A stretch of DNA of 64,000 nucleotides from Azolla caroliniana (Eukaryota > Plantae > Polypodiophyta): contig JBHGNT010000022.1 in NCBI GenBank assembly GCA_043228905.1, forward strand, positions 1,860,001 through 1,924,000. Reading direction: 5' to 3'. Numbering within the stretch: the first letter of the stretch is position 1; the number at the start of each line of letters is the position of its first letter. Shown here one piece after another: positions 1 through 64,000 of the stretch. Both the position numbers and the translations under genes were made by a program. Below the pieces are notes generated by a model. It was not told where the DNA came from. It did no database searches and was given only the letters and a program-made list of their open reading frames with translations.

Positions 1-2716
1 ACGTCCCGACAATCACGAAGAATCTAGTGTTGGTCGGGCAAATCGTCGACCAAGGGATGCAAGTTTGGTTCACACATCTCGGGGGCTTCATCGAGGAGGA
101 AGGCCAAGTTATTGCGTAAGGGTGCAGAGACAAGAGGATGTTTATCCTCGACACCAATGACGTTGGCACCGCAATGTTCGCAAAAGGACAAAAAGTCGCG
201 TCAGATATCGACTTGTGGCACAAGCGGATAGGCCACGTCAACTATCAAAGGCTTCAGGACTTGCAATCGAAATAGGTTGTATTCGGATTGCCGAAATTCA
301 GTGGTCAGAAGGCCCAAATTTGTGAAGCCTGCCAGCTAGGGAAGCAACACCGACTTCCTTTCCCTAACGAGCGTAACCGGAGCCGGAACAAGCTCGACTT
401 GATACATTCGGATGTATGGGGGCCAATACAGAATGTTAGTCTTGACGGGAGCCGATATTTTGTCTCCTTCATCGACGACTACACGCGGCACACGTGGATC
501 TATCTCATTGAAAAGAAGAGTGAAGTCTTCGACTGTTTCCGGGACCTCAAAAGCTTTGTAGAAAGGGAAACAGGGAGAAAGATCAAGTGTCTGCGGTTGG
601 ATGGCGGAAAAGAGTACTTTTCCGGCGCATGAGCCGTATTTCGGAAGAAAGCCGAATCTACGACACTTGAGAGTTTTCTGTAGCATTGCATATGTGCATG
701 TGCCGAAGGAGAAACGGAGGAAGTTGGACGTGAAAGCGAGAAGTGTATCTTGGTTGGCTATTTGGACAAACAAAAGGGTTATAAGTGTTATAACCCCCAA
801 ACGAAACAAGCTCGCATGAGCCATGATCTTGTGTTTGACGAGTCCGTGTCCAGGTACTTGCCTTTGACTCTGGACCTCAACTCCAACTCCGGATCTCCGG
901 ACCCGAGTTCTGATGATGAGGTCAGCGAGGCTGAAATGCCTCCGGATGATCGCAAAATCAAGACCCTTGATGAGAGTCCGATTTCATTTCGGCTAAGTGG
1001 ACTGAATGAGCGACTAGGTTGGTTTGACCAGTCCGAAGAAGAGCCGACGAGTAGTGGAGAATCGGCCGTGCATTCCCCGCACAGGAAGTCGAGGAGACGG
1101 TTTACGCGCAAAGAAAAAGGGAAGAAGAAGATGCCGGAGTATGGCACGAATAAGGATGAGTCAGATCGATGCGAATCCGACTCCGAGAGGAGCGATGACG
1201 GGCCTTCGAGAGCGAAGTCCACGTCGGCCAAGAAAGCCTCAACATCGGCTAATGTGCAATTACGCCGATCTACCCGCCAGAAGAACCCTATTGTGCGGTT
1301 TGGATACAATGAGTACATGGTGCATCACTATGCGTACATGACGCGTGTAGCGGAAGTGTGTGAGCCGGAAAGCTACGCAAAAGCGGCGAAGGATGCAAAT
1401 TGGCGTGTCGCAATGGAGGAAGAGATGCGCGCATTGACGGAGAATGAAACCTGGGACCTAGTTGACGCACCGAAGGGTGTGAACCCGATCGGGTGTAGGT
1501 GGGTGTACAAGGTCAAGTACAACACCGACGACTCGGTCAACCGACAACAATCTACTGCGATAACCTCAGCAACATCCAGTTAGCGAAGAACCCTATCTTC
1601 CACGCCCGGACTAAGCACATTGAGGTGCACTACCACTTTGTCTGTGAGCGTGTCCTCTCTGGTGAAGTCGAACTTCAGTATGTTCGGACGGATCGGCAGA
1701 TCGCCAACATTTTCACCAAGCCCCTTGGTCTCGACAATTTGCGGCAATTCTCGGGTGCGCTTGGGTTGCGACACCTCGATGTGCCGAACTTGAGGGGGAG
1801 AGTAGTGCCGGAAGACCACGGAAGGGAGCAGGAAAGGAGCGGAAGAGACTGTGATGCCGAGTCGAATTACGATTTCGATTTCGGGTCGGTTGAAGAAGCC
1901 CAGGGCAGATCTGTGAAAGAGTCCGAAAGCGGACGTGAGGGAACCAGCCGAAAGAAAGAGCTGAATTCAGCCAAGCATGGGGGAGATGAAGCCAACTCGG
2001 ATGAGAGCGAAAACCAATCGAAGGAAGCTGATTCGGTTTGGATGTTTGATTCAGAGACGCTGAATCAACCGAGGGCCAAGCATAAGAAAGGGCGGCCGAA
2101 GAGGCGCCAACACCACGACAACAAGGGAGCTGAGAAGGGCCGCACGAGCACACAAGCTGACCGGAAGGGTCGAGGAGCGCTAGCGAGGCGTGAAGCTAGA
2201 AGAAACCAGAGCGGTGACCCGGAAGAACCAGAAGAGCCTCAAGTTGAGCTTGAGGAGGAGTGTTGAGATACAAGCTCAACATTGGCCCGATCGGCTGTGC
2301 AAGCCGAGAACCGGATCGGTTGGGACCGATCGGTTAGGTTGGACCGGTGTGTAAACCGGGTGCATAAACCGGTGCGCAACGAGAAGCCATAGCGGTGCGT
2401 AAACCGTGAGGCTGTTGGAAAGATATTCCGCGTAGAAATATATTTTGGGAGTTAGTGTAGAGCTCATCTATGAGCATTGAAGTACGTGTCAGTACTTCTG
2501 TCAGTCCGTATGGACTTGTATAAAAGTGCTCACTGAGCACATTCTATGTACAGATTGAGTATTATTTTTTAATAGAGTTGTGTGTATCGACTCTCTCTCT
2601 CTCTCTCTCTCCCCCTCCCTCTCTCCCTTGTACTGTGGGTGTGTCCAAGTTCTCCATTAAACCTGTGTTTTCCTACGTTCTGCTTTCTGTTGCTTCTGCA
2701 TATTGTTCTTTTCACA
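1..2716 (+). mobile_element. Ty1/copia element A, 3' part. Degenerate, with deletions in INT and RT; 5' part lies outside the window
   Basis: GAG-pre-integrase (LWHKRIGH) and integrase core (LIHSDVWGP, FIDDYTR) in ORF 288-632; RT start (PIGCRWVYKVK) joined directly to the RNase H end (YCDNLSNIQLAKNPIFHARTKHIEVHYHF); PPT 2246-2260; 3' LTR TG..CA 2261-2716. Confidence 0.93.
2261..2716 (+). repeat. 3' LTR of copia A
   Basis: TGTTG...TTCACA right after the PPT; similar to the LTRs of copias B and C. Confidence 0.9.
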
Positions 2717-4739
2717 TGATCCTATCAAAGTACAACCAAATTGGCACATATGTACTCACGAAAACACATGGCTACGTAAGGTTAGTTGGGACCATTTGCA
2801 ATGGACATGGCATGATCCTTATGCTGGGCAAGGAAGCAAAACCATCCCTTTCTGTTGGGCGGCAAGCTCAACCGGATCCGGATCGGCTCAATAAGCCTGA
2901 GCCGGATCGGTGAGCTGGTGAGTTGGGGAGCTGGTTAGCTGGATCAAGCAGTAACCAGAAGCCAAGTAGCAGCTAGTCTACTAGGGAGTTAATATCTCAT
3001 AGTTAGTGTCAGATGCTCGTGTGAGCATTGAAGTACACCGTACTTCTTTCAGTCCGTATGGACTTGTATAAAAGTGTTCATTGAACACATACAATGTACA
3101 GACTGAGTAATATTTTGAATTGAGTTTTCTGTGCTCTCTCTCTCTCTCTCTCCTGCGTACTGTGTATACTTTATGCTCTCCATTAAACCTGTGTTTCTGT
3201 TTTCGGTTTTCCATTGCTTCCGCACACTATTCTTTCACATGGTATCAGAGCACGAGGGTTGAGAACCTCTACAACCGACATAGCTTGAAAGGAAAACTAA
3301 GCAAGAAGAATAAGTAAAAACCGATGGATAGAGGCATGGCTAGCTCGCTTCCGACGGAGAAGCTCGACAGAAGCAACTACGTGTTGTCGCATTGTTACGC
3401 GCGTGCGTGTGGAAGGGGTGGGAATACGGGGGTCTCGGAAGAGGGAGAAAGGGAGTTCAGGAAATCGACTCCGGACACGTACCAGAGGCTACCAAACATG
3501 AAAGAGAGAGAGAAAGATTGCGCGCAACACCGACTCTTATGTGCAGAAACCAAAAAGGGTGGAAACACCCGACACCATCAAAGACGCAGAAGTGCATAGC
3601 CAAACAGATATACATATTACAAGAGAAGATTACAACCCCAGCTCCAAGCTGGACCAAGGTAGGTTACAGCCACAGTCGGCTGCCAAGCCGCCGGTTGGGG
3701 AGCTCACGGCTGTTGCGCCAAGCGGGGTCTTGCACAAGAGACCTAGCAGAAGAAAACCTACAAAAGGGGAAAGATATGACCGCGGCCATGAGCCGGCTAC
3801 GCACAGAAGAAGAGAAGTTAACCTAACAGCTTTGCCGCCATAGCTCCCGCTCGACTTCTCGAGAAGGAGAAGAAGAAGAAAGAGAAAGAAAAGAATGTAG
3901 CTAACCCTAGAAAAGAAAGCACAAAAATGGTATACCCTTACAACTCAAAATGGGCAACCCCTTCACAAACGACGTTCCTTCCCGTTTTATAGAACAAGGA
4001 GAGGAAGCGTAACAATGTGGGATAAACCCCTTTTTATATGGGTAGGTGCACATGGTGCACTCCGCCGATTCTTCGGATATCCACTCAGTTTCTCACTATG
4101 GCCCGGAATCTTCACGACATCCACCCCCACCAAACCGCACGTCCACTGGTACGTGCCGAGTCTGGAGAAAGGCGAACGATTCGAGCTGGTGAGAAACCGG
4201 TCCTCCATGACCGGTATCCCTGCTTGCCGCGTCCGCCGCTGCCGGTTCGAACCATGGGCTCCGGTTCATCCTTTGCGCTTGCCTCTCCGTAGGCTCGTTC
4301 GACCCGTCGATAGGTCGTCGGCCGCGACCCCGTAGTACACATGCTTCCCCGTGGGCCCGTCTTTAGCCCGCATGCACGCTTCTCATTCCTTTGGTTACGC
4401 AGTGTCCTCCGTCCAAGGAACACCTGTGATGGCCCGCTTAGCCTCCGTGGATCTTCACGTCGTCTAGGTCTCTGTTCCTGGTCATATGTCGCCTTCGTCC
4501 CCTCGCCACCACCTTCCATTACCCTCAGTCTCACGTTGCCACGTCGGCCAAACAACCGGGATCTCTTGGCCGGTGTGAAGGATCCTTCTTGGGCATCCGT
4601 TTGTTGGGTCTTTGACTCTCGTACCAAACACGTCTGATCTTTTTCTTTCCGACTCTGCCGGTCGGGCCCGTATCCGGTTCGTGGCCGCCTCGTCGGCCTC
4701 ATACCTCCTTTCGCTCTGCTTCCCGTCGTCTGATCATGT

Positions 4740-5379
4740 TCACCTCCCGCCACCGATCTCCCCTATAGGACTCACACCGGCACTCGGGCCGACTTCCGGA
4801 TCGGTGTGAGGATCTTTGTGGGACCTCCCCTTCTTCCTTCGGTTGCCCGCCTTGCTGCTGCCTCCACCGTTCCTTACTCTAGGTCTCACGCCGGCTCTCG
4901 GGCCGACCACCGAAGTGTCTAGAACCGGTGTGTGTAAGGTCGCGGCCCGCTCTGCCTTCGTCGTCCGATCACGTTCACCTGCCGCCACTGATCTCTCCTA
5001 TAGGACTCACGCCGACACTCGGGCCAACCATCGGATCGGTGTGAGGATCATTGTGGGACCTCCCCTTCTACCTTCGGTTGCCCGCCTTGCCACCGCCACC
5101 GTTCCTTACTCTAGGTCTCACACTGGCTCTCTGGTCGACCGCCGGAGTGTCTAGAACCAGTGTGTGTAAGGTTGCGGCCCGCTCTGCCTTCGTCGTCCGA
5201 TCACGTTCACTTGCAGCCACTGATCTCTCCTATAGGACTCACGCCGGCACTCGGGCCGACCACTGGATCGGTGTGAGGATCTTTGTGGGACCTCGCCTTC
5301 GGCCTTCTGTTGCCTTCGTCCCCTCACCGCCACTGTTCGCCACTCTAGGTTTCACGCCGGCTCTCGGGCCGACCGCTGG
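4740..5379. repeat. ~235-bp tandem repeats in the 3' region of element D; continue after 9572
   Basis: GATCTC(T/C)CCTATAGGACTCAC recurs at ~4756, 4990 and 5222. Confidence 0.8.
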
Positions 5380-5566
5380 TGTCAGAACCAAGGATAAAAG
5401 ATAGAGTGATGGAAGAAGGATAGAGAAGAATGGATGTATAAGATAGAGAAAGAAAGAGAATGGATACAAGATATGTAATGAGAGCTAAAGACTGGTGTTG
5501 ATTCGAATTGATTTGAGAATACATGTATGCGCTTATTTATAGGTTCCTATAGAATAGCTTAGAGAT

Positions 5567-5630
5567 TTCTAGAATGTTCTAGAATGTTCTAGACCTAGAA
5601 TGCTCTAGTAAATTCTAGAACATTCTAGAA
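5567..5630. promoter_or_regulatory. Heat-shock element array (alternating nTTCn/nGAAn) in U3 of element E LTR; second copy at ~9346-9409
   Basis: TTCtaGAAtgTTCtaGAAtgTTC and TTCtaGAAcaTTCtaGAA, just upstream of a minus-strand TATAAATAA (5533-5541). Confidence 0.7.
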
Positions 5631-5693
5631 TAATCTAGAGTTTTTACAATAATCAATGTAATACAAGAAGTAGCTTTTATTGTTTCATATAAC

Positions 5694-5766
5694 AATAAGC
5701 TATCTTAATGGTTGAGGTTTTCAAGTATGAATTACAAGGTTCGAGGTTCAAGTCCGGGTGATGCCA
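5694..5766 (+). ncRNA. tRNA-like Pol III A/B-box module in LTR of element E (copy at ~9473-9545)
   Basis: A box-like TATCTTAATGG (5701), B box GGTTCAAGTCC (5745-5755); T8-to-T54 spacing 46 nt; cloverleaf degenerate. Confidence 0.6.
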
Positions 5767-5772
5767 TAATGG

Positions 5773-8700
5773 TCATGTGTTCATGACACTATCCCTCCTT
5801 CGAGAACGCCGAGTGGAAGTCAGCGTTAACATTGTTGGGCTGGGCTTGTTTGGATAGTGACGATGGAAGTCGTTGACCAAAGCTTCAGCATTACAAATGT
5901 TATCGATGGGTTCCCAAGTGCGATCACTCGGAGGATAACCAAGCCAATCAACTAGATAATAAAGCTTATTGCGCACAATCTTAGAATCGAGAATAGCAGC
6001 TACCTCGTATTCGGGGCCGTCCACAAGTTGTACAGAAGGCGGTGGTGGCACGACACGATCAGGAATTAAAGAGGTGTGGAAAGGTTCCAAAAGAGAGCTA
6101 TGAAAGACAGGGTGAAGCCGCATATGTGTAGGAAGGTTAAGACGAAATGTTGCATCATTAATCTGCGCCGTGATGACAAAAGGACCTAAGCGTTGATAGT
6201 CAAGCTTAGCACACGGTCGGGTAGTCTTGATGTGACGACGAAGCAACCATACACGATCACCAACCTTAAACGAAGACTTTAGACGATGTCGATCGGCATT
6301 GGTCTTATGGTGTGCTTGCGCTTTCTGAAGATGTGACGATAACTCGAACTGGATTTGTTGTAGTCGGTGGAGGTGATGTGCCGCACTAGGGTTTCGTGAC
6401 ACCTCGGGAAGATCCAGTATACACCATCGAGGGTGGTTGCCGGTGTAGGCAAAGAAAGGTGTAACTTTGGTAGAAGAGTGGACCGTGTTGTTGTATGCAA
6501 ACTCAGCAAGATGTAAAATTTTACTCCAATCATCTTGTTGATAACTAATGAAACATCGAAGATATTGCTCGAGTGTTTGATTTGTGCGCTCTGTTTGTCC
6601 GTCAGTTTGTGGATGATAAGCCGAAGAGAGTTTGCAAGAGATTTTGAGGCCTGCCCATAGGTGCTTCCAAAAGTGTGAGATAAATTGAGGACCTCGATCG
6701 CTAATAATATCATTCGGGAGACCATGATGGCGAAACACTTCACGCATAATGAGATCTGCAGTTTCTTCACTATTGATGGTCTTTACACATGGTACAAAAT
6801 GTGCCATCTTGGTGAACCGATCCACTACTGTTAAAATAGTATCAAAGCCTTTGGAAGGTGACAGATCCGTAATGAAATCCATAGAAATAGACTGCCATGG
6901 CTTGTTGGGAGGGGGTAATGGTTGTAGTAAGCCATAAGGGTGATGCCAGGGTATTTTGGCGCAACAGCAGGTGTCACAAGTGTGAACATAATCTTCGACA
7001 AATTTTTGCAAGTGAGGCCACCAAAACGAACGTTTCACCAACTCAATGGTCTTGGAAATACCAAAATGTCCAGCCATGGGGGCATCATGACAATGTTCCA
7101 ACACTTGAAGTCGGGGTGATCCATCGGGGACGTAAAGGAGATTCTTGTAGAAGAGTAAACCATCTTGCCACTTGAAGTCCTTATAATGTTGAGATGACCC
7201 TGGCAATGTGGAGCAAGATGGACGACTTGAACCACAGTGGGCTAAGACATCCTTAGCAAAATCATCCGAATGAAGTTGTTACCGAATAGTGTCAAGAAGG
7301 GTAGAATCAAGTGGTGTGGCATAAATTGTTGTTACCTGTAGCTTTGATGGCCCGAGGAGAGTTTGCTTTTGATTGTCAAAGGCCGGATCTCCAGGTCGAA
7401 GTGCTAGATACGAACGCCGAGACAGAGCTTCTGCTTTCCCTTGTTGTTTTCCGGGGCGAAAAATGATCTTGAAATCGAAACGCGTTAGAAATTGGGCCCA
7501 CCGAGCTTGTCGTCTATTTAATACTCGAGCTGTTTGAAAATATGTGAGATTTTTGTGATCACTATAAATGATAATCTGATGAGGTGAGCCTTCTAAAAAA
7601 TGACGCCATTGCTCGAATGAGTCGACCACAGCTAGTAACTCCTTGTCATGCACCTCATAGTTTATCTCCGAAACAGTAAACTTTCTCGAGTGAAACGCGA
7701 CTGGATGTATCTGCCCGTCCTTGCCTGGTTGCGATAGGATACTCCCCAATGCAAAGTCTGATGCATCCGCCTCAATAGTAAATGGCTTTTCAGGATCAAT
7801 ATGTGCTAGGATGGGTGCTGATGTGAATGCCTCTTTTAGCTGCGTAAAAGCCTTGTCCACTTCGATACTCCAAAAAAATGCTTGATTTTTCTTGGTGAGT
7901 TGAGTAAGGGGCAACACAATGCTTGAATAATTATGTATGAATTTGCGATAGAAGTTCGCAAATCCGAGGAAACACTGGACATCCCGAACTGAGCATGGGG
8001 GTTTCCATTCCAATATTGTTTGGACTTTTGCCGGGTCCATGAAAACACCCTGGGATGAAATAGTGTATCCCAAAAATTCGACTTGTTTGCAATCAAAACT
8101 GCATTTCTCAAGTTTGGCGTAAAGATCATACTTCCTTAGGCGTTCAAGTACTTGCCGCACATGTATATCATGCTCCCCCTGTGTTTTAGAGTAAATCAAT
8201 AGATCATCTAGGTAGATGATTAGAAAAATATCCAAGAAATCCCGAAAGATGTCATTTGCCATATGTTGGAATACGGCAGGTGCATTTGTGAGCCCGAAAG
8301 GCATGACTGTATACTCGAAATGACCATACTGAGTACGAAATGTTGTTTTCCACTCATCTCCTGGCCGAATTCGAACAAGATTATATGCACCCCTTAGATC
8401 AATTTTGGTAAAATGCTTTGCCCCACCAATGCGTTCTAAGAGATTGGAGATTAAAGGTAAAGCATACCTATTCCTTATGGTGACTTTATTTAAGCCTCGA
8501 TAGTCCACGACCAAACGAAGGGAGCCGTCCTTTTTCTTCACAAAAAAGATAGGAGCACCAGCTGGAGACTTTGAATGTCGAATAAACCCATGTGCAAGAT
8601 TTTCCTCGATGTATTCTCGAAGAACCTCAAGCTCAGTGGGTGATAAATTGTAAATCGGACCCCACGGAGGCTCTTTTCCTGGTTGGAGATCAATAGGACA

Positions 8701-9262
8701 GTCGTACGGCCGATGCTTTGGAAGAACACTAGCTTTGACTTTGTCGAAAACATCAGCATAGTCTTGATATTTTTTGGGAATTTGGATGTCTGAATTCCCT
8801 TGAGTGACACTAGAAGGTGTCACTGATACTGCAAATAAGAAAAGGTCCTCCTTGCCTCCCACTTGGTGCAATTGTTGCAATGTGATGGTTGAAATTTGAT
8901 GAGAAGGATATGGTGCATCGGTAGAACTATATACTTTGGGAGGATAATCCCGAGTTCGATCCTTGACAATGATATTTTCTGCTAAAGGGCACCTAATTTC
9001 TCGCTTCCTCCAATCAATTCTAGGGTTATGTAGCTCAAACCATGGCAAACCGAGGACAATTGGATGCTCAGGACTACGGATTATGTTAAAGGAAACTACA
9101 CATCCTAAATCACCCAAGAGTATGTGTATTGGCTCAGACTCTTCAAATATCTTCCCGGAAGCTATGGGGCGTCCATCAATCACTACTACGGAAACTGGAC
9201 AAGGAAGTGTATGCAAGGATATTTGGTGTTTTTGGGCAAAATCTCTATCCATGAAACAAGAA
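5773..9262 (-). pseudogene. pol: pol of element E (PR-RT-RNaseH-INT-chromodomain), one in-frame stop at 7279-7281, N-terminus lost
   Basis: YLDD RT motif; EADASD RNase H; ISMDFI and HPQTDGQTER integrase; GPF motif; chromodomain EYEVAAILDS..YLVDWLGY..TWEP. Confidence 0.93.
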
Positions 9263-11059
9263 TTGGTTCTGACAGTTTGATTCGAATTGATTTGAGAATA
9301 CATGTATGCGCTTATTTATAGGTTCCTATAGAATAGCTTAGAGATTTCTAGAATGTTCTAGAATGTTCTAGACCTAGAATGCTCTAGGACATTCTAGAAC
9401 ATTCTAGAATAATCTAGAGTTTTTACAATAATCAATGTAATACAAGAAGTAGCTTTTATTGTTTCATATAACAAGAAGTTATCTTAATGGTTGAGGTTTT
9501 CAAGTATGAATTACAAGGTTCGAGGTTCAAGTCCGGGTGATGCCATAATGGTCATGTGTTCATGACAGCTGGAGTCTCTAAAACCGGTGTGAAGGAACCT
9601 CCTCGGGCTCTGCGTACCTCGGACCCTTATCCTGCGTCATCTCTCTCTGCATGTCGAGCTGGTGGCTTGCTCCACACCCTCTCCCGTGGTACCGACGTAC
9701 TGTGTTCCCGGCCTCTTTGTAGGCCTGCTCTCTTCCTCCCTTCTGGATCGGTTGTCCAGAAGTCCGCTCCGCCCGATTCTCATCCGGGTTCGTCCCTCAT
9801 TCTCTGGATTGCCGGGTCTCGTTCTCTTGCCGCCACCGTCAATATCTTGGTCTTACGTCGGATCCGATGCTGACCGCCGAAGTCTCTAGATCCGGTGAGA
9901 GGTGACCCGTAGGACCGGTCTTCATTCTACTTGTTGCGTTCCCACCTCCATCTTCCATCTCTTTCGGTCTCACGTTGCCACGCCGGCCGAACTGCCGCAA
10001 TCTCTGGTCAAGATGTGGGGACACCGATTTCGTAACGACTCCCGCCGACTCATTCGGGCCACCGACCCTTTTAGTGGTGTTGGTGGATAGCATCCGCTCT
10101 ATCATCGATCAACCCCACCTGGGCTTGATTCTCCAATGTCCGGAGTTTCGGCTCCGATGCCGTTCCTACCGAACTCGTTCCGTACCCTCGATCATCTTCT
10201 TCCCGATTCCCGACCTTCGCCTGGTCGGTCGTTCCCCCAATGTAAAAGAGGGCGGCTCGTTCTGCACCCTCTCCCGTATCGGACAATCCAGGACCGGATC
10301 GAGCTCCAACCGAATCGGAGTGTCGCGTTGTTCGGTCCCCGGTCGTGTCAATTCTTGGTCTCTTCGTCGACCTTCTCGCGAACCATTTCCCATCCATCTT
10401 CACTGGCATCGTGGCAGGACTCCTCGACACCGTCATCCATCTCCTCGGTCTCACATGGGCGTAAGGGCCAGAATGTCGAGTTCTCCAGAATCGGTCCCGA
10501 GGGCTCTTATTCGTTCCTTCCCCGTATCGTCTCACCGGTGATTCTCGGTCTCTCGCTGCCGCCTTCCTCCTCTTGGGACTCACGTAGGCACTCGGGCCCG
10601 ACTACCATCATCTCGGGAGCAAGTGTGGGAAGACGCGTAGAATCGCCCGTCCTATTTACGCCCTTGTCCGTAGCCACCGGCTCCTCGTGGTCAGTGGTCG
10701 ACCCTTTTCCGATCGCACAAAACCCTGCCTAGGCTTCCTTCTTCAATGTTCAGAGTTTCGGGCTGACGTGCCCGAAACTGCTGGTCCCGACGCTCCGATT
10801 CTGCGATCGGTATCTCGGCCTTGTCCTCGGTCGTTCTTTCTCCGCAAGTCAAGAGGGCGTTATGTTCCGCACCCTCTCCCGTGGTACCGTCGTACCGATC
10901 TTCTGCCTCCTTGTGGGGCAAGTTCGTCTCCTCGGCCTCGGCTCGTAGCCTCGATCTTTCCTCTTCCTCGAGCATCGCTTCGAGAGTTGCGTACGCCTCC
11001 GCAATCCTGGCCCCGAAACCGAGCCTTGCCGACTCTCTCTGCCATTCGGCCTCTTCCCA

Positions 11060-11590
11060 CTATGATGGCGCGCCGTCGTGCGCCTCCCTCCTAGCCTTCT
11101 CGGCCCGCACGTCATCTAGCCGTTGGCATACCCTTCCCACCTTCGACCAGTCCTCCGTAAGGCCATTCGCTCTATCCTCATCTTCGAGCTCAATCCCGAT
11201 GGCCTCCCGTTCCGCTCGGTCGATCGACCTGACGAACAACAGGACTTTGTCCGCCCCCACCAAACCTTGTTCCCGCTCTAGGAGCCGAGCAAGCCGCCGC
11301 TCGAACTCTCAGAACGCCTTCATTGCGCCCCGGTGGATCCTCGCCGATGCAACCCATTGGTCGAAGTCGCATCGTCCCCGGCACTTCCGCCGTCCTCCAT
11401 ATGCCTGCATGAGCGCCTCTTCAAAGGCTTCCCACGGACTATGAGCTTCTTGGAGCTCCTTCACTTCCGCGTGCATACGGACGACGACGACCCGACAGAA
11501 GAACTCCAGCCTCAACGCCTCATCTACATCTCGCTCCTCCATTTCCGCGTTGTAGGCTTCCAAGTAGAATGGGACCTTGTCCCCGCATGA
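11060..11590 (-). pseudogene. gag-like remnant of element D; N-terminus displaced to 29224-29353
   Basis: GDKVPFYLEAYNAEM..WEAFEEALMQAY and DKVLLFVRSID..GLTEDWSKV align by eye with the gag-like ORF at 57526-58230. Confidence 0.7.
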
Positions 11591-12291
11591 TGATATTTCT
11601 TCGACCGGAACTTCCATCGGTCCTTTCAACGATCGACTCCCTCGATCAGAATGCTTGACTCGAACATCTTTGTCGGTCAGCAAATCGTCCGCGACACAAA
11701 CATTCTCGTTCTGTCGGCTTACGAACTTCGTCATGGGTCCAAAATCATGTCGTATGTATGTGTGTTCTTCCTTTGTTTTGAGTGTGTGTGAGTAGTCTTG
11801 GGGATTTTCAAAATTCTAGTGGTGCCCTCTTGTTTTTAAAATTTTATATTGTACCCTTATGTTTATGAAATTTTTATGAATACCCTTTATGTTTTTAAAA
11901 TTTTGACAATGCCCTCAGGTTTTGGGAAATTTTTCGGATGCCCTCATTGTTTAGAAATTTCTTGGATGCTCTTTTATCATTCTCTTTTTCCCTCATTTTT
12001 CTGTTTTTGTCTTTTTCTTTTTCTTGCCTCTTCTTCCTCGACCGGTTCCTGTTTCTCATTCTTCTATCTTTTTCTCATTCTTGCTTATGTTGTTACTGTT
12101 CCTTCTCCTTCATCTTCCTCTTCTTCTCATTTTCCTTTGTTCTTCTGCTATTGCTTCATCTTTCTGTCTTTCTTCTCTTCTTCTTCTTCCTCTTTCCATC
12201 TTTCCATCTTCCTGTTTTTCTTCGTCCTCTTTCCATCTTTCTCGCTTTCTTCTTCTTTCTTCTCTTTTTCATGATTTTGTTTGTCTTGTTT

Positions 12292-15200
12292 TGTTGAGAA
12301 CTGTACGCTCCCTATGCTCAACGCTCGGCCACAACCGAGCTTAGAATCATACACAGAAAGTGGGAAGTAAATGCACGACACAAAGAAGAGAAAAGGTACA
12401 CAAGATGTTTACGTGGAAAACCCAAACTAAGGAAAAAACCACGGCAGCCCACAGGCTGCAAACTATCACTATCTTGGAATGTACAAATAGTGAGTTCACG
12501 GAGGCAACGACCTCGTGCTCATGATCTTCGCCACAGGCGGCGGTTACAACAGAGGCAACGACCTCTTTCTCTCTCTCTCTCTCTCTATACACTGTTACAC
12601 CCTCTAATTTCGAGCAAAACAAGAATGACAACAACAACAGTCATGTAAAAAATAATGCCCTAACTCATATTTATACTAATATGACTTTTCGGCTATTTAC
12701 AAATATAGCCACGATGGACTCTCAGAAACATATTTACGAATATGTCTCTTCATCCGGTTCTCACCAGGTCTGTACCATCCGGTTCTCTGTAGCCGGGTAC
12801 TCCTCATCCGGTCTTCACCGGGTCTGTATCATCCGGCTCTCCGTAGCCGGGTACTCCTCATCCGGTTTATACCGGGTCTGCACCATCCGGCTCTCCATAG
12901 CCGGGTACTCCTCATCTGGTTCATACCGGGTCTGTATCATCCAGCTCTCCGTAGCCGGGTACTCCTCATCCGGTTCATACCGGGTCTGCACCATCCGGCT
13001 CTCTGCAACCGGGTCCTCCTCATACGGTTTCGGCCTCGGCCTATCGGCACTGTTCTTCTCCCTTCCCATCCGGAGGGACCTGTCACCCAACAAACTCCCC
13101 CTTCACTCCGGCATGGGGTGTCTTACCAGTCCGATTCTCTTCCGGCATGCATCCAGCTTGTCGGGTATCAACACTTTGGTCAGCATATCTGACCCATTCT
13201 CGGCCGTGTGGATCTTCATCAGCGCGAACTCCTGGTCATCTACTCTTTCCTGGATCCAGTGATAACTCCGTTGGATATGCTTCGTCCGGGAATGATAGGC
13301 CGCATTCTTAGCAAGGTGGATGGCACTTTGACTGTCGCAATAGAGTCGGTATTCATCGTGCTAGATACCGAGCTCTCCGATGAAGTCCTTCATCCATAAG
13401 ATTTCCTTGCCGGCTTCCACAGCCGCCATGTACTCCGCCTCTGTGGTTGACAATGCAACCGTCTTCTGCAGCCTCGACTGCCACGAAACACCTCCCCCTG
13501 CATATGTCATTACATACCCGGATGTCGACCGGCTGGTATCCACATCAGCCGACATGTCCGAATCGGTGAAACCGTCAAGTTCAGGTTCTCCGGAGCCGAA
13601 TCGGAGACACATATTTGAAGTGCCTTTCAAATACCGGAGTATCCATTTGACCGCGTTCTAGTGCTCCTTGCCGGGATTGCTCATGAACCGGCTCACCACT
13701 CCGACTGCATATCCTATATCCGGTCGGGTACACACCATTGCGTACATCAAGCTCCCGACGGCAGAGGCATATGGAATCTTCATCATATCCGCCTTCTCTG
13801 CTTTCGTCTTCGGGCTTTGCTTACCGGATAGCTTGCAGTTTGCCGAAAGTGTCGATCCGACCGGTTTCGCATCTGACAGGTTGAACCGGTGAAGCACCTT
13901 TGTCACGTACTTCTCCTGTGACAGCGATAATTGCTTCGCTGACCGGTCCCGAATGATGTGCATCCCCAACATCTGTCTTGCCGGACCCAAGTCTTTCATT
14001 GACAAGGTCCGGTTGAGAGCCTTCTTCAGCATCCGTATTTTGACTTGGTCCCGTCCGACTATCAACATGTCGTCCACGTACAAAAGGAGTAAAGGAGTAT
14101 CAGGAAGTCGCCTCCTTCAAACTTCTTCATAAACACGAAGTGATCTTCCTGCGTCTTGTGGTACCCTTGATCGGTCATGAAGGAGTTGAACTTCCGGTAC
14201 CATTGCCGGGGGGCCTGCTTTAACCCGTAGAGGCTCTTCTTCAACCGGCAAACCAGGTGCTCCTTCCCTTTCTCCACGAATCCTTCCGGTTGCTACATGT
14301 AGATCTCTTCTTCGCGGTCACCGTGAAGGAATGTCGTCTTCACGTCTAGCTGCTCTACCTCGAGGTCCATGCTTGCCGCTATACTCAGCACCGTACATAT
14401 GGAGGTCATCTTTACTACCGGGGCAAATATCTTGTCGAAGTCCACGCCCTTCTTATGCTGGAACCCCTTGACCACTATCCTGGCTTTGTATCTCGGGGGG
14501 TTGCCGGCATCTCCCGGTTTCAACTTGTACACCCACTTGTTTATGAGTGCCCGCTTTCCTTTCGGCAACTCCACCAATTCATACGTATGGTTCTCATGCA
14601 GGGAATCCATCTCATCCTACATGGCACTTAACCATTTTCGGTTGTGGGTGTCTTCCTTCGCTTCTTCGAAGCTTTCCGGCTCCCCCTCATCGGTCAGCAG
14701 AACATGCTCTGCATCCGGAAATCTCCGGGGGGCCCTTCTCTCTCTGAGAGGATATCTCCGTCTCTGGGCTTCGGTGACCGGCTCATCCATCTGCTCTTCA
14801 TCCGAATCCGATTCGGGGTCTTGGCCAGTTCCGGTTTCAGCTTCCTCTACTTCTTCAGCCCGTTCGGTATCCTCACCGTAACCGTCTGGTCCCTTGAGTG
14901 CTAACCGGTCTCTTGCCGGTTGGGTCCGCTCATCGTAGAGTCGATCCTTACCGGTCGACTCGGAGTTCATTATCTTCTTCTCCGACTCCCAGTCGGCGAG
15001 CATCTTGTTCTCCATGAAGATAATATCTCGACTCCGGAATACCTTCTTGTCGACCAGGTCCCACACTCGGTAGCCGAACCCATCGTCACCATAACCGAGG
15101 AATATGCATGGTCGGGTCTTTGGATCTAACTTTCCTCTCCGGTCCTTAGCTACATGCACGTACGCGAGACACCCGAACACCTTCAGATGCCGATAGGATA

Positions 15201-17722
15201 CTTCCTTACCGGTCCACACTCTCTATGGCGTGTCTCCGTCCAAGGGTACTGAGGGTGATCTATTTATCACATATGTCGCCGTCGACAGTGCCTCAGCCCA
15301 AAACTTCTTGGGTAGTTTTGCATGCGCTAGCATACTCCGGACCCTCTCCATTATGGTCCGGTTCATCCTCTTGGCCAGTCCATTTAGTTCCGGTGTCTTC
15401 GGCACAGTAAATTCGAGCCGGATTCCCTTCAAGCGGCAGTACTCCTCGAACTGCCCCCGGTATTCTCCTCCGTTATCTGCTCGAACTGCCTTCACCTTCC
15501 GGTTGGTTTCTCTTTCCACTCTTGCGTGGAGCTCTTTGAAGACGGATAAGGCTTGATCCTTCGTCTTCAACAGTGTGGCCCACAGCTTCCGGTTGTGGTC
15601 ATCTATGAACGTCACGAAGTACTGCGCTCCGGCATGTGACTTCATGTCTACTTGACACACATCCGTATGCACCAACTCCAGTGGTGCATTATGTCTCATC
15701 GGTGGCCTTGGTCGGAAGGAGGTCCGGTTTTGCTTACCGGCCAGACAATCAGTGCACTTCTCCAAGTGCACGTTCTTCACTGGAATGAGGTTGTCGTCTG
15801 CAAGCCTCTTCATCCCCTTCTCGCTCATATGACACAGCCTCTTGTGCCACAGCTCACCGGCAGTGTCGGATGCCATGTTCACTCATCAGGTACAGTGTGT
15901 TGACCTTCCGAGCCCGAGCCACAATTAGGCTCCCTTTGTTGAACTTCATGACACCGTTTCGGATGCTACTCGTGTAGCCTTCATCGTCTAGCCGACCGGC
16001 TGATATCAGGTTCAGACGAACCTCCGGAACGTGTCGGACATCCTTCAACAAAAACTTGCATCCGGTTGGTGTTGACAGCCACACGTCTCCTATGCCGACA
16101 ATTCGGCATGTACCTTCATTCCCCATCCGAACACAACCGTGATCACCGGATGAGTAGGATGAGAAGCATTTCCGGTCCGGGGTAAGGTGGAACGACGCTC
16201 CGGAGTCTACCACCCAGGTCATCTCGTCGCCGGCAAGGTTTATCTCACTCTCCTCGGTGATGAGCATCAACTCCTCTTCACTTGCCGTGATTGCCGTCGT
16301 TCCCTTCCGGTCCGGTCCCCTACGGTCTTTACCGTTCCGGTCCGGTGTCCGCTTCGAATTGGTGCCGTCGGTTTCCTTGTCTTTACGGAAGTGCCGACAG
16401 TTCTTCTGGAAGTGTCCTGGCTTGCCGCAATAGAAGCAAGTAGGCCTCCCCCTTGACTTTGACCGTGTCCCCGACTTCTCCCAGTTCTGGGGACTACGGT
16501 TTCTATGTCTTCTGCGTTCCGATTCGGTAAGGAGCGCTTTGGAGTCGGAGCTCGTATCCTTATCTTTCCGACGCGCCTCCTCATCTAGCAGGCTCGACTT
16601 CACTCTTGCTAGGGATAACCGTTTTCCTTCCGGCCCGGCGTTGCCCAAAGTGACAACCAACGTCTCCCAGCTATCTGGGAGGGAACCGAGCAGGAGTAGC
16701 GCTAGTACCTCATCGGCGAGAGGTACTTCCAATGAAGTTTCCTGGTGGATCAGCCCCTAGAAGGCATTCATGTGCTCCGCCATGTTGGAGCCATCTTGGT
16801 ACCGGAGTCTTACTAGCTTCCGGAATACCGAAACTTGATTAACAACATTTCTGTTCTAAAACATTATGCCGATCTTCTCCCAGAGCTCATGAGCCTTGCT
16901 CTCTTCATTGAAGTTGTTGTACAGGCTCATGTCGATGAAGCACCGTATGTACGCCGTTGTCTTCATGTCCATCACCACCCATATCGCAGCGTCAATTTTG
17001 TCCGGTCTCTTGTCCCCGAACTGAACCGGCAGCCAGAGGTCTTTAACCACGAGCATGTCCCTCATCTTCGACTTCCATACTGAAGGATTGGAGCTGGTGA
17101 GCTTGAACATGCCGCCAAACGATTCGTCCATTTTTTGTGTCGTTTTGCTCTGATACCACTTGTCGAGAACTATGCGCTCCCTATACTCAACGCTCGGCCA
17201 CAACCGAGCTTAGAATCATACACAGAAAGCGGGAAGTAAATGCACGACACAAAGGAGAGAAAAGGTACACAAGATGTTTACGTGGAAAACCCAAACTAAG
17301 GGAAAAACCACGGCAGCCCACAGGCTGCAAACTATCACTGTTAAGTGCTCTAATCTCGTGCAAAACAGGAATGACAACAACAACAGTCATGTAAAAAATA
17401 ATGCCCTAAGTCATATTTATACTAATATGACTTTTTGGCTATTTACAAATATAGCCACGATGGACTCTCAGAAACATATTTACGAATATGTCTCTTCATC
17501 CGGTTCTCACCGGGTCTGTACCATCCGGTTCTCTGTAGCCGGGTACTCCTCATCGGGTCTTCACTGGGTCTGTATCATCCGGCTCTCCGTAGCCTGGTAC
17601 TCCTCATCCGGTTCATACCGGGTCTGCACCATCCGGCTTTCTGCAGTCGGATCCTCCTCATACAGTTTGTTCATCAGCACTGTTCTTCTCCCTTCCCATC
17701 CGGAGGGACCTGTCTCCCAACA
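12292..17722 (-). mobile_element. Ty1/copia element G1 (Tnt1/Tork-like), full length, degenerate
   Basis: LTRs 12292-13092 and 17161-17722; TSD TGTTT; iMet PBS 17147-17158; PPT next to 13093; gag, CCHC knuckle, WVVDSGASFH protease, INT, RT and RNase H fragments with stops and frameshifts. Confidence 0.95.
12743..13025. repeat. 57-bp tandem repeat in U3 of G-family LTRs; copy number varies between LTRs
   Basis: CCGGGTACTCCTCATCCGG..CCGGGTCTG(T/C)ACCATCCGGCTCTCCGTAG repeated about 5 times here; fewer copies at ~17500-17660, ~18240-18310 and ~27000-27190. Confidence 0.85.
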
Positions 17723-19815
17723 TGTTTTTCTTCTTCTGCGTTTGCTTCTAGTTATTTCTCCTTCCATCGGCCGTCTCTTCTGTCAGCTAGTCGTCCGTCC
17801 ATGTCTCCATCGTCGTTGCCATCTCTATCTCCATTGTCGGCGCCATTTCCATTTTTCGTTGTCGTCGTCCTTGTCTACCCTATCCGGCCAATCTGCACTT
17901 GGTCGTTTACTCCAGCGGGCTTTCCGGCGCCATCCGGCTATTACGGTCGCTTCTGTCGATGTTTGACTGTCGTTCCTATCACTCTCCAACTGCACCACTG
18001 TCTGATTGTCATCCCGGCTTTGTGGCCGTTGTGGCCGCTGATTCTCCAGCCGTCGTCAGGAGTCTTCGCCGTATCTATGTATCTATCGGCCCTGTCTGGT
18101 CATCACCATTTCCATTTTTCATTGTCGTCGTCTTCATCACTGTTGTTTGTCATCACCATCTCAATATTTGGTTATCTTAGTCTCTGTTTCTGTTGGGAGA
18201 CAGGTCCCTCCGGATGGGATAGGAGAAGAACAGACCCGATGAAGACCGGATGAGGAGTACCCGGCTACGGAGAGCCGGATGGTGCAGACCCGGTGAGGAA
18301 TGCTCACCGGATGAAGAGACATATTCGTAAATATGTTTTTGAGAGTCACATTCGCAAACTTTTAGCATAGTGTAGTTGTTGTTGTCATTCTTGTTGGTGC
18401 AAGAAAAGAGAGAGAGCGCGTAACTGTGTACAGAGAGAGAGAGAGAGAGAGAGAGAAAGAGGTCGTTGCCTTTGTTGTAACCGCCGCCTGTGGCGAAGAT
18501 CGTGAGCACGAGGTCGTTGCCTCCGTGAACTCACTGTTGTACATACTAACAGAGTGATAGTTTGCAGCCTGTGGGCTGCCTTGGTTTTTCCCCTAGTTTG
18601 GGGTTTTCCACATTAAACATCCTGTGTACACCTCTCTTCTTTGTGTTGTGTTTTATTTCCCGTTTTCTGTGTATGATTCTAAGCTCGGTTGTGGCCGAGT
18701 GTTGCGCATAAGGAGCGTTTAGTTCCCGTCAAGTGGTATCAGAGCGAGACGACACAGAAAATGGACGAATCATTTGGCGGCATGTTCAAGCTCACCAGCT
18801 CCAACTATTCAGTGTGGAAGTCGAAGATGAGGGACATGCTCGTGGTTAAAGATCTTTGGTTACCGGTTCAGTTCAGGGACAAGAGACCGGACAAGATCGA
18901 CGCCATAATATGGGAGGTTATGCACATGAAGACAACGGCGTACATACGGTGCTTCATCGACATGAGCCTATACAACAACTTCAATGAAGAGAGCAAGGCT
19001 CATGAGCTCTGGGAGAAGATCGGCATAATGTTAGCGGACCATAATGGAGAGGGTCCGGAGTATGCTAGCGCATGCAAAACTACCCAAGAAGTTTTGGGCT
19101 GAGGCATTGTCGACGGCGACATATGTGATAAATAGATCACCCTCAGTACCCTTGGACGGAGACACACCACAGAGAGTGTGGACCGGCATCTGATGGTGTT
19201 CAGGTTTCTCGCGTGCTTGCATGTAGCTAAGGACCAGAGAGGAAAGTTAGATCCAAAGACCCGACCATGCATATTCCTCGGTTACGCTGACGATGAGTTC
19301 GGCTACCGAGTGTTGGACCTGGTCGACAAGAAGGTATTCCGGAGTCGAGATATTATCTTCATGGAGGACAAGACGCTCGCCGACTGGGAGTCGGAGAAGA
19401 AGATAATGAACTCCGAGTCGACCGGTAAGGATCGACTCTACGATGAGCAGACCGAACCGGCAAGAGATCGGTTAGCACTCGAGGGACCAGCCGGTTACGG
19501 TGAGGATACCGAACGGGCTGAAGAAGAAGTAGAGGAAGCTGAAACCGGAACCTGTCAGGAATAGTACTAAAGCAGAGATGGAATTAGTACTAAGAAGAGT
19601 AGTACTATTAGTACTAAGAAGACAGGACTGCGTAAGATTCCCGAGAGAGAGGAAGTGAGAAGAGGAGAGAGAGAGAAATAGAATGATGACAGCAGCTCTT
19701 ATATTATATGAAAGATAAGTACAAATCGGCTAAGAGGCTTAAGACTGGTGTTGAACCAATTTGGTTCAACATAATGCTTAGTGCCTTCTTTTATAGTGTT
19801 CTCAGGAATAATCCT

Positions 19816-19833
19816 GAAGCTTCTAGAATGTTC
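19816..19833. promoter_or_regulatory. Heat-shock element in LTR of element F (copy at 25052-25069)
   Basis: GAAgcTTCtaGAAtgTTC about 20 nt upstream of a minus-strand TATAAAA. Confidence 0.65.
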
Positions 19834-19902
19834 CAGAGAAATCTGGAATATACATTACTTTCTTATAATAAAACATAAATGAAAATAATATTCTATGAAT
19901 TA

Positions 19903-19975
19903 CAATAGATGGTGAGATGGTTAAGAGCTCGACCCATATACCATAAGGTCATGGGTTCGAGTCTTGCCATCTCAT
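19903..19975 (+). ncRNA. tRNA-like Pol III A/B-box module at the U3 end of element F LTR (copy at 25139-25211)
   Basis: TGGTGAGATGGTTAAG (19910) and GGTTCGAGTC (19954-19963); T8-to-T54 spacing 46 nt; also folds as a long hairpin 19913-19974. Confidence 0.65.
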
Positions 19976-19990
19976 GACACTATCTCCCCC

Positions 19991-22900
19991 TTAAAGACGA
20001 CGAGTGGAACGAGTCAGCGCTACTTGCGGACCGGGTTTGTCCGGATACTTTTGGTGGAAATCAGCAAGAAGATCTTGTGCATTGGCAACATTCTCGACGG
20101 GTTCCCAAGTACGTTCGCTCGGACTATAACCGAGCCAATCGACCAAGTAATAGAGTTTGTTGCGAACAAGTTTGGAATCGAGGATGGCAGCAACTTCATA
20201 CTCCGGGCCGGCGTCCAACTCCAGTGGGGGCGGCGGTGGTGTCACACGATCGGGAATGGTGTTTGCTTTATAAGGTTCAAGAAGAGAACAATGGAAAACC
20301 GGATGTATCTGAAGCTGCGGAGGGAGATCAAGGCGGAAGGTGACATCATTAATCTTCCCCGTAATACGGAAAGGACCGAGTCGTCGATAATCCAACTTGT
20401 CGCACGGTCGAGTAGTCTTGATGTGACGACGTAAGAGCCATACTCGATCTCCGATGGCAAAAGAGGAGGGAATCCGATGACGATCCGCATAAGTCTTCTG
20501 TGTGTGTTGAGCATGACGAAGGTGAGTAGAGAGATCCATCTGGATCTTGCGTAGCCTCTCCAAATGATCCTCGGCACGAGGGTTGGTAGGTAGCTCCGGA
20601 GCGTCGATCACCGACCAGCGAGGATGGAAACCGGTATAAGCGAAAAATGGGGAGACCCGAGTCGAGGAGTGAATAGCATTATTATACGCAAACTCCGCAA
20701 AGTGGAGAATCTCGGCCCAATCGTCCTGTTGATAACTCAGGAAACACCGGAGATATTGCTCCAGCGTTTGGTTTGTTCGTTCCGCCTGTCCGTCGGTCTG
20801 AGGATGGTAGCCGGAGGAGAGGTTGCAGGAGACCTTGAGCATCTTGAAGAGATGCTGCCAAAATTTGGAGACAAATTGCGGGCCTCGGTCACTGATAATA
20901 CTGTCTGGGAGGCCATGATGCCGAAAAACCTCACGCATAACAAGAGCGGCGGTTTCCTCGCTAGTGATGGCTTTAGTACATGGCACAAAATGTGCCATCT
21001 TCGTATATCGATCGACGACGGTTAGGATAGCATCGAACCCTTTCGAGACCGGCAAATCTGTGATAAAATCAAGACAAATAGACTGCCATGGCTTACTTGG
21101 AATTGGTAAAGGTTCCAACAAGCCATATGGATGGTGTCGTGGCATCTTTGCTCGGCAGCAAGCATCACAAGTCCGAACGTAGTCGTCGACAAAACGGCGC
21201 ATGTGGGGCCACCAAAAAGATCGCTGCACTAGCTCCAACGTCTTAGTACTACCGAAATGTCCCGCCGTATGGGTGTCGTGACAATGTTGGACAATTTGAA
21301 GGCGACAGGAGCAATCGGGGACATATACGCGCTTTTTAAAGAATAACAAACCATCATGATATTCGAATTGTCGGTAGTCAATACCTGGTTGTTGAGACTG
21401 AGAACAGGATGCCCGAGAAGTATCAATGTGCGCCAGGATGTCTTGAGCAAAACTATCCGTCTTCAAGGTTGCACGTATGTCATCGGTAATCCGTGAATCC
21501 ATCGGGGTGTGAAAAATCCGCGTCGTGTGCAATCGTGTTGGTCCCAAGATTACTTGCTTTTGATTATCAAATGTTGCTTCACCAGGACGAGGTGCAAGAT
21601 ATGAACGTCGTGATAGTGCATCTGCTTTTCCTTGCTGCTTCCCCGGTCGATATGTGATTTTGAAGTCGAAACGCGTGAGGAATTGCGCCCACCGAGCTTG
21701 CCGTCGATTTAGTACGCGAGCATTCTGAAAATAAGCAAGATTTTTATGATCGCTGAAGACAATGACCTGATGTGGAGAGCCCTCTAAGAAATGCCGCCAT
21801 TGTACAAATGAATCCACGATGGCTAATAACTCCTTGTCATGTATTTCGTAGTTGATTTCTGCGACATCGAATTTGCGCGAATGGAAAGCCACCGGATGCA
21901 ACTCTTCTTTATCACCTTGTTGAGAAAGGATGCTACCGAGGGCGAAATCTGATGCGTCGGCCTCCATGATGAATGGTTTGCTTGTATCCACATGAGCTAG
22001 AATCGGTGCTGATGTAAAGGCTTTCTTAAGATGCCGAAAAGCCATATCTGCTTCAATGGACCAAAGAAATGCTTGGCCCTTCTTCGTAAGTTGTGTGAGA
22101 GGTAAAATAATCTTCGAGTAATCCTGTATAAACTTACGGTAGAAGTTAGCAAAACCTAGAAAACATTGTACATCTCGTACCGACCGTGGAATTTGCCACT
22201 CTAGTACAGTTTGGATCTTAGCTGGATCCATGGCGATGCCCTTTGAGGAGATGACGTAGCCTAGAAATTCCACTTGCTTGCAGTCGAAGCTACATTTTTC
22301 TAGCTTGGCATAAAGACCATTCTCGCGGAGTCGCTTTAGTACTAATAGTACATGAGAGTCGTGCTCTTCCTGGGTCTTCGAATAAATCAACAGATCATCC
22401 AGATAAATGATCAAACAGATATCCAAGAGGTCTCTGAATATATCATTTGCCATGTGTTGGAAGACTGCGGGTGCATTGGTTAGGCCAAACGGCATAACAG
22501 TATACTCAAAATGCCCATACCGCGTGCGAAAAGCGGTCTTCCACTCATCTCCCGGTCGGATCCGCACGAGATTATACGCTCCGCGTAGGTCGATTTTAGT
22601 AAAAAACTTGGCACCATTAACTCGCTCTAAAAGACTTGATATAAGAGGAAGTGCATACCTATTCCGGATGGTGACTTTATTTAATCCGCGGTAATCAACG
22701 ACAAGACGAAGTGAGCCATCTTTCTTCTTGACAAAGAAGATGGGTGCACCGGCCGGAGATTTCGAATGACGGATGAACCCGCTTGCCAAGTTCTCCTCTA
22801 TGTAGGCTCGAAGGACTTCTAACTCGGTGGGTGACAGGTTGTAAATTGGTCCCCATGGTGGCTCGGTTCCTGGTTGTAAATCGATGGGACAGTCATAGGG

Positions 22901-23572
22901 ACGGTGATGAGGAAGGGTACCGGCTTTTACCTTGTCAAATACATCGGCATAAGGATGATATTTTGCCGGAAGTTGTACTGAGGAGTCCTTCTTAATAGTG
23001 CTGGAAGGATGTACTGATATGGAAAATAGGAACATTGCCTCCTTGGGTCCTTCTTCGCGTAGTTGATGGAGTGAAATGGTCGAAACTCGGCGAGTTGATT
23101 CTTGGGGTGGTCGATATCGGACTTCTCTTGTTCTCCAATCTATGGTTGGATTATGTAACTCAAGCCAAGGTAATCCTAGGACAATGGGATGCTCTGGACT
23201 ACTAATTATATTAAATGATATTATACACACAAAACTACCTAGGACAACTTGAATGGGTTCTGATTCTTCTACAATATTCCCGGAAGCAATGGGACGACCA
23301 TCAATGACCACTACAGATGCGGGACAAGGAAGTTTTCTTAAGGATATCTGAGAAGCTTGGGCAAAATTTCGATCCATGAAACAAGAATTAGCTCCGGAAT
23401 CTAAAAGTGCTAGAACGGGTACTGGGGGAGTACTTTTAGTACTAACAATGACTTGGGCTAGGAACACATTGCTAACTTGCTTGGAAGGAATGGAACCACT
23501 AATGGGCTGTACAGATCTAGGGCTGCTGTCCAACCAAATGGCTCCTATTTTGGCTGGACTCAATCGTTTAAC
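19991..23572 (-). CDS. pol: Pol of element F (PR-RT-RH-INT-chromodomain), in the -1 frame relative to gag
   Basis: ALLDSGA protease; YLDD RT; EADASD RNase H; HHCC and DDE integrase; GPF motif; C-terminal chromodomain; 1190 codons without a stop. Confidence 0.96.
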   Translation of the reverse strand, partial: VKRLSPAKIGAIWLDSSPRSVQPISGSIPSKQVSNVFLAQVIVSTKSTPPVPVLALLDSGANSCFMDRNFAQASQISLRKLPCPASVVVIDGRPIASGNIVEESEPIQVVLGSFVCIISFNIISSPEHPIVLGLPWLELHNPTIDWRTREVRYRPPQESTRRVSTISLHQLREEGPKEAMFLFSISVHPSSTIKKDSSVQLPAKYHPYADVFDKVKAGTLPHHRPYDCPIDLQPGTEPPWGPIYNLSPTELEVLRAYIEENLASGFIRHSKSPAGAPIFFVKKKDGSLRLVVDYRGLNKVTIRNRYALPLISSLLERVNGAKFFTKIDLRGAYNLVRIRPGDEWKTAFRTRYGHFEYTVMPFGLTNAPAVFQHMANDIFRDLLDICLIIYLDDLLIYSKTQEEHDSHVLLVLKRLRENGLYAKLEKCSFDCKQVEFLGYVISSKGIAMDPAKIQTVLEWQIPRSVRDVQCFLGFANFYRKFIQDYSKIILPLTQLTKKGQAFLWSIEADMAFRHLKKAFTSAPILAHVDTSKPFIMEADASDFALGSILSQQGDKEELHPVAFHSRKFDVAEINYEIHDKELLAIVDSFVQWRHFLEGSPHQVIVFSDHKNLAYFQNARVLNRRQARWAQFLTRFDFKITYRPGKQQGKADALSRRSYLAPRPGEATFDNQKQVILGPTRLHTTRIFHTPMDSRITDDIRATLKTDSFAQDILAHIDTSRASCSQSQQPGIDYRQFEYHDGLLFFKKRVYVPDCSCRLQIVQHCHDTHTAGHFGSTKTLELVQRSFWWPHMRRFVDDYVRTCDACCRAKMPRHHPYGLLEPLPIPSKPWQSICLDFITDLPVSKGFDAILTVVDRYTKMAHFVPCTKAITSEETAALVMREVFRHHGLPDSIISDRGPQFVSKFWQHLFKMLKVSCNLSSGYHPQTDGQAERTNQTLEQYLRCFLSYQQDDWAEILHFAEFAYNNAIHSSTRVSPFFAYTGFHPRWSVIDAPELPTNPRAEDHLERLRKIQMDLSTHLRHAQHTQKTYADRHRIPSSFAIGDRVWLLRRHIKTTRPCDKLDYRRLGPFRITGKINDVTFRLDLPPQLQIHPVFHCSLLEPYKANTIPDRVTPPPPPLELDAGPEYEVAAILDSKLVRNKLYYLVDWLGYSPSERTWEPVENVANAQDLLADFHQKYPDKPGPQVALTRSTRRL
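23518..23572 (-). promoter_or_regulatory. -1 programmed ribosomal frameshift signal
   Basis: G TTA AAC heptamer (23572-23566) lies in the short gag/pol overlap; 6-nt spacer; 11-bp hairpin GTCCAGCCAAA/TTTGGTTGGAC (23559-23528). Confidence 0.8.
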
Positions 23573-24717
23573 TCTTCATCTAATTGACTAAGAATTTCAA
23601 ATTTATTTGAGATACTTGGGCTATTAGTACTATGAATACTATCTGACACTCTATTAGTACTATTAATACTATCAGACACTCCAAAGGGAAGAATTGACTC
23701 GGGTTTAGTACAGGCGACGATTTGATTTACCTGTCTTCTTGGCCTATGGGGACAATTGATGGCGATATGTCCTGGTCCACCGCAATAAAGACATAATCGA
23801 TTGGCACGTTGTCGTTGCTTTTCTTCTTCCGATAACGGGCCGCGTCGACGCATGGTATCAATCTCCATCGGTGTCGAAGTATTTGCTTGAGGTGTGTCTC
23901 GTGCAAACGGTTTAGCCGCGACTGCGGCGTAGGTGGGCTCTGGCCTAGAGCGTGGTATCTGTAATTGACGTTCTGAACGCCGTTCAAAAAGGCGGTTGTC
24001 ACATCGAACTGCTCGACTGATTGCCTCCGTAAGAGACTTTGGTTCTTCGGGGAAAGTTAGAAGTAGATCTTTGACATCGTTTCGCAAGCCATAGCGAAAC
24101 TGCTCCATTAGTGCTTGATCATCCCAGGGTATATCTGAAGCAAGTAGGCGGAAATCCGCCGCGTAGGCAGAGGTTGGACGATCGCCTTGACGCAATCGCC
24201 GGATCTTGTTGATCGCCGTCCTGATGCTGTCGGTATCTCCAAAGCAGGCTTTAAACTCACCAATAAAATCTTCAAAGTTATTAAGTAAGGGTGATTGTTT
24301 TTCTAGAAGCGGAGCAAACCATGCCAAGGCTGAGCCGCTAAGTAGCGTGCCTATTAGGCCGACTCGAGATGCATCAGTGGGATATCGGGAAGGATGCATC
24401 TGGATGACTAAGCGTACCTGATTAAGGAATCCCCGGAATTGCGAACGCGTTCCATCAAATTTCACAGGAAGTCCAATCTTGGGCTCTTTATGAAATCCTT
24501 GGGGACTGGATCCTTGTTGTTGCAACGCTGCTTCGAGTTGTTGTACCCGTAACGCTAACTCCCCATGTTGTTGTTGCGTTTGTTGTTTTTCTAGAGCGAT
24601 TTGTTGCAGATCCCCTATCAGCCGTTGGTTTTCTTGATCCAGGGCAACAAACTTTTCTTTTAGGCACTGTAGCTCGGAGAAAACGGATTGGTATTCTTGG
24701 GCGCTAACAGTAGCCAT
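23560..24717 (-). CDS. gag: Gag of element F (385 aa)
   Basis: N-terminal coiled coil; PVKFDGTR capsid start; QGDRPTSAYAADF major-homology region; PMEID; CLYCGGPGHIAINC zinc knuckle. Confidence 0.95.
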   Translation of the reverse strand: MATVSAQEYQSVFSELQCLKEKFVALDQENQRLIGDLQQIALEKQQTQQQHGELALRVQQLEAALQQQGSSPQGFHKEPKIGLPVKFDGTRSQFRGFLNQVRLVIQMHPSRYPTDASRVGLIGTLLSGSALAWFAPLLEKQSPLLNNFEDFIGEFKACFGDTDSIRTAINKIRRLRQGDRPTSAYAADFRLLASDIPWDDQALMEQFRYGLRNDVKDLLLTFPEEPKSLTEAISRAVRCDNRLFERRSERQLQIPRSRPEPTYAAVAAKPFARDTPQANTSTPMEIDTMRRRGPLSEEEKQRQRANRLCLYCGGPGHIAINCPHRPRRQVNQIVACTKPESILPFGVSDSINSTNRVSDSIHSTNSPSISNKFEILSQLDEELND

Positions 24718-24774
24718 AGTATAGGGAAAAGGGTAGGAGGATGAGGGAGAGTGACAAGTAGGCTAGAGAGAAGA

Positions 24775-24786
24775 AAATTGGTTCAA
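24775..24786 (-). promoter_or_regulatory. Self-priming PBS of element F
   Basis: TTGAACCAATTT, 2 nt after the 5' LTR, is the exact complement of AAATTGGTTCAA (24998-24987) at the predicted transcript start; no TGG tRNA-type PBS. Confidence 0.8.
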
Positions 24787-27700
24787 ACTGTCAGGAATAG
24801 TACTAAAGCAGAGATGGAATTAGTACTAAGAAGAGTAGTACTATTAGTACTAAGAAGACAGGACTGCGTAAGATTCCCGAGAGAGAGGAAGTGAGAAGAG
24901 GAGAGAGAGAGAAATAGAATGATGACAGCAGCTCTTATATTATATGAAAGATAAGTACAAATCGGCTAAGAGGCTTAAGACTGGTGTTGAACCAATTTGG
25001 TTCAACATAATGCTTAGTGCCTTCTTTTATAGTGTTCTCAGGAATAATCCTGAAGCTTCTAGAATGTTCCAGAGAAATCTGGAATATACATTACTTTCTT
25101 ATAATAAAACATAAATGAAAATAATATTCTATGAATTACAATAGATGGTGAGATGGTTAAGAGCTCGACCCATATACCATAAGGTCATGGGTTCGAGTCT
25201 TGCCATCTCATGACAGAACCGGCCAAGAACCCGAATCGGATTCGGATGAAGATCAAATGGAGGAGCCGGTTACCGAAGCCCGAAGACGGAGATATCCTCT
25301 CAGAGAGAGAAGGGCGCCCCAAAGATTTCCGGATGCAGAGCATGTTCTGCTGACCGATGAGGAGGAGCCGGAAAGCTTCGAAGAAGCGAAGGATGACACC
25401 CACAGCCGCAAATGGTTAAGTTCCATGCAGGATGAGATGGATTCCCTGCATGAGAACCATACGTACGAATTGGTGGAGTTGCCGAAAGGAAAGCGGGCAC
25501 TCCGAAACAAGTGGGTGTACAAGTTGAAACCGGGAGATGCCGGCAACCCCCCGACATACAAAGCCACGATCATGGTGAAGGGGTTCCAGCAGAAAAAGGG
25601 CGTGGACTTTGACGAGATATTTGCCCCGGTAGTAAAGATGACCTCCATCCGGACGGTGCTAAGTATAGCGGCAAGCATGGACCTCGAGGTAGAGCAGCTA
25701 GACGTGAAGACGGCATTCCTTCACGGTGACCTCGAAGAAGAGATCTACATGCAGCAACCGGAAGGATTCGTGGAGAAAGGGAAGGAGCACCTGGTTTGCC
25801 GGTTGAAGAAGAGCCTCTACGGGTTGAAGCAGGCCCCCCGGCAATGGTACAGGAAGTTCGACTCCTTCATGACCGATCAAGGGTACCACAAGACGCAGGA
25901 CGATCACTGCGTGTTTCTGAAGAAGTTTGAAGGAGGCGACTTCCTGATACTCCTTTACTCCTTTTGTACGTGGACGACATGTTGATCGTCGGACGGGACC
26001 AAGTCAAAATACGGATGCTGAAGAAGCCCCTCAACCGGACCTTCGCAATGAAAGACTTGGGTCCGGCATGACAGATGTTGGGGATGCATATTATCCGGAA
26101 CCGGTCAGCGAAGAAATTATGGTTGTCACAGGAGAAGTACGTGACAAAGGTGCTTCACCAGTTCAACATGTCAGATGTGAAACCGGTCGGATCGACACTT
26201 CCAGCAAACTGCAGGCTATCCGGTAAGCAAAGCCCGAAAACGAAAGCAGAGAAAGCGGATATGATGAAGATTCCATTTGCCTCTGTTGTCGGGAGCTTAA
26301 TGTACGCAATGGTTTGTACCCGACCGGATATAGGATACGCAGTCGGAGTGGTGAGCCGGTTCATGAGCAATCCCGGCAAGGAACACTGGAACGCGGTCAA
26401 ATGGATACTCCGGTATTTGAAGGGCACTTCAAATATGTGTCTCCGATTCGGCTCCGGAAAACCTCAACTGGACGGTTTCACCGATTCGGACATGTCGGCT
26501 GATGTGTATACCAACCGATCTACATCCGGGTATGTAATGACATATGCAGGGGGAGTTGTTTCGTGGCAATCAAGGCTGGAGAAGACGGTTGCATTGTCAA
26601 CCACGGAGGCGGAGTACATGGCGGTTGTGGAAGCCGACAAGGAAATATTATGGATGAAGGACTTAATCGGAGAGCTCGGTATCCAGCAAGATGAATACCG
26701 ACTCTATTGCGACAGTCAAAGTGCCATCCACCTTGCTAAGAATGCGGCCTATCATTCCCGGATGAAGCATATCCAGCGAAGATATCACTGGATCCGGGAA
26801 AGAGTAGATGACCAGGAGTTCGCACTGACGAAGATCCACACGGCCGAGAACGGGTCAGACATGCTGACCAAAGTGTTGATACCCGACAAGCTGGATGCAT
26901 GCCGGAAGAGGATCGGACTAGTAAGACACCCCATGCCGGTGTGAAGGAGGAGTTTGTTGGGAGACAAGTCCCTCCGGATGGGATAGGAGAAGAACAGACC
27001 CGGTGAAGACCGGATGAGGAGTACCCGGCTACGGAGAGCCGGATGGTGGAGACCCGGTGAGAACCAGATGAGGAGTACCCGGCTACGGAGAGCCGGATGG
27101 TGCAGACCCGGTGAGAACCAGATTAGGAGTACCCGATTACGGAGAGCCAGATGGTGTAGACCCGATGAGAAATGCTCACTGGATGAAGAGACATATTCGT
27201 AAATATGTTTCTGAGAGTCCATCAAGGCTATATTTGTAAATAGCCGAAAAGTCATATTAGTATAAATATGACTTAGGGCAAACTTTTAGCATAGTGTAGT
27301 TGTTGTTGTCATTCTTGTTGGTGCAAGGAAAGAGAGAGAGCGCGTAACTGTGTACAAAGAGAGAGAGAGAGAGAGAGAAAGAGGTTGTTGCCTCTGTTGT
27401 AACCGCCGCCTGTGGTGAAGATCGTGAGCACGAGGTCGTTGCCTCCGTGAACTCACTGTTGTACATACTAACATAGTGATAGTTTGCAGCCTGTGGGCTG
27501 CCGTAGTTTTTCCCCTAGTTTGGGGTTTTCCACGTTAAACATCCTGTGTACACCTCTCTTCTTTATGTTGTGTTTTATTTCCCGTTTTCTGTGTATGATT
27601 CTAAGCTCGATTGTGGCCGAGCGTTGCGCATAAGGAGCGTTTAGTTCCCGTCAGTTTCCGTCTCTGGCTCCATTGCCGTTGTTGTCTCCATCTATTGGCG

Positions 27701-30700
27701 TTGGATGACTTCTCTATTGTCGTCAACGGCCTTGTTGGCCAAGGTTCATTGCTTGGCTGCTCTATTCGGTCTTCATACGGATGACGTTAGATTGCCGTTG
27801 TGGCCGTTGTTGTCCGGCCATTGAGGCTCTCTAGCTCGTATGTCCAACCGTTTTCGTCTCCCCTCTCTATGTCCGCTTGTTCGGTTACTTTTTCGTTGTT
27901 GTCTGGCCGTCGATTCGGCTATTTCTATCATCGGCTCGTTAGGTCGTCTCTGTCCAGCCGTTATGTGTCTTTGTGCATACCGGAAATCGATCCAGCCACT
28001 ATTCGGCGGTTGCCGTTGTACGACCGCCGCTCCATCCGATCACTATCTCTATCCGACCCGGTGGCTGTTGGTCGGCCACCACTCTAGCCATTGGTATGTG
28101 GCCACCACCGTCCAATCGTCATCCCGGCTCCATCACCGTTCCGACTATTCGGCCCATTGCGGTCGTTGTTTGGCAGTTCTTTGTCCAGCCCATCTAGCCA
28201 CTTCTGTTCCGGTGACGGTCAGCCACTACAACCACTCTTTGGTCGCTCTCCGGCCTCTCCTCTGTCGATGTCGCTGGTCTAGCCATCGAGCTTTTTTAGT
28301 ACGGCTCGTTGTTCCAATCGGTTCCGGCAATCGGTTCGGCTGTTGTCCAATTGCTCCCATCTTTGCTCATTTCCTGCACACGCACATTACTAGTTCTCAT
28401 ACACTCGCACATCTGTATCGTCGTGTCTCATTTTGTGATTTACGCTAGCACATTGTGATCACCATTTTCCGCACATGGTCGATCCGATTTCTTGTACACT
28501 CCTTCACTGCATTCCTTCATTGACTTCTTTGCGGACATCGTCATCGCATATCATGCTTCAACTTTGTCTTGCACTTTGCCACCATCATTTGTCGCTAACC
28601 ACACACTCGCACATCGTCATCGTTTCTAACCGCTTAGTCACTATGTCTTGCATCGACGCGTATCATCCTTTGACTCCGTCTCCAAAGGGGGGTCGCCTTA
28701 GTGGTCGTCAAAAGGTGTTATAGGTTTTAGGGTTAGGGTTAAGGACGATGATAATCATGATAAAGATAGACATGGTGGTTATGATGATGATGGAGAGTAT
28801 GGGACTGATGGCGAGAGAGATCATGTGCATTGAGAAGCATTGCGGGGTGGGGGGTGGTGCCTAGAATGGCTCCACCCCCTCCCAAGGGGGTTCAACGTTA
28901 AGGGGAGAGAAGAAGAGAGATGACAAAGAGAGAGAGAGAGAGAGAGAGAAAATGGTTATATGTTTCATTTATTCCCCATAAGGGGTTAAATAGTACAAGA
29001 GGGGGGGTAGATACAAAGGGGTGTAAGCCCCCTAGAGCATTCACACTGGACACTCACTCACACCTCCTCATATCCATCCACATGCACACACGTGTGCATG
29101 TGTTCACATACGTATAGACTCACAATTACATTTATGCCCCCTACACACACACAACAATCATCATGATAACATTTGACCCTCGCTCATCACATTGACTCTC
29201 CGTACATCTCGTACGGGGTAACAGAAACGGCTGATTCTTTCGACCACTCGCTCAACCGCTTGTTGCGTCGACTCTCGTCTTGTTGTTGCTCATCCAAACT
29301 CCCTCACCACTTCAACAAAAAGTTGCGCAAACTCATCTTCTTCCAACTCCATTCTCCCTTGCCACCCTTTCACATCGGGTTCACCAAATTATGTCGCGTT
29401 GTTACGCGCGTGTGTGTGGAAGGGGCGGGACCACGGGGATCCCGGACGAGGGAGAAAGGGAGTTCAGGAAATCGACTCTGGACACGTACCAGAGGCTATC
29501 GAACACGAAAGAGAGAGAGAAAGATTGCGCGCAACACCGACTCTTATGTGCAAAAACCAAAAAGGGTGGAAACACCCGACACCATCAGAGACGCAAAAGT
29601 GCACAGCCAAACAGATATATATATTACAAGAGAAGATTACAACCCCGGCTCCGAGCCGGACCAAGGTAGGTTACAGCCGCAGTCAGCTGCCAAGCCGCCG
29701 GTCGGGGAGCTCACGGCTGTTGCGCCGAGCGGGGTCTTGCACAGGAGACCTAGCAGAAGCAAACCTACAAAAGGGGAAAGATACGACCGCGGCCACGAGT
29801 CGGCTACGCACAGAAGAAGAGAAGTTAACCTAATAGTTTTGCCGCCATAGCTCCCACCCGACTTCTCGAGAAGGAGAAGAAGAAGAAAGAGAAAAAAAGA
29901 ATGTAGCTAACCCTATAAAAGAAAGCACAAAAATGGTATATACCCTTACAACTCAAAATGGGCAACCCCTTCACAAAGCGCGCTCCCTCCCTTTTAGAGA
30001 ACAAGGAGAGGGAGCGTAACAATGTGGGATAAACACCTTTTTACATGGGATCCTCTGTCCCCGATTTAACTCCTATTATTCACACGTTTTTACAAGGGTA
30101 GGTGCACATGGTGCACTCCGCCGATTCTTCCGATATCCCAGTTTCTCACTATGGCCCGGAATCTTCACGACAGCATCTTGGGCCTACAAGATGCACCAGT
30201 ACCTGCTTGGGCACGGTTACTGGAGCTATGTCGACGGAGCAAATGACACAGCACTTGAATCGACACACAGAGACTTCTCGGTGTGGGAACAGTCGGCGGG
30301 TAGAGTACTGTACTGCTTCGGGTCTTGTGTGGGCGAACAGCTTCTGAGTTATATTTGGGATGCGAAAATGCCAAAGGATGCTTGGGGAAATCTGAAGAAG
30401 ATTTTCGTCGCAAGCACCATGGCCAAGAAGTTGCAGCTTAGGTAGTAGCTTAGCAATGTCCGACAGAAAAATCTGTTTGTGGCCGATTACACAACCCGAA
30501 TCAAGGAAATTTGTGACCTACTCGCCTCCGTCACTGTGAACGTCGAGGAGGATGAGATGGTGCAAGTGTGCCTTGGTGGGCTAGTGACCAGGTTCAGAGC
30601 ATTCCGAACAGTGGTCTATACGAGGGAGAATACGTCGTCATTTTTCGACTTACAGTCGATGCTCCTTGTAAGGAGAACCACGCCGGTGCGTCAACAAGTG

Positions 30701-30901
30701 CACCCACCGACAGTCGGATGTTGTACATAGAGGCGGATCGGCCCCGTGGGTGTGGTGGACTAGGCGTGTCGGCTCGCAATGGTAGCGGCCGGCAAGAGTA
30801 GGACCAAAGGCACAGAGAACGTGCCGATAGCACTTCCGGACCCTCCACAAGCAGGGGGAGTCGAGGCGGCGCCAGAGGCCGGCAAGCAAAGGCCGACACA
30901 G

Positions 30902-31908
30902 TGTCGTGAAGATCCGTCACTACGCGCGGATCGTGAGGCAGAACCTTCGGGGTTCTGGACCAGAAGGATTTAGAGTCGATACAAGCTTTGGCGAGAAAGT
31001 ACTTAAGATAGATTGGGAAAGAGAGAAGATGAGATTACACGATTGATTTGATAACGAAATTCTTCTTCTTAATTTTCATAAAAAAAAACCGTGTTTTTCT
31101 CCTCCCCCTTCCCTCTTTTATAGATGCTCTCATGCACATGATGCATGTGAGGGTACAAGACATGCATAAATTGCATGTTTGCCATTTGGCGCTTAAGTAT
31201 TACATGTGGTGCATGCTAACCATGTCACTCATTTTAGCACTCATGGATGAGAATTTACATGTAAAAGTACAATGATAGAAATATAATTTCAACTAAATAC
31301 TATGGCTTAATGGTAAGCCATTTGACTCCTAACTTGGAGGTGCAAGGTTTGAATCCATACTTGCCCTCCTTGTATATGTAAATATGTATATGTTTTTATA
31401 TATTTATTTTATCTAGTCGCCGGTTCGCAGGATACCGTCGCCGGATGCCGCCGCCGGATACCGACGTCGGATACCGGTGCCGCCGCCGGATACCGGTCGG
31501 ATGCCGTCGGATCACCGACTCCATCGCCGGTCCGGGTTTGGTTGGCCAAAACCCTTTTCGAGTAGCTAGCCACCTCCACTCTAAGTTCAAGTTACCTTGA
31601 ACTCTCTATGCTCCACACATAGACACAAAGATAATATCTTTTGCTCCACCTTATATATGATGAGAGCCGTATTTGTCGTGCCTATGTGGGATATCTCACA
31701 ATTTTCTCTTTTCTTTTCACAACTTTATACCCTCATATCTTGACATTTAGTTGTCCATTTCTCGTGTAATAAAGTGCATTCGAAACCTCCATCATTTTGT
31801 ACTTAGATATTAAAAATGTTATCTTCACAATTATTGTATTACATGATTCATACTCGATTTTGTACGTTTTATGGGATTTTCACACTATTGCCGAAAATCT
31901 TCACGACA
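30902..31908 (-). mobile_element. Solo LTR (1007 bp) related to element D, inserted in copia B gag
   Basis: 12-bp inverted termini TGTCGTGAAGAT/ATCTTCACGACA; 4-bp TSD ACAG/ACGG; right end resembles the D LTR end; CCGGATRCCG micro-repeats at 31420-31530. Confidence 0.85.
31296..31367 (+). ncRNA. tRNA-like Pol III A/B-box module within the solo LTR
   Basis: A box TGGCTTAATGG with D-stem GGCTT/AAGCC; anticodon-loop-like CTCCTAA; B box GGTTTGAATCC (one CpG-type change from GGTTCGAATCC); spacing 45 nt. Confidence 0.65.
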
Positions 31909-34900
31909 ACGGAATGTTGGTACTATGGTAAAAAGGGCCACAGAGAAAGTGAGTGTTGGAAGAAGCGCGTTGATTCAGATAGATCCGGATCCGACAAGGC
32001 CGGTAGAGAGAACTGGCAATACTCGCACTACGTAGAAGGATCGCAAGGATCCAAAACTGGAAAAGTTGGTAAAGGGCCAGCCTTGGTGATGAAACACAAG
32101 GCTAACTCGATGAAGAAGACCACTTCCAAATCGGGGGAAGTGTGGTACGTTGATTCCGGTGCATCGAATCACATGACGAGCCACAAAGAGTGGTTCTCCT
32201 TCTTGGAGAAACCGGAACAACAAGGAGTCGTCGAAACCGGAGATGACACTCCTCACCCAATCGTGCATGTCGGAGAAGTCCCTTTGAGCCACGTCGGACA
32301 GAGGGGGAAGCTAATGAACATATTACACGTACCGACCATCATGAAGAACCTCATGTCGGTTGGACAGATTGTCGACCAGGGAATGCAGGTGCGGTTTACA
32401 CACCTTGGGTGCTTCATCGAGGAAAAGGGCCAGATTATCGCGCAAGGGCGTACAGATGGGAGGATGTTCATCCTCGACACCAATGACGTCAGCACCGCTT
32501 TGTTCGCCAAAGGAAAGAAGGTCGAATCGGACATCGACCTGTGGCACAAGCGGATCGGCCACGTCAATTACCGGAGGCTTCAAGACCTGTAGACGAAACA
32601 AGTTGTTTTCGGTTTGCCAAAGTTCAGTGGCTGGAAGGCCCAAATATTTGAAGCCTACCAGCTAGGGAAGCAACATCGGCTTCCACTCCCAATCGAACGA
32701 AACCGTAGCCGTAACAAGCTCAACCTTATTCATTCAGATGTATAGGGACCGGCACAGAACATTAGTCTTGGCAGGAGACGGTATTTCCTCTCCTTCATCG
32801 ACGACTACATCTGGCAAACATAGATCTACCTCATTGAGCGGAAGAGCGAAGTCTTCGAGTGTTTCCAGAACCTGCAAAGCCTGGTTAAACGGGAAACGGA
32901 GAGGAAGATCAAGTGCATGCGGTCAGATGGCGGAAAAGAATATTTTTCCGGCCAATTCAACAGTTATCTACAGCAAAAAGGAATTCGGAGAGAGTTCAGC
33001 TGCAGATACACACCGGAGATAAACGGTGTGGCCGAGAGGAAGAACCGGTCAATTGTCGACACGGCAAGGGCAATGCTGGAATAGAAGAGCATGCCCCATT
33101 TCTACTAGGCGGAGGCGGTCCGGACGGCCGTCTACATCCAAAACCAAATCGGTGACAAGGTGTCAGCGCATGAGCTATATTTCGGGTGCAAGCCGAATTT
33201 GCGACACCTTCGGATATTTGGTAGCATTGCATATGTGCATGTGCTAGATGAGAAGCGGAGGAAGTTGGATGCAAAGTCGGAGAAATGCATCCTGGTCAGT
33301 TACTCGCATGAGCAAAAGGGGTATAAGTGTTATAACCCCCGGACGAAGCAGGCCCAAGTTAGCCGGGATGTTGAGTTTGATGAGACGGCATCATGGTATG
33401 CCTTACCGGCTTCGACTTCCGACCCCAACCCGATACCGGAGGATGAGGCTAGTGAGCCTGAACCGGCCTAGATAGAAGATGAGGAACTCGGCACTCTACC
33501 ATGGAGCACCTTCTGTGCGCACATCGAATTTTGCGATATGTGAGCGGCACGAAGGACCAGGATTGTTATACCGGCATCGTATAACCGAAGAGCTAGTCGG
33601 CTACACCGATGCTTATTGGGCCAGCGATGCATCAGATCGCCGATCTACCTCCGGCTATATGTTTTCCCTTGGTAGCGCGGCTGTTGCGTGGAGTAGCAAA
33701 AAGCAACCAAAAGTGGCCCTCTTGAGCACTGAGGCTGAATACCAAGGTACTATCGTTGCCACCTGTGAAGCCATTTGGCTTAGGCGACTGTTACAAGCCC
33801 TGCGGATTGAGGTACCGACCCCGATCCTGATCTACTACGACAACAAAAGCAGCATCCAGCTCGCCAAGAACCTCGTATTCCATGCTCGCACAAAGCACAT
33901 AGAAGTACACTACCACTTCGTGCGTGAGCGTGTCCTGAGCGGTGAAGTCGAACTTCGGTATGTTCATACGGATCGGCAAGTTGCCGAAATCTTCACTAAA
34001 CTGCTCAGATCGAACAATTTGCATCAGTTCACTGAAATGCTTGGTGTTCAGCATCTCGACGTGCCACACTTGAGGGGGAGAACGGGCAAACGCAAAGAAA
34101 TTGCCGATTGCGCCGGTGAGGGAAGAACCGACAAAGGGGGAGACAAGAAGAAGAAAGGAGTTGAGTCGACAAAGGAAGTTGGCACATCCGAACAAGTCCG
34201 AACAAGTGGCAGCAGCGGTAGAGTCAAGAAAGACAGAGCCGACCGGAAGAAGAAGGCCAAGACCCAGACATGGTCTGATGTGGTGAAGGGCCTAGAACCG
34301 AAAGACGAATTGGGAGCAACCGATTCGGACAAGAGTTGGAATGAATCGGAGACAGCCGATTCGGTTCAATAGACGGATTCGGAAGGACCGAATCAATTCA
34401 AGGCCAAGAGGACGAGATGGCAGCAAAAGTTGACGCCAACACGAAGGAATCGGCGGGTCGACAAGTGTCGAAGTCACAGCAGTGAGGGAGCTGATTTGGG
34501 CCTGTTGAGCAGACAAGCCGACCGAGGAGGTCGAGATGCACAGAAACAGAAGGGTCGCGGCAAACGGGACCGGATCGGATGAGGAGCGCGAGCAAGGCGG
34601 AGTGACGCTAGAAGGAGTCAGGTGGAAGGACCGACTACCATGGAGACTGACGCTACAATCCGACCTCAAGTTGAGCTTGAGGAGGAGTGTTGAGCGGCAA
34701 GCTCATTTGGATCCGGATCAGCTGAATAAGCCTAAGCCGGATCGGCATCCGAAAGGATGAGCCGGATCGGTGAGCCGGTGAGCTGGGGAGCCGGTTAGCT
34801 GGATCAAGTAGTAACCGGAAGCCAAGTAGCAGCTAGTCTATTAGGGAGTTAATATCTCGTAGTTAGTGTCAGATGCTCATGTGAGCATTGAAGTACACCG

Positions 34901-35753
34901 TACTTCTTTCAGTCCGTATGGACTTGTATAAAAGTGTTCATTGAACACATACGATGTGCAGACTGAGTAATATTTTGAATTGAGTTTTCTGTGTGCTCTC
35001 TCTCTCTCTCCCGCGTACTGTGTATACTCTAAGCTCTCCATTAAACCTGTGTTTCGGTTTTCAGTTTTCCATTGCTTCCGCACACTATTCTTTCACACTT
35101 TCTTTCAATTCACAACTAGATTGGGTCGCCATATTCTAGTTGCTCAAACCGCTCAAGAGTCGGCTGCTACAAAGGTTTGGCACACATATCATGTTCCTCA
35201 CACAATTATCACCAAGTTTTGGAAAAAAAATCTTGAAACAACACGCACGACGAATCGCCACCTTCCAATGGCTATTAATACATAGGTCACTACCGATTGG
35301 TGCATGGCATCGTGGGAACCTTAGCTCTCCTAATTGTGTAGCGTGCCCAAATGCAATAGAATCAATCCGACACGCTTTGTGGGATTGCCCAGCGTCCCAT
35401 CGAATATGGCAGGGGGTTGGCCGCTTATTGCAATTATGCCAGGTGCAAGGCTTAATTAAGTGGGGAAATAATATGTTGGTTATCATGGCAGGCCCCAATT
35501 GACAAATACAAGCATCAGGAGGACGGGATGGTTTTGGTGATAAAAGCACAAGAGGTTTTTTTCTCCACCATCGACAATGTACACTCAACTCCTATCAATG
35601 CCAAATCTCAAGTTGTGTTGGAATTGGCCAACCCAATAACTCTTTGGACTCTATGAAAAGAACGGTGTAGACAGGTCTCCTCCAACCAAACCGCGCAGCC
35701 AATAGTGTTAATGCAAGAGATATGGATTGAAGTTGTAGCCACTCTTAAAAACC

Positions 35754-38700
35754 TGTAGAAAGTAGCGTGCAGAAGCAAGTATGAAGACCGAACAGAAGGA
35801 AGGAAACTCAGGTTCAATGGAGAGCTTAAGCTTACACGGTATACGCAGGAGAGACAGAGAGAGTGAGAGAGAAGAAACAAAAGCTATATTCAATAATAGT
35901 ACTCAGTCTGTACATAAGACGTGCTCAGTGAACACTTTTATACAAGTCCTAGAAGGACTGACCGAAGTACTGACAATACTTCAATGCTCATCAAGAGCTC
36001 CTACACTAACTCCCAAATATATTCCTCACGGAATATCTTTCCTAACGGCCTCCCGGTTTACGCACTCGGCCTAACCGATCGGTCCCAACCGATCCGGTCC
36101 TCGGCTTCTTCAGCCGATCCGGCCGATGTTGAACTTGTCTCTCAACACTCCCCCTCAAGCTCAACTTGAGTCTCTTCGGGATCTTCACAGCATCGGTTCC
36201 TCCTGGCTTCTCGCCTTGCTCACGCTCCTCGACCTGTTTGACTCCGCGCGCTTCGACCCTTCCGGTCGACTTGTCTGCTCATGCGGCCCTTATCAACTCT
36301 TCTGTTGTTGCGGTGTTGACGCTTCTCCTGTTGCCTTTTCTTCCGCTTGGGCCTTGGTTGATTCAACGTATCTGAATCAAACATCCGAACCGACTCGGCT
36401 ATCTCCGATCGGTTTTCGCTCTCGTCCGAGTTGGCTGTCTCCAACTCGTCTTCGGTCTTCTCTCCCTCGATGCCGTCATCTTCCCCATACGTGGTTGGCT
36501 TCGGCTCTCTCCTTTGGTTGCTCCCCTTCTGTCCGCTTCCGGACTTTTCCGCGGGTCCGCCCTCAGCTTCTTCAGCCTATCCGAAATCGAACTTGACAAC
36601 CGAGTCAACACCCGAGTCAACCGACTCGGTGTCGCGGTCTCCGCTCCTTTCCTGCTGCCTTGCTTGGTCGTTTGGGACTGTTCTCCCCCTCAAGATTGGC
36701 ACATCGAGGTGACGCAATCCGAGCACACCGGAGAATTGCCGCAACTTGTCCAGACCAAGAGGCTTGGTGAAGATGTCGGCAGTCTGCCGATCCGTCGGAA
36801 CGTACTGAAGTTCGACTTCACCGGAAAGGACACGCTCACGGACGAAATGGTAGTCCACCTCAATGTGCTTGGTCCGTGCGTGGAAAACAGGGTTTTTCGC
36901 GAGCTGGATGCTGCTGAGGTTGTCGCAGTAGATCGTCGTCGGATCTTACACCTCCGCTTGCAGGTCTTTAAGTAGCCGCTTCAACCATATGGCTTCGCAT
37001 GTCGCGACAGCCGCTCCTCGGTACTCAGCTTCGGTGCTCGACAGTGCAACTCCCGACTGCTTCTTACTGCTCCACGCGATCGCGGCACTCCCGAGGGAGA
37101 ACGCGTATCCAGACGTGGATCGGCGATCGGCGGCATTGCCAGCCCAATCAGCATCGGTGTAGCCGACTAACTGCGCGGCTGCACCGGTCCGATATAGCAG
37201 TCCTCGGTCCTTAGCGCCACTTACGTATCGCAGTACGTGTTGTGCACACTGAAGGTGCTCCTCAGTAGGTCGCGCCATGAACTGAATGATCACCCCGACC
37301 GGATAACTGAGGTCGGGTCGGGTGATGGTCAAGTATATGAGGCTTCCGACAATATGGCGGAACCTCATCGAGTCGCATACCTTTCCCATATCGGGACGAA
37401 GCTTGATGGTTCTGTCCAGAGGAGTCGAGACGGTCTTACAGTCGGCCATCCCGAATTTGAAGAGCATACTCAGCACGTAGTGACGTTGGCTGATCAATAT
37501 GCCTTCGGGGGTACGGATCACTTCGATCCCGAGGAAGTAGTGAAGGTCCCCTAGATCCTTCATGTCGAACGATGCCGCAAGCTGGAGCTTCACGCGGTCG
37601 ATTTCACGGAGGTCGGCGCCGGTGATGACCAAGTCATCCACATATAGTAAAATACTAACCGGTCCGAGTCGACCTTTCCAGATGAACAGGGAAGAGTCCA
37701 ATTTTGATGTGATGAAGCCCATCCGACGCAGTTGTTGCGTGATCTTCGCGTTCCAGGCACGCGGGGCTTGCTTCAGTCCGTAAAGGGACTTCTTCAGTCG
37801 GCATACTGCCGAGGAGTTCGTTCCGGAGTGAAATCCGGGGGGTTGTACCATGTACACTTGTTCCTCAAGGTCACCTTGCAGGAACGCATTCTTTACATCC
37901 ATTTGATGTAAGTGCCACCCCTTGGTCGCAGCTACAGTGAGCAAAACACGGACGGTCGTCATTTTCGCGACCAGTGCAAACGTCTCATCGTAGTCGATGC
38001 CGTGTTTCTGCGCGTAGCCCTTTGCCACTAGCCGAGCCTTGTACCGGTTGACCGAGCCATCGGTGTTGTACTTGACCTTGTACACCCACCTACACCCGAT
38101 TGGTTTTACCCCTCTTGGTGCGTCAACCAAGTCCTAGGTCTCGTTCTCCGCTAATGCGTGCATCTCTTCCTCCATCGCGGCGCGCCAATTCGCATCCTTC
38201 GCCGCTTCTGCATAGCTCTCCGGCTCACGCACTTCCGCTACACGGGTCATGTACGCATAATGATGCGCCATGTACTCGTTGTATTCGAACCACAAAACAG
38301 GATTCTTCTGGCGGGTAGATCGGCGTAATCTCACATTAGCCAATGTCGAGGCCTTCTCAGTCGACGCGGCCTTCACCTTTAAAGACCCGTCACCGGTTCC
38401 CTCGGAGTCGGACTCGCGTCGATCTGACTCGTTCCTATCCGTGCCGGAATCTAACACCTTCTTCTTCCCTTTCTCTTTGCGCGTAAGCTGTCTCCTCGGC
38501 TTCCTGCACGGGGAATGCACGGCCGAGTCTCCACTACTCGCCGGCTCTTCATTGGACTGGTCGTACCGACTCAGTCGTCCAATCGGTCCACTTAACCGGA
38601 GTGAAATCGGACACTCTTCGCAGGTCTCGATTTCGGGCTCATCCGGAGGTATCTCGGCCTCGCTGACCTCATCGTCAGAGCTCGTATTGGAGTCGGGGTT

Positions 38701-41448
38701 CCGAGTCGGGGGCAGGTACCAGGACGCGGACTCGTCAAACACAACGTCGCGGCTGACACGCACTTGTTTGGTGCAAGGGTTATAGCACTTATAACCCTTC
38801 TGCTCGTCCGAGTAACCGACCAAGATGCACTTCTCGGCCTTTGCGTCTAGCTTCCTCCTTTTCTCCTTCGGTACATGCACATACGCAATGCTCCCGAACA
38901 CCCTCAAGTGTCGCAAGTTCGGCTTCGTTCCGAAATATAGCTCGTGCGCCGACATTTTGTCTCCGATCCGGTTCTGGATGTATACTGCGGTCCTTACCGC
39001 CTCGGCCCAGTAGAACTTGGGCAAGCTCTTCTCCTCCAGCATTGCCCGTGCCGCATCCACAACTGACCGATTCTTTCTCTCGGCCACGCCGTTCTGCTCC
39101 GGCGTGTATCTACATCTGAATTCGCGGCGAATTCCCATTTGTTGTAGGTAACCGTTGAATTGACCAAAAAAGTACTCTTTCCCGCCATCCGACCGCAGGC
39201 ATTTGATCTTTCGTCCCGTTTCGGTTTCCACGAACCCTTTGAGGTCCCGGAAACAGTCGAAGACTTCGCTCTTCCTCTCAATGAGGTAGATCCACGTGTG
39301 CCGCGTGTGGTCGTCGATGAAGGAGATGAAATACCGGCTCCCGACAAGACTAATGTTTTGTGCCGGCCCCCACACATCGGAGTGTATAAGGTCGAGCTTG
39401 TTTCGGCTCCGGTTTCGCTCGTTGGGGAAGGAAGTCGGTGTTGCTTCCCGAGCTGGCAGGCTTCACAAATTCATGCCTTTCGGCCACTAAACTTGGGCAA
39501 TCCGAATACTACCTGTTTCGATTGCAGATCTTGAAGCCGTTGGTGGTTGACGTGGCCTATCTGCTTGTGCCACAAGTCGATGTCCGACTCGGTCTTTTGT
39601 CCCTTTGCGAACATTGCGGTGCCGCCGTCAGTGGAGTCGAGGATGAACATCCTCCCGTCTCTGCGCCCTTGCGCAATCACACGGCCTTCTTCCTCAATGA
39701 AGCACCCTAGGTGTGTAAACCGAACCTCCATCCCTTGGTCGACGATTTGTCCGACCGAGACCAAGTTTTTCGTGATTGTCGGGATGTGCAGCACGTTCAT
39801 GAGTTTCCCTTTCTGCCCGACATGGCTAAGGGGAACTTCTCTGACATTCGCGATCGGATGCGGAGAGTCGTCTCCAGTTGCGACTACTCTAGGTTGAATC
39901 GGTTTTTCAAGGTACGAGAACCACTCCTTATGGCTCGTCATGTGGTTTGACGCGCCGGAGTCTACGTACCACACCTCGTCCGATCTCGGGGTGGTCTGTT
40001 TCATTGAGTTTGCTTCGTGTCTCGTCACGAAGGCAGTCCCTTCTCCGGCTCTCCCGGAGTCTTCGGCGTAGTGCGATCGCTGCCGATTTCCCTTGTCAGT
40101 ATGTCTGGAGCCGTTCCCGTTCCCGGTTCTCTCCGAATCGGCGCACTTCTTCTAGCACTCACTTTCCCTATGGCCTTTCTTGCCACAGTACCAGCACTCA
40201 GCGATGGCCTTCCCTTGCCGGTTCTCATCGCTTCGACTCCCCCTGTTTCCGGAGGGTCCGGAGTTGCTGTCGGCATCACTTCGGTGCCATCTTCCTTGAT
40301 CTCGTCGGTCGCTTCCATTGCGTACCGACTCGCCTCGTCCGCCACGACCACGGGGCCTTTCTCCCTCCGTGTACAACATCTTGCTGTCGGTGTGCGTGCT
40401 CGTCCACGCACCCACGTGGTTCTCCTCTACCAGGAGCATCGACTGTAAGTCGAAAATGCACGGCGTATTCTCCCGGGTACACACAGCCATTTGGAACGCT
40501 CCGAACTTCGACGCCAAACCTCTGAGACAAATCTGGACCATCTCGCTCTCCTCGATGTTCACATCTATGGAGGCGAGGGAGTCGCAGATATCCTTGATCT
40601 TCGAGGTATAGTCCGCCACCAACATGTCGCGTTGTTGTAGGTTGCTCAACTCCTGTCGGAGCTGAAGCTTCCTGGCTGTGGTGCTCGCGGCGAAAATCTT
40701 CCTCAAATTTTTCCACGCACCCTTCGGCGTCTTTGCATCCCGAACATAGCTCAATAGCTGTTCGCCCACACACGACGCGAAGCAGTACAATACCCTGCTC
40801 GCCGATTGCTCCCACGATGGGAAGTCTCTGTGTGTCGATTCGGGTGCCGCGTCATTAGCTCCTTCGACATAACTCCAGTAGCCGTGCTCGAGCAGGTACT
40901 GGTGCATCTTGTAGGACCAAGACGCGTAGTTGGTTCTGTCGAGCTTCTCTATTGGAAGCGAGCTCGCCATGCCTCTATCCATCGTTCTTCTCATTCTTCT
41001 TCGTCAAGCTGTGTCGGCTGCAGAGAGGTTCTCAACCCTCGCGCTCTGATACCATGTAGAAAGTAGCGTGCGGAAGCAAGTATGAAGACCGAACAGAAGG
41101 AAGGAAACTCAGGTTCAATGGAGAGCTTAAGCTTACACGGTATACGCAGGAGAGACAGAGAGAGTGAGAGAGAAGACACAAAAACTATATTCAATAATAG
41201 TACTCAGTCTGTACATAAGATGTGCTCAGTGAACACTTTTATACAAGTCCTAGAAGGACTGACCGAAGTACTGACACTACTTCAATGCTCATCAAGAGCT
41301 CCTACACTAACTCCCAAATATATTCCTCACGGAATATCTTTCCTAACGACCTCCCGGTTTACGCACTCGGCCTACCCAATCGGTTCCAACCGATCCGGTC
41401 CTCGGCTTCTTCAGCCGATCCGGCCGATGTTGAGCTTGTCTCTCAACA
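35754..41448 (-). mobile_element. Ty1/copia element C, full length, a few stops and frameshifts
   Basis: 394-bp LTRs 35754-36147 and 41055-41448; TSD AAACC; iMet PBS 41043-41054; PPT next to 36148; gag 40152-40994, PR, INT 38134-39375, RT (YVDD) and RNase H 36577-38130. Confidence 0.97.
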
Positions 41449-42699
41449 AAACCAATATGATGGCCTCAAGGGCGACTCCGATAGAGTTGAAAGACAACGA
41501 CTAGCGTTCATCCAACAATGGTCGACCTCCCCCTTTATTGAGTCGATGGGCATCCACATAAGATGGACCTATCGCGTCCCTACAGGGATTTGTATATATT
41601 AATCTCATATGTAAAATTTTATAACTAATGGAAGGAGTTTGTTTTGGAAATAAAAAACAAACAAAGAGGGCCTACTAGGTGTTCTATTTTTCTTATGTAG
41701 GGTAAGCATTTGTTTAAGTTGCGTCATGCGTAGTAATTGTTTTCCATGAAAATTAGGATTTTCAAGGTGTATTGTTCTTTTATTTAAAATCTATGAAAGA
41801 AAAGAAAGATAAGTTTTTTGAGGTGAATGCAATGTTGACTTCACAATTATTTGTGTTTATCACCAAGAAGTCACCCTCTCACAAGTCTTACTTTGTCTTG
41901 AAAACAATGAATTTGGATGCATTCTTGTAAATACTTTTTCCATGACACAATTGAATGTTGTGAAAAAATATTTGTTTGTTGAATATGATATCATATCAAG
42001 TTCTTTGTAGTTTTATGGATAAAAAACAAACTATATATAGTTTATTTACTAAGCTCAATTGAGTGTTCATTTAATCATATTTTCTTTTATTTAATGTATC
42101 TGTGTGATGTTTTGCCTAAATAATTTCTCATGGAGGGTTATATCGTATTAACATTTTCTTATCACCCATTTCTTCCTTCACGTGATATGTTTGGGTAGAA
42201 ATATTGTAAATTAACGAATACCTACAAAAAAATTGTAATCGAGTGTGATGGATTTTGCTTAGCAAATAGAAAAGTAGAAATAAACGAAATATAAGAACCA
42301 GTGGAATGAAGAGCCAATATAGAAAGCATACAAAGTGTTGGGCCCCCTGACAATGAAGGTTACGAATATATCTAGATGACATCTAGCTCAAAATTTCGAT
42401 CTTGTGTTCGAGAATTCAAAAGAACATCAGTTGAAATAGGGATGGTCAAATTTGAAACTCAAGAATTAGATATTTGGGAAAGGATTACTAGTTCACAATT
42501 GATGTGCTCATGTACTAGTTAAATAAGGAGACATTTTACAAACCAATACAAGAGAAACATCAAAGCTATAGCACTTGTTTGGGAAAACAACATGATACAT
42601 AGTGTTCTTCTTAATAGACATTGTAAGTGGTTTTTCTATCACATCGATTTGATTTTGAATGTTTGATTCATGCTCGAATAACCATTCATGTCCGTTACT

Positions 42700-43700
42700 T
42701 TCTAAACATAGTGTTATATACTTTACTTTAGTGTTATATACAAATCACTATAGGGACACGATAGTACCATCTTATGTGGATACCCACTAACTCAAGAAAG
42801 GGAGTGGACGACTATTGTCGAATGAAGGCTAGTCGTTGTCTTTTAACTCCATCAGATTCACCCATGAGGCCATCGTATTAGCTCTTTAGAGTGGCTACAA
42901 CTTCACTCCATATCTCTTGCATTAACATTATTGGATGCACAATTTGGTTGGAGAAGATCAGTCTACACCATTGTTTCCATAGAATCTAAAGGGTTATTAG
43001 GCTAACAAAATCCAACAAAACTTGAGATTTGGCATTAATAGGCGTTGAGTGGATATTGTCGATGGTGGGAAAAAAAACTCTTGTGCTTTTATCACCAAAG
43101 TCATACCCTCTTCCTGATGTTTGTACTTGTCAATTAGAGCCTATCATGATAACGAACAAACATTTCCCCACTTGATTGTGCCTTGGACTTGGCATAATTG
43201 CAATAAGCGGTCAACCCCCCACCAAATTTGATGGGTCTCTAGGCAATCCCACACAGTGTGTCGGATTGATTCTGTTGCATTTGGGCACACTACACAATGA
43301 GGAGAGCTAAGGTTCCCACACTGTCACACTCCAGCTAGTACTGACTTATGTATTAATAGCCATTGGAATGTGGTGATTCGCCTAGGTTGTTGTTCTTTCC
43401 AGATTTGCTACCAAACCTTAGTGATAATTGTATGAGGAACATTATATGTGCCATACCTTTGCAGTGGCCAGCTTTCGGGCGGTTTGAGCGGCTAAAATGT
43501 CGCGACCCAATTTTGTCATGAATTGGAAGAAAAGGATGGATTCGCTTCATTGACCCGCATAAGGATCGTGCCACGTCCATTGCAAAGGGTCCCAACTAAC
43601 CTTACGTAGCCATGTGTTTTCATGAGTACATATGTGCCATTCTAGTTGTACTTTGATTGGATTGGGATCTACAATCCATTTATGACCAGTGTATGTAAGT
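42700..43700 (-). pseudogene. Second, degenerate LINE ORF2 3' remnant, inverted relative to the first
   Basis: Reverse complement matches 2717-2852, 35098-35753 and 41454-41600; boundaries approximate. Confidence 0.75.
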
Positions 43701-44934
43701 ATTTGAATTGCCATACTTAATGTTGGTGTCTCATTGTCTCACAATTCATGGCTTTCAATCTTGTCCAGTGTTTCCCTACATCTTGGGATCAAAGATCCCT
43801 CCTCCTCGTAGCCTATCCACTTCTCCATTGTTGTCCTTTGATATTTTGCTTCTGGAAATGGTACCTTTATTTCTCTCTATCTCTTTCTATTTCCATCTCT
43901 CCAATTATTAAGACAATCTTTCTCTCTCTCTCTCTCTCATCTACATATCTATCTACCTCTTTCTCTAAGTTTTTTTAGGGTTATAGTACCTTTCTCTTAT
44001 TCTCTCTCTTTTTTGGTAACTTTTTCTCTCTTTCTTGGTGCTTTTTCTCTTAGCCCTTTTCTCTCTCTCTCTAAATAGTAGCTTTTTTGTCTCAATGATA
44101 ACATTTCTTCTCTCTCTCTCTCTCTCTCTCTCTCATTGAAAATATATAAATGACTTACCTAGCTTAACAAGTTTGAGCCGATTAACAAGGCTAAAGCTAA
44201 CAAATTCCAACACCCTTTACAAGTTCCTATATTTGGTCTTAGGATTATTGTACATAAAAAGTTGTAAGCTTTTGGAAAGATAAATTTAAGTTGTATCTTT
44301 CGGGAGTTTTTTTACTATTAAAGAAAATCTTTCTAAAGAAAAGGAAGGCTCAAACCAAACCAACTTCAAACGAGGTACGAAACCTCAAGCTTAAACCATT
44401 TACCAATAGTTTAACAGCTCGATTTAGGCATCAACCAAATCATCAACTTCTAATCTAGGACAACAATTTTTTAATGATACCCCTACGCATTTCCCCTTAT
44501 TCCCCCCTAATAACCCCCACAACGTTTCCCTATTTCCAAACTATAGCCCTCCCCCTTTTCATGCATTTCCTACACATACACCCCCCTTCCCTTCTTTACA
44601 CATTACTCCCCTTCCACTTCTAGTAGATTTCAATATTCTACCCCACACGTATATGAAATCCCTCGTAGAAAACAACCTATCCGTACTCACAATAATCGCC
44701 CCCTTCCCACGAAACTACAAACTTTCCCATTTAATAATGTTAGGACAAAAAACATGTAGCTAGGCGTGCCAAACGGGATAGTAAACAGTTTCAGCACGCC
44801 ATACATCTTGCTAAACGTCTCTTTTACCTTCTTGATAGACCTACTTCTACTTTAGATACTTTCATGTGGTTAGGACATCATACATCTAATTTTCCCTTCT
44901 CCCCATTTGTGAAAAAGACCCATAGTAGAAAACC

Positions 44935-47195
44935 CCGTAATAAATTTTAGACGCCTCTCCTTAATAAACCTACAATTAGTAGTAGGATCCACAACCACTC
45001 CTTAGCCTAGGTTTGAAACACATCCTCCCATCTTCTCCACCATCATCCCCTACCCTACTTAAAGAATTTGATGGCCTAAGTAGGACCCTTTTACTTAAAC
45101 ATTTTTTCAAAGATGTGGATAATTCACCCCAAAATCCCTTTAAGCTACCTAACACTAGTTGGCAACCTCCTACTAAGTACACTCCCCTAGAAAACATTAT
45201 AGCTAAACACCAAACTATCTTTAGGGACACACTTCATACACTCAAATTCAAACCCACTAGGATTGCACCTCACTTATCACTAGCCTTACAATCTCTTAAG
45301 AAAAACAACAAAATCCTAATCCTACCTGCCGACAAAAATGTTGGAATGTGTGTTCTTGACAAGGACACATACTATAACAAAGCTATAGAACACCTTTTCG
45401 ATACTAATACATATAAAACAGTCTCCCACTATCCACTTGAGGAGTTATCCTATAGATTGAAAAGCATTGTTAATAACCCTCAAAAGGGTACCAAGTATGC
45501 AATATCTATTTCCTCCCAAAACTCCATAAGAACCCAATAGGTTTTAGACCTATTTGCTCATACAATAACCCCCTTTTTGAACAAACATCAAAATGGCTTC
45601 ACCACCAACTCATGCCCATCCTTCTCCTTCAGAAACAATATTTGAAAGACTCAAATTCCCTTGTGACCCAAACTTTAGAACATCTCAACCCACCCCCTAA
45701 TAGCTTTATCTTTACCTTTGATGTTGAATCTTTATATCCTAACATACCCCCTAAGTTAGGACTTGTAGCTTTACGAAAAATGATTACCCCACATTTTTCA
45801 ACTTCTAAAACTAACCTTATCTATACACTTAGTGCAGTCACGTTAGAATATCACTTTCTATCCTTTGATAACATGATCTATCAAAAAGTCAAGGGTACGA
45901 CAATGGGCCCCCTAATAGCTTTATCTTTACCTTTTACGAAAAATGATTACCCCACATTTTTCAACTTCTAAAACTAACCTTATCTATACACTTAGTGCAG
46001 TCACGTTAGAATATCACTTTCTATCCTTTGATAACATGATCTATCAAAAAGTCAAGGGTACGACAATGGGCCCCCTAATAGCTTTATCTTTACCTTTGAT
46101 GTTGAATCTTTATATCCTAACATACCCCCTAAGTTAGGACTTGTAGCTTTACGAAAAATGATTACCCCACATTTTTCAACTTCTAAAACTAACCTTATCT
46201 ATACACTTAGTGCAGTCACGTTAGAATATCACTTTCTATCCTTTGATAACATGATCTATCAAAAAGTCAAGGGTACGACAATGGGTAGTAATTTTTCTGT
46301 AGTTTATGGATGCCTATTCTTAGCTCACTTAGAGAACTCCCAACCATCACACCCTAATCTTTTCTATTTCACTAGATATATAGATGATGGATTCGGGATA
46401 TGGATGGGTACTAATCTCGAATTAGAAAATTACCTCCAATTCTATAACACCTCCACTAATAATTGCATCAAAATTACCATCACCACTTCTCCCTTTAGAT
46501 TACCGTTCTTAGATTTATGGATTAACCTAAAGAATTCACATTTCTCCTTTAATTGCTACTAAAAGCCCCAAAATGCCTACCAGAATCTCTCATTCTTGTC
46601 AGTTCACCCCCTTCACTTAAAACGTCATTTTATTATTAATGAACTAAAACGATACCTAATTAGAGAAAGTACCCCCTTAGGTTTCCTTCAAATGAAAAAA
46701 CTATTTTTTAGTAGATTAGTTAAGAGAGGATATCCCCTTTCTTTTATATTAGAGAATTATAAAAAGGTCTTCTTTAGCACTAGGAAATCGCTAGTATTTA
46801 GTAGAAAACCTAAAAGTACCCTTATACTTGTCATCGTCAAACTTAGGTATACGAAAGATACCCCTAGGTTAGGAATTCACAACATGCTAGAAAACCTCCA
46901 CGCAGATTTAGCCACACATCCCCAACTATCCGAACTACCGCGACCCTTCATATGTTGGACTAAGTTTAAGTCCATTCATTCCCTTCTTATCAAAACTAAA
47001 TATAAATCCATAAATACTCCCACTTAATACTATATTCTTTTTATATCCCACCCTTATAATCCCTCTCTTCTTAGAGCCCACCCTCACCTATCACTTATCA
47101 TATACATACATATAACCCCCCTCTAGCCCACTTTCACTTATTAATCCTTTGCCTATCACGATTCCCCGTTTCCCTCTCTCCCCTCATTAAACTCC

Positions 47196-47242
<47 letters not shown>

Positions 47243-47330
47243 CCCTATATAAACCTACCCTCTTGTAGTAAATGACCTTGGCACTAATGAGCTCTACCTA
47301 GAGCGAAACTAGTTTGCACAAGGTCTTTCT
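44935..47330 (+). mobile_element. Penelope-like element: degenerate RT ORF, no GIY-YIG seen, 3' hammerhead
   Basis: LLSLGLKHI, ILPADKNVG, FDVESLYPNIP, KGTTMGSNFS, RYIDDGFGIW, LPFLDL and HP..KRHFIINELKRY are PLE-type RT/thumb motifs; ORF stops at 47027; 5' boundary uncertain. Confidence 0.85.
47274..47325 (+). ncRNA. Minimal type I hammerhead ribozyme with a variant core
   Basis: Stem I GACCTTG-GCA/TGC-A-CAAGGTC; core CTAATGA (canonical CTGATGA); stem II GCTCT-ACCT-AGAGC; GAAA; palindromic stem III ACTAGT; predicted cleavage after GTT at 47314. Confidence 0.85.
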
Positions 47331-47638
47331 AATGAAATTTTCTTAAGCTTTTCTTTTTTTCTCACTCACTCTTCTCTTCTTCTTTCATCTCATTCTCTCC
47401 TTCTCTTTTACTCTTGTTCACCTCTAATCCTACTCACCTTAGTTTCACTTGTATCATTGCTTTATTTTTTTTCTTACTCTTCCCATATCATCTTAATAGT
47501 TGTGCTAGTTTGCTCGCACTCCTTGTCACGACGCTACGGTCACAACAAGAATTACCATAAGACCATACCCTAACACACCCTCCACCCCCCCAAACCCCAT
47601 GTAATTTTTTTTCCAATGATAATGACATGTTTTAGTTA

Positions 47639-47700
<62 letters not shown>

Positions 47701-48988
47701 CCTTTTAATTAGTTTTTAATTAGTATGTTAATCCCCTCGTCTCCCCTTACTCCCCTTACCCCTCTTTTTAATGTTTAACTATTTTTTTAAACTCATGTTT
47801 TATTCTTAATCTTGGACTTAATTATGTTTTAATGTTTTAATCTCTCTCTCTCTCTCCCTCTCTCACCCACTACCCTCCCTTTACCTTTTTTTTTGGTTTA
47901 TGTTTTTAGTTTTATGATTACGTTTCTAGTATTTTTAGGGTTAGTTTTATGTGTTAATCGTTTAGCCTTAGCATGTTAATCCTCTCCCTCTCGGTTTTTT
48001 AATTATGTTCTTTAATCCCGTTTTTTAATTATGTTCTTTAATCTCGTTTTTTTATTTAAATCCTAAACTTAATCTCCTATCCCCACTCCCGCCTTCCTCC
48101 TCTACACCTAGCACTTTCACGATTCGGGTGCGCTCCAATCGACCTTGGTGTTCCTCCTCTCCGACATCTTCTCTAACCTCTACTTGCCGATGACCCCCCA
48201 TTTCACACTCCTTGTTCCGACCGCAAGGTCTATAACTATGACTATCATTTATATTACTTTACCTTTCCATAAACATCATTATATATTAAACAATACCTTT
48301 TGCCTTTCGAAAATTGTACAATACACTCTTTCTTCGAGGAATTACTACAAGACAAAAACTCCATGTCATATTTTAATTAGAATGCACATTACTTTTTCCG
48401 AGAGTGTTCCTCGATGTCTTTGCTTTCTTTCTTCTTCGAGGATCACTACACGAATTTATATACTCATTGCAGTAAATATGGGTCGATTGTTTGGGAAATG
48501 GTTTTTTGTTAATCGTACCTCCTGTAAAGCATACTATGAAGTTTGAACCATACATACCATACTTGCATTCGATTCGAGTATGGTAAATGCCATAATTTTG
48601 TATTCATTATTTACTATAAGGTAAAACTTGTTTTTAAGATAAAAAACTGAGAAAACAAAATAAAAAACGTCAAATAAAAACATAAAGCATGTTTTCATAA
48701 CATACACATTTGGTTGCAAACGTATGAAAACAAATGTTTGGGCAAAAGAATGCAAATATTACGTTCTATGCTCTAAAGTATTCACATATTTGAATCTTGA
48801 ATGAACATGCAAATTTTGAAATATCCAGAAGCCTTTCTGTGAGAATGGTAAGTAACTTTCTCCCTTGACAAAGGAACTTATAGAGGGAGGAGGGGACACA
48901 AATAACACTCTTTATTTCTAGAATCAACAACCAACACTTACATATGGAACGAGATATATATATTAGAGAGGTTCATATGGCTATTTCT

Positions 48989-51042
48989 CTATCTATAGCA
49001 ATCCATGAATATCCATTCCATGGCCCTTGCAATGGTTAGGAGTTTCAAGTAATGCATACCTGCAAACCTCTCGGGCATACCTTGGACGGGACTTATTAAG
49101 GCCGTCGATTGCACATCCATGTAACCACTTCCATCCTCGGCTTCCTTGAAAATAAGGTCGCTATCTATCCACTCTTGTGCCGACGTACTAATGACCATAT
49201 CTTCGATGAAACGGAGCTTTTTTCCATGTTCCTCGAACCTCCTCCTCGTGTCGTCCGGAACAAGGGCTAATGCTTCCGTGAACGCTTTCCGGTTAAAGAA
49301 CGCGCCCATAGAAACCTTCTCCTGGGGAGTGTGATCTCCCTCCTGTACTTTGAATGCAATAGATATGGCTTCTTTACTCTTCATTTTCACCCACAAATTC
49401 TTGAGTATATTGAATTTCCCAGCTGAGGAGAAGTATGTGTTGATGGTTATGTGCTTGGAAGGCAAATGGATTGAAGGCTTTGAGTAGATGAAATTGTCCT
49501 TATATTCATGTTGAACAACTCCAATGTGAAGGTCTTCTTTCACTGAAGCTAACTCAAGTTGCGTCTGTTTCACACCTCGGCTTTGATCTTCGATGGCCGC
49601 CCAAAATGTTCCATATCTCTCGGCCGTTTGCCTGACCGCGTCGGTTAGAACCGAGAGTGCCTCGACATTTGGTTCCTTGCTCCCATGTAATGTAAGGAAA
49701 GAGGAGATAAGCTCTATAATCAATCTCTTTGCCTCCTCATTTGGGATTAAAGCATCAAGATCCCCTCTTTCCCTATTAGGAATACAGTGGCTAAATTGGG
49801 CATGATTCATGCCCGGGACTATGACCACTGGCTTTATGGCATTCACGAAATAGTCGCCTAGTTCTTGTTTCATCGCGTACACTTCACCGGCATGTTTCAC
49901 GACGGCGGAGAGAGTGATTTGGCCATCCAGTTCCCCACACACCGTAAGCACGGGTTTTGGATATTGAACCAAGTTGTCCGGAATCGAGTGGAAGGTGCAA
50001 GCCAAGTGGATAAACCCTTTCGCTCGCTTCATCGCAAAGATTCGAGATTCCCATGCTCCCCAACTATAGGTGAGAAAGAGTGTTTATTTTTAATTTATTT
50101 TTCTGTCCATCTAGGTGCACATGTGAAGTAGCAAGGAAATTATAACAAAACAGCTAAATTACCTATGGCCACCAGCAAAGATATTTTGTAAGCCTTGTGG
50201 GCCACTCGGGAACCCTAATTTAGTTACTCTCTCCATGATTCCATCGAAGCTCGATTCGACCATGTCGGCATTTATCAACAGTTTTCCGACATCGAGGATC
50301 GCAACCCATAGCTTGAAGGGGCACTTTGATTGGATCCCTTCGAGAATGGGTATGTACTCGGAAGATTCCGTAAATGCACCAGGGAGAAAGTAGAAGAGCA
50401 CATCACTCCCTTCCTTCTGAATTGGTTCTAGTATCTATCATCATCAAAGTGGACACACAAAGACAACAAAAAAACGAAAACACAAGACCATTAGATGCTC
50501 ATGAAGAATGTGATATTTCACAACAAATTTTCATGACATGAGATCTACATTGGCAAGCATCATTCCATTGCGATCAACCGGGCAAGTATTTGTGTTAAAC
50601 GAAGGTAAGGTCCATGACTTCCTCATGTATGTTCATGGAATTAGGGTAGTATTACTAACAAGACAAGAGGAAGGTAAATCAGGATGATACATGACCATAA
50701 GGATCAAAAGGAACAAGTACATGTGTCCAAAGGAAGTAAGATCCAACACTAACTCATCTAGATCCATGGAATTTGGGTAGTATCACTTACAAGGGCCGAC
50801 GAAGATAAGTCGAACGATACATCAGAAGAAGGAAGTGTATCCGGTGGCGTGGTGAACGAGGCATTGCCGGGGATGCTAGATCGGGTTCGGCAGCTGGGGC
50901 AGGGCAGGGGCTTGGTAGGCAATAATTTGTGGAGAGAACTGAGATTCTGTTGTTGGTTAAGGATAGTTGAGCCCATTTTCAGTGGTGATGCTGCTACATA
51001 TGGAGCTGCTTGGCTATGGTGGGGAAATAATACAGTACCCAT
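48989..51042 (-). CDS. Alpha/beta-hydrolase-fold protein, copy 1. Exons 50163-50434 and 48989-50063; probable first exon ~50773-51042 with uncertain donor
   Basis: GT-AG intron 50064-50162 joins G-H-S-W-G (nucleophile elbow); GELDG (Asp) and GMNHAQF (His); Ser/Pro-rich N-terminus may be a transit peptide. Confidence 0.8.
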
Positions 51043-51140
51043 CTCCTCTGTTCTTCTTCCGACAACACTCGGTGAACAAACAAACTCCTCTCTCTTTATC
51101 CATCACTATTCTCATGAGCAAAAAGGACAGGGGAAAAATT

Positions 51141-52260
51141 TATGATGTCCACCCGAAGAAATGGTGGTGTTTCACACGTGGATCGTTCGTGCCAGTGTGG
51201 GCGACAACCGTTTCGTATGTGTGCGCATCTCCTTATGATGTCCATCCGAAGAAATGGCGATGTTCCACGTGTGGATTGTTTGTGTCGGTTTGGGCGACAA
51301 CCGTTTCGTATGTGTGCGCATCTCCTTATGATGTCCATCCGAAGAAATGGTGATGTTCCACGTGTGGATTGTTCGTGTCGGTGTGGGTGACAACCTTCTC
51401 GTATGTGTGCGCATCTTCTTATATTGGATTGTTCGTGTCGGTGTGAGCGACAATCTTTTCATATATGCAACATCTTCTTATATTGAACTGTTTGTGTCGG
51501 TGTGGATGACAACCTTTTCCTATGTGTGTGCATCTTCGTATATTGGATTGTTTGTGTCAAGTTGGGCGACAACCTTTCATATGTGTAGCATCCTCTTATA
51601 TTGGATTGTTCGTATCAATGTGGGTGACGACCTTTTCATATGTGTAGCATCTTTTTATATTGGATTGTTCATATCAGTTTAGGCAATAACCTTTCCGTAT
51701 GTGTGTACATATCTCCTTATATTGGCCCAAAGTTACTCGTAGGGAAAGGATTCAAATCAGGGGATTTAGTTTTCATTCGATGACTAAAACACGCCCCAAG
51801 AAATGGGTGTGTTTCGTGCGTGGATTGTTTCATGTCGATGTGCATGTCAACCTTTTCGTATGTGCACATCTCTCCTTATATTGGCCCAAAGTTACTTCTA
51901 GTGAGTGGATTTGAATGGCACAATTCATGTTTCGTTTGGTGAGTAAACACACCCCAAGAAAATTGTGGTGTTTGACATGTAGATTGTTCATGTCGGGATG
52001 GGTGACAACCTTTCGTATGTGTGCACATATCTCTCCTTATACTGGCCCATAGTTACTCCAAGTGAAGGAATTCAATGGGGGCGACTCAATGTTCATTCAA
52101 AAACTAAAACGCGTTTCATGTATGGAATGTTCTTGTCTGGCTAGATGACAACCTTTCCGTATGTGTGTGCATCTCCTTATATTGGCCAACTATTACTCCT
52201 AGTGAAAGGATTCAGTGAGGCGATTAAGTTTTCATTCAATGACTAAACATGCACAACCAT
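51141..52260. repeat. Degenerating tandem array (93-bp, then ~60-bp, then longer units) between the two hydrolase genes
   Basis: GGATTGTT..TGTCGG..GACAACC..CGTATGTGTGCGCATCTCCTTAT recurs more than 10 times. Confidence 0.85.
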
Positions 52261-53065
52261 TCCTCGTGGAGTGGGAGCTAGTTTGACGCATTTGTTGTTC
52301 TTAAAGAAGAGGCAACTTTTGAAGACATAATCTCTTCTTTTGTGGTATATCAGGTCATTTTGGCCTCTTAAAAAACATTGGTGTATCTTTCTTTGTTTGT
52401 TTTTCTCACATTATTACTCTACCACATGTGTATTGAATTCAAAACGTATGGGGAACTGATGCACAATTGATTGATGAATTAATTTAGATAAAAATGACTT
52501 TTCTTACATCTTCCAATAAATTGCATGTAAAAGAGTGTGTGTTGTCCATGGTGAATTTAGAATTGCCACTTTTGAACACTATCTATTACGTTCATCCTCT
52601 ATGTTAAAATTGGGTCATCATGGTCATTGAATGTTATCATGGTTGTGATGAACATTATGGATCACAAAGAGTCTACTTTGGTCATCCATTGAGACATAGT
52701 CCAGTCCACTATGCTTCTTACTTAATTTCTCTATATTTTATTTTACTTATTTATTACACTTTTTAGCTCCTATTGTTTGGGAATTGTTTCTTTGTTAATT
52801 ATCCATATATCTTTTCATGTAGGAAACAATTGGGAATGATGAGAAAGTAGCACATAATCTACATATTTTTGTTGGTATTTTGGATGAGAGAATATAAAAG
52901 ACATAAGAGGTGTTTATTGAGAACAACCGATATCTTTATCCTACAAGATGGTGTAGCTTGAAGTGGGAGAGGTTCACACAAATATTGTATAAAATACTAT
53001 AGTCATCTATTACTCCCAATGAAAAATAAGTTCTAGATATTCATTAAGTTCATATGGCTATTTGT

Positions 53066-55058
53066 CTATCTATAGCAATCCATGAATATCCATTCCATGG
53101 CCCTTGCAACCGTTAGGAGTTTCAAGTAATGCATACCCGCAAACCTCTCAGGCATACCTTGGACAGAACTTATTGAGGTCGTTGATTGCACATCCATGTA
53201 ACCACTTCCGTCCTCGGCTTCCTTGAAAATAAGGTCGCTATCTATCCACTCTTGTCCTGACGTTCTTATGACCATATCTTCGACGAAACGGAGCTTTTTT
53301 CCGTGTTCCTTGAACCTCCTCCTAGTGTCGTCCGGAACTAGGGCTAATGCTTCCATGAACGCTTTCTCGTTAAAGAATGCACCCATAGAAACCTTCTCTT
53401 GGGGAGTGTGATATTCCTCTTGTAGTTTGAATGCAATAGATATGGCTTCTTTACTCTTCATTTTCACCCACAAATTCTTGAGTACATTGAATTTCCCAAC
53501 TGGGGAGAAGTATGTGTTGATGGTTATGTGCTTGGAAGGCAAATGGATTGATGGCTTTGAGTAGATAAAGTTGTCCTTATATTCATGTTCAACAACTCCA
53601 ATGTGAAGGTCTTCTTTCACTGAAGCTAACTCAAGTTGCATCTGTTTCACACCTCGGCTTTGATCTTCGATGGCCGCCCAAAATGTTCCATATCTCTCGG
53701 TTGTTTGCCTGACCGCGTCGGTTAGAACCGAGAGTGCCTCGTCATTTGGTTCCTTGCTCCCATGTAATGTTAGGAAAGAGGAGATAAGCTCTATAATCAA
53801 TCTCTTTGCCTCCTCATTTGGGATTAAAGCATCAAGATCCCCTCTTTCCCTATTAGGAATACAGTGGCTAAATTGGGCATGATTCATGCCCGGGACTATG
53901 ACCACTGGCTTTATGGCATTCACGAAATAGTCGCCTAGTTCTTGTTTCATCGCGTACACTTCACCAGCATGTTTCACGATGGCGGCGAGAGTGATTTGTC
54001 CATCCATTTCTCCACAAACCATAAGCACTGGTTTCGGATATTGAACCAAGTTGTCCAGAATCAAGTGAAAGGTGCAAGCCAAGTGGATAAGTCCTTTTGC
54101 TCTCTTCTTTGCAAAACCTCGAGATTCCCATGCTCCCCAACTATAGGTGAGAAAGCGTGTTTTTTATTTTGGCCCATGTAGGTGCATATGGTATGTAGCA
54201 ATGAAATTATATAACAAAACAAACAAATTACCTATGGCCACCAACAAAGATATTTTGCGAGCCTTGTGGACCACTTGGGAACCCTAGTTTAGTTACTCTC
54301 GCGATGATTCCATCAAAGCTCGATTCGACCATGTCGGCATTTATCAGCATTTTTCCGATGTCGAGGATTGCAACCCATAGCTTGAAGGGGCATTTTGATT
54401 GTATTCCTTTGAGAATGGGGATGTATTCAGAAGATGTCGTAAATGCGCCGGGGAGAAAGTAGAAAAGCACATCATTGCCCTTCTTTTGAATTGGTTCTAA
54501 TATCTATCATCATCAAAGTGAACACACAAAGACGAAAGCAACAAGACCATTAAATGCATGAAGGATGTGACACTAGATTTCCATTGGCAAGCATCATTCC
54601 ACTGAGATCACATCACTTCCGACAACTATATCATATATGTATTGAAAGGACACAAGATTCATAAGATACATATCTATAATCGTTGAAGAAAACTATGATC
54701 CATCACATTTTGGTGCTCATATACATTAAGGGAGACATCCTTTCAGAGTGCTCACATCAATTCTAGTGTCTATACACATCATAAGAAACATCTTGAGAGT
54801 GAGATCACATCACTATTCATCTTTAAAGGTAAGCATAAATATCGATCATATGTGCGGACATTTGGACTTGATGTCTCGTGGCCATAAAACCTCATCCTTG
54901 GGCCAGAGGCACATGAAACCACCGAGATCTGGCGGCACCATTTACTGGTGTACCGAAAATACGAGAGTCAATGGACCCTATAGGTTTCCATACATAACAG
55001 ATCTTGAACTCATGAGTTCATTCAGATTCTGGAATATTTACGTGCATACACACACACA

Positions 55059-55108
<50 letters not shown>

Positions 55109-55348
55109 CATCCCCATTAGTTCCCTGAATCATAAGAGAAAAGCAAGAACCCGGGTAGTACTATTTACAAGGGCAGAGGACAACAAATCCGATGACACGT
55201 TCGAAGAAGGAAGAGAATCGAGAGACAATGGCGAGGAGGACGCGGACGTGGTGGAGACATTGCCGGGAAGAACGTGGAGGTCGGCCGATTCGGTGACCGA
55301 CAATTTGTTGGGAAAATGGAGGTGGTCTTGTTGGTCTTGAGTAGCCAT
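53066..55348 (-). CDS. Alpha/beta-hydrolase-fold protein, copy 2. Exons ~55151-55348, 54232-54503 and 53066-54140
   Basis: Close paralogue of copy 1; same intron positions; GHSWG, GEMDG and GMNH motifs; open frame. Confidence 0.82.
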
Positions 55349-56180
55349 AGATGTAAGGCCACCTCTGGTGGTGATGCTGCAATACAATTATACAAGATAT
55401 TGTAGCCTTTGTATCTTGTGGTGTCACTGGGTTCAACTATGAAGTGGTGGATTGTGGCCAAATTTGGCAAGGATTGGGCCAAAATTGGGCATCCATTATC
55501 CCCCCCACACATACATAAAAAAAAGTGAAGAAGTTGTCAAGAATGGGGGTGGGACATATGTCGTCATCAAAATTGGTTCCTATCCATATGTACAAAACTT
55601 GCTCATTTCGGTCATCAAAATTGATAATTTCTATTGATATGTTCAAAACTTGCTCATTTTAGCCTTCCATGGAGATGATGGGTCAAGCATGTGCGGTTGC
55701 GGTAGGTCCAATGCTGATGACAAGATCAAGACAAAAATAAATAAACAAATAAATAATAAATTGCAAGGTTAAAAATAGAAAAATATATCTAAAAAAAGAG
55801 AGGAAGTTGTCGGGAAATGGGTGGACATACATATGTTATCAAAATCGGTTTCTATTGATATTTACAAAATTTGCTCGTTTTGGCCCTTTATGGAGATGAT
55901 GGGTCAAGCACGTGTGGTTGTAGTTGGTCCAATGCCGATGATAAAATCAAGACAAAAATAAATAAGCAAATAAGTAATAAATTGCAAGTTTTAAAAAATA
56001 GAAAAAAATAGAAAAAAAAATCAATATAAATATGATTTTGGTAACAATAATAATATTAAATTAAATAAATAAATAAATTAATATAAATTGACTCGAGTTA
56101 ACTTGATCCACGAGTGTAGAATGTGCCCACTAGTAAATTCCCCTTATTTTTAAGAAAATCAGTAGGGTCCATCCGTACGG

Positions 56181-56612
56181 TGTCGCGGAAATCCGCGGCC
56201 TTGAGGGTCGGCTTGGGTGGGATCACTGGGGTCATGAACTAGGGAGGAAGGAAACATGAGGTTGAGCTTGGATGCCTTGCTCTTTGGGCCGGACTGGTCC
56301 CTCCTATCCGGTTGGACAGACTCCGTCTATCGATCGGCTCGTCCGATCCTACTTTTGGCTTGTCCAACTTGGTCGGTCGAATCAGACTCGGAGCAGATGC
56401 AACTTTGCACTGACGTACAGATGGGCCCTCAACCCCGATCCACACTTCGTGACCGTGCCGGATGCAATATGATTGAGAGAAAAAAGGGGAACACACTCAC
56501 ATAGACAAAATCCGATAGAGAGAAAGGATGACAAAAATAGACAACGTAGATTCAACCACAACACGATTTGACTAAATTAATGACAGATAAACCCAACTGA
56601 ATACAATCGTAG
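56181..56612 (-). mobile_element. U5-end fragment of a D-related gypsy LTR, interrupted by the next element
   Basis: Starts TGTCGCGG..GGGATCACTGGGG, like the U5 termini at 29392 and 57484 (reverse complement). Confidence 0.5.
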
Positions 56613-58245
56613 TGTCGTGGAGGATTTCGGAAAAAGGGAGAAAGGCCGCCGAATGCGTATGAACGGGGAATTTCGGCCACCAGAAGGAGAACTCGCCGGA
56701 TCCACGTGAACACGAGGTGTGCAAGTATGCACATGAAAGGGGAGTCCTTATTAAAAACAAATGTACATATTGACGTATTTGTAAGTACTAGGTAGAGAAT
56801 GTTATAGGGTACTTTAATGTCCTTAAAAAAGAGGATAATAAAGTATGTGATGAGAGAGAATCGAGGGGAGGATCATTGACAGAAATCGGTTGTCATGAAT
56901 GTTGATGTTACTGACTCCTTGAACTTAGTCCACAAAAGGAGGGAAGGAAGACCATTTGTGACATCACCATCGTTTGGGAGGTCGAAGTGTTGTCAGTTTG
57001 GGCTTTGAATTCCCGGTTTTTGTTCTATTATTCCGGTGTGGTAGGGGGACGCCTCTGTTCATGTCGGAAGCCCGCGTGCTCCCGATCAGAGGCTCATTAG
57101 TGTCTACGCGGGTGTCTCAAGAGCTCGAAGCTCTATTACCGGCCGAGTCCGGTTGTATCTCTCTTTGTCATAAGTTAATCAATTATTTTGTCGCATCCGG
57201 ATTTCTCTGTGTTAATGTGAATCTCTCTGATGTCCACATTCTCATCGTCACTCCCCTTTCGCTTGCGTGCATATCCGAGTCCCCGAGCCTGTGTGCTCAC
57301 CATCCAGAATCCGGTAACAGGTCCAGAATAGATTGCGTGTGTGGGCCCATGTGCTTGTGAAGATATATGGTAGCCGAACCGGATAGTCTCTCTCTCTCTC
57401 TCTCTTTCTCTCTCACCGGCTGCTTGGTACAAGGCCCCGGTGGTCCCGACCCGATCCGACACATACTCACGGAAAACTGCGACAACTTTGGTGAACCGAG
57501 TGAACATGGCCGCAAAGGAGTCGAGATGAGGGGAAGTGAGCTCGCAGAAGCAATGGTGGTAGTTGTCGACCGCCTTGTGAATGCTCGGGAGAGCGCGAAT
57601 GGCCTCGATAGTGCCATAGAAATGATAATCGACACGATGGGCCGATTCAACGGTAAAGACGTCTCAACCTACTTGACGTCCTATGAGGCCGAAATGTTAA
57701 TGCTGGACATCCCGGAGGACAGACAACTGTCTGAATTCCCGCGAGTTGTCACCTCGAGCATCCACACAGAGGTGCTCGAGATTCAGGCCCACTACCAAAA
57801 CTAGTTGGAGCTCGAGGGGCGACTCCTCGAGAGGTACAACATCAATGACACACTCCAAATGTCGAAACGGGAGCTTATGGAATGGGTCGAATCACCTGGA
57901 GAAGGACGGAACACATCGACGCTCCTCCAGGAGTTTGAGAAACGGTTCGCGTGACTCTCAGTGCTGAACTGGACCGTGCTAGACACAAGCAAGGTAATGT
58001 TATTCATCAAGTCAGTTGACCCGCTTGATTGAGAGAAAGTTGGTCTCATGTAGGAGATGGACGAGGGTCTCACGACCGACTGGGATGTCATGAAGAGAGT
58101 CTACAACCAATTCGACAAACAACACAAATGGAACGACGCAAGGTCTTCCTCAACCGGCCCGACTATAGGGAGGATGACGAGAGAAGTGTTGACTCGGTCG
58201 GACGAGATGAGTCGAAGGTTCGAGTCGGGCCCGACACCGGCTAAC
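56613..58245 (+). mobile_element. 5' part of a tRNA-Trp-primed gypsy element related to D
   Basis: LTR TGTCGTG..GCGACA 56613-57484; degenerate PBS TGGTGAACCGAGTG 57489-57502; gag-like GRFNGKDVSTYLTSYEAEM with stops. Confidence 0.75.
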
Positions 58246-58275
58246 TGTAAAAGCTATTTGCGAAAGCGTAGAAAT

Positions 58276-61200
58276 TGTTGAGAATCGATTCGTAAAACCA
58301 CAAGATCAAACGATACTGAAAATACACAACACGGCCACACAACGACACAGTACACAGAGATTTACGTGGGAACCCTAAAACGGGAGAAAACCACGGGAGA
58401 GGGAATAAAACTTCACTATACAGTGGATGTCCAAGACAGAGATTACAACACTCTGATTATGAGTGTATCAACCACACAAGGTTCTTGGCGTCTGTTGTTA
58501 CGCACACAGTTATGGCGCCGCTCTCTCTCCTTCTCTCTCTGTCTCTCTCACACGCGTCTCTCTTACGCACACTTCTCACATGTCGTCTATTTACCCTAGA
58601 TGTATTTATACTAATACATCTTATGGACTATTTACAATTGTAGACACTACTACATATCATTACTATTATTATTACTATAATAATAATAATAGTATGTTTA
58701 AACAATCAACTCTTTGTTTTCAACTCTTCGACTGTCGGCTATCAGTTGTTGGCTATTTCCAAACAATCGGTTCCTCCCACTGGAGAGACATATCCCCAGC
58801 AAACTCCCCCTTCACTCCTGTGGGAGGGAGTCAGTCAATCATGTCTTCTGTCGACAGACTCTTAAGTCTGTCCATAGGTAGGTTCTTTGTGAGCATGTCG
58901 GATCCATTGTTATCCATGTGGATCTTCACAAGTGTAAACTCACCTTCTTCAACTTTCTCCCGCAACCAGGGATACCTTCTTTGTATGTGCTTGGTCTGGG
59001 AGTGATATGCAGCATTCTTGGCAAGATGTATGGCACTTTGGTTGTCACAATGAAGCAAGAACTCCCTCTGCTTCATCCCTAGCTCATTGAGAAAATTTCT
59101 CATCCAGATAAGCTCTTTCCCGGCCTCTACCGCTGCCATATACTCTGCCTTTGTAGTCAACAATGCTACAGACTTCTGTAGTCGTGATTGCCACGACACT
59201 ACTCCCCCTCCATAGGTCATCACGTACCCTGACGTGGATCGGCTTGAGTCTACATCTCCGTACATGTCCGAGTCGGAAAAACCTTCCAGCATAGGTTTTC
59301 CGACACCATATCCTAGGCTTTCCGACACCATACCCTAGGCACACCCCTGAGGTGCCTTTTAAGTACCTGAGTATCCACTTCACCGTTGCCTAGTGTTCGC
59401 TTCCTGGATTACTCATATATCGGCTTACTGCTCCCACAACAAATGCTATGTCTGGTCTTGTACAAACCATAGCATACATTAAACTGCCGCCGGTCGAGGC
59501 ATATGGTACCTTCCTCATCTCGGCCTTCTCCTTCTCCCCTTTCAAGCACTGCTTCGCATTCAACTTGCAGTTTGTCGGCAACACCGAGCCGACCAGCTTT
59601 GCATCTGACATGTTGAACCTTTCTAGGATCTTCGTCACATACCTTTGTTGTGACGAGCATAACACCTTTCGAGTTCTATCTTGAACTATGTGCATTCCTA
59701 AGATTTTTTTAGTCGGTCCAAGGTCATTCATGGCAAACGGCCTGCTTGGAGCTTTCTTCAAGCTTCCAATCTTCCTTGTGTCTTGACCGACTATCAACAT
59801 GTCATCAACATATAATAAGAGAATCAAGAAGTCTCCTTCTACGTACCTTTTGACAAACACACAATGATCGGCCTGGTGCAACTGGTGTGAATAATTCGTC
59901 AAAGTTGATGCCCTTTTTCTGTTGAAAACCCTTCACCACTAAGCGAGCTTTATACCTGGGCTCACTGTCGGCTTCTCCAGTCTTCACCTTGTAGACCCAC
60001 TTATTCCTTAGTGCTCTCTTACCTTTCGGCGGCTCTACCAAGTTGTAGGTGTAATTCTCGTGCGAGGATTCCATCTCATCTTGCATCGCGCTTAGCCATT
60101 TCTCTCTGTGCTCGTCGGCAATGGCTTCTTCATAGCACTCCAGTTCACTTTCATCAGTCAAGAGGATGTATTGACTGGAATATGTTGTCGGTGCTTTCCT
60201 TTCTTTGAGTGGGTAGCTCCTTCCACACGTTGTTGGCTCTCTTTCAGATGTCTCTAATAACTCTTCTCTTCACTCGCATTCCTGCACGTCAATCGGCATC
60301 TCCAGGTTGGACGACTCCAACTCATACTCTTCAATTGACCTTAGCAGCTCTGCTGACTCTGACTCATAGTCGATCGGTCTCTCCGAGTCGACCGACTCGG
60401 ATTTGGCTGTGCCGACTAACCATCTCCGAATAGCCGACGTTGTCGGCTCACTTGACCTTAGATCAACGATAGTCGGGGTTGACTGGGGAGTCGTATCTTG
60501 CTTCTGTTGCTTCCAGTCTTCAATCGTCTTTTCTTCAAGAAAGACTACATCCCGACTTCTCACTACCTTCTTGTTGACTAGGTCCTATAGCCTATAGCCG
60601 AACTCATCTTCCGAGTATCCCATGAATATGCATGCTTTCGACTTACTGTCGAGCTTTGACCTCTGATCCTTCGGTACATGCATATACCCGAAACATCCGA
60701 ACACCCTTAGGTGTTGGTAGGAGACATCCTTCCCTGTCCACACTCTCTGTGGGACATCACCCTTTAATGGTACTGAGGGAAACTTGTTGATCATATAAAT
60801 AGTTGTGTACATCGCCTCAACCCAATAGGATTTCAGCAGTTTCGCATGAGAGAGCATGCTCCTTATCCTCTCCATGATTGTTCGATTCATCCTCTCTGCA
60901 AACCCGTTCAACTCTGGGGTCTTTGGCACTGTGTATTCAATCTGAATACCTTGGCACTTGCAGTATTCCTCGAATTTCCCTCTATACTCACCACCATTGT
61001 CGGTTCGAACAACCTTCAGCTTCCGACCCGACTCTCATTCAGCTCTAGCTTGGAACTCCTTGAAAATCGACAACACCTTGATCCTTCGACTTTAGTACGA
61101 AGGCCCATGTCTTCCCACTATAGTCGTCGATGAACGTCACAAAGTATTGTCCACCTCGATGCGATGGAGCATCTACACAACACACATCTGTGTGTACCAG

Positions 61201-63175
61201 TTCTAGTGCAACTTCTCTTCTTATTGGTGGTTTTGTGTGGAATGTTGATCTGTTCTGCTTTCCGACTAAGCAGTCGATGCACTTCTCCAAGTGCACTCCC
61301 TTGACTTCTGGTAGAAGTTTTTGGCCGGTTAGCAGGTGCATTCCTTTCTCACTCATGTGGCCTAGCCTCTTATGCCACATTTACTTCCGATTTACACAGT
61401 TGGGCATGGATCATATATAATGTGCCTTCTTTCTGTGCTCGGGCCACTATAAGATTTCCTCGGCAGAACTTCCACTTGCCATTCCGAAAGCTACCACTAT
61501 AGCCTTCGTCATCTAACCTTCCAATCGATATCAGATTCAATCTGATATCGGGGACGTGTCGAACATCCTTCAGAGTCAGTTGATACCCTGTCGACATCGT
61601 CAAGCAGACACTTCCGACTCCGGGTATCTTGCACTCTCCATTATCACCCATTTTCACATAACCGTGATCTCCGACTATGTAAGTCGAGAAATAATCTCTC
61701 AACGGAGTTATATGGAACGATGCCCCGGAATCGATCACCCAAGTGCATTCTTCACTTGCAAGATTTGCACTTGTCCATTCACAAATGAACAACAGTTCTT
61801 CATTGCTCGTAGCAATGGCAAAAGTGTTCTTCTCATCAGGATTCTTCTTGGGTTCGACATTGTTTCTGACACCCTTGTCTTTTCTCATGTGTCGGCAGTC
61901 CTTCTAGAAGTGTCTAGGTTTACCACAATAAAAGCACACTAGCTTACCTCTGGACTTCGATCTGGCTTGGGACTTTTCTCTCCTTGGTGGACTTCTTTGC
62001 TGGTTCCATCCTCTATCCGAATGTTGTGTTACATTCGACTCCGACTGGGACAGGACTCCCTTGTCCTTCCTCCTTGCCTCCTCATTTAGGATGCTTCTCT
62101 TTACGGTTTGTAAAGACAAGTTCTCTTCTTGACAAGAGATGCTGAGAGTAACCACCAGGTTCTCCCAGCTATTTGGCAGTGTGCACATCAACAGAATGGC
62201 CTACATCGCATCATCCAGGGGAAACTTGGTTGCAGCAAGTTGATTCACATACCCCATGAATGTGTTGATGTGTTCAACGATGCTCTCATCGTCTTTGTAT
62301 TTCAGCCATATGATCTTTCTCATCAGTGAGGTTTTATTGAGCGCATTCTTCCTCTCATATAGACCCGACAGCTTCTGCCACATCTCGTGTGCATTTGTGT
62401 CATTCACTACATGTTGCAAGACACTTACGTCGACGCATTGTCGGATGGTGGCCATCGCCTTTCTGTTAAGAAGTTTCCAATCTGACTCCAATACCCCCTG
62501 GGTATATCTGCTCTGTCGACTGGCTCATATAGGTCTTTGACTATGAGAAGGTCCTCCATCTTTATCTTCCAGTCTGCATAGTTATGTGAGTTTAGAACTA
62601 TCATGCCTGGGAAGCCGCTCACACCTCCTTCCATGCTTGCACCTCAAGCTCTGATAGCAAATTGTTGAGAATTGATTCGTAAAACCACAAGATCAAACGA
62701 TACTGAAAATACACAACGACACAGTACACAGATATTTATGTGGAAACCCTAAAACGGGAGAAAACCACGTGAGAGGGAAAAAAACTTCACTATACAGTGG
62801 ATGTCCAGGACAGAGATTACAACACTCTGATTATGAGTGTATCAACCACACAAGGTTCTTGGTGTCTGCTGTTACGCACATAGCTATGGCGCCGCTCTCT
62901 CTCCCTCTCTCTTTGTTTCTCTCACACATGTCTCTCTTACGCACACTTATCACAAGTTGTCTGTTTGCCCTAGATGTATTTATACTGATACATCATATGG
63001 ACTATTTACAATTGTAGCCACTGCTACATATCATTACTATTATTATTACTATAATAATAACAATAGTCTGTTTAAATAATCGACTCTCTGTTGTCAACTC
63101 TTCGACTGTCGGCTATCGGTTGTTGGCTATTTCCGAACAGTCGGTTCCTCCCACTGGAGGGACATATCCCCAATA
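58276..63175 (-). mobile_element. Older Ty1/copia element H (Tnt1/Tork-like), inserted in an A/B/C-type copia LTR (58246-58275 and 63176-~63390)
   Basis: LTRs 58276-58801 and 62663-63175; TSD GAAAT/GAAAC; decayed iMet PBS at ~62648-62659; PPT next to 58802; gag, PR, INT, RT (YVDD) and RH fragments. Confidence 0.92.
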
Positions 63176-63390
63176 GAAACAACGGGCCCAGTCGGACAAC
63201 AAAAGACAATACACGGGTTTAATGGAAAGCTTCAAATGCACAGAAAGAGAGCGGGAGAGACAGAGAGAGTGGAACATAAACTCAATTCAAAATAATAAAT
63301 ACTCTATATATTGAATGTGCTGAGAGAGCACTTTTATCCAAGTCCTTAAAAGGATTGATTCAAGTACCGACAGTACTTGAATGCTTTAGT

Positions 63391-64000
63391 AGCATCTTGA
63401 GCCATATGGCTTCGCACATTGCATAAATTTTTCCTTGTGGAAGTAGATGATGCAGGATGTGTTGATCATTAGAAGACAAGTATAGCGAAAAATCTGCTTC
63501 CATGAGAGCCGAAGAGTGGAGATCCATAGACGAAATCGTGCACTCCACTATCCAAATGCACTTGGCCGAAAATGTCTACTTCAGCATGGCCAAGGAGACA
63601 ACATCTTTCTCGTTAAGGGAGAATTTGCAAGTAGTGTACGAAAAGAAGTCCTCCTCGTCGAAACCCATATTGAGTCAATAGCTATTCAATATGAAGATGA
63701 GAGAGTCAGATCCTGCTACCTCCCACATCAACACCTTCAGCCGGGTGTTGTTTGAACTCTCCTCCCTGTTGGCCGCCTTGGCCGGCCAAGTGGGAAAGGT
63801 CAACAAGGAGAAAAGACAAAGGGGCGGTTATGGTAAGTGAAAAGGATGGGTGGGGTCATAGCGTAATGAAGAGGGAGTAACAGCCATAACGTAGGGATAA
63901 CTTAATCGTAATTAATTTTTAAATAAAAAGTAATGGTTCACACGTCGAGCGTAACCACCCATGACCTTGTATATAAAGGGCAAGGAAAACTTGTAATAGC
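63391..64000. mobile_element. Copia debris (RNase H scrap on minus, gag scrap on plus at ~63500-63766) and probable LTR start at 63767
   Basis: AMCEAIWLKMLL; LFNMKMRESDPATSHINTFSRV gag-like; TGTTGG start and TATATAAAGG at ~63970. Confidence 0.55.

What the first reader, a model, noticed from the sequence alone, without database searches (positions are those of the whole stretch)
5694..5788. Same A/B-box architecture, different sequence, in a second chromovirus family
Seen: the U3 of element E is not obviously alignable with that of F, yet has TATCTTAATGGTTGAG...GAGGTTCAAGTCC at the same LTR end, in the same antisense orientation and with the same 46-nt spacing. It is present in both LTRs (~9473-9545). 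Inference: motif and spacing retained through sequence turnover suggests selection, not a chance SINE insertion. I see no TSD or poly-A/T tail around it.
Basis: partly seen in the sequence, partly recalled or inferred. Interest (0 to 1): 0.75.

Follow-up and report, generated by a model that had tools for sequence, protein, structure and literature searches.

The report
Backwards tRNA promoter in chromovirus LTRs
A whole branch of plant jumping genes carries, back to front at the outer edge of its terminal repeats, the promoter letters of a tRNA gene with their spacing intact while the rest of the tRNA has eroded, which likely means these elements recruit the host's RNA polymerase III machinery, probably to shield their own promoter; binding is untested.

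Summary
Both LTRs of element E (and F) carry an antisense A box and B box, T8 to G53 = 45 nt, at the start of U3. Genome-wide, 2419 of 3304 PPT/LTR junctions of this Tcn1-like clade have an exact antisense B box within 35 nt of the LTR edge. 30 of 45 cluster representatives match 12-13 of 13 box positions at tRNA spacing (shuffles 0.2, opposite strand 0). An unscanned AGGT at tRNA positions 44-47, a stretch that affects TFIIIC binding in yeast, is as conserved as the boxes (0.88 vs 0.30 for the spacer), whereas tRNA stems pair at chance. So selection acts on the DNA promoter, not on a tRNA fold; not a recent SINE. Best reading: a TFIIIC/TFIIIB site that likely insulates the adjacent heat-shock-element/TATA promoter. 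Against: lost or worn in some lineages, CG decay in the unit, no binding or RNA data. Rival: antisense Pol III RNA. Closest known: Helenus/Cassandra TRIMs, foamy-virus LTR Pol III cassettes. The scan noted LTR-borne tRNA-like boxes before in fungal-type genomes.

The parts
5701..5711 (+). A box (T8, A14, G18, G19 kept; T at position 10), 3' LTR of E, antisense to the element
   Evidence: conserved positions across families
5718..5721 (+). T4 run inside E's unit (possible early Pol III stop)
5737..5740 (+). AGGT at tRNA positions 44-47, upstream extension of the B box
   Evidence: PMC11724288 passage
5745..5755 (+). B box GGTTCAAGTCC
5380..5788 (-). 3' LTR of element E (TG...CA); TSD GCTGG at 5375-5379 and 9568-9572
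5567..5630 (.). array of perfect GAAnnTTC/TTCnnGAA triples (heat-shock-element pattern, recalled) between the unit and the TATA box
5533..5541 (-). TATA-like box of the element's predicted Pol II promoter
   Evidence: inferred from position about 25 nt upstream of the self-primer
5498..5509 (-). predicted self-primer (5' end of the element RNA), complementary to the PBS of intact family members
5789..5803 (-). polypurine tract
5773..9315 (-). pol remnant of E: RT, RNase H, integrase, SH3, chromodomain (5857-6009); one in-frame stop between 7279-9315 and 5773-7278; gag missing
9277..9567 (-). 5' LTR remnant of E (U3 only; 4 differences in 291 nt to the 3' LTR), with A box 9480-9490 and B box 9524-9534 on +
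9265..9288 (.). rearranged junction: self-primer joined to the inverted U5 end, then deleted into the protease region
19910..19964 (+). homologous A/B unit in the 3' LTR of element F (folds as a long rod, z -6.8)
25146..25200 (+). homologous A/B unit in the 5' LTR of element F

Best explanation
The unit is a tRNA-derived type 2 RNA polymerase III promoter, kept antisense at the outer edge of U3 across a self-priming Tcn1-like chromovirus clade, that likely binds TFIIIC and places TFIIIB and would thereby act as a portable boundary beside the element's own Pol II promoter. Shown: position, orientation, clade-wide retention of the A box, B box, positions 44-47 and spacing, and loss of tRNA stems. 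Inferred: tauB grips B box plus 44-47, tauA uses the A box to set TFIIIB roughly at 5640-5690, facing away from the TATA box about 150 nt away. In a 5' LTR the order is host DNA, B box, A box, TFIIIB, HSE array, TATA, so the complex would stand between host chromatin or read-through transcription and the promoter. Speculative: this offsets chromodomain-guided insertion into heterochromatin. I put about 0.85 on 'selected TFIIIC site' and about 0.45 on the boundary role.
For: 2419 of 3304 junctions with exact antisense B box within 35 nt (backward controls 7 and 1). 30 of 45 cluster representatives with <=1 mismatch over 13 positions vs 0.2 per set in dinucleotide shuffles, 0 of 45 on the opposite strand, 2 of 44 in the LTR segment upstream. 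AGGT at 44-47 was not part of the scan yet is A100 G80 G93 T100 % in 15 de-duplicated units and exact in 29 of 42; yeast tauB contacts a base there, G45A weakens TFIIIC binding 5-fold, and changes at +44 to +47 alter transcription (PMC11724288 passage). The same paper says the A box matters for placing TFIIIB rather than for TFIIIC binding, so its retention points to a full pre-initiation site. tRNA-register stems at chance: acceptor 45/105 vs 42.0, T 35/60 vs 35.7, anticodon 27/75 vs 29.2, D 31/60 vs 29.9. No terminator at a fixed distance (first T4 54-554 nt from T8 in 11 of 15, none within 700 nt of internal sequence in 4 of 15), so no conserved RNA product. Present in both deep subclades; absent near the LTR start in the distant lineage L051-L080 (0 of 30 within 500 nt; two strict matches at 541 and 575 nt). 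tRNA genes and ETC sites are TFIIIC-dependent heterochromatin barriers and block Pol II read-through in yeast (PMC12409998, PMC4228148 passages).
Against: No binding, chromatin or usable RNA data. Unit lost in L260 (close relative of intact L257) and worn in L109/L251/L252 and L275, so it is dispensable in some lineages; 15 of 45 representatives have 2 or more mismatches (5 of them have a TGGT at a longer spacing of 42). CG sites in E's unit decay at 10/91 against 100/1882 internally and about 1% at CHH (23 copies against one reference, shared variants counted repeatedly), so in most genomic copies the unit looks methylated, not protected. The barrier evidence comes from yeast and mammals, not plants; nearby Pol III complexes can also repress Pol II promoters (PMC4228148). 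The metagenome loci come mostly from one accession series and share families with this genome, so host breadth is probably narrow.
Confidence: 0.45

Rival explanations
1. The promoter matters for its RNA: Pol III makes an antisense transcript over U3, the PPT and the chromodomain region (3' LTR), or a hairpin small-RNA precursor, that tunes the element's own silencing or copy number, like the Pol III miRNA cassettes in foamy-virus LTRs.
For: A box and spacing are kept, as transcription needs. 7 of 17 units fold with z <= -2.8, F as a near-perfect rod (z -6.8); the rod is 78% paired in 21 F-side sequences against 32-44% for slid controls. T4 inside the unit in only 1 of 15 (6 of 15 upstream), though A4 shows the same drop (2 vs 7).
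Against: E's own unit does not fold (z 0.1) and holds a T4; upstream LTR controls fold about as well (mean z -1.4 vs -2.0); covariation does not beat shuffles (26/500 at best, others 82-446/500); RNAalifold finds no consensus structure; no conserved terminator.
Confidence: 0.27
2. TFIIIC/TFIIIB acts as a co-activator or nucleosome-positioning device for the HSE/TATA promoter, or tethers elements to Pol III nuclear sites, without blocking heterochromatin spread.
For: Same conservation data; fixed position next to HSE arrays in 20 of 39 representatives; nucleosome phasing listed among extra-transcriptional effects (PMC4228148 passage); fits the CG decay in old copies.
Against: No direct data; hard to tell from the boundary model by sequence alone.
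Confidence: 0.13
3. Neutral relic of an old tRNA or SINE capture in the clade's ancestor, merely inherited.
For: Residual likeness to this genome's tRNA-Asn and tRNA-Ile; losses in several lineages; CG decay.
Against: Identity 0.86-0.88 at promoter positions vs 0.30 in the interleaved spacer over families only about 50% alike in the integrase C-terminus; the box positions were chosen by the scan but AGGT was not; A-B spacing fixed while the neighbouring segment changes length freely.
Confidence: 0.08
4. Landing pad or decoy: the boxes attract Pol III-targeting retrotransposons, or the clade's own copies, to insert upstream of them.
For: Lead from earlier notes on a fungal-type genome, not from this genome.
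Against: 0 of 81 distinct E/F host flanks have an outward unit within 150 nt; 63 of 72 junction LTRs are continuous upstream of the unit, and the breaks in the rest fall at scattered distances with no shared inserted element; none of 30 E LTRs is broken just upstream of the A box.
Confidence: 0.04

Closest known systems
Helenus / TRIMp3 (Kojima 2024, PMC10886601; parts 2-4 of 6 and searched passages read, supplements and figures not seen); Cassandra and Ajax
   Same: tRNA-derived sequence in LTRs with conservation centred on boxes A and B; not a working tRNA; not the RT primer.
   Different: Helenus are 311-1263 bp non-autonomous TRIMs with tRNA PBSs, thought to be transcribed by Pol III. Here the carriers are about 5.6 kb gag-pol chromoviruses that self-prime, keep a Pol II TATA promoter, and hold the boxes antisense, so they cannot drive the element's RNA. 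That paper argues autonomous partners must use Pol II and are unlikely to share long LTR stretches with TRIMp3. Orientation in Helenus was not stated in the text I read.
Simian foamy virus LTR Pol III miRNA cassettes and BLV miRNA cluster (PMC3993851, passages read)
   Same: A and B boxes inside the LTR of an autonomous retroelement whose genome is made by Pol II.
   Different: Those have defined stem-loops, terminators and shown products; here no conserved stem or terminator, and the unit is a recognisable tRNA homologue, antisense to the element.
tDNA and ETC-site barriers (PMC12409998, PMC4228148, passages read); B2 SINE boundaries (PMC8136502, search listing only)
   Same: TFIIIC sites that act through occupancy rather than through an RNA product.
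   Different: Those are host loci or SINEs; ETC sites keep only an extended B box, while this unit keeps the A box and travels as part of the LTR.
Tcn1 clade of chromoviruses (PMC2864245, PMC6317226, passages read)
   Same: Chromodomain with aromatic-cage residues, no tRNA PBS, predicted self-priming.
   Different: The passages found mention no Pol III promoter in the LTR ('polymerase III' 0 hits in PMC2864245, and 0 in PMC7466625 on moss RLG1).

Membership tests
Type 2 Pol III promoter | B box GTTCRANNC | tested here: met
Type 2 Pol III promoter | A box upstream at tRNA-like spacing | tested here: met
   T8, R9, A14, Y, G18, G19 kept; G10 not kept in E; G18-G53 34-36 as in the class I tRNAs of this genome
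Type 2 Pol III promoter | TFIIIC/TFIIIB binding and Pol III transcription | not testable with these tools
   only contig-level runs were offered
Type 2 Pol III promoter | oligo-T terminator shortly after the unit | tested here: not met
   first T4 after E's 3' B box at 6519; variable or absent across 15 units
tRNA gene | cloverleaf stems | tested here: not met
   only L259 has a 7/7 acceptor stem
Helenus / TRIMp3 | tRNA-like sequence in LTR | tested here: met
Helenus / TRIMp3 | short non-autonomous TRIM without coding capacity | tested here: not met
   F encodes gag and a 1194-aa pol frame; E keeps pol domains
Helenus / TRIMp3 | tRNA-complementary PBS | tested here: not met
   PBS is complementary to the LTR itself
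SINE insertion | own TSD, tail, and copies outside the LTR | tested here: not met
   339 of 365 E-type heads end in the LTR terminus; the other 26 were not inspected; no tail seen
Tcn1 chromovirus | C-terminal chromodomain with aromatic cage | tested here: met
   PF00385; Y, W, Y cage positions read (residue identity recalled)
Tcn1 chromovirus | self-priming instead of tRNA PBS | tested here: met
   criterion from PMC6317226
Tcn1 chromovirus | phylogenetic placement with reference Tcn1 sequences | not tested
   tree holds no named references

The most novel reading that the evidence does not exclude
An autonomous, heterochromatin-seeking retrotransposon clade domesticated a tRNA promoter as a built-in chromatin insulator: each LTR brings its own TFIIIC/TFIIIB boundary, which shields a heat-inducible promoter and scatters thousands of TFIIIC sites over the plant genome.
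Probability: 0.4. Interest if true: 0.85.

Novelty: new variant of a known kind. Interest (0 to 1): 0.68.

Why it matters
Chromoviruses are thought to aim at heterochromatin, and how they stay transcribable there is open. A conserved, mutable 17-position target makes a TFIIIC-boundary answer directly testable. It also means this genome holds at least 2419 exact B boxes in 3' LTR junctions alone (more in 5' and solo LTRs), a large unannotated pool of candidate TFIIIC sites, and it extends Pol III promoters in LTRs from non-autonomous TRIMs to full-length plant elements in an orientation that cannot serve their transcription.

Tried and rejected
tRNA gene: ARAGORN and Rfam negative; stems at chance. 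Donor tRNA: F shares 11 nt with tRNA-Asn and E aligns with it, but scores against the 12 isotypes recovered do not single out one donor (Ile, Asn, Lys, His lead in different units); only 30 of 62 listed tRNA loci were fetched. Coding constraint: the unit lies outside the pol frames (E's frame ends at 5773, F's at 19991). Integrase att-site hitchhiking: B box sits 15-74 nt from the edge and the segment between is 0.35 identical. Landing pad: not seen. Conserved hairpin: inconclusive. Expression: no RNA holder listed; four contig runs laid, uninformative. Viral contigs: no relatives. SH3-family search returned another lineage, used as a negative control. Rows dropped: 5 loci without a usable junction (L108, L232, L248, L268, L277), 2 clusters with under 150 nt of LTR and the chance junction L160 (48 to 45 clusters), L170 and near-duplicates (30 to 15 units), 15 representatives too short for the tree. 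Clusters at 85% single linkage are not all independent: several singletons are fragments of F-like or L142-like families.

Full report
Observation. The quoted motifs are in the sequence: TATCTTAATGG at 5701-5711 and GGTTCAAGTCC at 5745-5755, repeated at 9480 and 9524. They lie in a 291-nt direct repeat, 4 differences, that belongs to a Ty3/gypsy element on the minus strand with RT, RNase H, integrase, SH3 and chromodomain, bounded by the TSD GCTGG at 5375-5379 and 9568-9572. The 3' LTR is 5380-5788; the 5' LTR is a U3 remnant and gag is gone. Element F (19553-25215, pol region 70% identical) has the same unit, T8 to G53 = 45 nt in both. The unit is antisense and fills the first ~90 nt of U3. 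It is not a tRNA by ARAGORN or Rfam. The genome has 523 Mb in 1503 contigs; CG and CHG decay and plastid-type tRNAs (type recalled) point to a plant, and the clade's features fit Tcn1, which PMC6317226 (passages) limits among plants to mosses and club-mosses; the host is not identified.

LTR anatomy. In intact family members the sequence after the 5' LTR is complementary to a 12-nt stretch inside the LTR about 25 nt downstream of a TATA-like box: predicted Tf1-type self-priming, which fixes the Pol II start near 5509 and makes 5510-5788 U3. Between TATA and the unit is an array of GAAnnTTC triples; all 14 such matches in the window lie in E and F LTRs (reading as heat-shock elements is recalled). 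So, from the host side of a 5' LTR, the order is B box, A box, AT-rich stretch, HSE array, TATA, start: two promoters back to back.

How general. A pattern for the PPT/LTR junction that ignores the boxes finds 3304 sites (backward control 7); 2419 of them have an exact antisense GTTCRANNC within 35 nt (control 1). Copies are not independent, so I clustered 173 junctions from this genome and from 76 metagenome loci into 48 clusters at 85% internal identity and scored 45 representatives, chosen on internal sequence. 20 have no mismatch and 10 have one over 13 box positions with G18-G53 allowed 33-40; dinucleotide shuffles give 0.2 per set, the opposite strand 0 of 45, the LTR segment upstream 2 of 44. 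28 of the 30 have spacing 34-36, as do the class I tRNAs of this genome, while their B-to-edge distance runs from 20 to 74 nt. Five more clusters have a TGGT at spacing 42. Of 70 position-ordered junction loci, 53 have at most one mismatch; all 30 position-ordered E-family LTRs keep the unit, one with an 8-nt deletion in it. On a tree of integrase C-termini (35 rows; 15 too short were left out) the unit is in both deep subclades, is missing in L260, worn in L109/L251 and L275, and absent from the outlying soil locus L280. A more distant lineage of this genome (about 30% identity) has no B box near the LTR start in 30 loci. Caveat: 73 of the 76 metagenome loci come from one accession series and share families with this genome, so host breadth is probably narrow.

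What is conserved. In 15 de-duplicated units mean pairwise identity is 0.86 at scanned box positions, 0.88 at AGGT (tRNA 44-47, not scanned), 0.30 in the anticodon-arm spacer, 0.35 downstream and 0.34 upstream. tRNA-register pairing is at chance for all four stems, while real tRNAs give 7/7 and 4/4 for acceptor and T stems. PMC11724288 (passages) reports that yeast tauB contacts a base upstream of the B box, that G45A weakens TFIIIC binding 5-fold, that changes at +44 to +47 alter transcription, and that the A box positions tauA for TFIIIB rather than anchoring TFIIIC. The conserved set therefore matches what TFIIIC reads on DNA, not what a folded tRNA needs. Residual likeness to tRNA-Asn and tRNA-Ile shows tRNA ancestry, direct or through a SINE, without naming the donor. 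339 of 365 E-type heads are followed by the LTR end, so there is no sign of a free SINE family with this head.

Mechanism. Antisense orientation rules out driving the element's RNA. No terminator at a fixed distance, a T4 inside E's unit and no shared fold argue against one conserved small RNA, though 7 of 17 units fold strongly and F forms a rod. I favour occupancy as the selected function: a TFIIIC/TFIIIB complex at the outer edge of the LTR acting as a boundary, as tDNAs and ETC sites do in yeast (PMC12409998 and PMC4228148, passages), useful to elements whose chromodomain is thought to direct them to heterochromatin (PMC7466625 passage). Against this, CG sites in E's unit decay at 10/91 versus 100/1882 internally (F copies were too young to tell, 0/36), so most genomic copies are not kept unmethylated; the effect, if real, concerns new or master copies. 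Losses in some lineages, including high-coverage contigs L251 and L260, show it is dispensable. The landing-pad idea from earlier notes was tested and not seen: 0 of 81 flanks. Public runs offered only contigs and say nothing on expression.

Comparison and novelty. Pol III promoters in LTRs are known from Cassandra, Helenus and Ajax (PMC10886601, parts 2-4 of 6 read; supplements not seen and may hold autonomous examples) and from foamy viruses (PMC3993851, passages). This case fails TRIMp3 membership (coding, self-priming) and lacks the stems and terminators of the viral cassettes. Seven full-text searches listed no paper whose title or abstract start describes such a unit in Tcn1 or other autonomous plant LTRs, and 'polymerase III' has 0 hits in PMC2864245 and PMC7466625; subscription literature and Repbase entries were not searchable. 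Earlier unreviewed notes of this scan describe LTR-borne tRNA-like boxes in fungal-type genomes, so the theme may recur. Verdict: real, selected, clade-wide, function inferred; new variant of a known kind; interest 0.68.

Noticed in passing
window 5567-5630, 9346-9409, 19816-19833, 25052-25069: Perfect triple heat-shock-element patterns in U3 of E and F; all 14 matches in the window are here, and 20 of 39 cluster representatives have one. Suggests heat-inducible Tcn1-like elements.
   Followed up: partly
window 9265-9288; L287, L290, L294, L296, L303, L310: R-U5 is inverted between the self-primer and the PBS in 6 of 30 E-family LTR loci, and split hits show the like in F: a recurrent rearrangement that supports the self-priming inverted repeat.
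   Followed up: partly
L085, L157, L172, L177, L178: A second spacing class with G18-G53 = 42 nt; in L083-type LTRs the B box sits in a perfect 8-bp hairpin that ends at the LTR terminus.
   Followed up: partly
window 19910-19979; L259, L101: F's unit folds as a long rod (z -6.8); L259-type units have a perfect 7-bp acceptor stem in tRNA register, extended to 12 bp in L101-type copies.
   Followed up: partly
L111-L130 (G000 C5, C2, C11): Tandem arrays of tRNA-Lys(TTT), tRNA-Ile(TAT) and tRNA-Arg(TCT) genes a few hundred bases apart, with drifting copies including Lys-to-Asn anticodon changes.
   Followed up: no
window 48952-54570: Two copies of a ~1.5 kb repeat, each with a 364-365 codon open frame without Pfam match, flanking 93-nt tandem repeats at 51140-51422.
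   Followed up: no
window 12590-13084, 17336-17722, 4724-5379: Copia-type LTRs hosting E and F carry 54-nt and ~115/235-nt tandem arrays; the window is a nest of copia and gypsy elements.
   Followed up: no
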